64,000 nt of DNA from contig NC_092670.1 in assembly GCF_964355755.1 (NCBI RefSeq), forward strand, positions 114,201 to 178,200. The letters run 5' to 3'. Shown piece after piece: positions 1-64,000 of the stretch (within the stretch, counting starts at the first letter, position 1; each line of letters opens with the position of its first letter). The notes under the pieces were generated by a model. The model had not been told where the DNA came from and did no database searches. It worked only from the letters and a program-made list of their open reading frames with translations. The translations under genes were made by a program, and so were the position numbers. The DNA is from Antedon mediterranea. Its lineage: Eukaryota > Animalia > Echinodermata.

Positions 1-3000
1 TATTATTCAATGACACACTAAACATTCAGTCGTAATAGACCATGCCGTAGAACACCGGTCACTCAAATACTAGTTATGAAGTAAATATGCCATATTATTA
101 ATAACACACTAAACATTCAGTCGTAATGGACCATGCCGTAGAACACCGGTCACTCAAATACTAGGTATGAAGTAAATATGCCATATTATTCAATGACACA
201 CTAAACATTCAGTCGTAATGGACCATGCCGTAGAACACCGGTCACTCAAATACTAGGTATGAAGTAAATATGCCATATTATTAATAACACACTAAACATT
301 CAGTCGTAATGGACCATGCCGTAGAACACCGGTCACTCAAATACTAGGTATGAAGTAAATATTCCATATTATTCAATGACACACTAAACATTCAGTCGTA
401 ATGGACCATGCCGTAGAACACCGGTCACTCAAATACTAGGTATGAAGTAAATATGCCATATTATTAATAACACACTAAACATTCAGTCGTAATGGACCAT
501 GCCGTAGAACACCGGTCACTCAAATACTAGTTATGAAGTAAATATGCCATATTATTAATAACACACTAAACATTCAGTCGTAATGGACCATGCCGTAGAA
601 CACCGGTCACTCAAATACTAGGTATGAAGTAAATATGCCATATTATTCAATGACACACTAAACATTCAGTCGTAATGGACCATGCCGTAGAACACCGGTC
701 ACTCAAATACTAGTTATGAAGTAAATATGCCATATTATTAATAACACACTAAACATTCAGTCGTAATGGACCATGCCGTAGAACGCCGGTCACTCAAATA
801 CTAGTTATGAAGTAAATATGCCATATTATTCAATAACACACTAAACATTCAGTCGTAATGGACCATGCCGTAGAACACCGGTCACTCAAATACTAGTTAT
901 GAAGTAAATATGCCATATTATTCAATGACACACTAAACATTCAGTCGTAATGGACCATGCCGTAGAACACCGGTCACTCAAATACTAGTTATGAAGTAAA
1001 TATGCCATATTATTCAATAACACACTAAACATTCAGTCGTAATGGACGATGCCGTAGAACACCGGTCACTCAAATACTAGGTATGAAGTAAATATGCCAT
1101 ATTATTCAATAACACACTAAACATTCAGTCGTAATGGACCATGCCGTAGAACACCGGTCACTCAAATACTAGGTATGAAGTAAATATGCCATATTATTAA
1201 CACACTAAACATTCAGTCGTAATGGACCATGCCGTAGAACACCGGTCACTCAAATACTAGGTATGAAGTAAATATGCCATATTATTCAATAACACACTAA
1301 ACATTCAGTCGTAATGGACCATGCCGTAGAACACCGGTCACTCAAATACTAGGTATGAAGTAAATATTCCATATTATTCAATGACACACTAAACATTCAG
1401 TCGTAATGGACCATGCCGTAGAACACCGGTCACTCAAATACTAGGTATGAAGTAAATATGCCATATTATTAATAACACACTAAACATTCAGTCGTAATGG
1501 ACCATGCCGTAGAACACCGGTCACTCAAATACTAGGTATGAAGTAAATATGCCATATTATTCAATAACACACTAAACATTCAGTCGTAATGGACCATGCC
1601 GTAGAACACCGGTCACTCAAATACTAGGTATGAAGTAAATATTCCATATTATTCAATGACACACTAAACATTCAGTCGTAATGGACCATGCCGTAGAACA
1701 CCGGTCACTCAAATACTAGGTATGAAGTAAATATGCCATATTATTCAATAACACACTAAACATTCAGTCGTAATGGACCATGCCGTAGAACACCGGCCAC
1801 TCAAATACTAGGTATGAAGTAAATATGCCATATTATTCAATAACACACTAAACATTCAGTCGTAATGGACCATGCCGTAGAACACCGGTCACTCAAATAC
1901 TAGGTATGAAGTAAATATTCCATATTATTCAATGACACACTAAACATTCAGTCGTAATGGACCATGCCGTAGAACACCGGTCACTCAAATACTAGGTATG
2001 AAGTAAATATGCCATATTATTAATAACACACTAAACATTCAGTCGTAATGGACCATGCCGTAGAACACCGGTCACTCAAATACTAGGTATGAAGTAAATA
2101 TGCCATATTATTCAATAACACACTAAACATTCAGTCGTAATGGACCATGCCGTAGAACACCGGTCACTCAAATACTAGGTATGAAGTAAATATTCCATAT
2201 TATTCAATGACACACTAAACATTCAGTCGTAATGGACCATGCCGTAGAACACCGGTCACTCAAATACTAGGTATGAAGTAAATATGCCATATTATTCAAT
2301 AACACACTAAACATTCAGTCGTAATGGACCATGCCGTAGAACACCGGTCACTCAAATACTAGGTATGAAGTAAATATGCCATATTATTCAATAACACACT
2401 AAACATTCAGTCGTAATGGACCATGCCGTAGAACACCGGTCACTCAAATACTAGGTATGAAGTAAATATTCCATATTATTCAATGACACACTAAACATTC
2501 AGTCGTAATGGACCATGCCGTAGAACACCGGTCACTCAAATACTAGGTATGAAGTAAATATGCCATATTATTCAATAACACACTAAACATTCAGTCGTAA
2601 TGGACCATGCCGTAGAACACCGGTCACTCAAATACTAGGTATGAAGTAAATATGCCATATTATTCAATAACACACTAAACATTCAGTCGTAATGGACCAT
2701 GCCGTAGAACACCGGTCACTCAAATACTAGGTATGAAGTAAATATTCCATATTATTCAATGACACACTAAACATTCAGTCGTAATGGACCATGCCGTAGA
2801 ACACCGGTCACTCAAATACTAGGTATGAAGTAAATATGCCATATTATTAATAACACACTAAACATTCAGTCGTAATGGACCATGCCGTAGAACACCGGTC
2901 ACTCAAATACTAGGTATGAAGTAAATATGCCATATTATTCAATAACACACTAAACATTCAGTCGTAATGGACCATGCCGTAGAACACCGGTCACTCAAAT

Positions 3001-4789
3001 ACTAGGTATGAAGTAAATATTCCATATTATTCAATGACACACTAAACATTCAGTCGTAATGGACCATGCCGTAGAACACCGGTCACTCAAATACTAGGTA
3101 TGAAGTAAATATTCCATATTATTCAATGACACACTAAACATTCAGTCGTAATGGACCATGCCGTAGAACACCGGTCACTCAAATACTAGGTATGAAGTAA
3201 ATATGCCATATTATTCAATAACACACTAAACATTCAGTCGTAATGGACCATGCCGTAGAACACCGGTCACTCAAATACTAGGTATGAAGTAAATATGCCA
3301 TATTATTCAATAACACACTAAACATTCAGTCGTAATGGACCATGCCGTAGAACACCGGTCACTCAAATACTAGGTATGAAGTAAATATGCCATATTATTA
3401 ATAACACACTAAACATTCAGTCGTAATGGACCATGCCGTAGAACACCGGTCACTCAAATACTAGGTATGAAGTAAATATGCCATATTATTCAATAACACA
3501 CTAAACATTCAGTCGTAATGGACCATGCCGTAGAACACCGGTCACTCAAATACTAGGTATGAAGTAAATATGCCATATTATTCAATAACACACTAAACAT
3601 TCAGTCGTAATGGACCATGCCGTAGAACACCGGTCACTCAAATACTAGGTATGAAGTAAATATTCCATATTATTCAATGACACACTAAACATTCAGTCGT
3701 AATGGACCATGCCGTAGAACACCGGTCACTCAAATACTAGGTATGAAGTAAATATGCCATATTATTAATAACACACTAAACATTCAGTCGTAATGGACCA
3801 TGCCGTAGAACACCGGTCACTCAAATACTAGGTATGAAGTAAATATGCCATATTATTCAATAACACACTAAACATTCAGTCGTAATGGACCATGCCGTAG
3901 AACACCGGTCACTCAAATACTAGGTATGAAGTAAATATTCCATATTATTCAATGACACACTAAACATTCAGTCGTAATGGACCATGCCGTAGAACACCGG
4001 TCACTCAAATACTAGGTATGAAGTAAATATTCCATATTATTCAATGACACACTAAACATTCAGTCGTAATGGACCATGCCGTAGAACACCGGTCACTCAA
4101 ATACTAGGTATGAAGTAAATATGCCATATTATTCAATAACACACTAAACATTCAGTCGTAATGGACCATGCCGTAGAACACCGGTCACTCAAATACTAGG
4201 TATGAAGTAAATATGCCATATTATTCAATAACACACTAAACATTCAGTCGTAATGGACCATGCCGTAGAACACCGGTCACTCAAATACTAGGTATGAAGT
4301 AAATATTCCATATTATTCAATGACACACTAAACATTCAGTCGTAATGGACCATGCCGTAGAACACCGGTCACTCAAATACTAGGTATGAAGTAAATATGC
4401 CATATTATTCAATAACACACTAAACATTCAGTCGTAATGGACCATGCCGTAGAACACCGGTCACTCAAATACTAGGTATGAAGTAAATATGCCATATTAT
4501 TCAATAACACACTAAACATTCAGTCGTAATGGACCATGCCGTAGAACACCGGTCACTCAAATACTAGGTATGAAGTAAATATTCCATATTATTCAATGAC
4601 ACACTAAACATTCAGTCGTAATGGACCATGCCGTAGAACACCGGTCACTCAAATACTAGGTATGAAGTAAATATGCCATATTATTAATAACACACTAAAC
4701 ATTCAGTCGTAATGGACCATGCCGTAGAACACCGGTCACTCAAATACTAGGTATGAAGTAAATATGCCATATTATTCAATAACACACTG
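1..4789 (+). repeat. 91/92-bp tandem array (~52 copies, open at the window start) in a SUZ12 intron; unit = 3' end of a SUZ12 exon + donor + ~30 nt of intron
   Basis: Unit ACATTCAGTCGTAATGGACCATGCCGTAGAACACCGGTCACTCAAATACTAG(T/G)TATGAA|GTAAATATGCCATATTATTCAATGACACACTAA translates TFSRNGPCRRTPVTQIL(V/G)MK, matching the SUZ12 motif FSRNGPVKRTPITHILVCR. Confidence 0.95.
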
Positions 4790-4901
4790 ACATAAATAAT
4801 AATTTGTAATTCTAAAAGGTAAACAGGTGTTTAGTTTCATACAAATCAAGAATGTCAACTACCATCTGGCTTTTGTTATTTTTGATTTGTTCTTCCTTTA
4901 G

Positions 4902-4994
4902 ACGCCAAAGAAAAGCGCCAACTCTCAATGAATTCCTAGAAGGTGAGGACCGTGACCTTGTCAGTCATCGTCCTTTTGTCTCGGGTCATAATAG
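4902..4994 (+). CDS. SUZ12: Polycomb protein SUZ12, internal exon (visible model: 4902-4994, 5266-5371, 5677-5756, 5883-6153; upstream exons lie outside the window)
   Basis: ttttag|...|gtaagg; encodes RQRKAPTLNEFLEGEDRDLVSHRPFVSGHNR, like human PKRTKASMSEFLESED...SGHNR. Confidence 0.92.
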
Positions 4995-5197
4995 GTAAGG
5001 AAATGGGGTTTTTTTCCTATTTTTTTTAACATAGATAATAATATGTATTTAGGTGTATTTTCGAAAATGCATGAATGTTAAAAAAAAAAAGGAAAATGAA
5101 ATTGATTATTTCATTTCAGGCTTTCTGCAGGGCTTTTTTTCAATTCTTGTATATACCATATTTACTAATTTTATGTACAGTACACTGATTCAGTTAA

Positions 5198-5389
<192 letters not shown>

Positions 5390-5676
5390 TAACCTAGGCT
5401 ACTGCAATTTGGGCTCAAAGTTTGAAATAATGTAACAAATCTAAGTAAAATATTAATGTTTTGTGTGTGTCTATGTGAGTATTGATTGAATTTTATCAAA
5501 TACTTACTACCGCCTTTAAATCTGCCTTGAAAACTCATCACGTTCACGATTTACCTGACGATAGAACAGGATCGGCCAAACTACCCCTAAACCAGTGGCG
5601 TCATACAAGAAAGCTCTCTACTAATTGTATTACTTTCAACAGAATAATTTATATTCATTTGTTTTTGTGCACTTAG

Positions 5677-5756
5677 ATGATTGATGAATTTACTGATGTT
5701 AATGAAGGTGAAAAAGAATTGATGAAATTATGGAATGTGCATGTTCTTAAAAATAA
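5677..5756 (+). CDS. SUZ12: SUZ12 exon, VEFS-box
   Basis: AG/GT flanked; MIDEFTDVNEGEKELMKLWNVHVLK is the conserved VEFS core. Confidence 0.95.
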
Positions 5757-5882
5757 GTAAGTAATCTCTGTATTTGGTAACCAATAACCAGAAATTACTT
5801 TTTTGGGGGTTTTTGGTCAATTTAATAAAAATGTTTGAATGTTTCCATGGTTTTAATAATTTTAAATACTTGTTTTCATCAG

Positions 5883-6153
5883 CTTTATGTCGGACAGTCT
5901 GATACCAAGAGCATGTAGAATGTTTGTACAGGATCATGGACCAGAACTCGTTAAGCTAAACTTAAAGAGTAACTTTTTACTCCATATGGTGAATTTATTT
6001 GACTTCAGCCTTATCCAACCACCACTTATATCCAGTATTATGGCTGATCTGGATAAATTTGAAGAATCTGCTGCCAAAGAACCATCTATTCCCGCAGAAC
6101 ATATGACCTATGACACACCTGGGTGTAGCCAGCTAAAAATAGTTAATGATTGA
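5883..6153 (+). CDS. SUZ12: SUZ12 last coding exon
   Basis: FMSDSLIPRACRMFVQDHG...NFLLHMVNLFDFSLI, TGA at 6151-6153; phase fits the previous exon. Confidence 0.93.
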
Positions 6154-7254
6154 GTGAGTATTCTCAACTTTAACCTCAGCAAAAAGTTCCTTGGAAAAAA
6201 GAACACATAATTGAGAATTTTTAGGAGGTTGATATGTAGTGTATTGTTTTCTCATATGTATCATAATTTTTAATTTTATCCCTGAAATATTATATATCAT
6301 TGTTATTTCATTTGTAATAATTAATGATTTATTTTTGTAGCATATGATTTCTTGCTACTTGTGTAGCATAATAATTATTTCTGGTGGATGTGTGGATCTT
6401 GCTTCTATTTTAATAGATAAACTCAATTTATATTAAATTCCTTATACAGTAGCTCTATTCCTCAGATGAATTTGATAACCTTTAGACTGGGTTCAACTTT
6501 CAATATTTTTCATTATTTCTCTGGAAATTTTTCAATGCATGTTTTGCTTTTGTTTAATACTCAACATACTAATCTTCAAGAGATGTTGAAAGTGATAGTA
6601 TGTTGTTGAGCCACTTCACTGCAGAGCAACATACCCACTACACTTATTCTGTGTTATTGGAGGCCACTTTCTATTCTAAATATGAAAATAGGGACTCACT
6701 TTAGCTAATGTTCTTTGGCTCCTATTTAAAGCAAACATTTTACACAAAAAAACATGTTCACATAATCAATTTTGTAATTCTAATTTAAGACCAAAATATC
6801 AGTGAAATGTTGTATTTACATTGAAGAAACCTTTATTTTTGTGTGGTAACTATGCAACAAAAAACAATGATTGTAAGCTGTATGTAAAATAGAGAGATGT
6901 AAATATTGTAAATTCTTTACCAACCAGCCAGATATATTTTGCAGAAATAATACATTTTTTTATGACAATCTGTTATTTTGCTTTATATGTTTAATCATAG
7001 ATCGTGCTGAGAAACATGTAGGTAGTTAGGACAAATTTATGTTTCTTTTGTATAAAAATAAAGTAAAAAGGGCAAAAAGGAGTAGAAATCATTTTGTATG
7101 AACCTTTTCTAAACTGTTTATATGGTTGTTGTTAATTACCACTTTAAACATTATTATTGGTTATTCATTTGAGCCCAAATATTGTGAGTGAATATTACTT
7201 TAAAAAGTAAGGCTTTGTGAACACCGCCTTAAATGTAAGCTGCTGCTATTATGA

Positions 7255-7670
7255 CACCTTTGAAGGAACTTGAACGTCATATGTATAACCCTAACGTCGT
7301 ATACCACTAACACGTTAAGTCGCATAAACATGAGTTTTATTCTTTGAACGTCATATACCACTAACACGTTTAAGTCACATAAGTGATCTGTGTTCTTTGA
7401 AGGAACTTGAACGTCAATGTTCTAACACCATTAACACGTTTAAGTCACATACACTTGAGTTTTATTATTTGAATTTTATACACTACTAACACGTTTAAGT
7501 CGCATAAACATGAGTTTTATTATTTGAATTTTATACACTACTAACACGTTTAAGTCGCATAAACATGAGTTTTATTCTTTGAACGTCATATATCACTAAC
7601 ACGTTTTAAGTCACATAAGTGATATGTGTTCTTTGAAGGAACTTGAACGTCATATTATGTTCTAACATTT
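7255..7670. repeat. Degenerate ~55-65-bp tandem repeat
   Basis: Recurring CTAACACGTTTAAGTC(G/A)CATAAACATGAGTTTTATT and GAAGGAACTTGAACGTCA blocks. Confidence 0.75.
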
Positions 7671-7805
7671 TAAACAGTTACATCGTCTATAGATAAAGCG
7701 AATATGTTCGGAGAACATTTCCAGTCTTATGTTTAACTCAAGCAGTGATACGAATTTGCCAGAAATCGCGGTTCAACATGTTCCCGAACTTTCTGATATT
7801 CGTTT

Positions 7806-8308
7806 GGTTTCGCAATCTTACGAATACGATAACGAAAACGGATACGTCACGCACACGTATTCGTTTTCGTAAGCCATAAACAAATCTGTTTCGCATGTCA
7901 ACAAAATATTGAGGCGCGTCCAAAATATGACTGCGGTAAATTTGAGCGAAACGAAGGTACGTGTTGCTTGGTGCTTGGCTGCCTAGGCCTAGCGTAACAT
8001 CAAAGCGAGTGAGGACTTTAAAATCTGCTATTATTTTATCAAAATTGACCTGGCATTTAGTAAATTACTTTAGTAAATTACTTTCAATAAATCTATAATT
8101 ATATTATAATCATGAATCATTCCTAATTCAAATTCAAAATGTGCAAAATAGATCAAAAACTATACTCGTTTTGTAGTTACGAATATGACTGGTGATATTC
8201 AACACGAATACGCTTTACGAATATGAAATGGGGATCAGCTCAAAAGTTTCACAAATGTATGACGTATCCGTTTTCGTTATCGTATTCGTAAGGTTGCGAA
8301 ACCTCCCT
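7806..8308. mobile_element. MITE-like element with ~44-bp inverted repeats (left end apparently truncated)
   Basis: GGTTTCGCAATCTTACGAATACGATAACGAAAACGGATACGTCA (7806-7849) is the reverse complement of TGACGTATCCG...GTTGCGAAACC (8259-8303). Confidence 0.7.
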
Positions 8309-8309
8309 A

Positions 8310-10017
8310 TTACTATACATGTTGAGGACGTGGAGTTTGTAATCCGCAATCTTAACACCAACAAAGCCGTTGGTCCTGATAATATTTCTCCGCTTATCCT
8401 GAAGGAATGCGCAGCTGAGCTTTCTTCCTCATTGTGTTGTTTATTTAACAAATCACTTTGCTTTGGTACTCTTCCATCTTCATGGAAAGCAGCACATGTA
8501 ACTCCAGTCCATAAGAAAGGAAATAAAGAGGACGTAAAAAATTATAGGCCAATTTCCCTACTAAGTACTGTATCTAAAGTATTTGAACGGTGCGTCTTTG
8601 ACAAAATATATCCTCATCTTGAACACAAGATATATGCTGGGCAACATGGTTTTGTTAAAGGTCGTTCAACAGCAAGTCAACTCACTTAGGTAATCAATGA
8701 TTTTAGTATAGTCTTAGATAAGATAAGCAGTTAGGTCAGACTGATGTAATTTATCTTGATTTTTCCCGTGCTTTTGACTCTGTGCCTCACCTTAAATTGA
8801 TTCATAAACTTCAGTCTTATGGTATATCTGGTAACTTACTTACCTGGTTTCGTAATTATATAACAAACCGAACACAGAAAGTTGTAATTGAAGGTCAGTC
8901 TTCAGAGTGGTTCCCAGTATCATCAGGTGTCCCACAGGGATCGATTCTAGGGCCATTAATGTTTATCCTATATTAATGATCTGCCTGATCATTTAAGTTG
9001 TGACAAAAATATTGCTCTTTATGCTGATGAGAAATTCACAGTGTCCAGGATTGCCATCCACTTCAGATTGATATTGATACTCTGAGCAGCTGGTCTAAAA
9101 AATGGGATTTGAATTTTAATACTTCTAAATGTAAAATTATTTCTATTACCCGATCTCGAAATTCTGTTATTTTTGATTATATAATTAATAACGATATTCT
9201 TGAACGAGTTAGTGAAATTAATGATCTTGGTATCATAATTGATTCTCATTTATCTTGGAAGGCTCATTATAATTATATTATTTCCAAAGCAAATCGTATG
9301 TTAGGCCTGGTTAAACGTGTTAGTTTCCATTGTAATTCACATGTAAAACGGTCTCTTTATTTAAGTATTGTTCGTAGTTACCTTGAATACTGCTCTACTG
9401 TCTGGTCTCCCAATTACAGAACTAACATAAGACAACTTGAGGGAGTTCAGCGTAGAGCAACTAAATTTATTTAAAATAATTTTGAAGCTGATTACAAATG
9501 CAGACTTCAAACATGCAATTTACTACCATTATGTTATAGGCGTCACTTTACCGATATCGTTTTTCTCTTTAAGATTTTCAATTCTAATATAATTAATACC
9601 GACAATTTATTTAATATTCGTAATCCACAACGTGTTACTCGTAGCTCTTCTTCTATTGGTACTCTTTTTGATATTCGTCGCTGCAGAACTGAATCTTCTT
9701 TTCAATCATATATCCCACGTGTTACCAGAATTTGGAATAACTTACCCAGTGAAATCCGCAACTTAAATATTTCTGTTAGTTCTTTTAAAACCAAATTACT
9801 TAATTATCTCAACATTTATTTTTTAAATAATTTTGATATTGAAAATGTGTGTAGTTGGTCGCTTTCTTGTCGATGCTTTTATTGTAGAACGTAATTTATT
9901 TATTTATTTTTCTCTGTTCTGGGTTGACCAACTAGCTAGCCTCCTTTTATAATTGTTTTGTCTTCTTATGTTTATGGCAGAAATTGAATAAATAAATAAA
10001 ATAAATAAAAATAAATA
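8310..10017 (+). mobile_element. 5'-truncated, decayed CR1/L2-clade LINE (RT domain + 3' end + AATA tail)
   Basis: Broken ORFs carrying KAVGPDNI, WKAAHVTPVHKKG, NYRPISLLS, QHGF, YLDFSRAFD, GVPQGSILGP, YAD, LEYCSTVWSP; stops and frameshifts; (AATA)n tail at ~9988-10017. Confidence 0.92.
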
Positions 10018-10152
10018 AGTCGCAGAAATATTTGTTGTGTGGATGTTTAATTCTAAATAAATATTGTACATTACTACATAATAGACCTTCTATTCTAAAT
10101 ATAATTTTCACTTAAATAATACTTTTTATCCAAAAAATTATGCTGCATGTTT

Positions 10153-10355
10153 TTAAAGTGGTGGAATGACGCATTCTGTATCTGTTATGGTGTCTATGCA
10201 TGCAATCGGTTGTCCTGTTTGCATGTTGTATTGCGGGTTGTAGTAAGTGTTGAGAGAGCACTGTACAAGATGGGGAATTTCATCGTAGCAGACGTAAAAC
10301 TGAGAGCAGTCATTTACGTTGACGTAATGATGTTGGTCCGGTTGGCCAACACATG
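10153..10355 (-). CDS. Mucin/peritrophin-like protein exon 9 (last; CBM14-like domain 7)
   Basis: Not in the ORF track; ttgtag|CA TGT...: CVGQPDQHHYVNVNDCSQFYVCYDEIPHLVQCSLNTYYNPQYNMQTGQPIACIDTITDTECVIPPL*, 6 Cys. Confidence 0.85.
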
Positions 10356-10468
10356 CTACAAAATAAAATGTATATTAAAAACACTGTGTATCAACTAAGG
10401 TTCAAAGTAAAATTGTTTTGTGCTTTTTAAGAAATTATCACAATTTATAATGTCACAATGGGAATTAA

Positions 10469-11818
10469 AGGATAACTTGACCGAGAACCATATTTTAACA
10501 ACGTATTATTAGGGATATACATATGATTTCAGAACAATCGCGAGATTAAAGCTTGGTTCCCACTATAACGTAACGCAAGGACGTAAACGCAACGCAAGCG
10601 TTTTAACCAATGACAAGCGAAGTTATAGACAGTGAGCAATCACAAGCGAATAAGCCATCGCTTGTGATTGGTCAATTCACTTGCGTTGCGTTACGCCCCT
10701 CTGCGTTGCGTCGCTAGTGGGAACCACGCTTTACGATACCGCTGCGCGGGCTCGCCGTACAGCCGTCGCCGTTAATTTCTGTGACGTCACAAGTGCATGG
10801 CGAAATCTACCTCATGAGTTTCACTGTTGTTAACATACAAGAGATAGGTACCATCACTTCAATTGCTAATTTTACATGTATTAGGCTTAAATTTGCCGAA
10901 ATGTTTAGTCTGGTATTTTGAAAAAAACACTTCATTATCCAGATAGGCAAAAGAAACAATAAATAAATTCAACATTTATATTTTTTACGATTGATTTTAA
11001 AAGTGTGTTTACTAGAAATGTTCGCGATTTGCCAGACTTGTCTTAATAATCCGAAAGAGTAAACATGACGTATGATGCTCTGGAATCATTCAACCATATC
11101 GCACTAAAACTTTTTTAATACTTCACGGTGATTTTCGGTAAAGACGATGATGTTTATAGTAATCCACCGGCCTAACCTTTGTACTCTAAGACGATGGTGA
11201 GTAAATTATAAAAGTTCCTGAATTTAAGTGTTCTCTAAACGGCGGCTAAAATAATCAGACCGACGCGATAGTTAGCTAGTAGTGTAGCTAGCCTAGGCCT
11301 AAGAGGCTAGGCATAAGCGCCCTAGTAGGCATATTAATAGGCTGCAGAGTCGCCACAACACACCGAAACGACCCGTTGCGTGTCACGTCACACCACAGAG
11401 AGGAACGTTTTGAGTGAGATAATGGTGGAGTGATTTCATCGCGTCATCACATACGTCATACTTTTAGGCGAACATTTCTAGTAAACACACTTTTTAAATA
11501 AATTGTAAAAATATAAATGTTGAATTTTGTTGTTTCTTTTGCCTATCTGGATACTGAAGAGTTTCTTCAAAATACCAGATTAAACATTTTGGCAAATTTA
11601 AGCATTAATACATGTAAAATTAGTAATAGAAGTAACGGTACCTATCTCTTGTATGTTAACAACAGTGAAAACTCATGGGTGTAGATTTCGCCATGCACTT
11701 ATGACGTCACAGCAATTTACTGCGAGTGCGTGCGGCGATATCGGAAATATCGTGTTTGTTCAGAAATCATGTGTACATCCCTAATACTTAGTTAAAATAT
11801 GGTTCTCAGTCAAGTTCT
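10469..11818. mobile_element. Foldback non-autonomous DNA transposon (Kolobok-like left end TTAA|AGG) with ~350-bp inverted arms, filling mucin intron 8
   Basis: 10475-11025 (minus the nested MITE) is the reverse complement of 11468-11818. Confidence 0.8.
10550..10730. mobile_element. PIF/Harbinger-like MITE nested in the foldback
   Basis: TIR AGCTTGGTTCCCACTA / TAGTGGGAACCACGCT with TAA/TTA flanks; second copy at ~47747-47922. Confidence 0.8.
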
Positions 11819-11821
11819 TAC

Positions 11822-12052
11822 GTGTATCATTCTCGATTGGCAAGTCCGTATAATCACAAATACGATCAGTTTCTTCGGGTTCGACACAACCAGACTGTAT
11901 GCCTAATCTGTCTGCTCTTTTCTCGCCAACAAACCACAACCCTAGAGGACAGTCGTCAGAGATTTCTACTCCAAGGATGCAGTAGTATGAAGACCCACAA
12001 TCTTCGTACTTTTCAAATCGTTTGCCATGGTTTTCTGGTGTTGCACACATAC
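11822..12052 (-). CDS. Mucin/peritrophin-like protein exon 8 (CBM14-like domain 6)
   Basis: Phase 1-1, 231 nt; MCATPENHGKRFEKYEDCGSSYYCILGVEISDDCPLGLWF...GC...IC; donor C|GTAAGA. Confidence 0.85.
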
Positions 12053-12087
12053 CTTTAAATAAGAAGATCAACAGTTTTATTTAATAA

Positions 12088-12510
12088 CAGTCTTTTTCAA
12101 CAGTACCCTCCAGCGGACACCTTGATGTTTGACATACTACAAGGACCTGCCTGACATCTGTGTTGTAACGATTGGGGTTGTCCCACAGTCTCTTTCAACA
12201 GTACCCTCCAGCGGACACCTTGATGTTTGACATACTAGGAGGGAGCTACCTAACATTTGCGTTGTAACGAGTGTGGTTGTCCCACAGTCTTTTTCAACAG
12301 TACCTTCCAGCGGACACCTTGATGTTTGACATATCTAGGACCTACCTGACATCTGTGTTGTAACGAGTGTGGTTGTCACACAGTCTTTTTCAACAGTACC
12401 CTCCAGCGGACACCTTGATGTTTGACATACTAGGACCTACCTGACATCTGTGTTGTAACGATTTTGGTTGTCCCACAGTCTTTTTCAACAGTACCCTTCA
12501 GCGGACATGT
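12088..12510 (-). repeat. ~95-bp tandem repeat (~4.5 units) made of the 3' end of exon 7 + its donor
   Basis: Sense-strand unit TGTCCGCTGGAGGGTACTGTTGAAAAAGACTGTGGGACAACC...ACAACACAGATGTCAG|GTAGGTCCTAGTATGTCAAACATCAAGG. Confidence 0.9.
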
Positions 12511-12665
12511 CGCAACTGCTCCATTGTTCTCCGGTAAAAACCAATGTCCATTTGGGCACAAAAACCGCTTTAACTCATTTTGCTCACAAACATATCCAGC
12601 TTGACAATCCTCCTCGTCAATGTAGAACGTTCTTCTGTTGGCTTCGCGCGTCTTGCATTCAGCTT
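12441..12665 (-). CDS. Mucin/peritrophin-like protein exon 7 (CBM14-like domain 5)
   Basis: Not in the ORF track; aaacag|...|gtaggt, 225 nt, phase 1-1; AECKTREANRRTFYIDEEDCQAGYVCEQNELKRFLCPNGHWF...TCPLKGTVEKDC. Confidence 0.85.
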
Positions 12666-13126
12666 CTGTTTATACAAGGTAGAAGCTCATTATCTTCATT
12701 TTTCATTATTATTTCGTTGTTAGGCTTACATGTTAATAAATTACATTTAACAAATTTTGGTTTGGGTAAACTATGTGTTTGAGAAATAGGTTGAGAATAT
12801 CGCGGGAATTTTAAGATGTATAAATGTAAACGGTTCATTAAAAGGTCTGGTACAGCTTCGGATGTTTTCACATAAGACTTATCAACTATTAGGTTAGAGA
12901 ACATAGTGGTTGCCTCACTAAACCGCTGACATACATACGCACGGTGGCCGACGACGTATCAAAATAAGGAACTACTACTACTAATTACACAACTACACAC
13001 ATCTGTATTTAGGAAATGTGGCTATGATACTACAGATGTATAACCGAATCGTCTAGATTATTCGTTTCTAAGTCGGATCAATTTTTAAATGGGTAAATTT
13101 AGAAGAAGAAAAAAAGACACACTTAC

Positions 13127-14230
13127 CTAACACATCATAAGTTGAAGTAGGAAATTTTTCGGTTGTTCCAATGTGGTTCTCGTAATGCGTAGAAGGTTGA
13201 GGTATGTATTCTTTTTCGGTAGTGGATGCTTTGGTTGTTCCAATGTGGTCCTCGTAATGTGTAGAAGGTTGAGGTATGTATTCTTTTTCGGTAGTAGTGG
13301 ATGGTTCGGTTGTAACAATGTGGTCCTCGTAATGCGTAGAAGGTTGAGGTATGTATTCTTTTTCGGTAGTAGATGTTTCGGTTGTTCCAATGTGGTCCTC
13401 GTAATGCGTAGAAGGTTGAGGTATGTATTCTTTTTTGGTAGTGGATGCTTCGGTTGTAACAATGTGGTCCTCGTAATGTGTAGAAGGTTGAGGTATGTAT
13501 TCTTTTTCGGTAGTGGATGGTTCGGTTGTTCCAATGTGGTCCTCGTAATGCGTAGAAGGTTGAGGTATGTATTCTTTTTTGGTAGTGGATGGTTCGGTTG
13601 TTCCAATGTGGTCCTCGTAATGCGTAGAAGGTTGAGGTATATATTCTTTTTTAGTAGTGGATGCTTTGGTTGTAACAATGTGGTCCTCGTAATGCGTAGA
13701 AGGTTGAGGTATGTATTCTTTTTTAGGTGTGGATGGTTCGGTTGTTCCAATGTGGTCCTCGTAATGTGTAGAAGGTTGAGGTATGTATTCTTTTTTGGTA
13801 GTGGATGCTTCGGTTGTTCCAATGTGGTCCTCGTAATGCGTAGAAGGTGTAGGTATATATTCTTTTTTGGTAGTGGATGCTTCGGTTGTAACAATGTGGT
13901 CCTCGTAATGCGTAGAAGGTTGAGGTATATATTCTTTTTTGGTAGTGGATGCTTCGGTTGTAACAATGTGGTCCTCGTAATGTGTAGAAGGTTGAGGTAT
14001 GTATTCTTTTTTGGTAGTGGATGCTTCGGGATTCAATCCATTGCAATAGCGTTCAACTGTTCCAGCATAAGGACAAGAAATTCCACTGCCATCGTCTGTC
14101 GCGACAAACCACTGTCCTTCTGGACACGAATATCGTCTTACTATGTTAGACATACATATAAGGCCTGACTGGCAATCCTGGTCATCATTGTAGAAGGCTA
14201 TCACAGTTGTTTCTAGCGAAGCACAATGGC
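13127..14230 (-). CDS. Mucin/peritrophin-like protein exon 6 (CBM14-like domain 4 + ~12 x 24-aa Thr-rich repeat)
   Basis: ttttag|...|gtaagt, 1104 nt, phase 1-1; HCASL...DCQSGLIC...SCPEGQWF...SC...YC, then TTEASTTKKEYIPQPSTHYEDHI(G/V) repeats. Confidence 0.88.
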
Positions 14231-14864
14231 CTAAAACAAATTGAAATGTTCACCGTGTCACCTTTAGTCAGTAAGTATTCAAGAATGTGGGATTGTGATC
14301 GATTTATAATTTCATTCATTTTCTTTTCATTGATAATCGAACATGTAAAAATGTCAACATATATAATAGGGTATAGTTGCGTACGCTAAGTGTTTTGATA
14401 ATGGAACAACAGGTAATCAAAATAGAATGGAGAAACATTGGTTAAAGAAACACGATTGCAATATCTGATAATATTACTAAGTTAATGGCTGTATTATATC
14501 AGTCAAGTAATCAGATGATGTTTTGCCCAAACTCTGAAAATAATAAATTGTGATAATAGGCCCACTTATGAAGTATAAGGGGCTTATTTATGAACAAGTT
14601 TTCGGGTAGATCTCGAACGCAATCTAGACCCATAGACTGGAATAATTGATACCTCTTACCACCAAGCTTTGTTCTGATTATTAGTGTTATATTCAAAATA
14701 AGCAGCAAGTATTACAGCAATATGTTGTTAGTAATACCAAGTAGTACCTGTAAATGATTACATCATGGAATGCCAGGTGATTTCCAACTGAACTTCATAG
14801 TTGTGCAAAGCATTATCTTATAAGATGATTATTATACAGCTAAAATATCCGTTAAAATACTCAC

Positions 14865-16940
14865 TTTCCAAAGAACTATAGTCAGTTGTTACATCAATGT
14901 GGTCCTCGTAATGCGTAGAAGGTTCAGGTATGTATTCTTTTTCTGTAGTGGATGCTTCGGTTGTTCCAATGTGGTCCTCGTAATGTGTAGAAGGTTGAGG
15001 TATGTATTCTTTTTTGGTAGTGGATGATTCGGTTGTTCCAATGTGGTCCTCGTAATGTGTAGAAGGTTCAGGTATGTATTCTTTTTCGGTAGTGGATGGT
15101 TCGGTTGTTCCAATGTGGTCCTCGTAATGTGTAGAAGGTTGAGGTATATATTCTTTTTTGGTAGTGGATGCTTTGGTTGTTCCAATGTGGTCCTCGTAAT
15201 GTGTAGAAGGTTGAGGTATGTATTCTTTTTTGGTAGTGGATGGTTCGGTTGTTCCAATGTGGTCCTCGTAATGCGTAGAAGGTTCAGGTATGTATTCTTT
15301 TTTGGTAGTGGATGTTTCGGTTGTTCCAATGTGGTCCTCGTAATGCGTAGAAGGTTGAGGTATGTATTCTTTTTTGGTAGTGGATGATTCGGTTGTTCCA
15401 ATGTGGTCCTCGTAATGTGTAGAAGGTTCAGGTATGTATTCTTTTTCGGTAGTTGATGGTTCGGTTGTTCCAATGTGGTCCTCGTAATGGGTAGAAGGTT
15501 GAGGTATATATTCTTTTTTTGTAGTGGATGCTTTGGTTGTTCCAATGTGGTCCTCGTAGTGTGTAGAAGGTTGAGGTATGTATTCTTTTTTGGTAGTGGA
15601 TGGTTCGGTTGTTCCAATGTGGTCCTCGTAATGCGTAGAAGGTTGAGGTATGTATTCTTTTTTGGTAGTGGATGTTTCGGTTGTTCCAATGTGGTCCTCG
15701 TAATGCGTAGAAGGTTGAGGTATGTATTCTTTTTTGGTAGTGGATGGTTCGGTTGTTCCAATGTGGTCCTCGTAATGTGTAGAAGGTTGAGGTATGTATT
15801 CTTTTTTGGTAGTGGATGGTTCGGTTGTAACAATGTGGTCCTCGTAATGCGTAGAAGGTTGAGGTATATATTCTTTTTTGGTAGTGGATGCTTCGGTTGT
15901 AACAATGTGGTCCTCGTAATGCGTAGAAGGTTGAGGTATGTATTCTTTTTTGGTAGTGGATGCTTCGGTTGTAACAATGTGGTCCTCGTAATGCGTAGAA
16001 GGTTGAGGTATGTATTCTTTTTTGGTAGTGGATGCTTCGGTTGTTCCAATGTGGTCCTCGTAATGCGTAGAAGGTTGAGGTATGTATTCTTTTTTGGTAG
16101 TGGATGGTTCGGTTGTTCCAATGCGGTCCTCGTAATGCGTAGAAGGTTGAGGTATGTATTCTTTTTCGGTAGTGGATGCTTCGGTTGTTCCAATGTGGTC
16201 CTCGTAATGCGTAGACGGTTGAGGTATGTATTCGTTTTCGGTAGTGGATGTTTCGGTTGTTCCAATGCGGTCCTCGTAATGCGTAGAAGGTTGAGGTATG
16301 TATTCTTTTTCGGTAGTGGATGCTTCGGTTGTTCCAATGCGGTCCTCGTAATGCGTAGAAGGTTGAGGTATGTATTCTTTTTCGGTAGTGGATGGTTCGG
16401 TTGTTCCAAGGTGGTCCTCGTAATGCGTAGAAGGTTGAGGTATGTATTCTTTTTCGGTAGTGGATGGTTCGGTTGTTCCAATGTGGTCCTCGTAATGTGT
16501 AGAAGGTTGAGGTATGTATTCTTTTTCGGTAGTGGATGCTTCGGTTGTAACAATGTGGTCCTCGTAATGCGTAGAAGGTTGAGGTATGTATTCTTTTTTG
16601 GTAGTGGATGGTTCGGTTGTTCCAATGTGGTCCTCGTAATGCGTAGAAGGTTGAGGTATGTATTCTTTTTTGATAGTGGATGCTTCGGTTGTTCCAATGT
16701 GGTCCTCGTAATGCGTAGAAGGTTGAGGTATGTATTCTTTTTTGGTAGTGGATGCTTCGGTTGTTCCAATATCTTGTATATTTTCTTCATAATCGCAAAT
16801 ACCCTCTGCTTGATTGAACACTAATGACCACGGACATTTCATTAACCAAAATCGTTCAGATTCTGAGCATTGGTAATATGTTGAAATATCGTATGGATTT
16901 GCATACAGCCCTTCTTTACCTTCTTCTGGACACACAAATG
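14865..16940 (-). CDS. Mucin/peritrophin-like protein exon 5 (CBM14-like domain 3 + ~26 x 24-aa repeat)
   Basis: aaatag|...|gtgagt, 2076 nt, phase 1-1; CPEEGKEGLYANPYDISTYYQC...KCPWSLVFNQAEGICDY, then 72-bp repeats. Confidence 0.88.
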
Positions 16941-17314
16941 CTATTTAAATAAAAAGTTAGTTTAAGTCATTGACATATTCACATTAGAACCCCTCCTTTG
17001 GGAATCCCCTATTCAGTGGACACCCATCAAGGAGACATCTTCACATGGGATGAGGAGAAATAACACTAACGGTTTGGGACACCCCTATTCAGGAGGACAT
17101 CCTGATCCCTCAAGGACATCTTCACACGAGATGAGGAGAAAGGGGCATTAAAGTGATAATGATATTATGATAATTATATTATTATGTAAGTGGACACATT
17201 CATTTTCGAAATGCTTCTACTTTTTACAATCGCTTAAGTTGGATTTATATTCTGCATAGTTTTCGTTGACGTACGAGATTAACTATAAAAATGTACAAAT
17301 TACTTGGAACTCAC

Positions 17315-17569
17315 GGTCATGTGAAGGCCTAACTGGCATCTTTGACGTAACATCAATTGTTGTCTTTGTTATATGTACTACAGTCTTAACAGCATTACTT
17401 TCTGTTACTACTGTCAATTCATATTGACAAGCGTTTGTCGGCGGATCAAATACCAGACCAGGCTGGCATTCCATGTGATGCACATATCCATGTACACACC
17501 AATAGTATTTATTTGGATCTTTATCGTCTTTGTACATCCCAAAATTTTCTTTATTTTTGCATGTAAAAA
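17315..17569 (-). CDS. Mucin/peritrophin-like protein exon 4 (CBM14-like domain 2)
   Basis: tttcag|...|gtgagt, 255 nt; FTCKNKENFGMYKDDKDPNKYYWCVHG...ECQPGLVFDPPTNACQY. Confidence 0.88.
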
Positions 17570-17952
17570 CTGAAATTAAATTAAAATATTTTTTCACATT
17601 TTTTTCACAGTTGTGTAATTTTGTAAGAATTTCAAAAATTCTCCATGTAGGCCTATGTAAAATTTACCGACACCCAATCTGCACACACGTAAAGAAACAC
17701 TGCTCATTTATACAAGAAGTTAAATAAATAATATTAATTTGGGTGAATGTGCCGATGGAGTAATTACTTCATGATGTGCCAGCTAGAATGTAGACTTATA
17801 TTATTTATCTATGTTATAATTTCTATGGTATGATGTCACCAACCAGATAATACGTCTAATTTCACGGGGCGCAAAATGAGACATGGTGCCTCATAACTTC
17901 AGCCTTTCATCATGATTATGTTATTTCGCACTCCCTAAAATGCGTCTCTTAC

Positions 17953-18222
17953 CTTCAACCTTTTCAGTTGCTTTACTTGTACCAATTTTTGCTGACGTTG
18001 AAATTTGTGTAACCACATCCTTAGCTTGATGTGTGACATCATCAGTGGCCAGTTCTTCGGTGTAGATAGGGTAATCACAGTACCCTCTCGATTCATAGTA
18101 TACTAGATCTGGAGGGTTGCACCGTAACACCACTGACGTCGACCCCAGACAGCTGTAGAAGTACGAACGGTCCTCCGGATCTACGTAATACTTTCCCGGT
18201 ACTTTTCCAGAACAGTCATACG
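17953..18222 (-). CDS. Mucin/peritrophin-like protein exon 3 (CBM14-like domain 1)
   Basis: tattag|...|gtaaga, 270 nt; YDCSGKVPGKYYVDPEDRSYFYSC...RCNPPDLVYYESRGYCDY. Confidence 0.85.
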
Positions 18223-18637
18223 CTAATATTTTAGACAAGTTCAGAAAGTAATATAAATATTATGCCTATATAGAAATGTCCGTTTCATTAATAATCATTT
18301 GGAACTTTTATTGCTTTAATCATCACGCATTTTATTTTATATATTGTGACAGTTTTGAGACAAGTCTCCCGGAGAGGCAAGATAGCAACATAGCCATTAA
18401 GACTAGTAGCTAATTTCGCGACCTCCTTAACTAATATTAATTTACAAAAAACGAAAATCTAAACGTTGCTTAAAATATAGTAAAAGGTTGTTTGTAAATA
18501 CTAAAACATGTATTTTGCTTAAGCTGCCCAGCATTTTTTCATCTCTTTTTTAAAATTTGTTTTTATTTTATGCTGGTTAACTAAATAAATGAAACGAAAC
18601 TTTGAATGATTATTGGCATAAGATGACCATTACTTAC

Positions 18638-18691
18638 TTCGTTGCTCCTCGGTGGTGAAGTAAGGCACTGTTGGCATACTGAATGCTGTAG
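18638..18691 (-). CDS. Mucin/peritrophin-like protein exon 2
   Basis: ttgcag|...|gtaagt, 54 nt, phase 1-1; STAFSMPTVPYFTTEEQR. Confidence 0.65.
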
Positions 18692-19107
18692 CTGCAATAA
18701 CATTTTAATACATTTATGATAGACCTAACATTCAATATAGTTTGTATTCAATATTTTTTTGAGCTCTAAAGATATTCTTCATTATCAGTGGGCCTACCCA
18801 TAACAGTGTACTATGATACTTTCCAATAAAAGTCTCCGTATAATCGTTGTATGGATTTTCCCCAGGCGGTCAATAGGAGTATCCAGGATACAAGGAAGCA
18901 AGATTAATAGCTGGTGTAGTTGACGAGAGCTTGGTATACGCCAAGATTTAATTTGTTATCAGAAACTCGGAAACTATCTTTCAAGATCCTTGAGCTGCAA
19001 TTGATGCGTTTAAAATGTTCGTCGGGAGCAGAAAGCTGTTCACATGTCGGATGTGGCCGCTCTACACTCCAAACGTCTTAATTAAATGAAGGAATAAGTA
19101 TACTTAC

Positions 19108-19150
19108 AAATGAATTCCGTCAGCATTAGAATTCTCAAAACTGCGTCCAT
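19108..19150 (-). CDS. Mucin/peritrophin-like protein exon 1 (signal-peptide-like start); full model ~1486 aa
   Basis: ATG at 19150, MDAVLRILMLTEFI, phase-1 donor |GTAAGT. Confidence 0.6.
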
Positions 19151-19576
19151 TTTAAGTTTCGTGGTGACTTCTTTACTTAATGCACTATTCTGTGACAAAG
19201 TGATAAATACGTACAATTTTGATGTCCAATAATGTGTGGGTTTACAACACACTTCTAGAGCATTTGTATTAGTTGATGGCATACCAACCGTGTACAGTAT
19301 GTTGCCACGGTCTACAATAATACATTTAAATACTTATAGATTATGTCCTATTATGAATAAAAGTATAGAAACTAAAAGAATTTTAATACTGGATTATATA
19401 TAAGTATAAAATATTGTTTTCGGATCTTAGGCAACCAACTAACCGTTCGAGTGCTGCTAATCCGTCTGTTGACTACCCTAGTGCATTCTATCAAAGTAGG
19501 ACAATTTCTGTACTATTATGGGTACTATACATTTTCCGGATCTCAACAACCACTGACCATTATGTTATATTCATAC

Positions 19577-21190
19577 CAGGGGTGGCGCCAGGATCTTCCC
19601 GACGCGGGGGCTACATTCCCCGACGAGGGGGCTATGCGAGCATCACTAGGCTGGGGGCCAGGGGGCCGCCAAGGGCCCCCGGTGGGGGTCCAGGGGGCGA
19701 AGCCCCCGGAAGAAACGCGTTCTAGCGTCATTTGAGGTCATTTTAATCAGATTTAGGGTAGCCATTTTTTCCATTTTTTATAATGCATAAATAAAATACT
19801 GTGTGCAAAAAAACGATGCGCGATGACTGTTTCAATCCATATTTTTCAATTTAAAAAATAAAAGTTCAAAGAAATTTAGAAAAATAGAGTTGGAGGTCCC
19901 GGAAATTGGGCTTACTGTATTATACTTCAAACATGAAACAAAATATATAAGTCCCTATCATGGTTGTGACTGAGCTAAGAAATGTTTAGAATAGAGATGT
20001 TAGGTCCCGGAAAATGCACTTCTTGTACTTCGAAATATGACCAGCTTTATTATTGGGGCTGAGCTAAGAAACTGTTTAAAACTAGAGCTGCAGGTCTTCA
20101 AAAAATTGCATTTTATACTTTGGAAACATCAGGCCTAGAGGTTTAAAAAACGCAAGCGTAGACCTTTTTCAGTCGCGGAAATAAGTTTATTCCTCCCAAG
20201 TGTATGCGTGCGTACCACCATCTGGACTTCCGAGTGGTGAGAAATTCATGACATACAGGACATTGAAAATGTAATAACTTAGATAATAAGATGTTGGCTA
20301 AGCGAAAATGGCATGTTTTTTTGTTTAGTAATGGATGAAAAATTTATTTTAGGTGCCCCACGGTAGAGAAGGTTACTTGTAAATTAAAAAATTGGTGAAC
20401 ATACGAACATTTAACATAATTCGTTTTTGCTGTAGTGTAGCGTACGTCGACGCAGTACACGACGTAACCGTCAGTAAACTTCGCCTGGAAAATAACTACA
20501 GTACACATTTTTGGTCCCTGGATGGAACATGATATCACGCGTCTCGACCCAACGTTGAACGATTCGTACAACAAAGGGATACCGCCAGACAAGTGCGAAC
20601 CTAGCTATTGTTTAGTAGTAAGTTAGATCGCTGGCAAAATAATGGATGCATATAAAGTGCATAATATCACTCTGACGTACTCTCACAGTCAATGAAACGT
20701 CACGGTTTTCTAGGCGCTGAAGCTAGCTACGAAGTGAACGCGAACGCTTTTTACTGTATATTATATTCCCCGACAAAAAGTACCCGTGTTCCCTTCGGTA
20801 ACCGTCGGTAAACTTCGCCTGGAAAATAACTACATTACACATTTTGGTCCCTGGATGGAACTTGATATCACGCGTCTCGACCCAACGTTGAACGATTCGT
20901 ACAAAAGGATACCGCCAGACAAGTGCGAACCTAACTATTGTTTAGTAGTAGAAGTTAGATCGCTGGCAATAATGAATGCATAATATCACTCTGACGTACT
21001 CTCACGGTCAATGAAACGTCGCGGTTTTCTAGGCGCTGAAGCTAGCTACGAAGTGAACGCGAACGCTTTTTACTGTATATTATATTCCCCGACAAAAGTA
21101 CCCGTGTTCCCCGACGGGGGGGGGGGCTAGGCTCCCCGACGAGGGGGCTAGAGCCCCCGTAGGCCCCCCCCCCCGCTGGCGCCACCACTG
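19577..21190. mobile_element. Non-autonomous hAT-type DNA transposon (1.6 kb)
   Basis: 8-bp TSD ATTCATAC (19569-19576, 21191-21198); TIR CAGGGGTGGCGCCAG / CTGGCGCCACCACTG; GC-rich subterminal regions; internal ~330-bp direct duplication (20465-20790 vs 20798-21110). Confidence 0.9.
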
Positions 21191-21478
21191 ATTCATACCA
21201 GGAATCTGTGAACATAATTATTGTTAAATACTTGAATAATAACCGCTATTAACAATGCGGGCACTGTTTCTTTCTTCCTTTTTTATCAGCCTACCACGAA
21301 CGAGTTTTTTAAGAAAATTAGTATATTATATGTATATTTTTCAATTCATTAAAAAAACACAAAAAAAATACTCATAATATACTATCACGAATTTATAGGC
21401 AAACAATACTTGTTATTCTGAATAAATTTCAGGGGAAGGCGGGCGGTTTTTTAAAATTTGTTTCTTCTTAATAGTTAA

Positions 21479-21862
21479 AGATGTATTGTCCCTTTGACTA
21501 GTTTTCGATCAAAACATATCTCATAATGCAACGCGCTTGTTTGGCTACTCTGTATGCATAATCATAAAACTTCCTCGCGATCTGTGTGAAAACACCTTCT
21601 CATCCGTGACGAATTGTAAACAATCCTAATTAGCATCATGCATAATGCATACTCGTGGTTTGAAATCTTTGTTACTTTCGCTCGTGACGATTTTCCAGAC
21701 GAAATGTAATCAAATTAATTTACCTGTTAATTACGTAAACTTTTTGTTTTTGCCTCAAATTTTCGACTTAAAGTGAATAACTTTAATATTACTTTGATAT
21801 GGTCCATTTTAATTTAGAATATTATTTTTTTCATTTTTTGTGTTTCAAGGGACAATACATCT
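21479..21862. mobile_element. Kolobok-like MITE
   Basis: TTAA|AGATGTATTGTCCC ... GGGACAATACATCT|TTAA. Confidence 0.85.
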
Positions 21863-22726
21863 TTAAGAAGTACCGTACCGCGGTAATAGGTCATTGACAT
21901 TGATTCATACTACCATTATGCTACCACACGTCAACTCTAACATGAACAAACAATCACCTTTCAACAAACCATTTACTTTATATAGAATTGTTACGCAAAG
22001 TGTTTTGGGGTTTTTTTCGAATAAAAAAGTGTTAGGGTTAAAAAGATGGGGCCCCCGCCGATAAATCAAGGGATTCGCCTTCGCTCGTCTTAAAAAAATC
22101 TCCTTTCCATTCCGACTTTTAACACTAAAACATATGGCTTAGCACCTTCACTTCTGCTGCCTCTCGCTTATGGAATGACCTAATAAACCCGCCTCTATTA
22201 GATCATGTTCGTCATCTTTTTTTTTCAGATTGAGCTCTTTCATACCTTTGATCACTTACTGCTGGAATAATTGGCGCGTTCTAAATTCGTACTATTATTA
22301 TTATTATATTATTAAGGTGAGGTGCTTTTAAGCAATTCAAACAATTTAGCCTTATAAGTTATAATTTTGTTTTAAAATATAATAGATCTAAACAATTCTA
22401 TGAACAGCAACCGATCCCGAGTAATTGTGGAGATTTGAGTCACGTTGCTCAGTAGGCCTACACTATCAGATCTTCCTATGATACTCCGTGTGAAAACCGA
22501 TGGGCGTTTGGGAATGCCGATAAAAATGAGACTTTGTTGTTGCCTCGTGTGAACTTCTCTTATTCAAGTGGCTGTTACGTCAGAGGAAGGTTAGTTGGTA
22601 GACTACTATAGTGTGAAAGGGAATGCCGATGCAAATGAGACTTTGTTGTCATGTGAACTTCCATTATTCAAGGGGCGTTTACGTCAGAGGATTGTTGTAA
22701 TATCCGTTGTTTATTACCGTCTTAAG

Positions 22727-22905
22727 ATGATTCTAATGCTTAGTATTACAGTCGCGTTGCAGTTTTGCTTTGTTTCATGTTATCATGGTGACAAGAATGT
22801 TATTATTGATCTAAGCTATTCTTACGATGAGGAAACCTTGTTTTGGCCAGGGAGCGATCGTTTTGTTCATACGATTGTTCAGCGGGGTCCAACCGGTGTT
22901 TTCTG
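22727..22905 (+). CDS. Cyclase family (KynB kynurenine formamidase / isatin hydrolase-like) exon 1, with signal peptide
   Basis: MILMLSITVALQFCFVSCYHG then IIDLSYSYDEETLFWPG (cyclase N-terminal motif); donor TG|GTAAGT. Confidence 0.88.
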
Positions 22906-23234
22906 GTAAGTCATTCACGGTTAGGAAAACGCAACCCGTACGTTCAAGATCATTTAGTTGCAACTATTATTATAGCTAGGCCCCTATAGTATTATTATTA
23001 TGATTCTTAAGTTGGCCACATAATAGTAAGCACTATTACCACCAGCTATATGTAGTGTAGTTATTTTATGATAAAATAAATAAATTAATCTTAGTTTTTT
23101 ACAGTTCCCATTACAAACATTGATAGTAAGCGCCTACTACCCGCCCAGAGAGCCAGGCTCTACACATGCACATAGTGGTAAAATTCGATCGAGATTTTTC
23201 CCCCAAAATATTAAAATTATCCTTATAACATTAA

Positions 23235-23578
23235 AGATGTATTGTCCCCCTGAAAAAAATAATTCTTAAAAAGATTTTTGTTGAAAATTCCATTTTAATG
23301 TAACATAATAGTAAGTTATCCACTTTGACCAAAAATTGGATCGAAAAAAAAAATGTATTTACCTGAAAAAATGTAATTTAAAGCAAAAAATGGTCAAATT
23401 GGCTGCCAGCCAATGGATTTTTGGTTGAATTAAACCATTTATTTTGTCATTTTACAAGTGAAAACATTATTTTTTTTTTCTATGGAAGTGATTAACTTTA
23501 TTAAAACTACAAAATAACAAATTCAAAGTCTGATTTAATTAATCTTTATTTTTCATGTTTTTGGGGGACAATACATCT
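23235..23578. mobile_element. Kolobok-like MITE in the cyclase intron
   Basis: TTAA|AGATGTATTGTCCCCC ... GGGGGACAATACATCT|TTAT; related partial copies at ~51635-51895 and (inverted) ~53480-53690. Confidence 0.8.
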
Positions 23579-23750
23579 TTATTGGTCCCTCAAAACATGA
23601 AAAATCAAAAGAAATTATTTCGCTTATTAAAAAGGAAAAATAAAGAGTTAAATTTTACAGATTTAGGCTTTAGGAGGAAAAATGCTAAACAATTGTTTTT
23701 TTAATATGGCCAGTCGTTAAATAATTTCAGATTTTATCTTGTATTTCAAG

Positions 23751-24450
23751 GTATGAGTCAAATAAATTTGAAATGGGCGAACATTCAGGAACACACATAG
23801 ATGCCCCTTCACACTTTTCTGAGGGTAAACAGAGGATCCATGATATACCAAACGAACATTTATTTGGCCCTGGTATTAAGGTGGATATAACAGAAAAGGC
23901 ATCCATAAATTCTGATGCATTACTCGAAGTTGAAGATTTAAAGAGCTGGGAGGAAGAAAATGGCATCATACCAAATGGTGCTATCTTAATGGTGTTTACG
24001 GATTGGGGACGATTTTACCCAAATCGTACAGCATACTTTGGCTCGGATCGTAACGACTCTTTCACAGACGAAAACGGGAAGTCGCTACTTCATTTTCCAG
24101 GGGTTAGTCCAGAAGCTGCCAATTGGTTGATTATTAATCGTGATGTCGTTGGGGTTGGTATTGATACACCATCTATTGACTATGGTCAGAGCCTTACTTT
24201 TTCTACACATGTAAAATTGTATGAACAAAACATATATGGATTGGAAAACGTTGCTAACCTTGATCAGCTGCCGACAACAGGGAGCACGGTTTACGCTTTA
24301 CCTATCAAGATTAAGGATGGCAGTGGTGCTCCAGTTAGACTGTTTGCTGTTGCTGATGATGTTGGTACAAATAGTGCAACATCAATGCCATTCTCCTTCT
24401 TCATTATTTTCTTCTTAAGCATCATATCTCTTTCTTTTAATCATAATTAG
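23751..24450 (+). CDS. Cyclase family protein exon 2 (protein ~292 aa, hydrophobic C-terminal tail)
   Basis: HSGTHIDAPSH = HxGTHxDxPxH metal-binding motif; HFPG, GIDTPSID, ENVANL, GSGAPVR. Confidence 0.93.
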
Positions 24451-24779
24451 TTCATTCTTTCATCATACAATATAATCTGATAATTTTCTGTCGTTTAAGT
24501 GGTTTTTCACTTGGTTTTGTATAAACTATTTAAATGGTAAATGTCTACCCAATTAACCATTATATTTAAATGGTAATGTGTACTCAATTAACCATTATTT
24601 TGTAGTGGGCCTCATATTTTTGTATATTCAAAAACAGTATTTCAATCATATCAGACTGAATTTTCTCAAAGTTGCAAGTACCATAAAAATAGTTCCAAAT
24701 ACTACTACTCTCCTTTCTGACTTTTATATTTTCGGTTTCTCAATAACTTCCAACATTTTTCTTTTTGGTTACTCCAAAC

Positions 24780-25425
24780 TTACTTACTGTAATATTATTT
24801 GGGGTAATACATACCCGTCCTACTTAAACAAACTGTTATTGATCCTTTATTTTCTTCATTTGGTCTTCTTAAAATTCAGAATATTAACCATCTTCAACAA
24901 AGTGTTTTCCTCTATTCATGGCTAAACTCGATCCTGCCATCACACTTTGATGATTTATTTAGTTTCAATCTTAATTTTCATAACCACGGTACTCGGAGCG
25001 CAAATCAAATACGTATTCCTTTTTTTTAAACTACTTCTTTTAAACATAGCATTAAGTTCACTGGTCCTAAACTCTGGGATAACGTACCAGTTAATATAAA
25101 AAGTGCTTTGTCTAAGAAGAGTTTTTCTTTTAAATTGAAACGGCACCTCTTATCTAGTTATGTTTAATTATCCTTTCACTCATTGTAGTTTTGATATTTA
25201 GTCTTTTCGGTACCCTGAAACTAAAAGTCTTCATTACTGTTTTTGTCCTGTTTCCGGTTCCCGTGTTGTCCTGTTTTTATTTCAGTTTCTATGGGCTGCC
25301 TTTTACAAGCTTCGCTTTTTAGGAATGTTGCCCCTCTTATTTTAGTCATATTTACTGTTAATTTTTATTTTCTATGAAAGACAAGAAGAGAAATAAATGT
25401 TACTTTGATTGATTGATTGATTGAT
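24780..25425 (+). mobile_element. Decayed 3' fragment of an L2/Crack-like LINE
   Basis: LTYCNIIWGNTYPSYL remnant, GPKLW-like segment, ends in a (GATT)n tail. Confidence 0.6.
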
Positions 25426-25743
25426 TTGAAATGATTGGAAGGTTCACAGATTTGCATAGTTATTTTCTATTAAAATTTTATACACAAATTATACACTATA
25501 GCAAAAGCATTGCATTTATTCCATCCGAAATGATAAAATACTCAATATGTATATATATAATATTCCATCATGCCTTCTTAATGTATATTTAACAATGGTA
25601 GAATCTCATTTAAAAATTGACCACCAAGTTCATTTTCAGCAATAAGAATGTCAGTCTACTAAGCACTTTATTGCTAGCATCATAATCATTTAATCCGTAA
25701 CCTCGTTAGATCCAAAAAAAGCACTATTTGTTTTGCTATAATT

Positions 25744-25815
25744 TCAGAAGGACCTCACTCCAGACAGTTTTCGGATCTCTTCATATGACAGCCAAAAGAC
25801 TAGTGACCAAGGTGC
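25744..25815 (-). CDS. SLC25A27: Mitochondrial uncoupling protein 4, exon 9 (last)
   Basis: APWSLVFWLSYEEIRKLSGVRSF*, like human [23 protein letters not shown]. Confidence 0.93.
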   Translation of the reverse strand, partial: APWSLVFWLSYEEIRKLSGVRSF

Positions 25816-25938
25816 CTATTAAAGAATACAAACAAAAATATTCATCTTTATACAAATAGGTATATAAAATCACTGTTGTGCTTCTCGCAAGGTTTATTCC
25901 TTAATAACAAAAGATTAAAGTAAGTGTAATACTTCAGC

Positions 25939-26390
25939 AGTTATTTGTACAATGTAGGTACAGTTACTGGTTCAGTTATTTGTACAATGTAGGTACAGTT
26001 ACTGGTTCAGTTATTTGTACAATGTAGGTACAGTTACTGGTTCAGTTATTTGTACAATGTAGGTACAGTTACTGGTTCAGTTATTTGTACAATGTAGGTA
26101 CAGTTACTGGTTCAGTTATTTGTACAATGTAGGTACAGTTACTGGTTCAGTTATTTGTACAATGTAGGTACAGTTACTGGTTCAGTTATTTGTACAATGT
26201 AGGTACAGTTACTGGTTCAGTTATTTGTACAATGTAGGTACAGTTACTGGTTCAGTTATTTGTACAATGTAGGTACAGTTACTGGTTCAGTTATTTGTAC
26301 AATGTAGGTACAGTTACTGGTTCAGTTATTTGTACAATGTAGGTACAGTTACTGGTTCAGTTATTTATACATTGTACAGTAGTTACTGGC
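25939..26390. repeat. 35-bp minisatellite (~12 near-identical copies) in UCP4 intron 8
   Basis: TTCAGTTATTTGTACAATGTAGGTACAGTTACTGG. Confidence 0.95.
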
Positions 26391-26546
26391 TCAAAACCTG
26401 AACAAAGGTACATGGTGTATGCTTAGGGATGTGTTACTAAAGTTGAATAATAAAACACAACTTTTGAGATAAATTTTGTATTGCCTATTGCCTTGAGTGC
26501 AAACTGAACAATCAAAAAGGAAAATCAAATGACTATGATTTCTCAC

Positions 26547-26742
26547 CATTCTCGCCCAGATAGGAAAAAATCCTTTATACAAAGCACCAAAACCTTCTTG
26601 ACCTACTGTTTTCCGTAAACAATCCAACGATGATTTGTAAATTAAGCCTCTACCATTGGCATCGGTAGGTTGGTTCATAATTCGTGTTTTAATCACATCT
26701 GCTGGTGTTCCTAAAATAGCAGCAACAAGACCTGAACATCCA
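26547..26742 (-). CDS. SLC25A27: UCP4 exon 8
   Basis: [25 protein letters not shown]...[16 protein letters not shown]; carrier signature PxDxxKxR. Confidence 0.95.
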
Positions 26743-26848
26743 CTGTAAATAAGTAAACCCATTACATATGAGGGAATCGTTTTCTGTTTACCAGTAGTAA
26801 TTTACCAGATGTTGATGTGATTTTATAATTGGACGTCTCCAACATTAC

Positions 26849-26933
26849 CTTGCAAGGGTGTGTGTAAGCCAGTTATCTGTCAGCACTGTATTTCTTAAGA
26901 TTATTTGTTTTGTTGTATCATACGTAGCTAAGT
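26849..26933 (-). CDS. SLC25A27: UCP4 exon 7
   Basis: DLATYDTTKQIILRNTVLTDNWLTHTLAS; AG/GT flanked. Confidence 0.93.
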
Positions 26934-27257
26934 CTATAAATAATAATAGAATACTCAAATACAGTTTTAGCCATGTTATTTTCTCGTGTCAATGTTTGTA
27001 AAAATGGTATTTTCTGTAGACTCTCGTCATTGTACAATTCTTGTATTTTAAAAAATAATTCTTTAGATATTTTTAACTGTAATTTTTCTCAATTTAAATG
27101 TATTATTAATGAAATTATTTAAATTTTCTTTTTCATTTGTATATATTTATATTGGCTCATATTTTATAGTTTAGCTTTTATTTTCAACCTGTTATTGGTG
27201 TTTTACACTGTTGGTTTGATATAAAGAATAAAAAAAAAAAAAAAAATTTATATTTAC

Positions 27258-27370
27258 CTCCCATATTTACTAATGCTGCTCTTTGGACATTTGGTACCCA
27301 GCCCTTCCATAAACCTCGCACTCCTCCCTGTTTTACAATTTGAGTAAATGCATGGAATGTTCCTTTAACT
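27258..27370 (-). CDS. SLC25A27: UCP4 exon 6
   Basis: [37 protein letters not shown]. Confidence 0.95.
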
Positions 27371-27490
27371 CTAATATTAAATAAATTAAGATTTATAATT
27401 TGATTTTTAATAATAAAAAAACAATATAAGTAAAATCATGTCAAAAAAATAATTTAATTACTACATTAAGACAACATGTAAAAACACAAC

Positions 27491-27613
27491 CTCTGTGGTT
27501 TACCCTCCAATCGTCTCCGACCTTCCATCTGCATTTGAACTTTTACTAGGTCAGTTGGACTAGCAATGAATTGGCCAATAGCACCGGCTGCGAGGCCTCC
27601 GCAAACAGCTTTC
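27491..27613 (-). CDS. SLC25A27: UCP4 exon 5
   Basis: [41 protein letters not shown]. Confidence 0.95.
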
Positions 27614-27745
27614 CTGTTTGATAAGATAAATATCGTTCTTATAACTTGTATAAAAAATGATACAAATACTCGCATCATACAGATTATCATTAAACTTAAT
27701 AGGCTTTTAGCTGATGATTGGCGTTAATTCAACAACTTCACATAC

Positions 27746-27830
27746 CAAACAGGAAAAGTTCCATCTTCATTTTTACCCAATACATTATCACGAATATATT
27801 CATATGCACCCATTCTACAACCAGTGTATA
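27746..27830 (-). CDS. SLC25A27: UCP4 exon 4
   Basis: tttttttag|...|gtatgt; VYTGCRMGAYEYIRDNVLGKNEDGTFPVW. Confidence 0.93.
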
Positions 27831-30800
27831 CTAAAAAAACAGAAACAAAACATTATATATTCATATGCACTCATTCTACAACCAGTGTATAGGAAAGAAA
27901 CAGAAACAAAACATTATATATTCATATGCACTCATTCTACAACCAGTGTATACTAAAGAAACAGAAACAAAACATTATATATTCATATGCACCCATTCTA
28001 CAACCAGTGTATACTAAAGAAACAGAAACAAAACATTATATATTCATATGCACTCATTCTACAACCAGTGTATACTAAAGAAACAGAAACAAAACATTAT
28101 ATATTCATATGCACTCATTCTACAACCAGTGTATACTAAAGAAACAGAAACAAAACATTATATATTCATATGCACTCATTCTACAACCAGTGTATACTAA
28201 AGAAACAGAAACAAAACATTATATATTCATATGCACTCATTCTACAACCAGTGTATACTAAAGAAACAGAAACAAAACATTATATATTCATATGCACTCA
28301 TTCTACAACCAGTGTATAGGAAAGAAACAGAAACAAAACATTATATATTCATATGCACTCATTCTACAACCAGTGTATACTAAAGAAACAGAAACAAAAC
28401 ATTATATATTCATATGCACTCATTCTACAACCAGTGTATACTAAAGAAACAGAAACAAAACATTATATATTCATATGCACTCATTCTACAACCAGTGTAT
28501 AGGAAAGAAACAGAAACAAAACATTATATATTCATATGCACTCATTCTACAACCAGTGTATAGGAAAGAAACAGAAACAAAACATTATATATTCATATGC
28601 ACTCATTCTACAACCAGTGTATACTAAAGAAACAGAAACAAAACATTATATATTCATATGCACTCATTCTACAACCAGTGTATAGGAAAGAAACAGAAAC
28701 AAAACATTAAATATTCATATGCACTCATTCTACAACCAGTGTATAGGAAAGAAACAGAAACAAAACATTATATATTCATATGCACTCATTCTACAACCAG
28801 TGTATACTAAAGAAACAGAAACAAAACATTATATATTCATATGCACTCATTCTACAACCAGTGTATACTAAAGAAACAGAAACAAAACATTATATATTCA
28901 TATGCACTCATTCTACAACCAGTGTATAGAAAAGAAACAGAAACAAAACATTATATATTCATATGCACTCATTCTACAACCAGTGTATACTAAAGAAACA
29001 GAAACAAAACATTATATATTCATATGCACTCATTCTACAACCAGTGTATAGGAAAGAAACAGAAACAAAACATTATATATTCATATGCACTCATTCTACA
29101 ACCAGTGTATAGGAAAGAAACAGAAACAAAACATTATATATTCATATGCACTCATTCTACAACCAGTGTATAGGAAAGAAACAGAAACAAAACATTATAT
29201 ATTCATATGCACCCATTCTACAACCAGTGTATACTAAAGAAACAGAAACAAAACATTATATATTCATATGCACTCATTCTACAACCAGTGTATAGGAAAG
29301 AAACAGAAACAAAACATTATATATTCATATGCACTCATTCTACAACCAGTGTATACTAAAGAAACAGAAACAAAACATTATATATTCATATGCACTCATT
29401 CTACAACCAGTGTATAGGAAAGAAACAGAAACAAAACATTATATATTCATATGCACTCATTCTACAACCAGTGTATACTAAAGAAACAGAAACAAAACAT
29501 TATATATTCATATGCACTCATTCTACAACCAGTGTATAGGAAAGAAACAGAAACAAAACATTATATATTCATATGCACTCATTCTACAACCAGTGTATAG
29601 GAAAGAAACAGAAACAAAACATTATATATTCATATGCACCCATTCTACAACCAGTGTATACTAAAGAAACAGAAACAAAACATTATATATTCATATGCAC
29701 TCATTCTACAACCAGTGTATAGGAAAGAAACAGAAACAAAACATTATATATTCATATGCACTCATTCTACAACCAGTGTATACTAAAGAAACAGAAACAA
29801 TACATTATATATTCATATGCACTCATTCTACAACCAGTGTATAGGAAAGAAACAGAAACAAAACATTATATATTCATATGCACTCATTCTACAACCAGTG
29901 TATACTAAAGAAACAGAAACAAAACATTATATATTCATATGCACTCATTCTACAACCAGTGTATAGGAAAGAAACAGAAACAAAACATTATATATTCATA
30001 TGCACTCATTCTACAACCAGTGTATACTAAAGAAACAGAAACAAAACATTATATATTCATATGCACTCATTCTACAACCAGTGTATACTAAAGAAACAGA
30101 AACAAAACATTATATATTCATATGCACTCATTCTACAACCAGTGTATACTAAAGAAACAGAAACAAAACATTATATATTCATATGCACTCATTCTACAAC
30201 CAGTGTATACTAAAGAAACAGAAACAAAACATTATATATTCATATGCACTCATTCTACAACCAGTGTATAGGAAAGAAACAGAAACAAAACATTATATAT
30301 TCATATGCACTCATTCTACAACCAGTGTATAGGAAAGAAACAGAAACAAAACATTATATATTCATATGCACTCATTCTACAACCAGTGTATAGGAAAGAA
30401 ACAGAAACAAAACATTATATATTCATATGCACTCATTCTACAACCAGTGTATACTAAAGAAACAGAAACAAAACATTATATATTCATATGCACCCATTCT
30501 ACAACCAGTGTATAGGAAAGAAACAGAAACAAAACATTATATATTCATATGCACTCATTCTACAACCAGTGTATACTAAAGAAACAGAAACAAAACATTA
30601 TATATTCATATGCACTCATTCTACAACCAGTGTATACTAAAGAAACAGAAACAAAACATTATATATTCATATGCACCCATTCTACAACCAGTGTATAGGA
30701 AAGAAACAGAAACAAAACATTATATATTCATATGCACTCATTCTACAACCAGTGTATAGGAAAGAAACAGAAACAAAACATTATATATTCATATGCACTC

Positions 30801-33800
30801 ATTCTACAACCAGTGTATACTAAAGAAACAGAAACAAAACATTATATATTCATATGCACTCATTCTACAACCAGTGTATAGGAAAGAAACAGAAACAAAA
30901 CATTATATATTCATATGCACTCATTCTACAACCAGTGTATAGGAAAGAAACAGAAACAAAACATTATATATTCATATGCACTCATTCTACAACCAGTGTA
31001 TACTAAAGAAACAGAAACAAAACATTATATATTCATATGCACCCATTCTACAACCAGTGTATAGGAAAGAAACAGAAACAAAACATTATATATTCATATG
31101 CACTCATTCTACAACCAGTGTATAGGAAAGAAACAGAAACAAAACATTATATATTCATATGCACTCATTCTACAACCAGTGTATACTAAAGAAACAGAAA
31201 CAAAACATTATATATTCATATGCACTCATTCTACAACCAGTGTATACTAAAGAAACAGAAACAAAACATTATATATTCATATGCACCCATTCTACAACCA
31301 GTGTATAGGAAAGAAACAGAAACAAAACATTATATATTCATATGCACTCATTCTACAACCAGTGTATACTAAAGAAACAGAAACAAAACATTATATATTC
31401 ATATGCACCCATTCTACAACCAGTGTATAGGAAAGAAACAGAAACAAAACATTATATATTCATATGCACTCATTCTACAACCAGTGTATAGGAAAGAAAC
31501 AGAAACAAAACATCATATATTCATATGCACTCATTCTACAACCAGTGTATACTAAAGAAACAGAAACAAAACATTATATATTCATATGCACTCATTCTAC
31601 AACCAGTGTATACTAAAGAAACAGAAACAAAACATTATATATTCATATGCACTCATTCTACAACCAGTGTATAGGAAAGAAACAGAAACAAAACATTATA
31701 TATTCATATGCACTCATTCTACAACCAGTGTATAGGAAAGAAACAGAAACAAAACATTATATATTCATATGCACTCATTCTACAACCAGTGTATAGGAAA
31801 GAAACAGAAACAAAACATTATATATTCATATGCACTCATTCTACAACCAGTGTATACTAAAGAAACAGAAACAAAACATTATATATTCATATGCACTCAT
31901 TCTACAACCAGTGTATAGGAAAGAAACAGAAACAAAACATTATATATTCATATGCACTCATTCTACAACCAGTGTATAGGAAAGAAACAGAAACAAAACA
32001 TTATATATTCATATGCACTCATTCTACAACCAGTGTATAGGAAAGAAACAGAAACAAAACATTATATATTCATATGCACTCATTCTACAACCAGTGTATA
32101 CTAAAGAAACAGAAACAAAACATTATATATTCATATGCACTCATTCTACAACCAGTGTATACTAAAGAAACAGAAACAAAACATTATATATTCATATGCA
32201 CTCATTCTACAACCAGTGTATAGGAAAGAAACAGAAACAAAACATTATATATTCATATGCACTCATTCTACAACCAGTGTATAGGAAAGAAACAGAAACA
32301 AAACATTATATATTCATATGCACTCATTCTACAACCAGTGTATAGGAAAGAAACAGAAACAAAACATTATATATTCATATGCACTCATTCTACAACCAGT
32401 GTATACTAAAGAAACAGAAACAAAACATTATATATTCATATGCACTCATTCTACAACCAGTGTATAGGAAAGAAACAGAAACAAAACATTATATATTCAT
32501 ATGCACTCATTCTACAACCAGTGTATAGGAAAGAAACAGAAACAAAACATTATATATTCATATGCACCCATTCTACAACCAGTGTATACTAAAGAAACAG
32601 AAACAAAACATTATATATTCATATGCACTCATTCTACAACCAGTGTATAGGAAAGAAACAGAAACAAAACATTATTATACAGATATTGACTGCTTAGAGG
32701 TTAAATATAAGATTTGACATCCCCGAGGGAATGATATTAAGTTCGAGGGAATATATATTTCCCGAAGCGCCAGCTGAGGGAAATATATAATCCCCGAGAA
32801 CTTAATATCATTCCCGAGGGGATGTCAAATCTTATATTTAACCGATATAAAAGGCAATATCTGTTATATTATATAGCCAAGAACAAGTCTGCTGGGTTGG
32901 GTGAAGCTAGGCTAGGCCTCCTATTATTTGTATTGTATTTAAAACAAGCCTGCCTAGACACCTTACCTTGCGAAGAATAATATACAGATAATTACTAATT
33001 AATGATTCCTTGGCAATAAAATATTCACTTAGGCCTAGGTCGTTTAAATTAACAGAAGAATTTCCATCAATAAGCCTATTAATAATAATATTATAATCAG
33101 GTAGGCCGAATAAACAATTCGTCTTCTCTCGATCTTCGAGGAGCCGAATCACCGGATGTTCAGCGCGTACTAGTTACTAGGTTACTACCGTGAGTATTGA
33201 CCAATCACAAACGGTGTTTCATCACATTTAGGGTGGACTTATAACAAATGAGGGCGCTATGTATGCATAGCTTAAATAGTTTAGAAGATTAATTTCTTCA
33301 AGCAAATTCCGTGGCCCAGCGGATGAAACGTTGTCTTGCGATGGAGTGACAATTCCACCCGAGTTCAAGATCGAGTAGATGACTTTTGTTTATTTATCGG
33401 CAACGCGAGTGTTGGCACACGAAAATTACACAGTCAATATCATCGTACTCGAGAATCTATATGTTTAATGACAGGGGACACGATAATTACGCGAAAATTA
33501 CACAGTCAATATCATCGTTCTCGAGGATATATACGATTTACGATCCTCGCAGCGGTAGTCATGTGATGCAGTTTCAACCAATCACGTTAGCGTATTTACA
33601 TAGGCTATGTAATATATATTCATATGCACTCATTCTACAACCAGTGTATAGGAAAGAAACAGAAACAAAACATTATATATTCATATGCACTCATTCTACA
33701 ACCAGTGTATAGGAAAGAAACAGAAACAAAACATTATATATTCATATGCACTCATTCTACAACCAGTGTATAGGAAAGAAACAGAAACAAAACATTATAT

Positions 33801-34595
33801 ATTCATATGCACTCATTCTACAACCAGTGTATAGGAAAGAAACAGAAACAAAACATTATATATTCATATGCACTCATTCTACAACCAGTGTATAGGAAAG
33901 AAACAGAAACAAAACATTATATATTCATATGCACTCATTCTACAACCAGTGTATAGGAAAGAAACAGAAACAAAACATTATATATTCATATGCACTCATT
34001 CTACAACCAGTGTATACTAAAGAAACAGAAACAAAACATTATATATTTATATGCACTCATTCTACAACCAGTGTATACTAAAGAAACAGAAACAAAACAT
34101 TATATATTCATATGCACTCATTCTACAACCAGTGTATACTAAAGAAACAGAAACAAAACATTATATATTCATATGCACTCATTCTACAACCAGTGTATAC
34201 TAAAGAAACAGAAACAAAACATTATATATTCATATGCACTCATTCTACAACCAGTGTATACTAAAGAAACAGAAACAAAACATTATATATTCATATGCAC
34301 TCATTCTACAACCAGTGTATAGGAAAGAAACAGAAACAAAACATTATATATTCATATGCACTCATTCTACAACCAGTGTATACTAAAGAAACAGAAACAA
34401 AACATTATATATTCATATGCACTCATTCTACAACCAGTGTATACTAAAGAAACAGAAACAAAACATTATGATCATTTATATGCACTCATTCTACAACCAG
34501 TGTATAGGAAAGAAACAGAAACAAAACATTATATATTCATATGCACCCATTCTACAACCAGTGTATAGGAAAGAAACAGAAACAAAACATTATGA
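27795..34595 (-). repeat. 61-bp tandem array (~95 copies, interrupted at ~32676-33613) made of the UCP4 exon-4 acceptor + the exon start
   Basis: Sense unit ATAATGTTTTGTTTCTGTTTCTTT(AG/CC)|TATACACTGGTTGTAGAATG(A/G)GTGCATATGAATAT. Confidence 0.95.
32676..33613. mobile_element. ~0.94-kb insertion in the 61-bp array, with a long internal hairpin (family uncertain, possibly Crypton-like non-autonomous)
   Basis: Splits one unit within TATA; ends TTATACAG.../...CTATGTAA; imperfect palindrome at 32679-32864. Confidence 0.75.
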
Positions 34596-34963
34596 TCATT
34601 TATATGTTGGATGTTTTTATTTACAAGCATGTTCAATTTCCAGAAATACTAATTGAATTTTTGTCCTACATTGCTAAAAAACATTTTATTTATGTACACT
34701 AACTGGTATTTTACTAACTTGTTCACACTGCCTTTGCAGAAGCTGTTTGTAGGCCCCATTATGTAATTATCGTAATATTAAGGCCCCGAAATCTGTCCGA
34801 CCTGGGGGCCTCCACAGCCCCCTAGCCCCTGCCAATAGGTGCATGCAAAATCATCCATACAGACCTACAGTACCAACTTTCTTCAATGTCGGCAGGTATA
34901 TAAATAATAATAGTAATAAGACTAAATGTACAATTTACAAAATCTAAATAAATCTGTACTGAC

Positions 34964-35026
34964 CAATATGTCTGTATACTGCTGGTGTAACTCCCTGCCA
35001 TAATTTTAAGATGCCTTCTTCTTCAA
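34964..35026 (-). CDS. SLC25A27: UCP4 exon 3
   Basis: [21 protein letters not shown]. Confidence 0.93.
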
Positions 35027-35126
35027 CTGGAATATTAAAACAAATATATATGTGAATTTAAAAACAATTTAATGAAAAAAATGATATCCTGTTGTTTAGT
35101 ACAGTAGTAGCCTACAAACAACTTAC

Positions 35127-35243
35127 CAACTCCTGCAGCTGTTCGCATCATTCCACGATAAGGGGCAGAATTCTGACTATTTTTTACCCCGATTTCACCT
35201 TGAATTTGAAGACGGGTCTTAGTCAAATCCAGTGGAAATGTTC
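35127..35243 (-). CDS. SLC25A27: UCP4 exon 2
   Basis: [17 protein letters not shown]...[12 protein letters not shown]. Confidence 0.95.
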
Positions 35244-35877
35244 CTATAAATAAATGTTAAATATGCTAGATTTATACAAATAAAATGGCTTTATCTTTAA
35301 CATGTGCAGCACTTTCAGAAACTACAAAATTGCTGCGTGGATGATTTTCTGCCTAGTATAATAATAGATGCTCTAGAACACACCTACGCGAACTATGTTG
35401 TGTTTCTGTTAATTCTAATTCACCCTTGGAAAGGGTGCTTTTAATTAATAAAATAACGGATAATAATAATTAATAATCTATTTTAAAGCATAAGCAATCC
35501 AAACACTAGGCCTAGGCCTATATATGAGAATTTCGGACTTCGGCCCTCGATAAATAAAAACCGCAATATGTTAGGCCTGGCCTAGACAAAATGAATGGAG
35601 AAAAAAAGAGGTGCAAAAAGAAAAAAAAATGCCCTCTAGGCACTGTAAATAAATATATAAACGACGAAAATGTGTGTGTGTGCGCGCGGCAAATACAAAA
35701 TAGTTGGGCCCGACCGTCTGTTCCCCTCCGTGCTAGCTACTACCTAGGCACCGATAGGTCTGGACTAGGAGGCCCTACCTACACTACTACTACTAGCCTA
35801 GGTAGGGCCTCTAGGCCTAGTTAGGTCTAGGCTAGACCCTCCTAACTAATATTTAATAAGGTAGCCTACCGCCGTAC

Positions 35878-35971
35878 CTGTTTCAGCCACAGTTGCAGCA
35901 CATGCTGATAAAACATATTTGAATATAGTACTGTCAGGATTCATCCAGGTCTGATTTAAAATACCTGGCAT
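35878..35971 (-). CDS. SLC25A27: UCP4 first coding exon (full model 948 nt, 315 aa)
   Basis: MPGILNQTWMNPDSTIFKYVLSACAATVAET, donor G|GTACGG. Confidence 0.88.
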
Positions 35972-37565
35972 GACCTTTATTTATAAAAATTACAACCCCA
36001 TGCAGTTAATTAAAAACTCCCTGAAGTGTATGTTGCATGCACAGTATTCGCCCCATAATTATGACATGTCAATCATCAATCATCAGAGCTCGACGAACAT
36101 AAAAACACAGCGCGATAGAGAGCCGCCGAATCTTTATCTCCTCGTGAATTTTATGTTTAGCGCCCTCAATTTAATTTAATATAAAAAAAAGGAATTACGA
36201 ATGAGAGGGTACGTTTATTGTAAATACATAATAGAAAAATAACGATTAAAAAAGAACGACGTTTCGACTTCATGATGGGGTCATTATCAAGTCTAATGAA
36301 TAAAATTTAAAAAAACAACTAATTAAATAGCACAAGCCAGGGGTCAAAGTTTAAATAACAAAAGACCTATTGTCTAACATCCTGTCAAATGAAAAGCTTA
36401 GCTTTTCGGAGTCACTTTGTTTATTCAGACTAGGTTAATTGTCTGATATACAACATATCATAATATAAATAAGACAAATTTGTTTTTGCATTTTCTAAGT
36501 ATACAAAACATGAATAAATTTTACTTGGATTAACAATCACGTTAAGGAATTACCGTAATTCTCTTCGTTACGTGACGTGTTTAGAAGAGAATTTACATCG
36601 CCTCAATGTAGTTGGTATGCCCGCGTTGTTATGCAAATGAGTTTTGCATGTGCAGTGGGGAAGATGGTATTGTTTTAGTCATTCGCGCGGTCAACACGCC
36701 ATATTATTACATTTATTTATCTATTATTTATTTATTTCACTTCCCAACCAACAAGTATTTTATATTTATTTAACCCCAGCTAGTAGAGCACTAACAAACA
36801 CTACCCGTTATGCCACATAATGTACACGGTAAATAAAGGGTGACAATAGTATAATATTCTTATACGCGCTTTACGTTACGTCATTACGTACTTTAGTTTG
36901 CAAAAGTAATCTCGAAAAGAACCCCATGTGGAAAAGAAGCCTATCAGTTGAAATGAAAGAGCACAATAGGCTTCTTATTTTTGAGGTTTTATGGTAGTCT
37001 ATTTAATGGAAAAATTAATGCCATACGACTTTAATTGTTTCTGATTTTTTTTTTAAGGACCACTTGTTTTTAGGCCCAGGCTGACATTTTCAACCCTCTA
37101 AATATCTCTCTTTCAAAATAAAACAAACAAAAAATTCATTTCCATTAAAAAAAAAATATCTGTAGAGGTTCGAACTCAATCTAGAGCTGAGAGCTACGAA
37201 ACAAGGGACCAAACAATATGACCGGTTAGCTCAGTAGACTGAGAGTCGTGTTAATAACACCATATGGTCGGAGAGTCAGTGACGTGGTGGAATAAGTTAT
37301 GCGAGCTTGGTGCACACCTGGCACCATAACCTTTTGTTCTTCCGATCAGCTTTACTTGATCTCGTAAATTTTATGTTTAGCGCATCAACTTTATAATGTC
37401 AGAAAATTAGGAAACAAATGATAGAACATATTATGTGATGTTATACAACTTTATTATAATTATAGTCATACGTTTTTCTAATATTTTGTCGACAATGGCC
37501 TTTCATACCAATAACTCGAGGTATATTCAGAGCGTCATTTCGCAATGATCATTGCGAGTCTAGTC

Positions 37566-38776
37566 GGGTTGGTGAACATCAGTCCAAAATACGCAGATTT
37601 TTTTCCAAAATACGTCAAGTTGAGGGCGCTATACTAATCCAAAATACGCGAGTCTTTCCAAAATACGTCGACTTGAGGGCGCTATTCATTTTCCAAAATA
37701 CGTGAATTGTCCAAAATACGTCAAGTTGAGGGCGCTATAAATTATCCCAAATACATGAATTGTCCAAAATACGTCAAATTGAGGGCGCTATTTATTTCCA
37801 AAATACGCGATTTGTCCAAAATACGTCAATTTGCAATTTGGGACCGCTAGTAATTTTCCAAAATACGTCAACTTGAGGGCGGCAAACTTTTTTTCCAAAA
37901 TACGAGAGCCTTTCCAAATGTATCATATTGAGAGTGTAAGGTAAAATTACAGTTTAATGTATTCAAAAAAAGTTTCTTGGAATAAAACAAACAAGTACAT
38001 TTTAGTTATAAATGAAAGTATTAGAAGGCAGAATTTTTTGTAAATAAAATGTCATAGAGTAGCCAATTATTATTTTTCAATGTAATCATTTATTACTGAA
38101 AAACAACAAATATATGTGCCAACATCAATCAATAGACAGTGCCTATAATATACGTTAATAATGTCTGAACGATGTACGATTGCATTGCCAGACGTAGCTA
38201 GTTTAAATGCGGCATAAACCGGCTACAAAACCAGCATGTACGTATATAGTATTTAAGTATAGTGATAGGTATGTGTTATATATTGGTGATCTACAAAATC
38301 GATATTTTTCCCGAGCTCGACAGACCAACATCGCTTTCAATTTAATGTACAGTACTTATGGTCTAATAAGTTACCTAATCTGAAATCTAACATAATAATT
38401 ATTTCATATAATATATAATAATAAAAAGCATATGGTATTGTGATTAAAATAATAGCAATAATTAATTGGTTAGAAGAAGTAAAGGAGTTATTTAAATTGC
38501 GTATTTTGGAAAATGAATAGCGCTCTCAAGTTGACGTATTTTGGAAAATTACAAGCGGTTCCAAATTGACGTATTTTGGACAAATTGCGTATTTTGGAAA
38601 ATGACTAGCGCCTTCAACTTGACGTATTTTGGACAATTCGCGTATTTTGGAAAATGAATAGCGCCCCAAGTCGACGTATTTTGGAAAGACTCGCGTATTT
38701 TGGATTAGTATAGCGCCCTCAACTTGGAGTATTTTGGAAAAAATTCTGCGTATTTTGGACTGAATTTCACCAACCC
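37566..38776. mobile_element. Foldback-type element with internally repetitive ~300-bp inverted arms
   Basis: GGGTTGGTGAA...(CCAAAATACG)n arm at 37566-37915 is inverted at 38500-38776 (...TTCACCAACCC). Confidence 0.82.
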
Positions 38777-38869
38777 TATTGCAATGATCGAGCATTCTCT
38801 ACTTCTATGGAGCGCCATTTATGCTTTTATTTACTTCCGAAATAGAAATAGTACTACGGTAACTGGTTC

Positions 38870-39257
38870 AGTGGACCAAATTTAGCACCAGTGGAGCACA
38901 GTGATATAAAATAGAAATGAGTCACTAATTTTAATATCTTTTCGTATGTTAATACACTGTGCTCAAGTGGACCCAATTTGGAGCCAGTGGAGCACAGTGA
39001 TATAAATAGAAACAAGTCATTGAATGTTAATATCTTTTCGTATGCTAATACACTGTGCTCAAGTGGACACAATTTTGAGCCAGTGGAGCACAGTGATATA
39101 AAATAGAAACAAGTCACTAATTTTAATATCGTTTCGTATGTTATTACATTGTGCTCATGTGAACCCAATTTGGTACCAGGGAAGCACATTGATATAAAAT
39201 AGAAATAAACCACGGAATTTTAATATCTTTTCGTATTTTAATACACTGTGCTCAAGA
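38870..39257. repeat. ~85-120-bp degenerate tandem repeat; inverted copies at 42630-42870 and 44752-44840
   Basis: CCAGTGGAGCACAGTGATATAAAATAGAAA...TTTTCGTATG...ACTGTGCTCAAGTGGAC. Confidence 0.75.
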
Positions 39258-39479
39258 TGTATTATTTCTTAGAATGATTTCCAAGGAATTGTAATAAAAG
39301 TTATTACGAGATAATCACCTGTAATCACCTGTCACCTGTAATCACCTGTCTTGTCGGGCTCGTAAGTAGACCATACATTTCTGTATGGTACATGTCATGC
39401 CCTCCCAATTTCATCAAGTCATCACTGCATGGTTTTTTTTTTTGGTTTTTTTTCATTCGTTTCCTTGATTTAAATTCTT

Positions 39480-40612
39480 CTGCAATACACTTCCCATAAA
39501 AGTAAATTTGTTGTATTTTCTTTCAATAAATTTATCAAGTTTATTTTTAAAGGCGTTTACTGTGGTGGTGTTAACGGCTTCCTCTGGTAGACTATTCCAT
39601 AGGTTAACAATTCTGTAAGAAAAATTGTACTTGCGGATATCCAGTTTAGGTCGTCGCTTATATTATGGTGTATCTATGTCTTCTTAGGTTTCTCTCGTAT
39701 GTTTTCATAGGGAAGAAGTTACGCATTCCACTACCACTTAGGCCTGTCACCATTTTAAAAACTTGAATCATATCTCCTCGTAATCTTCTAAAGGCCAATG
39801 TTGGTAGATTTAGTCGTTTTAGGCGTTCTGTATAATCCAGGTCTTTTAATGATGGAATTGCTTTTGTTGCTCTCCTTTGAACTTTTTCAATGCATGTTAT
39901 ATTTTTACGAAGAAACGGAGACCATACACAGTTAGCATATAAAGGTGAGGTCTCACTAATGATTTAAAAAGTGGAACAAACATTTCCTCATCAAGGTAGT
40001 TAAATGTATGTCTGATCAGACCAACAACTCTATTGGCTCTATTACTGACGATTCCAACGTGTTTGCTGAACTTGAGGGTCTGGTCAAATATAACGCCCAA
40101 GTCTTTTTCTTCCTCTTTTGCCTGCAAAGCCTCCGCTGACATCGTATAATTGTACAATTCAAGGTTCCTGCCAAGATGCATAATGCAGCACTTATTGACG
40201 TTAAACTTCAACTGCCACGTTTTTGCCCAATCGTTAGCTGCATCAATATCACGTTGGAGGGCTTCACAGTCAGCCCGACTCTTAATGTGATTGAACAGTT
40301 TGGTATCATCAGCAAACATCTCTGTGTGGGTTTCTATATATCGGGTAGATCGTTTATGTAGATCAAGAATAGTATAGGTCCGAGGACACTTCCTTGGGGT
40401 ATCCCGCTTGTAACATGAGACCAAAACGATAAGGTTCCTTTAATTGCAACACGCTGCTTCCTTCCAAGAGTAAGAAACATTCTATCCATTTTAAAAGATT
40501 ACCATTAATTCCATATGCTTGTATTTTTTTTCAGTAGTCGTTGGTGTGGGACAGTATCGAAGGCCTTGCTAAAATCCAGGTATGCTACGTCTACACCACC
40601 TTCTTCATCAAT
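39480..40612 (-). mobile_element. 5'-truncated, decayed CR1-clade LINE
   Basis: Minus-strand YLDFSKAFDTVPH, SGIPQG, FADDTKL, EKDLGV, LVRPHL and RLRGDMIQVFKM motifs with frameshifts. Confidence 0.9.
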
Positions 40613-40929
40613 AATAAAAGATGAGAATTGATGAATTATTATTTTAAATGTATTTTTACATCGATTAAGCATATTTGAATACCTACCGGTATGGTACCAT
40701 ACATGTTCGACAATACAGTGTCACATATCTCTCTTTAAAAAAAAACAATATTCATAAAAAAAAAATGTCCGTCGAGGTTCGGACCCCAGCCGTTAGCACT
40801 CAAAACTGAGCATTACCCGTTACGCCACCAAGTACATGACTGAAAAGCTGATAATAGTCTATTTATACGTGTATTACGTAATTCATCATTACGTCATAAA
40901 TATCCTATTAACCTTGCTACAACCAAAAT

Positions 40930-41190
40930 GATCAGTTAGCTCAGTCGTCTGAGCGTCGTGTTAACAACACGTATGTCGTGGGTTCGATTCCCACTGGTCG
41001 GTGGAATAGAGTTAAGGCTATGCGAGCCACTGTGTTTGGGGTTCACAGATCATACGTCCCCCTTTCCACCACACATCATGAGGCGACAACATCAATGCAT
41101 CTGGTGATGTGGTGGAAACGACCCCAGAAGGCTGTGGCAGGGCCTTAGTGCTGAGGCAGGGAGAGCACATTTACCATCTTTTTTTTTATT
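40930..41190 (+). mobile_element. tRNA(Ile-like)-derived SINE
   Basis: GATCAGTTAGCTCAGTCG...GTGGGTTCGATTCCCAC (A and B boxes), unrelated body, T-run; a more decayed head at ~37220. Confidence 0.55.
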
Positions 41191-43516
41191 GGCTCTCGCC
41201 AACTGCTTTGATTGTATAAATTTTATGTTTAGCGCCCTCAATTTATTTTAATGTAAAAAAGGGAATTAATTCTCTTCGTTACGTGTTTAGAAGAGAATTA
41301 ATTTTATCTCATCGTAGTTTGGTATATGCCGTGCGTTTGTTATGCAAATGAGTGTGCACATGTGCTGTGGGAAAGATGGTATTGTTAGTCATTCGCGATC
41401 AACACACAACACTGTTCAATTTTTATTTTGTTAATCTTCGTTACGCGTTACGTGTTGAGAAGATAATGTATCACTCATCATAGTTTGGTATGCCGTTCGT
41501 TGTTACAAATTAATTTGTGCAGGTGTAGTGGCAAAGATGGTATTGTTAGTCATTGGCACTCAACGCGCCCCACTGTTAAATTTTGATTTTGTTAATCAAT
41601 GTTGCAACATTGGTAGCGAAATGTCCGATTCTTCATAGTAGTTGGTGTGTATGGCCGCACCGTCCCAGAATAAACATGTTTTAAACAGATAGTTTGTCTC
41701 TGATGGTTTATGTATGGGGTTAATGGAGAGTGAAATAAGATCAAATATAGAACATTTGCAAAGATGCCGATTTCCAGACCAATTTCGAAGCTTAGACTAA
41801 TTCCGTTGCCGGGCTAGGCCATAATATACGAAGTAGAAAACCCCACCTAAAATGTTGAAGTCGCATCTGGATAGTTGAAATTTTAACATTATCATAATTA
41901 TCATAGGTGACTATGTATAGTAATAGTATAAGTAAGTGTATTTCTGGGCTCTATTTTCATTGCTCTGCCTCAACCATGGATGGGCTAGTACTGGAGACTT
42001 AATGTTTAATTTTATATTTCAATTAATAGGTGCACTTTCCGGGGACAAGCTCATATATTGTCCTGGTGAGTCTTATATAGTTTGTTTCATTCAAATCATG
42101 TAACGCCACTTTTTCGGGCGGGAACCTACTGTATAGGCCTACAGCTCTTTTTTCAAAATTGTCTTTGCTCAGCCCCAAGCATGGTGGGGTACTGAAGATT
42201 CTTCTGCATGTTGTTTGAAAACATAATAGATGTCATTTTCGGGTACCTTGTAGCTCTATTTTAAACAGTTTGGTATGTGCGTGCGTTGTTATGCAAATGA
42301 GTCTGTGCAGGTGTATTATGGTAAAGATGGTATGTTAGTCATTCGCGGTCAACACGCCACATTGTTAAATTTTGATGCTGTTAATTATTTACTTTAGAAG
42401 ATTTTTCAAATCATGTAAATAAAATATTTTCCGGGCGGGAAGCTAGCAGTTTCCCTCGTTTAGTTTGCAAAAGTAATCTCGAAAAGAACTCCATGTGGAA
42501 AAGAAGCCCACCCAAGAGTTTCTGATTTTAAAAAAGGTCCACTTGACATTTACAATCCTAAAAATATCTCTCTTTCAAAATAAAAGAAAAACAATATTCA
42601 TTATTTTCCATTTAAAAAATCCACTCGCGCCAAATTTGGTCCACTTGAGCACAGTGTATTAACATACGAAACGATTGAAACTTGAGTGACTTTATTTCTA
42701 TAACCAATGTGTCCACTTGAGCACAGTGTTTTATACGAAAAGATATTAAAATTTAGTGACTTTATTTCTATTTTATATCACTGTGCTCCACTGGGGCCAA
42801 ATTGGGTCAACTTGAGCACGTTGTATTAACATACGAAAAGATATTAAAATGTATTGACTTTATTTCTATTTTATTTTTTTATTAAACCTTATTTTGTAAG
42901 GGTGACCCTAAACAGCATATGCATACAGTCAAAAACATATATGAAACAAGCACGAATGTGCGATACTCGGGGGGTACAGCAAAAGAAGCTGTAATGACGT
43001 CATAAGACGGGATGTGACGTCACATACACATCATTTAACCTCGCTATCAAAATACGGTACCATCTTAGAGACGTCATATGGCTGCATCCGGATTGAAATT
43101 TAAAAATCCGGCTCTATAGCTTTGAGGAAATGTCCCTGTAGTATATTCATGCAAAATCCCAGCTCAATACTACAACGAATAAGGAAGGAGTAGAACTTTA
43201 TAAATCGCAATTTTTCGATTGGTACCATGTTTATGACGTCGTAATTCTGCATCCGGTTGAAGTACGAACATTTTCTCTCTATAGCTTTGTTCACCTATTA
43301 CCCTAGTATAATGCATGCCATTTTTCAGAGCCGTCAGACGACGCGTAAAGAACTAGTAGGACTTGAAAGTTGGATCAATAGTGTCCGGATGGAAGAAGAG
43401 GCGGAAAAGATGAGAGAGTCCTACTATAGACTCAGGTACCCCGTGTAATAAAACGAGATATACTCTATATCATATTACGTATACAGTATATTTCACCATA
43501 AAGTTTAAGAAAAATA

Positions 43517-43588
43517 GGTTTCGCCAGGGCTCGAACCGGGGACCTTCTGTTTGTTAAGCAGACTTGATAACCAGTACACTACGAAACC
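43517..43588 (-). pseudogene. tRNA-Val-derived pseudogene
   Basis: GGTTTCGTAGTGTACTGGTTATCAAGTCTGCTTAACAAACAGAAGGTCCCCGGTTCGAGCCCTGGCGAAACC: perfect 7-bp acceptor stem but mismatches in the D, anticodon and T stems; loop reads AAC. Confidence 0.75.
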
Positions 43589-44149
43589 TCTTACACCAAA
43601 AATGTGGGTTACACAAAGTTTTTTAATCCATTTAGGCCTAAATTACAAATAAATATGGTAATAAGCACAAAGCAAAATAAACCTGTGTAAAAGTGATAAT
43701 TACCGATTACACAAAATAAGTATTTAAAAAAATAATAAAAATAAGATATACTGTATATCATATTGCGTATACAGTACTTTTCACCATAATTAGTGATAAC
43801 CACTACGCCATGAAGCCGCATATAACAACATAACGCTGTGGTGTGTGTCACACATTGTGGTGTCTTAATTAAACAAATTAATTAACAAAAATTTAAAAAT
43901 CCGGCTCTATAGCTTTGAGGACATGTCCCTGTAGTATATTCATGCCAAATCCCAGCTCAATACTACAACGAATAAGGGAGGAGTAGTACTTTATCGTACT
44001 TTTTACTCAATAGTGTCCAGATGGAGGAGAAGATGAGTGAGTCCTAGACTCTCGGGGGTACCCCGAATAAAAACGGATGAGCTATGTTAAAAAAAATATA
44101 AAAATATATAATATATCTGTACTTAAATACAAAAATATAGCCTACAATA

Positions 44150-44680
44150 CTATACAAAACGTTGAGTTTTTTCTTTTGGGATTAAATATTTTTTACAGCA
44201 GACTTAAAATTGTCTATTGTTACCGCATTCCTTAGTTTGGTGGGTAGCAAATTCAAGTATGTTGGTGCTGCTCTGATGAAGCTGTTCTTAATTAAAAGTT
44301 TCAGTTTTAGGGAAAGGGGCGACAAATTTTTCTGGCAAGACGCAGGGCAAGATATTCCGGAGCAAGACCATTTGCAGACCTGTAGGTAAGGCAGCCCAGT
44401 TGTAGATGCATGCGATCTTGGACTGTATGAAGATTTAAGGTGTTGTAAATTTAGTATGTGAGAGGATGAGCTTTAAGGATAATGCGAAATGCTCTATTTT
44501 GAATGGTCTGTATTCGGTCAATATTCGATCTGATTCCCCAAACACTACAACAAAAGTCAATGTGTGGAAGGATTGTAGTGTTATAGAGGAGTATGGATGT
44601 GTGTTTATTAATGAAATGACCGAGCACGCGATAAGATGGAGATGGACAAGCCCAGTTTGGAACGGAGTTTATTTACATGA
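44150..44680 (-). mobile_element. Decayed LINE ORF2 3' fragment
   Basis: Minus-strand remnants (NSFIRAAP..NLLPTKLRNA...FKS) typical of the post-RT region of CR1/L2 elements. Confidence 0.5.
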
Positions 44681-45058
44681 AAAGAAAAAGATAAATTTGA
44701 ATCAATGTGAATGCCAAGATGTTTCTGTTTGTCAGTTTGTGATATGGGTATATACGAAACGATATTAAAAGTAGTGACTTTTATTTCTATTTTATATCAC
44801 TGTGCTACCTTGGTGCTAAATTGGGTCCACTTGAGCAGTTACCGTAGTACTATTTCTATTATTGAAGTTAATAAAGGCATAAATGGCGCTCCGTAGAGAA
44901 GTAGAGAAATGCTGCTCCAGCCATCCATATACCTCCACACAGCATGCAGCATATTTTATATGCAAGAAAGACCTGCTGCCCGAGTAACAACAGATCTAGA
45001 GAGAGAGGCTTGGGCTACCTACCTAGGCCTAGCTAGAAGAAAGACGTTTTGTACAATT

Positions 45059-45084
45059 ATGGCGGGTTTTGGCGGTGACTCCTG
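45059..45084 (+). CDS. STX8: Syntaxin-8 exon 1 (visible exons 1-6; 3' exons lie beyond the window)
   Basis: ATG GCG GGT TTT GGC GGT GAC TCC TG|GTAAAT = MAGFGGDSW, like human MAPDPW; phase fits exon 2. Confidence 0.75.
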
Positions 45085-45890
45085 GTAAATAGATTTTATT
45101 TAATTGATTATTTGATTAAAATGATTATCATGTAGGCCTGGCCCTAGGCCTAGGCCTAGCCTAGTAGCTAGGATATATTGCATTTTATTTATCTGTGTTT
45201 TTGTTTTATATATAGGCCTAGCCTAGCCTCCTAGGCCTAGGTAGGCCTCTAACTAGTAGGCCTAGGCCTAATTAATAGGCTAGGCTAGGCCCCACCTTCT
45301 TATAAATAATAATATTGAATAAGCCGCCCTCTATTTTTAGGCCTCTCTCAGAGAGATAGAGAGAGACAGAGAACAGCCCTGTGTGTGTAGTATACTGTTA
45401 TATAGTTATATAGTTAGTAGTACTAGTAGTAACTAGTATGTAGAGTAGGCCTAGGCCTAGTAGTGCTAGCCTAGATGATAAAAATTAGTAGGCCTGGGTG
45501 TGTCGAAAGCGAAGACCTCGAAAGCGAATATCGAAGACCGAAGACCTCGAAAGCGAAGACCCTACGAAATGGTAGTGTGCACAAACTCCGACCAAAATCA
45601 TACAAAATCGTGATAACACCTTGAATTTACAGATTCTAAAAAAATATTTCGATTTTAATTGTTACGTTATCAAAAAACATGACTTTATCTATGAACAGGC
45701 TCACGCATTTTCACCAATGGAGTTAATATGTGATATGGTTTTACGAACAAACACATCGCGCTATTTGCAAGGCAACGGACGCACAAGAAGGACCTCGCAC
45801 AGAGCATTGAATTGAATGCAAAATTAAATGTCACTTTTGTTCCAATAACTTTGTAGCACACGTCGCCTACAATTTAAACCCATAGCCAAT

Positions 45891-47152
45891 AGACACGTTT
45901 CGCGCTCGCGAGGTCACCGTCAGTTTGACCTTTTAGTGGGTATACAATGGTAAACAAACACAGCGAGAGGTATGTTAAAGCATGGGAGAACTGAGAGATG
46001 ATCATCTTAAAAAGCAATCGTCAAAACTAGCCTTTTGATGGAATGGATGTTATTTATTTTCTAAACTTATGTTTTATATTCACTGTAGAATTATTTGGGC
46101 ATTTGGTTCGGAATCATCGACTTTATTTATGTATTGTCATTTTTGGTTTGACACATATATATTACGGTGCATTTAATACATGTTAACTGTTGATTTTATT
46201 TACAAATGTTGCGTAAATATATTAATTATTATCTTTCATTCTTCTTCATGCTCCTATTGCATCTTCCATGTATTATGTGATGTTCTTCTTCATGCTCCTA
46301 TTGCATCTTCCATGTATTATGTGATGTTCTTCTTCATGCTCCTATTGCATCTTCCATGTATTATGTGATGTTCTTCTTCATGCTCCTATTGCATCTTCCA
46401 TGTATTATGTGATGTTCTTCTTCATGCTCCTATTGCATCTTCCATGTATTATGTGATGTTCTTCTTCATGCTCCTATTGCATCTTCCATGTATTATGTGA
46501 TGTTCTTCTTCATGCTCCTATTGCATCTTCCATGTATTATGTGATGTTCTTCTTCATGCATCTGTTGCATCTTCCATGTATTATGTGATGTTCTTCTTCA
46601 TGCTCCTATTGCATCTTCCATGTATTATGTGATGTTCTTCTTCATGCATCTGTTGCATCTTCCATGTATTATGTGATGTTCTTCTTCATGCATCTGTTGC
46701 ATCTTCCATGTATTATGTGATGTTCTTCTTCATGCTCCTATTGCATCTTCTATGTATTATGTGATGTTCTTCGGCGCTTAAACAAACACCCAAGCCTAGT
46801 AGACGAAGTACCGCATCAGGCAACGCCACCGGGCGGGCGGAGAGACCCGAGCACATCGTGGACGTACCTTTCCTTGAAAAATTTCCAAGATTTTGCGCCA
46901 CTATCCTTCGGAGCCGACGCAAACCACTCAGCAAGTGTTTGAAAATTAAAAACAGGAATATTATTCAGTGATTTTGTGTAGTTAAATTCACGATTTATCC
47001 AACATATACAACATTTATGATGCACCTTGCAACAAAAGCACTCGGCAGTCGCCATTTCGCTATGCTTCAACACGCACTAGGCGAGAGGTGTTCGATTTGT
47101 TTACAAATCTATACCCACTATTTCTGATTGGTCGCGAGCGAGAAACGTGTCT
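45891..47152 (-). mobile_element. ISL2EU-like deletion derivative nested in the foldback
   Basis: AT|AGACACGTTTCGCGCTCGCGA ... TCGCGAGCGAGAAACGTGTCT|AT; remnant ...AKSWKFFKERYVHDV resembles the N-terminus of the ISL2EU exonuclease ORF (from recall). Confidence 0.7.
46238..46772. repeat. 44-bp minisatellite (~12 copies) inside the ISL2EU-like element
   Basis: TTCTTCTTCATGCTCCTATTGCATCTTCCATGTATTATGTGATG. Confidence 0.95.
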
Positions 47153-47746
47153 ATTGTTTATAAGTATAGAAATAAACTACATAAAAGTAAATTGTAAGAA
47201 GTAAAGGATGGCGGTAGGCTTTTTTAAGGCTTATTTTAGAGCCTATATAAAAAGTGTTCGTATTTTGATTTTATATGTTGCTATGTGTTTTTTATCTATA
47301 ATATTTGCCTATTGTTTATTATCTAAATGTATAAATAAATACAATAAGATATTCATTTTCCTGTATTGTATTTAAACTTTTACATTTTCCCATTGTATAC
47401 TATTGCTGTTTTACTTAATCGCCAGTTTCAAAATGTTTTCTAATGCATTCATAATAGACAAATAATATATCAGTATCAGAATATTTAGTGTGGTTGGTGA
47501 AATAGTAGGCCTACTATGTAAAGAAAAAATTAAAAAGGAAAATAAATATTTCATTAACCAACGTATAAACCACTAACAAAAAAATCCTGCCACAACGTAT
47601 CGTATTGATGCGCAACGTAAAGAAAATACTCATCTATCTATTTTGCATCTCACGATCGAAAAGATCATTATGATGAACGTAAAGCAGAAACGGTGTGTTG
47701 AACACGTCGATTCCCACTTGTGATGACACGCAAGGTTATTTCCTTA

Positions 47747-47922
47747 AGCTTGGTTCCTACTAGAACGTAACGCAAGAAAGTACACGCAACGCAAGCGTTT
47801 TAACCAATGACAAGCGAAGTTATAGACAGTTAGCAATCACAAGCGAATAAGCCATCGCTTGTGATTGGTCAATTCACTTGCGTTGCGTTACGTCCTTGTG
47901 CGTCGCTAGTGGGAACCACGCA
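47747..47922. mobile_element. PIF/Harbinger-like MITE, same family as 10550-10730
   Basis: Near-identical core (AACCAATGACAAGCGAAGTTATAGACAG...GTGATTGGTCAATTCACTTGCG). Confidence 0.8.
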
Positions 47923-50109
47923 TTACGGCGCACTTTGCGTGGATACGTTGCGTCGATCTGAAAACCAATTTCAGCTCTTAAAATATTTCCCGGGCCGATG
48001 ACAGTTCGTCCCAATAGCTTACCGTGAACTAACGGAACTTTATTTTATATCTTTTTATTGTCAAAATCAAAAATTATACTGTATTCCGAATTATGATTTG
48101 ACAAAAGGCTAATAGGCCTACTGTAGAACGAACGATAGGCATCACATTCTGAAGATTTTGCTCGATCGTTAACCCGTTATAATAGTATAATTCTCTTAGA
48201 TTTGTTTGTTTGTGTCAATTCTATATTTAAATGGTCATTATACAACCGGTAACCTGTTTCTTCAATTTTTTAAAATTTATATTTTCTTTTGTTAATGGAG
48301 ACTCGTGGCAGGGATATGCAAACATTTACAAGTGGGACGTCGACAATCTGTTGAAAATCGGGAGACTGTTGAATAGTCGTCTCATTCACAAGCCTGTGAG
48401 ATAGAAGGTTGGGGGTTAGAGTGGTTAAGCCCGATAAAAATTCACCATCCTTAATAAAGACATGTATAGAGAGTAACTCTTTTTTTTGTATTCACCACGG
48501 GCAATGATTCAGAAGTCAGTTTCTTTTTTTTTAAACTTTGATGATGAGGACAATTGTGGTTGGCGGAACTGGAACTTCATTAAACATGTCTTTTGACAGT
48601 GTCGGTAAACGTAATACCGATATAAATAAACACCCGTCACTAATCAGATTGCAACCGTAACAAAATCGACAATTTTGGAGCGAATATTTTTTATTTCAAT
48701 CTTTGTTTTGAATGGCTTTTGTCTTTGTTAACGTTGACATAATGGCATAATTAAATGTTATTCTGAATTATGGAAGCCGTGAAACAGATGATATGTCGCA
48801 GGAAACGATCGATTATAACCAAAATTTGCAGAACGCTGATTCCTATCGTTCGTTCTTTTTAGCTTTTTGTCAAATCATAATTTGAATATGTTCTGTCAAA
48901 TTTGGCCTGGAAATATTTTAAGAGCTGGAATTAGTTTCCAGATCCACGCAAAGTGCGCATTAAGAACAAACTTGCGTGTCCTTACAAGTGGGAACCAACG
49001 TGTTCAACACCGTTTATGCCTTACGTTCATCGTAATGATTCTCTCGTGAGGGGATGCAAAATAGAGTATTTTCTTATGTTGCGCGTCAATACGATACGTT
49101 GCGGCAGGATGTTTTTGTTAGTTAGTTAGTTAGTGGTTCATACGTTGGTTAATGAAATATTTATTTTACTTTTTACATTTTTCTTCTTTACATATTACTG
49201 TCGCTTCACCAATCACACTAACCGATACTGATAATATTATTTGTCCATTATTATTAGAAAAACATTTTTAAACTGGCGAATAATTAAATCAGCAATACTG
49301 CACGATAGGCTAAAATGGGGAAAATGTAAACGTTTAAAATACTATACAGAATAATTAAAGGAAAATAAATATCTTATTGTATTTATTCATACATTTTAGA
49401 TAATATGCAAATATTATAGATAATAAACATAATATCAACATATTTAAATGCAAAAAAAAAAGGATCTCTAAGTTGTATTCACACGTATAACATTTTTTAA
49501 AACAAGTGTAAAATCTATGATACGGACACTTTTTATATAGGCTCTAAAATCAGCCTAAATAGGGCTATCGCCATCCTTTACTTCTTATAATTTTTACATA
49601 TTGTAGTTTATTTCTATATTTTTCTATACAATTTGGCTATGGTTTTAAATTGTAAGCAATGCATTCAATTCAATGCTCTGTGCGATGTCCTTCTTGTGCG
49701 TCCGTCGCCTTGCAAATAGCGCGATGTGTTTGTTCGTAAAACCATATCACATATTAACTCCATTGGCGAATACACGTGATAAAGTCATGTTTTTTGATAA
49801 CATAACGATTAAAATCGAAATATTTTTTTAGAATCTGTAAATTCAAGGTGTTCTCATCAGTTGTGTGTGATTTTGGTCCGATTTTGTGTACACTACCATT
49901 TCGTAGGGTCTTCGCTTTCGAGGTCTTCGGTATTCGATCTTCGCTTTCGAGGTCTTCGCTTTCGACACACCCGGCCTAGGCCTACTACCAAGAATAAGCT
50001 AGCAAGAGTTCTTCGGCCAGACGTATGCTCATACTAAATAAACATACAAATTTTAATGTTCGTCATCGTGGCAATTAAATTATCATTTTGTTTTCATGTT
50101 ATTGTTTAA

Positions 50110-50735
50110 AGACACCTTCCCTACAATTTGTGACGTTTTGTAAAAATAATACATATATATTACTTTAAAAACATTAAACCAGGTCATTCCTTGTATGTAC
50201 GTTTTATGGTAAATTATGATAAAAAGTGAGAAACAATGCACTACCTAGGTAGCTCGCGGTGACTTACCTCTCGTGGACGGTCTTTAAGCCTAGCCTAGCT
50301 AGGCTTAGTTTTGTAGGCCTAGCTGGTAAACATCGGTAACGTACGAACATCGTACGCTAGCTATATACTGTACCTAGCCTGACGTTGTATAGTTGCTGCA
50401 TTAATTGTCTTTCTATTTTTGCCAGACTCCGTTGATACAAATTGGGGAAAACCCGGTATTTTCGCTGAAAAGTTAGGAGTGTTCCATTTGTTTTGGTCTC
50501 ACGATCGATTGAAAAGTGTGTGAATTACAGAAGAAAAACTGAAATATCAATCCGCGCGCAATGCATTTTCGGATTTATAGCGGGCCGCTATAATTATTAG
50601 AATCGACTTATTTTTCACATTTTTAACCATTTAAAGACAAAAAAAGTTATCGCAATAGGACCATATTGTATTATTTTTAGATTAAATATAGTTTGTGATC
50701 TTAAAATAGATCTAAAAAACGTAGGGAAGGTGTCT
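50110..50735. mobile_element. Kolobok-like MITE
   Basis: TTAA|AGACACCTTCCCTAC ... GTAGGGAAGGTGTCT|TTAA. Confidence 0.85.
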
Positions 50736-50855
50736 TTAATTAAATGTATTTTGTTGGGATTTTTCCTGGAGGATATTGGCTTGTTGCTGCTATGTGGTAA
50801 CTCTTTCACATAAACACATCATATCTGTATTTGTTTTAATTTTCTTTCCTTACAG

Positions 50856-50955
50856 GCTGCGGGATCATGAAACATGTATACGTTTGTCAGCAGAAATTAT
50901 GGAGAAGATAAATGAAAGAAATGATTTGCAACGAAATGGAAAAAGCCATTCTAGA
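50856..50955 (+). CDS. STX8: STX8 exon 2
   Basis: LRDHETCIRLSAEIMEKINERNDLQRNGKSHSR, like human TCQIAQEIAEKIQQRN. Confidence 0.9.
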
Positions 50956-51020
50956 GTAAAAAGCTATCTTAAACTTTGTTATTGTTTTTATACTTTTTTT
51001 TATTGAATATGCCATTTTAA

Positions 51021-51631
51021 AGCTCAGGTACAGGCATAAATTTTAAATATAATATCTGGTAAATTGTACATAAATCAAATATTTGTAACAGAAATCAAGA
51101 CAAAAAAAACATGAATTTCCCCATATATGGTCAAATACAAAATTTGGTAAAATTCTGCCAAAAAAACTAGGAAGACTTTTTTTCAGTACGGTAGTTAGGT
51201 AGTTAACATAATGTAATAACATGTCTGGTGACTCCCTAGAAGGTGAAAAAAGATAGTGGATATACGGTGGATAATTTTTGCTATAGCATGAAAATAAAAT
51301 TCTGAAGTTGAATAAAAATACCAGAAATGTATAATAATAAAAAAAAAAAGTTATATTACCTATATTTAGTCATCTGATAACATTTTTTACCAAACCATTT
51401 ATTTTTCATAACTTTTTAAAATGCCTCTCTATTTTCAAAATTTGTGTACAAAAGAATAGAGATTTTACTGTGTAATTTGAACTATCACCCCACTGATAAA
51501 GAAAGTGCTTATTTTCAAAAAGCTCGTGTAACACAAATAAAATCCCAAAAATTATGAAACATAGGGGAAACTATAGATCGACAATTATTGGAATGTATGA
51601 TCAATAGACATTTTTTGCCCGCACCTGGCCT
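51021..51631. mobile_element. Older Kolobok-like MITE
   Basis: TTAA|AGCTCAGGTACAGGCA ... TGCCCGCACCTGGCCT|TTAA (degenerate TIR). Confidence 0.55.
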
Positions 51632-52051
51632 TTAATGTCACATAATAGTTAACCACTTTGACCAAAAATTGAATTTAAACAAAATTTATGTACCTGAAAA
51701 AACTGTAATTTAAAGCAAAAAATAGTCATTTTGGTTGAATTTAACCATTTATTATGTTATTTTATAAGTGAAAACATTATTTTTCGGTTTTTTTTCTATG
51801 GAAGTGATTAACTTTATTAAAACTACAAAATGACCTACAGTATTCAAAGTCTGATTTAATTAATCTTTATATATGTTTTTGGGGGACAATACAACTTGTT
51901 GATTGCATTGTTTTGTATTTTATATGCGAAATTTGATGTTCAACTTTAATTTATTTATAAAATGAATTGCGGTAATAAAGTTAAATTCAAGTGCAAAAGC
52001 GCTATTTACTCTTATTAAATTATGCTACACATTACGCCTTTGTTATTACAG

Positions 52052-52146
52052 GTTAGTGCCAAAGTACGTACTCTACTGAAAAAGTTTACTGAAGATGTGG
52101 AATCACTGCAAGTAAAGTTAAACAGAGCTGTTTCTACATATCAACT
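52052..52146 (+). CDS. STX8: STX8 exon 3
   Basis: VSAKVRTLLKKFTEDVESLQVKLNRAVSTYQL, like human LLLRAVSTHQI. Confidence 0.9.
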
Positions 52147-52162
52147 GTATCTTTTTATAGTG

Positions 52163-52616
52163 GTTTAGTTGAGTTCTGAAGATAGTAGTCTATGCCTGGC
52201 CCATGGACTATAGTGTGTTAAGATGATTTACAATTATAGTTTTGTTGAGTTGTGAAGATAGTAGTCCATGCCTGGCCCATGGACTATAGTGTGTTAAGAT
52301 GATTTACAATTATAGTTTAGTTGAGTTGTGAAGATAGTAGTCCATGCCTGGCCCATGGACTATAGTGTGTTAAGATGATTTACAATTATAGTTTAGTTGA
52401 GTTGTGAAGATAGTAGTCCATGCCTGGCCCATGGACTATAGTGTGTTAAGATGATTTACAATTATAGTTGAGTTGTGAAGATAGTAGTCCATGCCTGGCC
52501 CATGGACTATAGTGTGTTAAGATGATTTACAATTATAGTTTAGTTGAGTTGTGAAGATAGTAGTCCATGCCTGGCCCATGGACTATAGTGTGTTAAGATG
52601 ATTTACAATTATAGTC
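52163..52616. repeat. 76-bp minisatellite (~6 copies) with an internal hairpin
   Basis: Unit contains TAGTCCATG-CCTGGCC-CATGGACTA. Confidence 0.92.
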
Positions 52617-52629
52617 TCCTTTTTTAAAT

Positions 52630-53070
52630 AAATTCCCCTCCTTGCTAAATAGTAAAAGTTAGCCTGTAAATTCCCCTCCTTGCTAAATAGTAAAAGTTAG
52701 CCTGTAAATTCCCCTCCTCGCTAAATAGTAAAAGTTAGCCTGTAAATTCCCCTCCTCGCTAAATAGCAAAAGTTAGCCTGTAAATTCCCCTCCTTGCTAA
52801 ATAGTAAAAGTTAGCCTGTAAATTCCCCTCCTCGCTAAATAGTAAAAGTTAGCCTGTAAATTCCCCTCCTTGCTAAATAGTAAAAGTTAGCCTGTAAATT
52901 CCCCTCCTTGCTAAATAGAAAAAGTTAGCCTGTGTTTTCAAATAATGTATTTTAAATAAATTCCCCTCCTTGCTAAGTAGTAAAAGTTAGCCTGTGTTTT
53001 CAAATTATGTATTTTAAATAAATTCCCCTTCTTGCTAAATAGTAAAAGTTAGCCTGTGTTTTCAAATAAT
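52630..53070. repeat. 38-bp minisatellite (~10 copies)
   Basis: AAATTCCCCTCCTTGCTAAATAGTAAAAGTTAGCCTGT. Confidence 0.92.
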
Positions 53071-53162
53071 GTATTCTATAACATTGCACCTACAAGAAAA
53101 CATTTTTCAAAGAAACAATTGGGGGAAAATGTTATTTTATTAAACCTTGACTGATTTTTTAG

Positions 53163-53276
53163 AACTCAAAATGAAGGAGATCGTAGACAGATGTTAATAG
53201 ATGAATTGTCAACTAAAGGTAGACAACTAGAGGATACATTTAGTAACCAATCTCGATACACAGCAGCAACAGATAG
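53163..53276 (+). CDS. STX8: STX8 exon 4
   Basis: TQNEGDRRQMLIDELSTKGRQLEDTF, like human TQLEGDRRQNLLDDL. Confidence 0.92.
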
Positions 53277-53896
53277 GTAAAACATTTTGTATTTTTCTAA
53301 TTTTTAAATAATAAATGGAAAGACTAGGAAAATGTGTCTTGAATTTTAATTATTTTAAATTTCAAAAAGGCAAAGTGGAATAAACAATAATTGTAATTTA
53401 AATGTAAGAAATTCTGTTTACATTCTGTTTACATGACATTGTAAATAAATTCAGCAAGTGTAATACATTATTTTGAAAGATGTATTGAAAATGAAGATTA
53501 AATCAGATTTAAAATAGGCCATTTTGCAGTTTTATTAAACTTATTCACTTCTGTAAAAAAAAAACAATAATCAATTCACAAAGACAAACAGACCAACCAA
53601 CTGACAGACAATTTAAATATATGTTGCTTTAAATTACATTTTTTTTTTCAGGTAAAATTAGGAAAAATTTTTTTAGGGGACAATATATCTTAAGTGTAAT
53701 CTTTAGGGGTCAATATATCTTTTAAGTATAATCTTTAGGGGTCAATATACCTTTTTTAAGTATAATCTTTAGGGGTCAATATATCTTTTAAGTATAATCT
53801 TTAGGGGTCAATGAAAAAAACATTGTTAAATTTTATTTTTTAATCTATTTAATTTGAATGACAAATATAATACTGTAGTTTTGTTTTTGTGGATAG

Positions 53897-54018
53897 AACT
53901 GGGCTTATTAGTTCAAGTACGTCAGGTTTTGGACAAGATCTTTGGGAAGAAGAGTCTGAACAAACAAGAGGCTTAAGCGCCACTGAAATAAGATCCCAAC
54001 AACTACAAGCAATAGAAG
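53897..54018 (+). CDS. STX8: STX8 exon 5
   Basis: TGLISSSTSGFGQDLWEEESEQTRGLSATEIRSQQLQAIE. Confidence 0.9.
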
Positions 54019-54188
54019 GTAGGCTGGTTTAATGCACTATCTTCAAGATACTTGCTCCATCTTTTTTAATGTTTCAGTAATAAATTCCATTAAGCTCTCT
54101 TTCGGATACAACCTCTCTTCATCCTTTTCATGTTGCTCATGTGAACATTGGTTTTCTTTTGTGAAAATAAATGTCTTTATTTTGATAG

Positions 54189-54281
54189 AGCAAGACCGAG
54201 GTTTAGAGGCTTTATCAAGCGTAATTTCTAGACAGAAGCAGATGGGTCAGGATATTGGCAATGAATTAGATGAGCATAATG
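54189..54281 (+). CDS. STX8: STX8 exon 6 (Qc-SNARE domain, N-terminal half)
   Basis: EQDRGLEALSSVISRQKQMGQDIGNELDEHN, like human EQDAGLDALSSIISRQKQMGQEIGNELDEQN. Confidence 0.95.
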
Positions 54282-54398
54282 GTAGGTAAACATCTTTTTA
54301 TTGGTTTGTTGGGAGTGATATGGTTTATATAGGATTTTTAATAATGTACTAATCATTGTAAAATGTTTGTATTGTAAAGCCTCTATTTTAAATTGATG

Positions 54399-54715
54399 AA
54401 TTTGGTACTATTGTTACAATCAGGTAACCATCCATTGTATCTAATTTGTGGCTTTACTAGGTGGTTGCCACTAGGACAATTTGGTACTATTGTTACAATC
54501 AGGTAACCATCCATTGTATCTAATTTGTGGCTTTACTAGGTGGTTGCCACTAGGACAATTTGGTACTATTGTTACAATCAGGTAACCATCCATTGTATCT
54601 AATTTGTGGCTTTACTACGTGGTTGCCACTAGGACAATTTGGTACTATTGTTACAATCAGGTAACCATCCATTGTATCTAATTTGTGGCTTTACTAGGTG
54701 GTTGCCACTAGGACA
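54399..54715. repeat. 79-bp tandem repeat, 4 copies
   Basis: AATTTGGTACTATTGTTACAATCAGGTAACCATCC...GGTTGCCACTAGGAC. Confidence 0.93.
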
Positions 54716-54762
54716 CAGTGCACAGAGATATCTCCAAAATTGTCACATGTTTTTGCTCAAAA

Positions 54763-55113
54763 TACGGCCATACTGCGTTGAAACACCGGTTCTCGTCAGA
54801 TCACCGAAGTTAAGCAACGTTGGGCCCGGTTGCGTTCTGGATGGGAGACCGTCTAGAAATCGTGGCGGGTGCTGTATATACTGGAGAGTGATGGTGTAAT
54901 GGTAATATCGGACTAGCATGTGATAGGCATGGGTTCGAGGTTATCTGTACCATACTAATTGCATCCTTAGGCAAGATGCTTTACTCTCATTGCCTAATCT
55001 GGTAGGCGCTGCACTGCTGGCTGCCGTGGGTCCGTGGAGGGCCTAATCCGAATTTCCTCACTGAGGACAAATATTAATACAAAATACAAAAAAAAAAAAA
55101 TACAAATACAAAA
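54763..55113 (+). mobile_element. Chimeric SINE: 5S rRNA-derived head (54763-54876), tRNA-like segment, CORE-like block and A-rich tail
   Basis: TACGGCCATAC...GATCACCGAAGTTAAGC...TGGATGGGAGACC...GGTGCTGTA (diverged 5S); TGGTGTAATGG...GGTTCGAG; CCTTAGGCAAGATGCTTTA; (AATACA)n tail. Confidence 0.75.
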
Positions 55114-55443
55114 TTACTTTAATTGCTTTGGTGTCTAACAGTAAAAAATGTATATAGTGCCCTCTATAGTTCTGTATTCTTTTTCGTTGGTAATATACGG
55201 TACTCTAATAAGTTTAATCATTGGCATGTTTACAACAAACTTCAGTTACTGTAAAAAACAGCAAAATCTCTAGTTTTACCACCAGTTTTCATTAAATTCA
55301 ATACTAAATTTGAAATAAATGTGATTATGATTTTAAAACAGCTGTTTGAATTGTTATATCCTATTAAAATAAAAAATTACAACCAAACTCTTTTAAAAAG
55401 CAAGCAAGAGCTTCTGACATGTTGGTGAAACCTTTGTTCATTA

Positions 55444-58400
55444 TTCCACATATCTGTTTCTAACCAGGGAGCATTACATCAAAGGATTTCATCTAATCTA
55501 AGATTGCTTGATTTCCACATATCTGTTTCTAACCAGGGAGCATTACATCAAAGGATTTCATCTAATCTAAGATTGCTTGATTTCCACATATCTGTTTCTA
55601 ACCAGGGAGCATTACATCAAAGGATTTCATCTAATCTAAGATTGCTTGATTTCCACATATCTGTTTCTAACCAGGGAGCATTACATCAAAGGATTTCATC
55701 TAATCTAAGATTGCTTGATTTCCACATATCTGTTTCTAACCAGCGAGCATTACATCAAAGGATTTCATCTAATCTAAGATTGCTTGATTTCCACATATCT
55801 GTTTCTAACCAGCGAGCATTACATCAAAGGATTTCATCTAATCTAAGATTGCTTGATTTCCACATATCTGTTTCTAACCAGCGAGCATTACATCAAAGGA
55901 TTTCATCTAATCTAAGATTGCTTGATTTCCACATATCTGTTTCTAACCAGGGAGCATTACATCAAAGGATTTCATCTAATCTAAGATTGCTTGATTTCCA
56001 CATATCTGTTTCTAACCAGCGAGCATTACATCAAAGGATTTCATCTAATCTAAGATTGCTTGATTTCCACATATCTGTTTCTAACCAGGGAGCATTACAT
56101 CAAAGGATTTCATCTAATCTAAGATTGCTTGATTTCCACATATCTGTTTCTAACCAGGGAGCATTACATCAAAGGATTTCATCTAATCTAAGATTGCTTG
56201 ATTTCCACATATCTATTTCTAACCAGGGAGCATTACATCAAAGGATTTCATCTAATCTAAGATTGCTTGATTTCCACATATCTGTTTCTAACCAGCGAGC
56301 ATTACATCAAAGGATTTCATCTAATCTAAGATTGCTTGATTTCCACATATCTGTTTCTAACCAGGGAGCATTACATCAAAGGATTTCATCTAATCTAAGA
56401 TTGCTTGATTTCCACATATCTGTTTCTAACCAGGGAGCATTACATCAAAGGATTTCATCTAATCTAAGATTGCTTGATTTCCACATATCTGTTTCTAACC
56501 AGCGAGCATTACATCAAAGGATTTCATCTAATCTAAGATTGCTTGATTTCCACATATCTGTTTCTAACCAGGGAGCATTACATCAAAGGATTTCATCTAA
56601 TCTAAGATTGCTTGATTTCCACATATCTGTTTCTAACCAGGGAGCATTACATCAAAGGATTTCATCTAATCTAAGATTGCTTGATTTCCACATATCTGTT
56701 TCTAACCAGCGAGCATTACATCAAAGGATTTCATCTAATCTAAGATTGCTTGATTTCCACATATCTGTTTCTAACCAGGGAGCATTACATCAAAGGATTT
56801 CATCTAATCTAAGATTGCTTGATTTCCACATATCTATTTCTAACCAGGGAGCATTACATCAAAGGACTTCATCTAATCTAAGATTGCTTGATTTCCACAT
56901 ATCTGTTTCTAACCAGGGAGCATTACATCAAAGGATTTCATCTAATCTAAGATTGCTTGATTTCCACATATCTGTTTCTAACCAGGGAGCATTACATCAA
57001 AGGATTTCATCTAATCTAAGATTGCTTGATTTCCACATATCTGTTTCTAACCAGGGAGCATTACATCAAAGGATTTCATCTAATCTAAGATTGCTTGATT
57101 TCCACATATCTGTTTCTAACCAGGGAGCATTACATCAAAGGATTTCATCTAATCTAAGATTGCTTGATTTCCACATATCTATTTCTAACCAGGGAGCATT
57201 ACATCAAAGGATTTCATCTAATCTAAGATTGCTTGATTTCCACATATCTGTTTCTAACCAGGGAGCATTACATCAAAGGATTTCATCTAATCTAAGATTG
57301 CTTGATTTCCACATACCGTATATTTCGGTGTATAAGTCGCACTTTTGACACGCAAATTTGACCTCTAAATTAAGGGTGCGTCTTATACACCGAACATAAA
57401 TGCCTCACCACACAGATTGTACATAGGCCTAGGCTATCGTCACCTCGTTTGCTAGGCCTGAGTAGGCTAGGCCTAGCTACAGTAACTAACGTAACGGCAA
57501 CCTGCTTCTGCCTAGTTTTCAAGGCATTTTAGCATGATGTTATACTAAATATGATGAAAAGATTTGTTCATTATAGCGATAAAATTTCATTTTTAAATGT
57601 TTAAGTACGATTGGAATAGTATTTATTTATACAGTAGTTATACGCACGATCGCCGTACCCCCAGCGCAAGCCCTTCTTGGCGGCCACATGGTGTACGGTA
57701 TTCGACTAGTATATTCTCCAGGTGATTATAGCATGGACCTAGCGTACACACTTCTCGGATACATAGATACTAATCGAATACGATTGTCCGTGAAAACGTG
57801 CGCCCTCTTGAAATGATCGAGCGAGGCTAGCCCACACGTACGTGTTACACACACGGTCATGCACTCGATGTTGCGGCTGTTGAGGCTGGGCGCGGCCGAG
57901 CCTAGGTAAGAAAAAACCTAAATAAAGGACGCCGTTGCAGATATAACAAAATATATTATTACAATAATATTGATTACAATTTAAAAAAACATTGTTTTGA
58001 TGAAATATAAGGTGCGTCTTATACACCGACGATATAAAAAATACCGATATTTTACTCTCAGTTAGGGGGTGCGTCTTATACACAGGTGCGACTTATATAC
58101 CGAAATATACGGTATCTGTTTCTAACCAGCGAGCATTACATCAAAGGATTTCATCTAATCTAAGATTGCTTGATTTCCACATATCTGTTTCTAACCAGGG
58201 AGCATTACATCAAAGGATTTCATCTAATCTAAGATTGCTTGATTTCCACATATCTGTTTCTAACCAGGGAGCATTACATCAAAGGATTTCATCTAATCTA
58301 AGATTGCTTGATTTCCACATATCTATTTCTAACCAGCGAGCATTACATCAAAGGATTTCATCTAATCTAAGATTGCTTGATTTCCACATATCTGTTTCTA

Positions 58401-59208
58401 ACCAGGGAGCATTACATCAAAGGATTTCATCTAATCTAAGATTGCTTGATTTCCACATATCTGTTTCTAACCAGGGAGCATTACATCAAAGGATTTCATC
58501 TAATCTAAGATTGCTTGATTTCCACATATCTGTTTCTAACCAGGGAGCATTACATCAAAGGATTTCATCTAATCTAAGATTGCTTGATTTCCACATATCT
58601 GTTTCTAACCAGGGAGCATTACATCAAAGGATTTCATCTAATCTAAGATTGCTTGATTTCCACATATCTGTTTCTAACCAGCGAGCATTACATCAAAGGA
58701 TTTCATCTAATCTAAGATTGCTTGATTTCCACATATCTGTTTCTAACCAGCGAGCATTACATCAAAGGATTTCATCTAATCTAAGATTGCTTGATTTCCA
58801 CATATCTGTTTCTAACCAGGGAGCATTACATCAAAGGATTTCATCTAATCTAAGATTGCTTTATTTCCACATATCTGTTTCTAACCAGGGAGCATTACAT
58901 CAAAGGATTTCATCTAATCTAAGATTGCTTGATTTCCACATATCTGTTTCTAACCAGGGAGCATTACATCAAAGGATTTCATCTAATCTAAGATTGCTTG
59001 ATTTCCACATATCTGTTTCTAACCAGCGAGCATTACATCAAAGGATTTCATCTAATCTAAGATTGCTTGATTTCCACATATCTGTTTCTAACCAGGGAGC
59101 ATTACATCAAAGGATTTCATCTAATCTAAGATTGCTTGATTTCCACATATCTGTTTCTAACCAGGGAGCATTACATCAAAGGATTTCATCTAATCTAAGA
59201 TTGCTTGA
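55444..59208. repeat. 69-bp tandem array (~43 copies) interrupted by a MITE
   Basis: TTCCACATATCTGTTTCTAACCAG(G/C)GAGCATTACATCAAAGGATTTCATCTAATCTAAGATTGCTTGAT. Confidence 0.95.
57316..58112. mobile_element. Tc1/mariner (Tc2-like) MITE, 797 bp
   Basis: TA|CCGTATATTTCGGTGTATAAGTCGCAC ... GTGCGACTTATATACCGAAATATACGG|TA; the TA duplication is confirmed against the empty repeat unit; internal GGTGCGTCTTATACAC repeats. Confidence 0.92.
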
Positions 59209-60887
59209 TCCATGGTAATCTTTAATACTTAATCCATTCAAGTCAATTGGGATAGGTGTAGAGTTAGGGTTGAATTTACCAATCACATTTGTTACAGGTT
59301 ATAGCCAATGAAATCCAGTTGTTTTAGTAATGCAAATTTCAGTGAGATTTTATCCCCAGAATTTTAAAGAATGAATATTAAAAACTCAAATTATTTTAGG
59401 ACACAGGAGAAAGAACAACAATGTAAACTGAAAAGTTAAAAATAACAAATAGTTATATTTGTTTGCAATATATTGAATATTACATAGTTTGAGGTGTTTT
59501 TGTATGTAATTTATATTATTGAACATTTTTGCTTTAACTCTGTTTGATTCATCTTAGTACTTAAGCTAATCTTTGCTTTAAGCATTGGTAATCTCTCTTC
59601 TATCCCTTTTAATCTTCACAATTCTTGCCTAAGCCATTTCTCACAGGTATGTGTGAACCTGCATTGCTTTATAAGTTCAATTATTTATGATTTCTTTAAT
59701 GATATAATTAATTTATTATTAGTCAATAGGTCAAGTAGTAACCAAATGCTAACCTACTGCAGGTTATACTAAAAAGCACAATTACATTTTTTCATCAAAC
59801 ATACAGATTAAATATGTACCCACTTTGTCTAGCATTAGCAACATATATAATTTGATTGAATAGTCACCACTCCAAAAACTGCAACTAGAATATCGCTAAA
59901 ATATCCTAAATTGCTACTAAACTATACTAACAAGACAAAACAAGTTTTCCTACAGACATTTTTTTGCGACGGTTCATGGAAGTCAAGGGAATGTGTATTA
60001 GGTTTTATTGATCTGCTTCTTAATAATGATCTGCTTCTTGATAAATATTTTATAAATATGTTATGAGTTGTCCCTTTTTGTAAAAAATGTATTGATTGAC
60101 ATTTAGCAATTAATATTCAAGTTGTGTTTTGTGGCTGTAGATCTGCTTCAGTCATTTACCCGTAATGACAACTGACTTTTAAATTACCAGCATTCACATA
60201 AATCAAAAATGTAGATTATCCTAAATTTTCTCTATGAACATGTTTTATTTACAAATGAATTTGATAAAATGATAATGCATACTAATACACTAATAAATAA
60301 AGTATAGTCCCTGCTTTTATTGAGAAATTATCGGTGTGTTCTATACTATTTGAAAGTTAGTCATAAGTTATTCATTTGCCTAAAGCATGTCATTATACCT
60401 GTCAATAGTTCACAACTCAAGCTTAATTAGAAATGGTACAACAATGTAAGGAGAAGTTTAATCTGTGATAATTTGTACAGGCTGTGGTAAATGCCTAGAG
60501 CTGCTGCCTACATTTAGTCTTAGACTTCCATGTCTAAATTATTGTAAATTTAGCTTGTGATGTGTGTAAGAAAGTTTCCTGTTGTTAAACTGTCAGTGTC
60601 ATTTAACCTCTTTTTTTCAGTTAGTTTTTGAGTGATTGTGTTTTGCAGTTATGGGAAAGCCAAAATTTTAAAAGATCTTCAACCTAGCATTCAAAAAAGG
60701 TTACAAACTGTTGCAAGCATGAGATAAACAGATTGTAAAGTTCAAAATGAATGTATCTACAGCAGTGTGAGATTAGAGGTTACAAATAGTTATAAGCATT
60801 AGATATTTAAACAGATTGTAAAATGAGTGTATCTACAGCAGTGTGAGATTCTCTTGAAAAGTAAAGTTGTACTGCGCCTCCTCAGGT

Positions 60888-61778
60888 TCCTTTGCAGTAT
60901 TGACCTGACCATGGGTATGATCCTTTGCAGTATTGACCTGACCATGGGTATGATCCTTTGCAGTATTGACCTGACCATGGGTATGATCCTTTGCAGTATT
61001 GACCTGACCATGGGTATGATCCTTTGCAGTATTGACCTGACCATGGGTATGATCCTTTGCAGTATTGACCTGACCGTGGGTATGATCCTTTGCAGTATTG
61101 ACCTGACCATGGGTATGATCCTTTGCAGTATTGACCTGACCATGGGTATGATCCTTTGCAGTATTGACCTGACCGTGGGTATGATCCTTTGCAGTATTGA
61201 CCTGACCGTGGGTATGATCCTTTGCAGTATTGACCTGACCGTGGGTATGATCCTTTGCAGTATTGAACTGACTATGGGTATGATCCTTTGCAGTATTGAC
61301 CTGACCATGGGTATGATCCTTTGCAGTATTGACCTGACCATGGGTATGATCCTTTGCAGTATTGACCTGACCATGGGTATGATCCTTTGCAGTATTGACC
61401 TGACCATGGGTATGATCCTTTGCAGTATTGACCTGACCATGGGTATGATCCTTTGCAGTATTGACCTGACCATGGGTATGATCCTTTGCAGTATTGACCT
61501 GACCATGGGTATGATCCTTTGCAGTATTGACCTGACCGTGGGTATGATCCTTTGCAGTATTGACCTGACCGTGGGTATGATCCTTTGCAGTATTGACCTG
61601 ACCGTGGGTATGATCCTTTGCAGTATTGACCTGACCATGGGTATGATCCTTTGCAGTATTGACCTGACCATGGGTATGATCCTTTGCAGTATTGACCTGA
61701 CCGTGGGTATGATCCTTTGCAGTATTGACCTGACCATGGGTATGATCCTTTGCAGTATTGACCTGACCATGGGTATGA
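60888..61778. repeat. 33-bp minisatellite (~27 copies)
   Basis: TCCTTTGCAGTATTGACCTGACC(A/G)TGGGTATGA. Confidence 0.95.
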
Positions 61779-61822
61779 CTGATGAGGTATGCTCCTAATA
61801 GCACCACCTTTTATGTCAGTAG

Positions 61823-62270
61823 TTCCATACACATGAGGAGTTAAGATAAAACAGAAAGCATTCCATACACATGAGGAGTTATGATAAAACAGAAAGCGTT
61901 CCATACACATGAGGAGTTATGATAAAACAGAAAGCGTTCCATACACATGAGGAGTTATGATAAAACAGAAAGCATTCCATACACATGAGGAGTTATGATA
62001 AAACAGAAAGCATTCCATACACATGAGGAGTTATGATAAAACAGAAAGCGTTCCATACACATGAGGAGTTATGATAAAACAGAAAGCGTTCCATACACAT
62101 GAGGAGTTATGATAAAACAGAAAGCATTTATAACATTAATATAGATCTTTGATTCATTCCTTCACCTGCAATGTCAGTAGTTCCATACACATGAGGAGTT
62201 ATGATAAAACTGAAAGCATTTATAACATTTATATAGATCTTTGATTCATTCCTCCACCTGCAATGTCAGA
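61823..62270. repeat. 38-bp minisatellite (~8 copies) followed by a ~92-bp duplication
   Basis: TTCCATACACATGAGGAGTTATGATAAAACAGAAAGC(A/G). Confidence 0.92.
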
Positions 62271-62454
62271 GTCTTTTAATTTATTGATCATTTAAAAATG
62301 AAAGTTTTCAAAGAAGTGTTTGAATATAAATTATTGATTAAGATTATTATATTGATATAAATAATTTAAAGTAGGTTCTTAATGCATTGGTTTACAATAA
62401 GGCAATCCGTATGGTGTACGAGTGCTGTTCCACCATACTGTACTACATTTGTAA

Positions 62455-62705
62455 GGACGTGTGGCGCAGTGTGTTCGAATCCAACTCTCGCCGCAATTGC
62501 TTGTATTCTTAGGCAAGGCACTTTACTTACATTTGCCTCTCTCCACCCAGGTGTATTAAATGGGTACCGGGTTAGATCAAGACACAACTTTGCGCTGATT
62601 ACTAGCTGCATTATGGGAGTATGTTTCCATGTGTTTATGGGGTAATAATATGTACAGCGCTTAGAAGTTTCACAACATTAGGCGCTTTATAAATCCAGGA
62701 TTACA
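62455..62705 (+). mobile_element. tRNA-derived CORE-like SINE
   Basis: TGGCGCAGTG..GTTCGAATCC head; CTTAGGCAAGGCACTTTAC...CCACCCAGGTGTATTAAATGGGTAC core; TGTACAGCGCTT...GGCGCTTTATAAAT L2-like tail. Confidence 0.75.
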
Positions 62706-64000
62706 TCAAGAACATTGTAAGCCTTAGACAAGTTCATCTTTTCATTCTAAATAGTGTTTCACATTTAAATATATACTGTAACAGTTTACTGTAACTGTAT
62801 ATTTCCATTGTAACTATTCAGAGATAATTCCAACAAAGATGATACAATGGAAAGCTGTGTTTTACTGTGAAAAATGTATTGAATTGATTGCAGGTCAGAG
62901 TATACCTCACAAGTCAAAAGATTCAATTTGTATTATTATAGCTGTATTCCTGGTGTTCTTAATGTAATTACTGGAAATTGAGCCAAAAAAAGTCATTTTT
63001 CCTTGCCTGTAGCAAGCAACAGTTTGAGGCACCCCTGCGTTCTAACACCATTTGTAGCATCTGTAATTGGTTCCTAATTGTTACATACTTGTACAATTTG
63101 TGAAACTGTATTTTGACACAAAATGCAGGTGTGGTCTAGGAATTTATAGTCTTCCTTTAGGCTGTAGGTCCATAACCCCAGGATAGGAAGTGCCATTTGT
63201 AATGAAACACAAACACTAAATATTTTTCTTTCTATCCTACAAAAGAAGTATATAAAAAGTATTAACACTAAAGAGTGTATTTTCCTTGTTTAACTTATTT
63301 TATAGAAATGAAATGTATTTCACTACAGTTGAATCTCTCATACATGGGTACGTCCAGGAAAAGTGGCCACTTACAGGAGGCATATAGCATATAACCAGTG
63401 GCGTATCCAGGATGTTGAAGTCGGGGGGGTGGGGGCCGGGAATTGCCAATTTGCCGACAAAATCAGTGTCATTACCTGTACTGTACATGCCTAGGCCTAC
63501 ACATCAATATATGTTATAGGATTGCATAGTCATGTTGTCTTATAGAGATAACGATGCAAAATTAAGACCAAATTAAACATTATCTGTTAGTATGTTGTAT
63601 TAATATTACAATAAAGGAAGAATTACGAAAATCTGAAATATAGGGTCTAAAACATCGCCGAAAATGATCGTTTTTAGCCACGAAAGAAGTAAAACAATTT
63701 GCTGCCTCTGTCGACAATTCTATTAACTACGCCATTTTTGGTTAAAATAATGACATATAATTAGTAATTTATTTTATATATCACCATTGGAAATATCAAT
63801 AAAACATGTTATTAAATGCTTATGAAATATATAAAGTTGTTTAATTAACGGAATTCGGACAAATTCATTGCTCTAACTTTGTGTAGTACCGATCAGAGAG
63901 CCATGTGACTTTATTTTAAATGCGCAAGAGAAAACATTCCGCTGCCGGTGATTCACATTCACCAATCAAATCAGCCAGAATCCAAAATCATTCAACCGTG

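Follow-up and report, generated by a model that had tools for sequence, protein, structure and literature searches.

The Polycomb gene SUZ12 of the feather star Antedon mediterranea raises the question of what happens to splicing when the end of a coding exon and its 5' splice site are repeated in tandem into the following intron, and when most of the repeats have gained a second donor in the form of an AG|GT juxtaposition. The original prediction was that a core gene thereby carries a long run of competing donors with a recursive-splicing signature. We analyzed this locus in a window of 64,000 nucleotides, the whole stretch of DNA under study. The sequence argues that the array is a minisatellite spanning an exon-intron boundary and that its extra donors are likely silent passengers, tolerated by the gene. 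The copies are likely ignored during splicing, and the AG|GT most plausibly represents a point mutation that has been homogenised across the array.

The assignment to SUZ12 was borne out by both the unit and its flank. A 20-aa peptide from the repeat unit gave SUZ12 proteins as the 8 best of 10 PDB matches (E 0.0013-0.0027), and the exons downstream of the array matched the VEFS-Box. The last exon found RefSeq XP_071952960.1, a suz12-like protein of this species that is a gene model rather than an RNA read; it contains PF23320 and PF09733 (Zn finger and VEFS-Box), with the VEFS-Box at residues 476-605. The four downstream exons, together with those array copies that retain an ancestral T (see below), equal this protein letter for letter. 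A splice search over nearby GT/AG positions, in which copy 11 of the array was substituted for the exon end (which lies upstream of the window), returned one solution. It joins the original phase-2 donor to position 4902 in frame, as had been predicted, and reproduces XP_071952960.1, where the repeated motif occurs a single time, in the form with Val, together with the K|R join. The resulting gene model is as follows:

4758..4901, plus strand: presumed pre-amplification intron of 144 nt, of which 4789-4901 is unique sequence; its acceptor is U-rich; from the splice solution
4902..4994, plus strand: SUZ12 exon, residues 459/460-490 of XP_071952960.1; from protein match and splice solution
5266..5371, plus strand: SUZ12 exon, VEFS-Box; from domain and protein match
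5677..5756, plus strand: SUZ12 exon, VEFS-Box; from protein match and splice solution
5883..6153, plus strand: last coding exon of SUZ12, to the stop codon; from domain and protein match

The array itself was delimited with TRF, which reported a tandem repeat at 1-4788 with a period of 92, 52.2 copies and 97% matches. Splitting it by unit gave 52 copies of 88-92 bp each, in agreement with the predicted count of about 52. This number is a minimum because position 1 of the window, 21 nt before copy 1, falls within the intron part of an earlier copy. Each 92-bp unit comprises roughly 58 nt from the end of a SUZ12 exon (encoding residues 441-459), then the donor and then some 34 nt of intron sequence. 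The coding part ends in Met-Lys and is followed by the GT donor, and translation confirmed that reading through this donor meets a stop at once. The peptide that had been predicted for every unit was found in 49 of the 52 copies, but copies 1, 12 and 20 have one further coding change each. Its leading Thr proved to be junction sequence; the protein has Ala there (Ala440), which is invariant in 120/120 orthologs. The features of the array are:

1..4788, plus strand: minisatellite with a 92-bp unit in 52 visible copies, extending further upstream, beyond the window edge; from TRF and unit splitting
22-112, plus strand: copy 1, with the T; from unit splitting
479-569, plus strand: copy 6, with the T; from unit splitting
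662..1028, plus strand: copies 8-11, with the ancestral T (Val); from unit splitting and ortholog comparison
4746..4756, plus strand: derived YAG|GT in the final unit of the array; its GT is at 4751 and the acceptor is 151 nt away; the site is present in 46/52 copies
4755..4763, plus strand: original phase-2 donor in the final unit, with its GT at 4758; every one of the 52 copies has this donor

Unit splitting recovered the same six Val copies that had been predicted: the T is found in copies 1, 6, 8, 9, 10 and 11, and the remaining 46/52 copies have a G at this position, giving a YAG|GT that precedes the original donor by 7 nt. The corresponding Val457 is invariant in the 120 orthologs, a set made up of 119 best matches (many of them from fish) and one more. 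Val is thus the ancestral state, as predicted, and the G is derived and excluded from the real exon. Visible copy 1 was considered as the real exon end and rejected; it has a Gly>Arg change that is absent from the RefSeq protein. The RefSeq protein implies that the true SUZ12 exon end is a Val copy located upstream of the window.

All six T copies lie among the first 11, which are proximal to the exon, and there are none in the last 41, a distribution that fits conservation at the array edge and also selection against strong donors near the exon. Four common variants occur in 46, 14, 12 and 17 of the 52 copies, in seven combinations that form short recurring runs in non-periodic order, with private changes in addition. 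Copy 11 (937-1028) is identical to the inferred ancestral unit, and the mean distance of the copies from it is 1.9 edits. Together with the mixed short runs, this distance points to a young array under turnover. Array length and variant order are those of one haplotype, as represented in the assembly sequence.

These observations are consistent with the following origin. A single 92-bp tandem duplication across the boundary of the 144-nt intron would have been followed by expansion to at least 52 copies through slippage or unequal exchange; the protein is unchanged because every copy except the first is intronic. The T>G change would then have arisen in a single copy within the intron and, like the other variants, have been spread by the ordinary turnover of the array. 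The copies lie head to tail, the unit holds host exon, splice site and intron sequence, and the last copy passes cleanly into unique intron at the 3' exit. The repeat junction and this exit have a short CAT word in common, with a one- or two-base difference; this is compatible with microhomology, the 5' breakpoint being outside the window. The pre-array length of 144 nt is similar to that of the other short introns of these genes, which are mostly 100-330 nt.

During splicing, the upstream acceptor would most likely be paired with the first donor met, i.e., that of the true Val copy, which lies beyond the upstream edge of the window; the later copies would have no usable acceptor ahead of them. 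Only the first original donor yields SUZ12 protein. Extension of the exon to any later copy meets a stop directly after the first donor, the new donor joined to 4902 shifts the frame and reaches a stop after 12 codons, and every alternative join tested terminates before the VEFS-Box. Rare use of another donor would give a premature stop and probably nonsense-mediated decay.

Minisatellites of this kind are known from human genes. In F7, 6-16, CBS, LMNB2 and PDGF the first monomer lies across the donor (Borensztajn et al. 2006, PMC1557585), and the portions of that report drawn on here give units of 37 bp in 5-9 copies for F7 IVS7, 25 pseudo-sites for 6-16, a location in IVS13 for CBS, 100 bp in 10-15 copies for LMNB2 and 81 bp in 16-18 copies for PDGF intron 4. 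As in SUZ12, these arrays extend tandem copies of the donor into the intron and leave the protein intact; LMNB2 and PDGF also resemble the SUZ12 array in unit length and layout. According to the same portions, F7 minigenes used only the most upstream of identical donors, and in LMNB2 and PDGF the authentic donor alone was used (PMC1557585). The F7 work was done in mammalian cells with at most 12 copies. The SUZ12 array differs in having at least 52 copies, about 2x the largest number listed in those portions, a unit with 58 nt of exon instead of the 4 nt of F7, and a second, derived donor in 88% of copies; it is also located in an echinoderm.

A second precedent comes from amphioxus, in which "mirages" have been described in Adh3, the globins BflGb6 and BflGb9, troponin C and PGBD5 (PMC3087553, PMC3902484). 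The accessible text of these reports describes duplication of either intron-exon boundary, reportedly with splicing undisturbed. The arrays of the feather star share with mirages the tandem copies of 5' or 3' boundaries, the presence of both types within a single genome, interiors that are homogenised while the edge copies stay distinct, and loss of the signal in some copies, but they have 52 and 96 copies, as opposed to 3-6 in BflGb6. Repeats of exon-intron boundaries can also seed new introns, as far as the part of that study used here describes (PMC2812944). Among the papers listed by a literature search that covered few subscription journals, none reported this locus or crinoid arrays of this type.

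The second of the two arrays just mentioned provided an internal control:

27794..34606, minus strand: array of 96 units of 61 bp, each with the end of the intron, the acceptor and the beginning of the exon, within intron 3 of a UCP4-like gene; from TRF, protein match and splice solution

Here the terminal copy is the authentic site and supplies the real start of the exon at 27830; the corresponding SUZ12 copy would be located beyond the upstream edge of the window. In 85/96 copies, or 88%, there is a derived Gly>Ser variant, the same share as that of the G in the SUZ12 array (46/52 copies), and this variant creates no AG|GT. This result indicates that variants sweep through these arrays whether a signal is gained or lost. 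The AG is kept in 45/96 copies, with a strong acceptor (15.4 bits), and has been lost from 51/96 by a two-base change exactly on the AG (to CC in 50 copies and to TC in 1). The longer T run occurs only in the real last copy, and the copy just before it has no AG. Variants thus weaken signals in the UCP4 array and strengthen one in the SUZ12 array. At 32676-33612 an unrelated segment of some 940 bp, which may be a non-autonomous mobile element, interrupts the UCP4 array.

The relative strength of the two donors counts against the passenger reading. With a weight matrix built from 16 other local donors, the original donor scored 4.9 bits, below the median of 6.7 for the 17 donors (leave-one-out), and the new donor scored 7.9. 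The matrices are rough, being based on 16-17 local sites, of which 12 were checked against RefSeq proteins and 5 by open frame only. The predicted closeness of the new donor to consensus holds on this small local matrix but not for U1 pairing, where the two were about level, with 7 matches plus 1 wobble for the new donor and 8 matches for the original. In addition, only 2 of the 276 possible single substitutions in the unit create YAG|GT, and 1/276 creates a new donor that scores at least as well as the original. The commonest variant is that donor-making substitution. The chance of this is about 3% for four common variants, reckoned post hoc, and its rarity is the best argument for a function of the site.

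If the stronger derived donor were used at times in the nearest G copies, frameshifted and decay-bound transcripts would result, and array length or allele might tune SUZ12 dose. The matrix scores, the confinement of the T copies to the exon-proximal end and the stops that precede the VEFS-Box in all alternative joins tested would fit such leaky competition, as would the use of one or two extra copies in 6-16 and CBS, according to the portions of the human report cited above (PMC1557585). However, U1 pairing of the new donor is no better than that of the original, and F7 copies raised to a consensus value of 82-91, one of them TAG/gt, did not compete in the experiments described there; only perfect sites did so (PMC1557585). 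We therefore regard dose control by the array as unlikely. The predicted competing 5' sites do exist as sequence, but the F7 precedent indicates that downstream copies do not compete short of perfect consensus.

Splicing in two steps at the YAG|GT was the more striking part of the original prediction. It could proceed acceptor first, with the site as a ratchet point, or donor first, with the new donor of the last copy joined to 4902 and a second cut to follow. The juxtaposition, an intronic YAG immediately before GT, is that of known recursive sites. It is present in 46/52 copies, among them all of the last 41, and the rarity of the substitution that made it also speaks for this explanation. 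However, YAG|GT occurs 2.6 times per kb in non-array DNA of the window, both strands counted, and two further features of recursive sites, an acceptor-quality tract with a branch point and conservation, were not found at this one. There are 3 T and 9 pyrimidines in the 17 nt upstream of the new AG; every one of the 17 true acceptors in the window has more (7-14 T, 10-15 pyrimidines). No yTnAy was found at -15 to -45 of the new AG, and this motif is present there in 13/17 true acceptors. On the weight matrix the new AG scored -1.3, which places it at the 61st percentile among 313 background AGs. One true acceptor scored -2.9 on the same matrix, so that this small matrix alone is no bar to acceptor status, and the AG-free zone of 23 nt is within the range of true acceptors.

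Conservation also argues against a recursive site, in that the G replaces a base of the Val codon that is invariant in 120/120 orthologs. The host intron is now at least 4.9 kb long and would be 144 nt without the array. Recursive sites in mouse brain are conserved, pyrimidine-rich and located in introns over 51 kb, as stated in the available part of that study (PMC8797253). Other partly available sources report 3' recursive events in introns of 0.5-5 kb (10.1101/159350) and poor acceptor scores for some lariat-supported distal exonic sites (PMC10156609), which favor the recursive reading, and prevention of re-splicing at regenerated sites by the exon junction complex (PMC8184009), which does not. 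The SUZ12 array thus differs from recursive sites in its missing U-rich tract and branch motif and in not being conserved, and it has 46 copies 92 nt apart in an intron that would originally have been short. Recursive splicing at the YAG|GT is not supported by the sequence, and we consider it very unlikely.

A variant of the donor-first route would give the derived AG|GT a benefit. The donors of the last copy lie 144-151 nt from the acceptor, a spacing like that of the other short introns here, and might promote removal of the former short intron. Splicing from this copy's original donor would trap 4.7 kb of array in the mRNA. The new donor, if used instead, would place an AG at the edge of the exon, and a second cut from the true donor could then restore normal SUZ12 mRNA. 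The derived site might then have been favored as an "undo" site that makes a wrong donor choice reversible, and a young minisatellite would have evolved its own donor-first recursive site. This proposal seems to us highly doubtful; it is weakened by the poor tract and by the block that the exon junction complex is described as placing on re-splicing in the part of that work available (PMC8184009).

The unit might also give rise to new exons. A weak CAG in it, paired with the original donor, would define an in-frame cassette of 51 nt that repeats a 17-residue motif. The phase of these 51 nt matches, the new donor would give a frameshifting 44 nt instead, a yTnAy lies at -20 of the CAG that follows a 91-bp copy, and such a model has been proposed for the lancelet mirages, according to the accessible text of that report (PMC3087553). 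However, that CAG is preceded by 4 T of 17 and 8-9 A, and no AG of the unit is preceded by a U-rich tract (3-5 T of 17, versus 7-14 in true acceptors). Furthermore, the neighboring intron would be 41 nt long, and the single member of the RefSeq cluster carries the motif once. Exon birth is therefore most improbable. It is equally hard to credit that the array is heavily over-expanded or mis-assembled, as the near identity of its copies (97%) might suggest, given its seven variant combinations in non-periodic order, its private changes, its clean exit to unique intron and flanking exons that equal the annotated protein exactly.

With the silent-passenger reading preferred, the SUZ12 array as it stands is an ordinary, though large, case of a known phenomenon. 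Within a single intron, an essential and deeply conserved gene appears to tolerate about 98 decoy donors; the UCP4 array, with 45 intact decoy acceptors, is the acceptor-side mirror in the same 64 kb. The pair constitutes a natural test of first-donor and last-acceptor choice in a short-intron invertebrate. The locus would gain weight if RNA showed recursive use of the AG|GT or a SUZ12 dose set by the array; the sequence supports neither.

Arrays are frequent in this region: 20 arrays with units of at least 30 bp cover 22,184 bp, or 34.7% of the window. A random unit of 32-92 bp placed in the collapsed gene spans crosses a splice site 12-39% of the time. Among the 7 arrays inside the mapped spans of the SUZ12, UCP4 and syntaxin-8-like genes, 2 span a splice site, versus 1.6 expected from the summed per-length chances. 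These counts, which are small, do not support the idea that splice sites attract arrays in this genome.

The third of these genes, which we take to be syntaxin-8-like, consists of five open-frame exons with a family match at 50856-54281 (plus strand); no further exon of it was found up to 64000. Its introns contain arrays of 76, 38, 62 and 32 bp, the first of which begins 17 nt after a weak donor. Arrays of 79, 69 (54 copies), 33 and 38 bp follow at 54399-62269, several of them with donor-like or acceptor-like words but none with an exon to match; compared with 108 relatives of the flanking gene, these arrays after 54.3 kb showed no consistent similarity. At 54755-54875 (plus strand) is a sequence that, by eye, looks like a derivative of 5S rRNA.

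Two 72-bp arrays at 13158-14029 and 14895-16770 (minus strand) lie inside the span of a multi-CBM_14 gene (peritrophin-like, chitin-binding), and read by eye they appear to be Thr/Pro-rich coding repeats. They contain GT/AG-like words on the plus strand, but the gene is on the minus strand. A 96-bp repeat at 12087-12507 overlaps CBM_14 matches. Elsewhere in the window are a long exon with a putative cyclase domain (PF04199) at 23725-24447 (plus strand) and broken, LINE-like RVT_1 fragments with stops and frameshifts at 8189-9900 (plus strand) and 39900-40500 (minus strand). Finally, the segments at 45480-46230 and 49130-49980 are similar to each other and inverted, about 4 kb apart, with mirror 15-bp units at 45503 and 49907 (TRF), and are possibly the ends of a foldback element or DNA transposon.

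Follow-up and report, generated by a model that had tools for sequence, protein, structure and literature searches.

A large lancelet-type mirage repeats the intron 3-exon 4 junction of UCP4 in the crinoid Antedon mediterranea

Intron 3 of the UCP4 gene of the crinoid Antedon mediterranea is filled with copies of its own 3' splice site, some with an intact acceptor dinucleotide (AG) and others with CC in its place. This raises the question of how the gene is still spliced correctly, and whether the mixture of AG and CC copies reflects selection, sets the yield of UCP4 mRNA, or is a by-product of array turnover. The original prediction for this locus held that selection may have inactivated competing acceptors and that the AG:CC ratio or order could tune the yield of productive UCP4 mRNA. 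Here we follow up both ideas in the window, the whole stretch of 64,000 nucleotides that was analysed (Table 1).

The host gene is well supported by a nine-exon model that translates exactly to the protein P0002 (315/315 aa), named 'mitochondrial uncoupling protein 4-like [Antedon mediterranea]'. The exon 8 match is at 100% identity, and most of the named proteins among the 120 matches listed for this exon are UCP4 or SLC25A27. The predicted end of exon 3 at 34964 agrees with the gene model and an RNA contig. The other seven introns of the gene measure 100 to 731 nt, compared with 7133 nt for intron 3. A second intronic array is located in intron 8 (25938-26376, 35 bp x 12.5), away from the junctions, and all of its scored units (11/11) are identical.

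Table 1. Positions of the UCP4 exons, the junction array and neighbouring features within the 64-kb window
Feature	Position	Strand	Basis
UCP4 (SLC25A27-like) exon 1, coding part	35878-35971	-	protein identity
UCP4 exon 2	35127-35243	-	gene model; RNA contig from exon 3 into exon 2 sequence (loose end 35027)
UCP4 exon 3; the phase 1 intron 3 begins with its donor at 34963	34964-35026	-	gene model, RNA contig
UCP4 intron 3, 7133 nt (about 0.4 kb if the array is subtracted)	27831-34963	-	gene model
Block 1 of the array: decoys 1 to 16, with 61-bp units	33614-34591	-	tandem-repeat and unit anchoring
Acceptor dinucleotide of copy 1, CC here and AG in organism B; the intron context upstream is ancestral	34568-34569	-	
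Non-repetitive insert of 940 bp that separates copy 16 from copy 17	32674-33613	.	unit anchoring
Array block 2, decoy units 17-95	27855-32673	-	tandem-repeat and unit anchoring
Acceptor dinucleotide (CC) of copy 95, the decoy next to the real site; its use would give an exon of 146 nt	27892-27893	-	
Authentic acceptor site of intron 3; AG dinucleotide 27831-27832, C-to-T change at -6 (27836) found in no decoy	27831-27854	-	
UCP4 exon 4, 85 nt, of which the repeat unit contains the first 37	27746-27830	-	protein identity, RNA
UCP4 exons 5-9: 27491-27613, 27258-27370, 26849-26933, 26547-26742, 25744-25815	25744-27613	-	gene model
Gene tail-to-tail with UCP4	22595-24450	+	
72-bp repeats coding for 24-aa units rich in Thr, Glu and Pro, located between Cys-rich domains	13068-16944	-	
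Syntaxin-8-like gene, six exons matching P0121	44960-54283	+	tblastn
Array of about 43 units of 69 bp, interrupted by an 800-bp element	55444-59209		
33-bp array, 27 units, acceptor-like TTTGCAG in each unit	60888-61778	+	

Anchoring on the start of exon 4, together with TRF, resolves the array (27794-34591, minus strand) into 96 head-to-tail units of 61 bp, which are the real acceptor and 95 decoys, with exon-4-start anchors from 27830 to 34567. Each unit consists of the last 24 nt of intron 3 and the first 37 nt of exon 4. The prediction of about 95 copies of a pyrimidine tract, an acceptor and some 35 nt of exon 4 was therefore accurate, and read depth agrees with the count. The copy-by-copy tabulation that had been proposed gives 50 CC, 44 AG and 1 TC among the decoys, in line with the predicted half, and the copy next to the real site (95, at 27891) and the two most 5' copies (1 and 2, at 34567 and 34506) are indeed CC. 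Copies 89-94, just upstream of this last CC copy, are all AG. The real site does stand apart in its T tract, with T for C at -6 in 1 of the 96 units of the assembly sequence. Within block 1, the junction of units 2 and 3 is 63 bp and carries ancestral upstream intron sequence. A second common variant affects base +20 of the exon, where 85 of the 95 decoys, among them 40 of the 44 AG decoys, have A, and the other 10 decoys and the real exon have G; the remaining differences are each confined to one or two units. The G-to-A change at +20 would replace Gly with Ser and makes a new AG, and a weak donor-like site at +21 loses its -1 G through it; nothing was seen that points to a function of this variant.

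Recursive splice sites consist of an acceptor AG directly followed by a donor GT. In the unit, the AG is followed by TA, and GT occurs at -21, -16, -10, -1, +9, +12, and +21 (offsets of the script), which rules out recursive splicing. The insert that separates the two blocks is probably a mobile element, judging by 3 bp that seem to be a target duplication and by a foldback of 186 bp (32679-32864); a second copy was not found within the 64-kb window. A miRNA within the insert was rejected, as its four Rfam matches are all far below the gathering score.

The copy number or the AG/CC mosaic could stem from mis-assembly or merged haplotypes, and we looked for signs of this in contigs from six of nine listed sequencing runs (X1, X3, X5, X6, X8, and X9), which cover the array at its two ends. 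X1 is the best-matching run and possibly the assembled sample, and thus not independent support. Its single-copy depth is 39.8, and the shared A-variant contigs (depths 3145 and 188) correspond to 79-84 A-variant units, compared with 82.7 expected from the assembly. The two acceptor forms are both deep in this run (2145 for the non-CC form, read as AG, and 1203 for CC), and the repeat unit recurs in X5, from another individual and another study. That no contig of these runs spans the array, and that the AG share by contig depth in X1 is 64% rather than the assembled 47%, leaves some room for an artefact, which we regard as extremely unlikely. If X1 is the assembled diploid, a 64% share would place the other haplotype at about 82% AG, with about 66-71 AG and 13-16 CC units as estimated from contig depth.

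The history of the array can be approached through a related organism (B) that does not have it. In 2/2 DNA runs of this organism (X8 and X6, two samples), a contig at single-copy depth runs from exon 4 into the flank at 34568-34735, with AG at the copy-1 position and C at -6, and in X9, an RNA-like run, exons 3 and 4 are joined. The absence of the array from this relative suggests that it is young, and the AG and C of organism B indicate that CC at copy 1 and T at -6 are derived. The layout of the organism B contig further suggests that copy 1 descends from the old acceptor and that the last copy kept the full exon. Because the units are near-identical, we infer a gain in A. mediterranea rather than a loss in organism B. 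The array probably began as a duplication across the intron-exon junction, and the AT-rich look-alike sequences at both ends of the unit are a plausible seed for slippage.

Splicing to an intact decoy would abort the protein. As predicted, translation from a decoy would end within about two units: all 44 AG decoys lead to a stop 74 nt past the acceptor, in the second unit, which gives a 116-aa product and leaves five further exons downstream. Decoys at multiple-of-three distances also give the stop; there is thus no in-frame alternative, and in-frame decoy use was rejected. Decoy-spliced transcripts with such an early stop are expected to undergo nonsense-mediated decay (NMD).

Evidence on actual splicing comes from X5 and X9, which were treated as RNA because their contigs join exons. 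In X5, an 805-nt contig (depth 43.2) joins 34964 to 27830 and continues unbroken through exon 7, and joints over introns 4, 5, and 7 are among those listed. The junctions from exon 3, which the original prediction had proposed to inspect, thus lead to the real site, and no joint from exon 3 into a decoy is among the X5 joints listed, in contigs that drop rare forms and for transcripts that NMD would deplete. In X5, the repeat itself is represented by one contig of 91 nt (AG/A form, depth 46.9) and the start of intron 3 by one of 172 nt (depth 3.5). Multiplied by many copies, this intron depth suffices to explain the depth of the repeat by unspliced intron, with depth being a poor measure. X3 also shows a single 91-nt repeat contig, though its sample carries both AG and CC, and the single form in X5 is therefore uninformative on the absence of CC. 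A separate X5 contig extends across intron 7 (26743-26848, 106 nt) at depth 55.3, compared with 67.3 for the spliced joint; introns 4 and 5 have no cover in X5, and intron 7 has none in the organism B run X9. Retention of intron 7 is possible in A. mediterranea.

These observations bear on the second idea, in which the amount of UCP4 pre-mRNA lost to NMD depends on how many copies are AG or CC, or on their order, and array alleles act as expression alleles that are possibly tissue-regulated. The AG:CC ratio seems to vary between haplotypes and every use of a decoy leads to an early stop, upstream of later junctions, as in AS-NMD. Further, two pseudo-donors are used in the human IFI6 (6-16) and CBS minisatellites, according to the available part of PMC1557585. 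However, the conservation that marks AS-NMD is missing, as neither organism B DNA run has the array. The X5 contig uses the real site, the joints listed for X5 include none into a decoy and its depths call for no decoy use, the order of the copies is random (see below), and the two haplotypes would differ as widely as 47% and about 82% AG. Such tuning is very unlikely, and this part of the original prediction found no support.

The order of AG and CC along the array does not depart from chance. We counted 49 runs of state, compared with 47.8 +/- 4.8 expected, and both a higher-order pattern (longest repeated pattern, P=0.39) and CC enrichment near either array end were rejected; a position test showed no trend (P=0.21). 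The acceptor and +20 variant sites are unlinked (P=0.75). Variants at intermediate frequency are common in the neighbourhood as well, since 6/7 other non-coding arrays of the window with at least seven scored units have a variant at 27-44%, and in the array at 46239-46772 this variant is also a doublet of adjacent bases. In this comparison, units with indels were dropped (12/51 in the first array), and two coding arrays and four with fewer than seven units were excluded. The random order and the intermediate variants of the other arrays speak against design. In a toy model, growth from one CC and one AG unit ended in a 20-80% mix in 45-49% of 400 simulations per setting. The model under-predicts shuffling (95th percentile of state runs 31-48, versus 49 observed), suggesting that real turnover includes heavy unit-level conversion.

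Continuing selection predicts that AG copies waste transcript, that CC spreads and is kept at the riskiest positions, and that the real site is strengthened. The commonest variant does fall on the splice signal: a doublet would coincide exactly with the AG by a chance of 1/60 and touch it by 3/60, and either of the two common variants would hit it by a chance of 0.08, all reckoned post hoc (P about 0.05-0.08). The derived T at -6 matches the acceptor profile of the window, built from 12 other acceptors, in which this base is T in 10/12 and C in 0/12. All 44 AG decoys break the frame, and loss of AG is also known from copies D3-D5 of the lancelet gene BflGb6. The position of the CC copies is less telling. 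Copies 1, 2, and 95 are the nearest competitors under intron and exon definition, but the probability that all three are non-AG is 0.15, and 8/10 of the last decoys and 7/10 of the first are AG. The second haplotype would carry about 66-71 AG copies, and organism B splices with C at -6. In addition, CC copies retain the pyrimidine tract and a branch-point-like sequence, with a further AG about 15-16 nt downstream, and may not be inert. We consider continuing selection unlikely as an account of the mosaic. From the original prediction, inactivation of competing acceptors is possible in view of the variant that destroys the AG, the CC of the copy with the ancestral intron context, and the T of the real site, and the argument from position is weak.

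A bolder combination of these ideas would make the locus a young splice-competition experiment under selection, in which the ancestral acceptor was lost (CC), the real one was sharpened (-6 T), and haplotypes with about 44 and about 70 AG decoys differ in the share of UCP4 transcripts that undergo NMD. If true, the array would be a repeat-coded expression allele whose internal mosaic, not its length, sets the output; we give this only a slim chance.

The most probable explanation is that the array is a young, tolerated 61-bp junction minisatellite whose AG:CC ratio and order are by-products and not a dial. It would have started with a 61-bp tandem duplication over the junction, aided by the AT-rich look-alike at both ends, which made the ancestral acceptor copy 1 and left the full exon in the last copy. 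The AG of one upstream copy would then have changed to CC once and early, a change that was perhaps favoured because use of a second acceptor at a distance of 61 nt puts the transcript out of frame. Both templates may later have been multiplied and mixed, through slippage, unequal exchange, and conversion between units, into a random mosaic that differs between haplotypes. With the intron now at 7 kb, exon 4 would be defined across its 85 nt, while the decoys comprise 37 nt of exon only and lack a good donor; the rare transcripts spliced to them would be removed by NMD. The T at -6 may sharpen the real site.

The array is probably tolerated because, with a long intron upstream of exon 4 and a short one downstream, the spliceosome is predicted to choose whichever acceptor is nearest to the donor of exon 4. 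For long introns, human data described in PMC9225289 point to an exon-centric proximity rule, and identical donors in F7 are functional but silent owing to their position in that of PMC1557585; by analogy, we carry the proximity rule over to a crinoid. One point weighs against this ease of choice. Copy 94 (AG) would define an exon of 207 nt, well within the exon-definition range, so that proximity alone must separate 85 from 207 nt. The location of the commonest variant on the AG and the consensus T unique to the real site both hint at some selection also under a tolerated minisatellite.

Tandem repeats of intron-exon boundaries have been described as 'mirages' in lancelets, where the available sections of the two papers concern the amphioxus globins BflGb6 and BflGb9 (PMC3087553) and PGBD5 (PMC3902484), cite further mirages in Adh3 and troponin C, and report that splicing is not disturbed. 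PMC3087553 also mentions, second-hand in the part available, somatic instability of the Adh3 mirage. The UCP4 array is a large mirage of the lancelet type. Its 96 head-to-tail units span an intron-exon boundary of the host gene, each joining the end of an intron to the start of the next exon; part of the copies keep the splice signal; and the extra copies are intronic, with the real site as the last copy and a normal mRNA, as seen in the contigs of one RNA-like run. As in BflGb6, where D3-D5 read GG, without AG, on haplotype 1 and all copies are AG on haplotype 2 (PMC3087553), some copies lost the AG and others keep it. Haplotypes of the amphioxus mirages differ in copy number, and for UCP4 contig depth points to a difference in composition, with none in length seen. 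The UCP4 array has 95 extra copies compared with 3-6 in BflGb6, and unlike the amphioxus mirages its units are near-identical, and the AG change is both the dominant polymorphism and a doublet. Its real site also bears a change seen in no decoy, an element has inserted among its copies, and its host is a crinoid. What sets this array apart is how large it is, how cleanly the AG position falls into two states, and that a relative shows the ancestral state.

Human minisatellites that span splice junctions are a second point of comparison. Variable repeats of this kind are listed for F7 intron 7 (37 bp), IFI6/6-16, CBS intron 13, LMNB2, and PDGF in the available part of PMC1557585. They likewise reiterate a splice site, and their pseudo-sites are described there as functional but mostly silent by position. 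The human repeats copy the donor (5-25 copies) and the used site is the first met in transcription, whereas the UCP4 array repeats the acceptor and the used site is the last. Variable boundary repeats in human segmental duplications can also supply cryptic splice sites, and those covered in the available text of PMC2812944 create new introns or alternative forms; in contrast, all UCP4 decoys lead to a stop, which leaves no room for a new intron or an in-frame alternative. A search of the literature on mirages and junction minisatellites, mostly in freely readable papers, found no description of the UCP4 array of Antedon.

The value of this locus is that of a natural test substrate, in which 44 intact acceptors, one intronic base different from the real one and met earlier, are passed over. 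As one animal seems to have both AG-rich and CC-rich alleles, the array could be used to measure the positional strictness of 3' splice-site choice. If loss of AG proves to be over-represented across independent mirages, this would indicate selection on the internal make-up of minisatellites.

By the summed TRF rows, tandem arrays with units of 33-96 bp make up about one third of the 64-kb window, suggesting that minisatellite birth is frequent here and that some land on splice junctions by chance. The six Syntaxin-8-like (STX8) exons found by tblastn overlap no array, and other arrays of the window were thus rejected as STX8 mirages; the last Syntaxin-8-like exons were not found within the 64-kb window. 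In the 69-bp array, the unit contains a run rich in pyrimidines that ends in CAG and is followed at once by a G/C variant; its final copy leads into a donor-like GTAAT. From these motifs, it is possibly another mirage, of a candidate exon that has no STX8 match. The 800-bp element within this array has 33-bp terminal inverted repeats (57310-57342 and 58086-58118). The last unit of the 33-bp array leads into a donor-like GAG-GTATG, and open frames are present on both strands. Among the neighbouring genes, the one with coding 72-bp repeats probably encodes a chitin-binding mucin or peritrophin-like protein, and the gene tail-to-tail with UCP4 is, by motif, presumably cyclase/kynurenine-formamidase-like.
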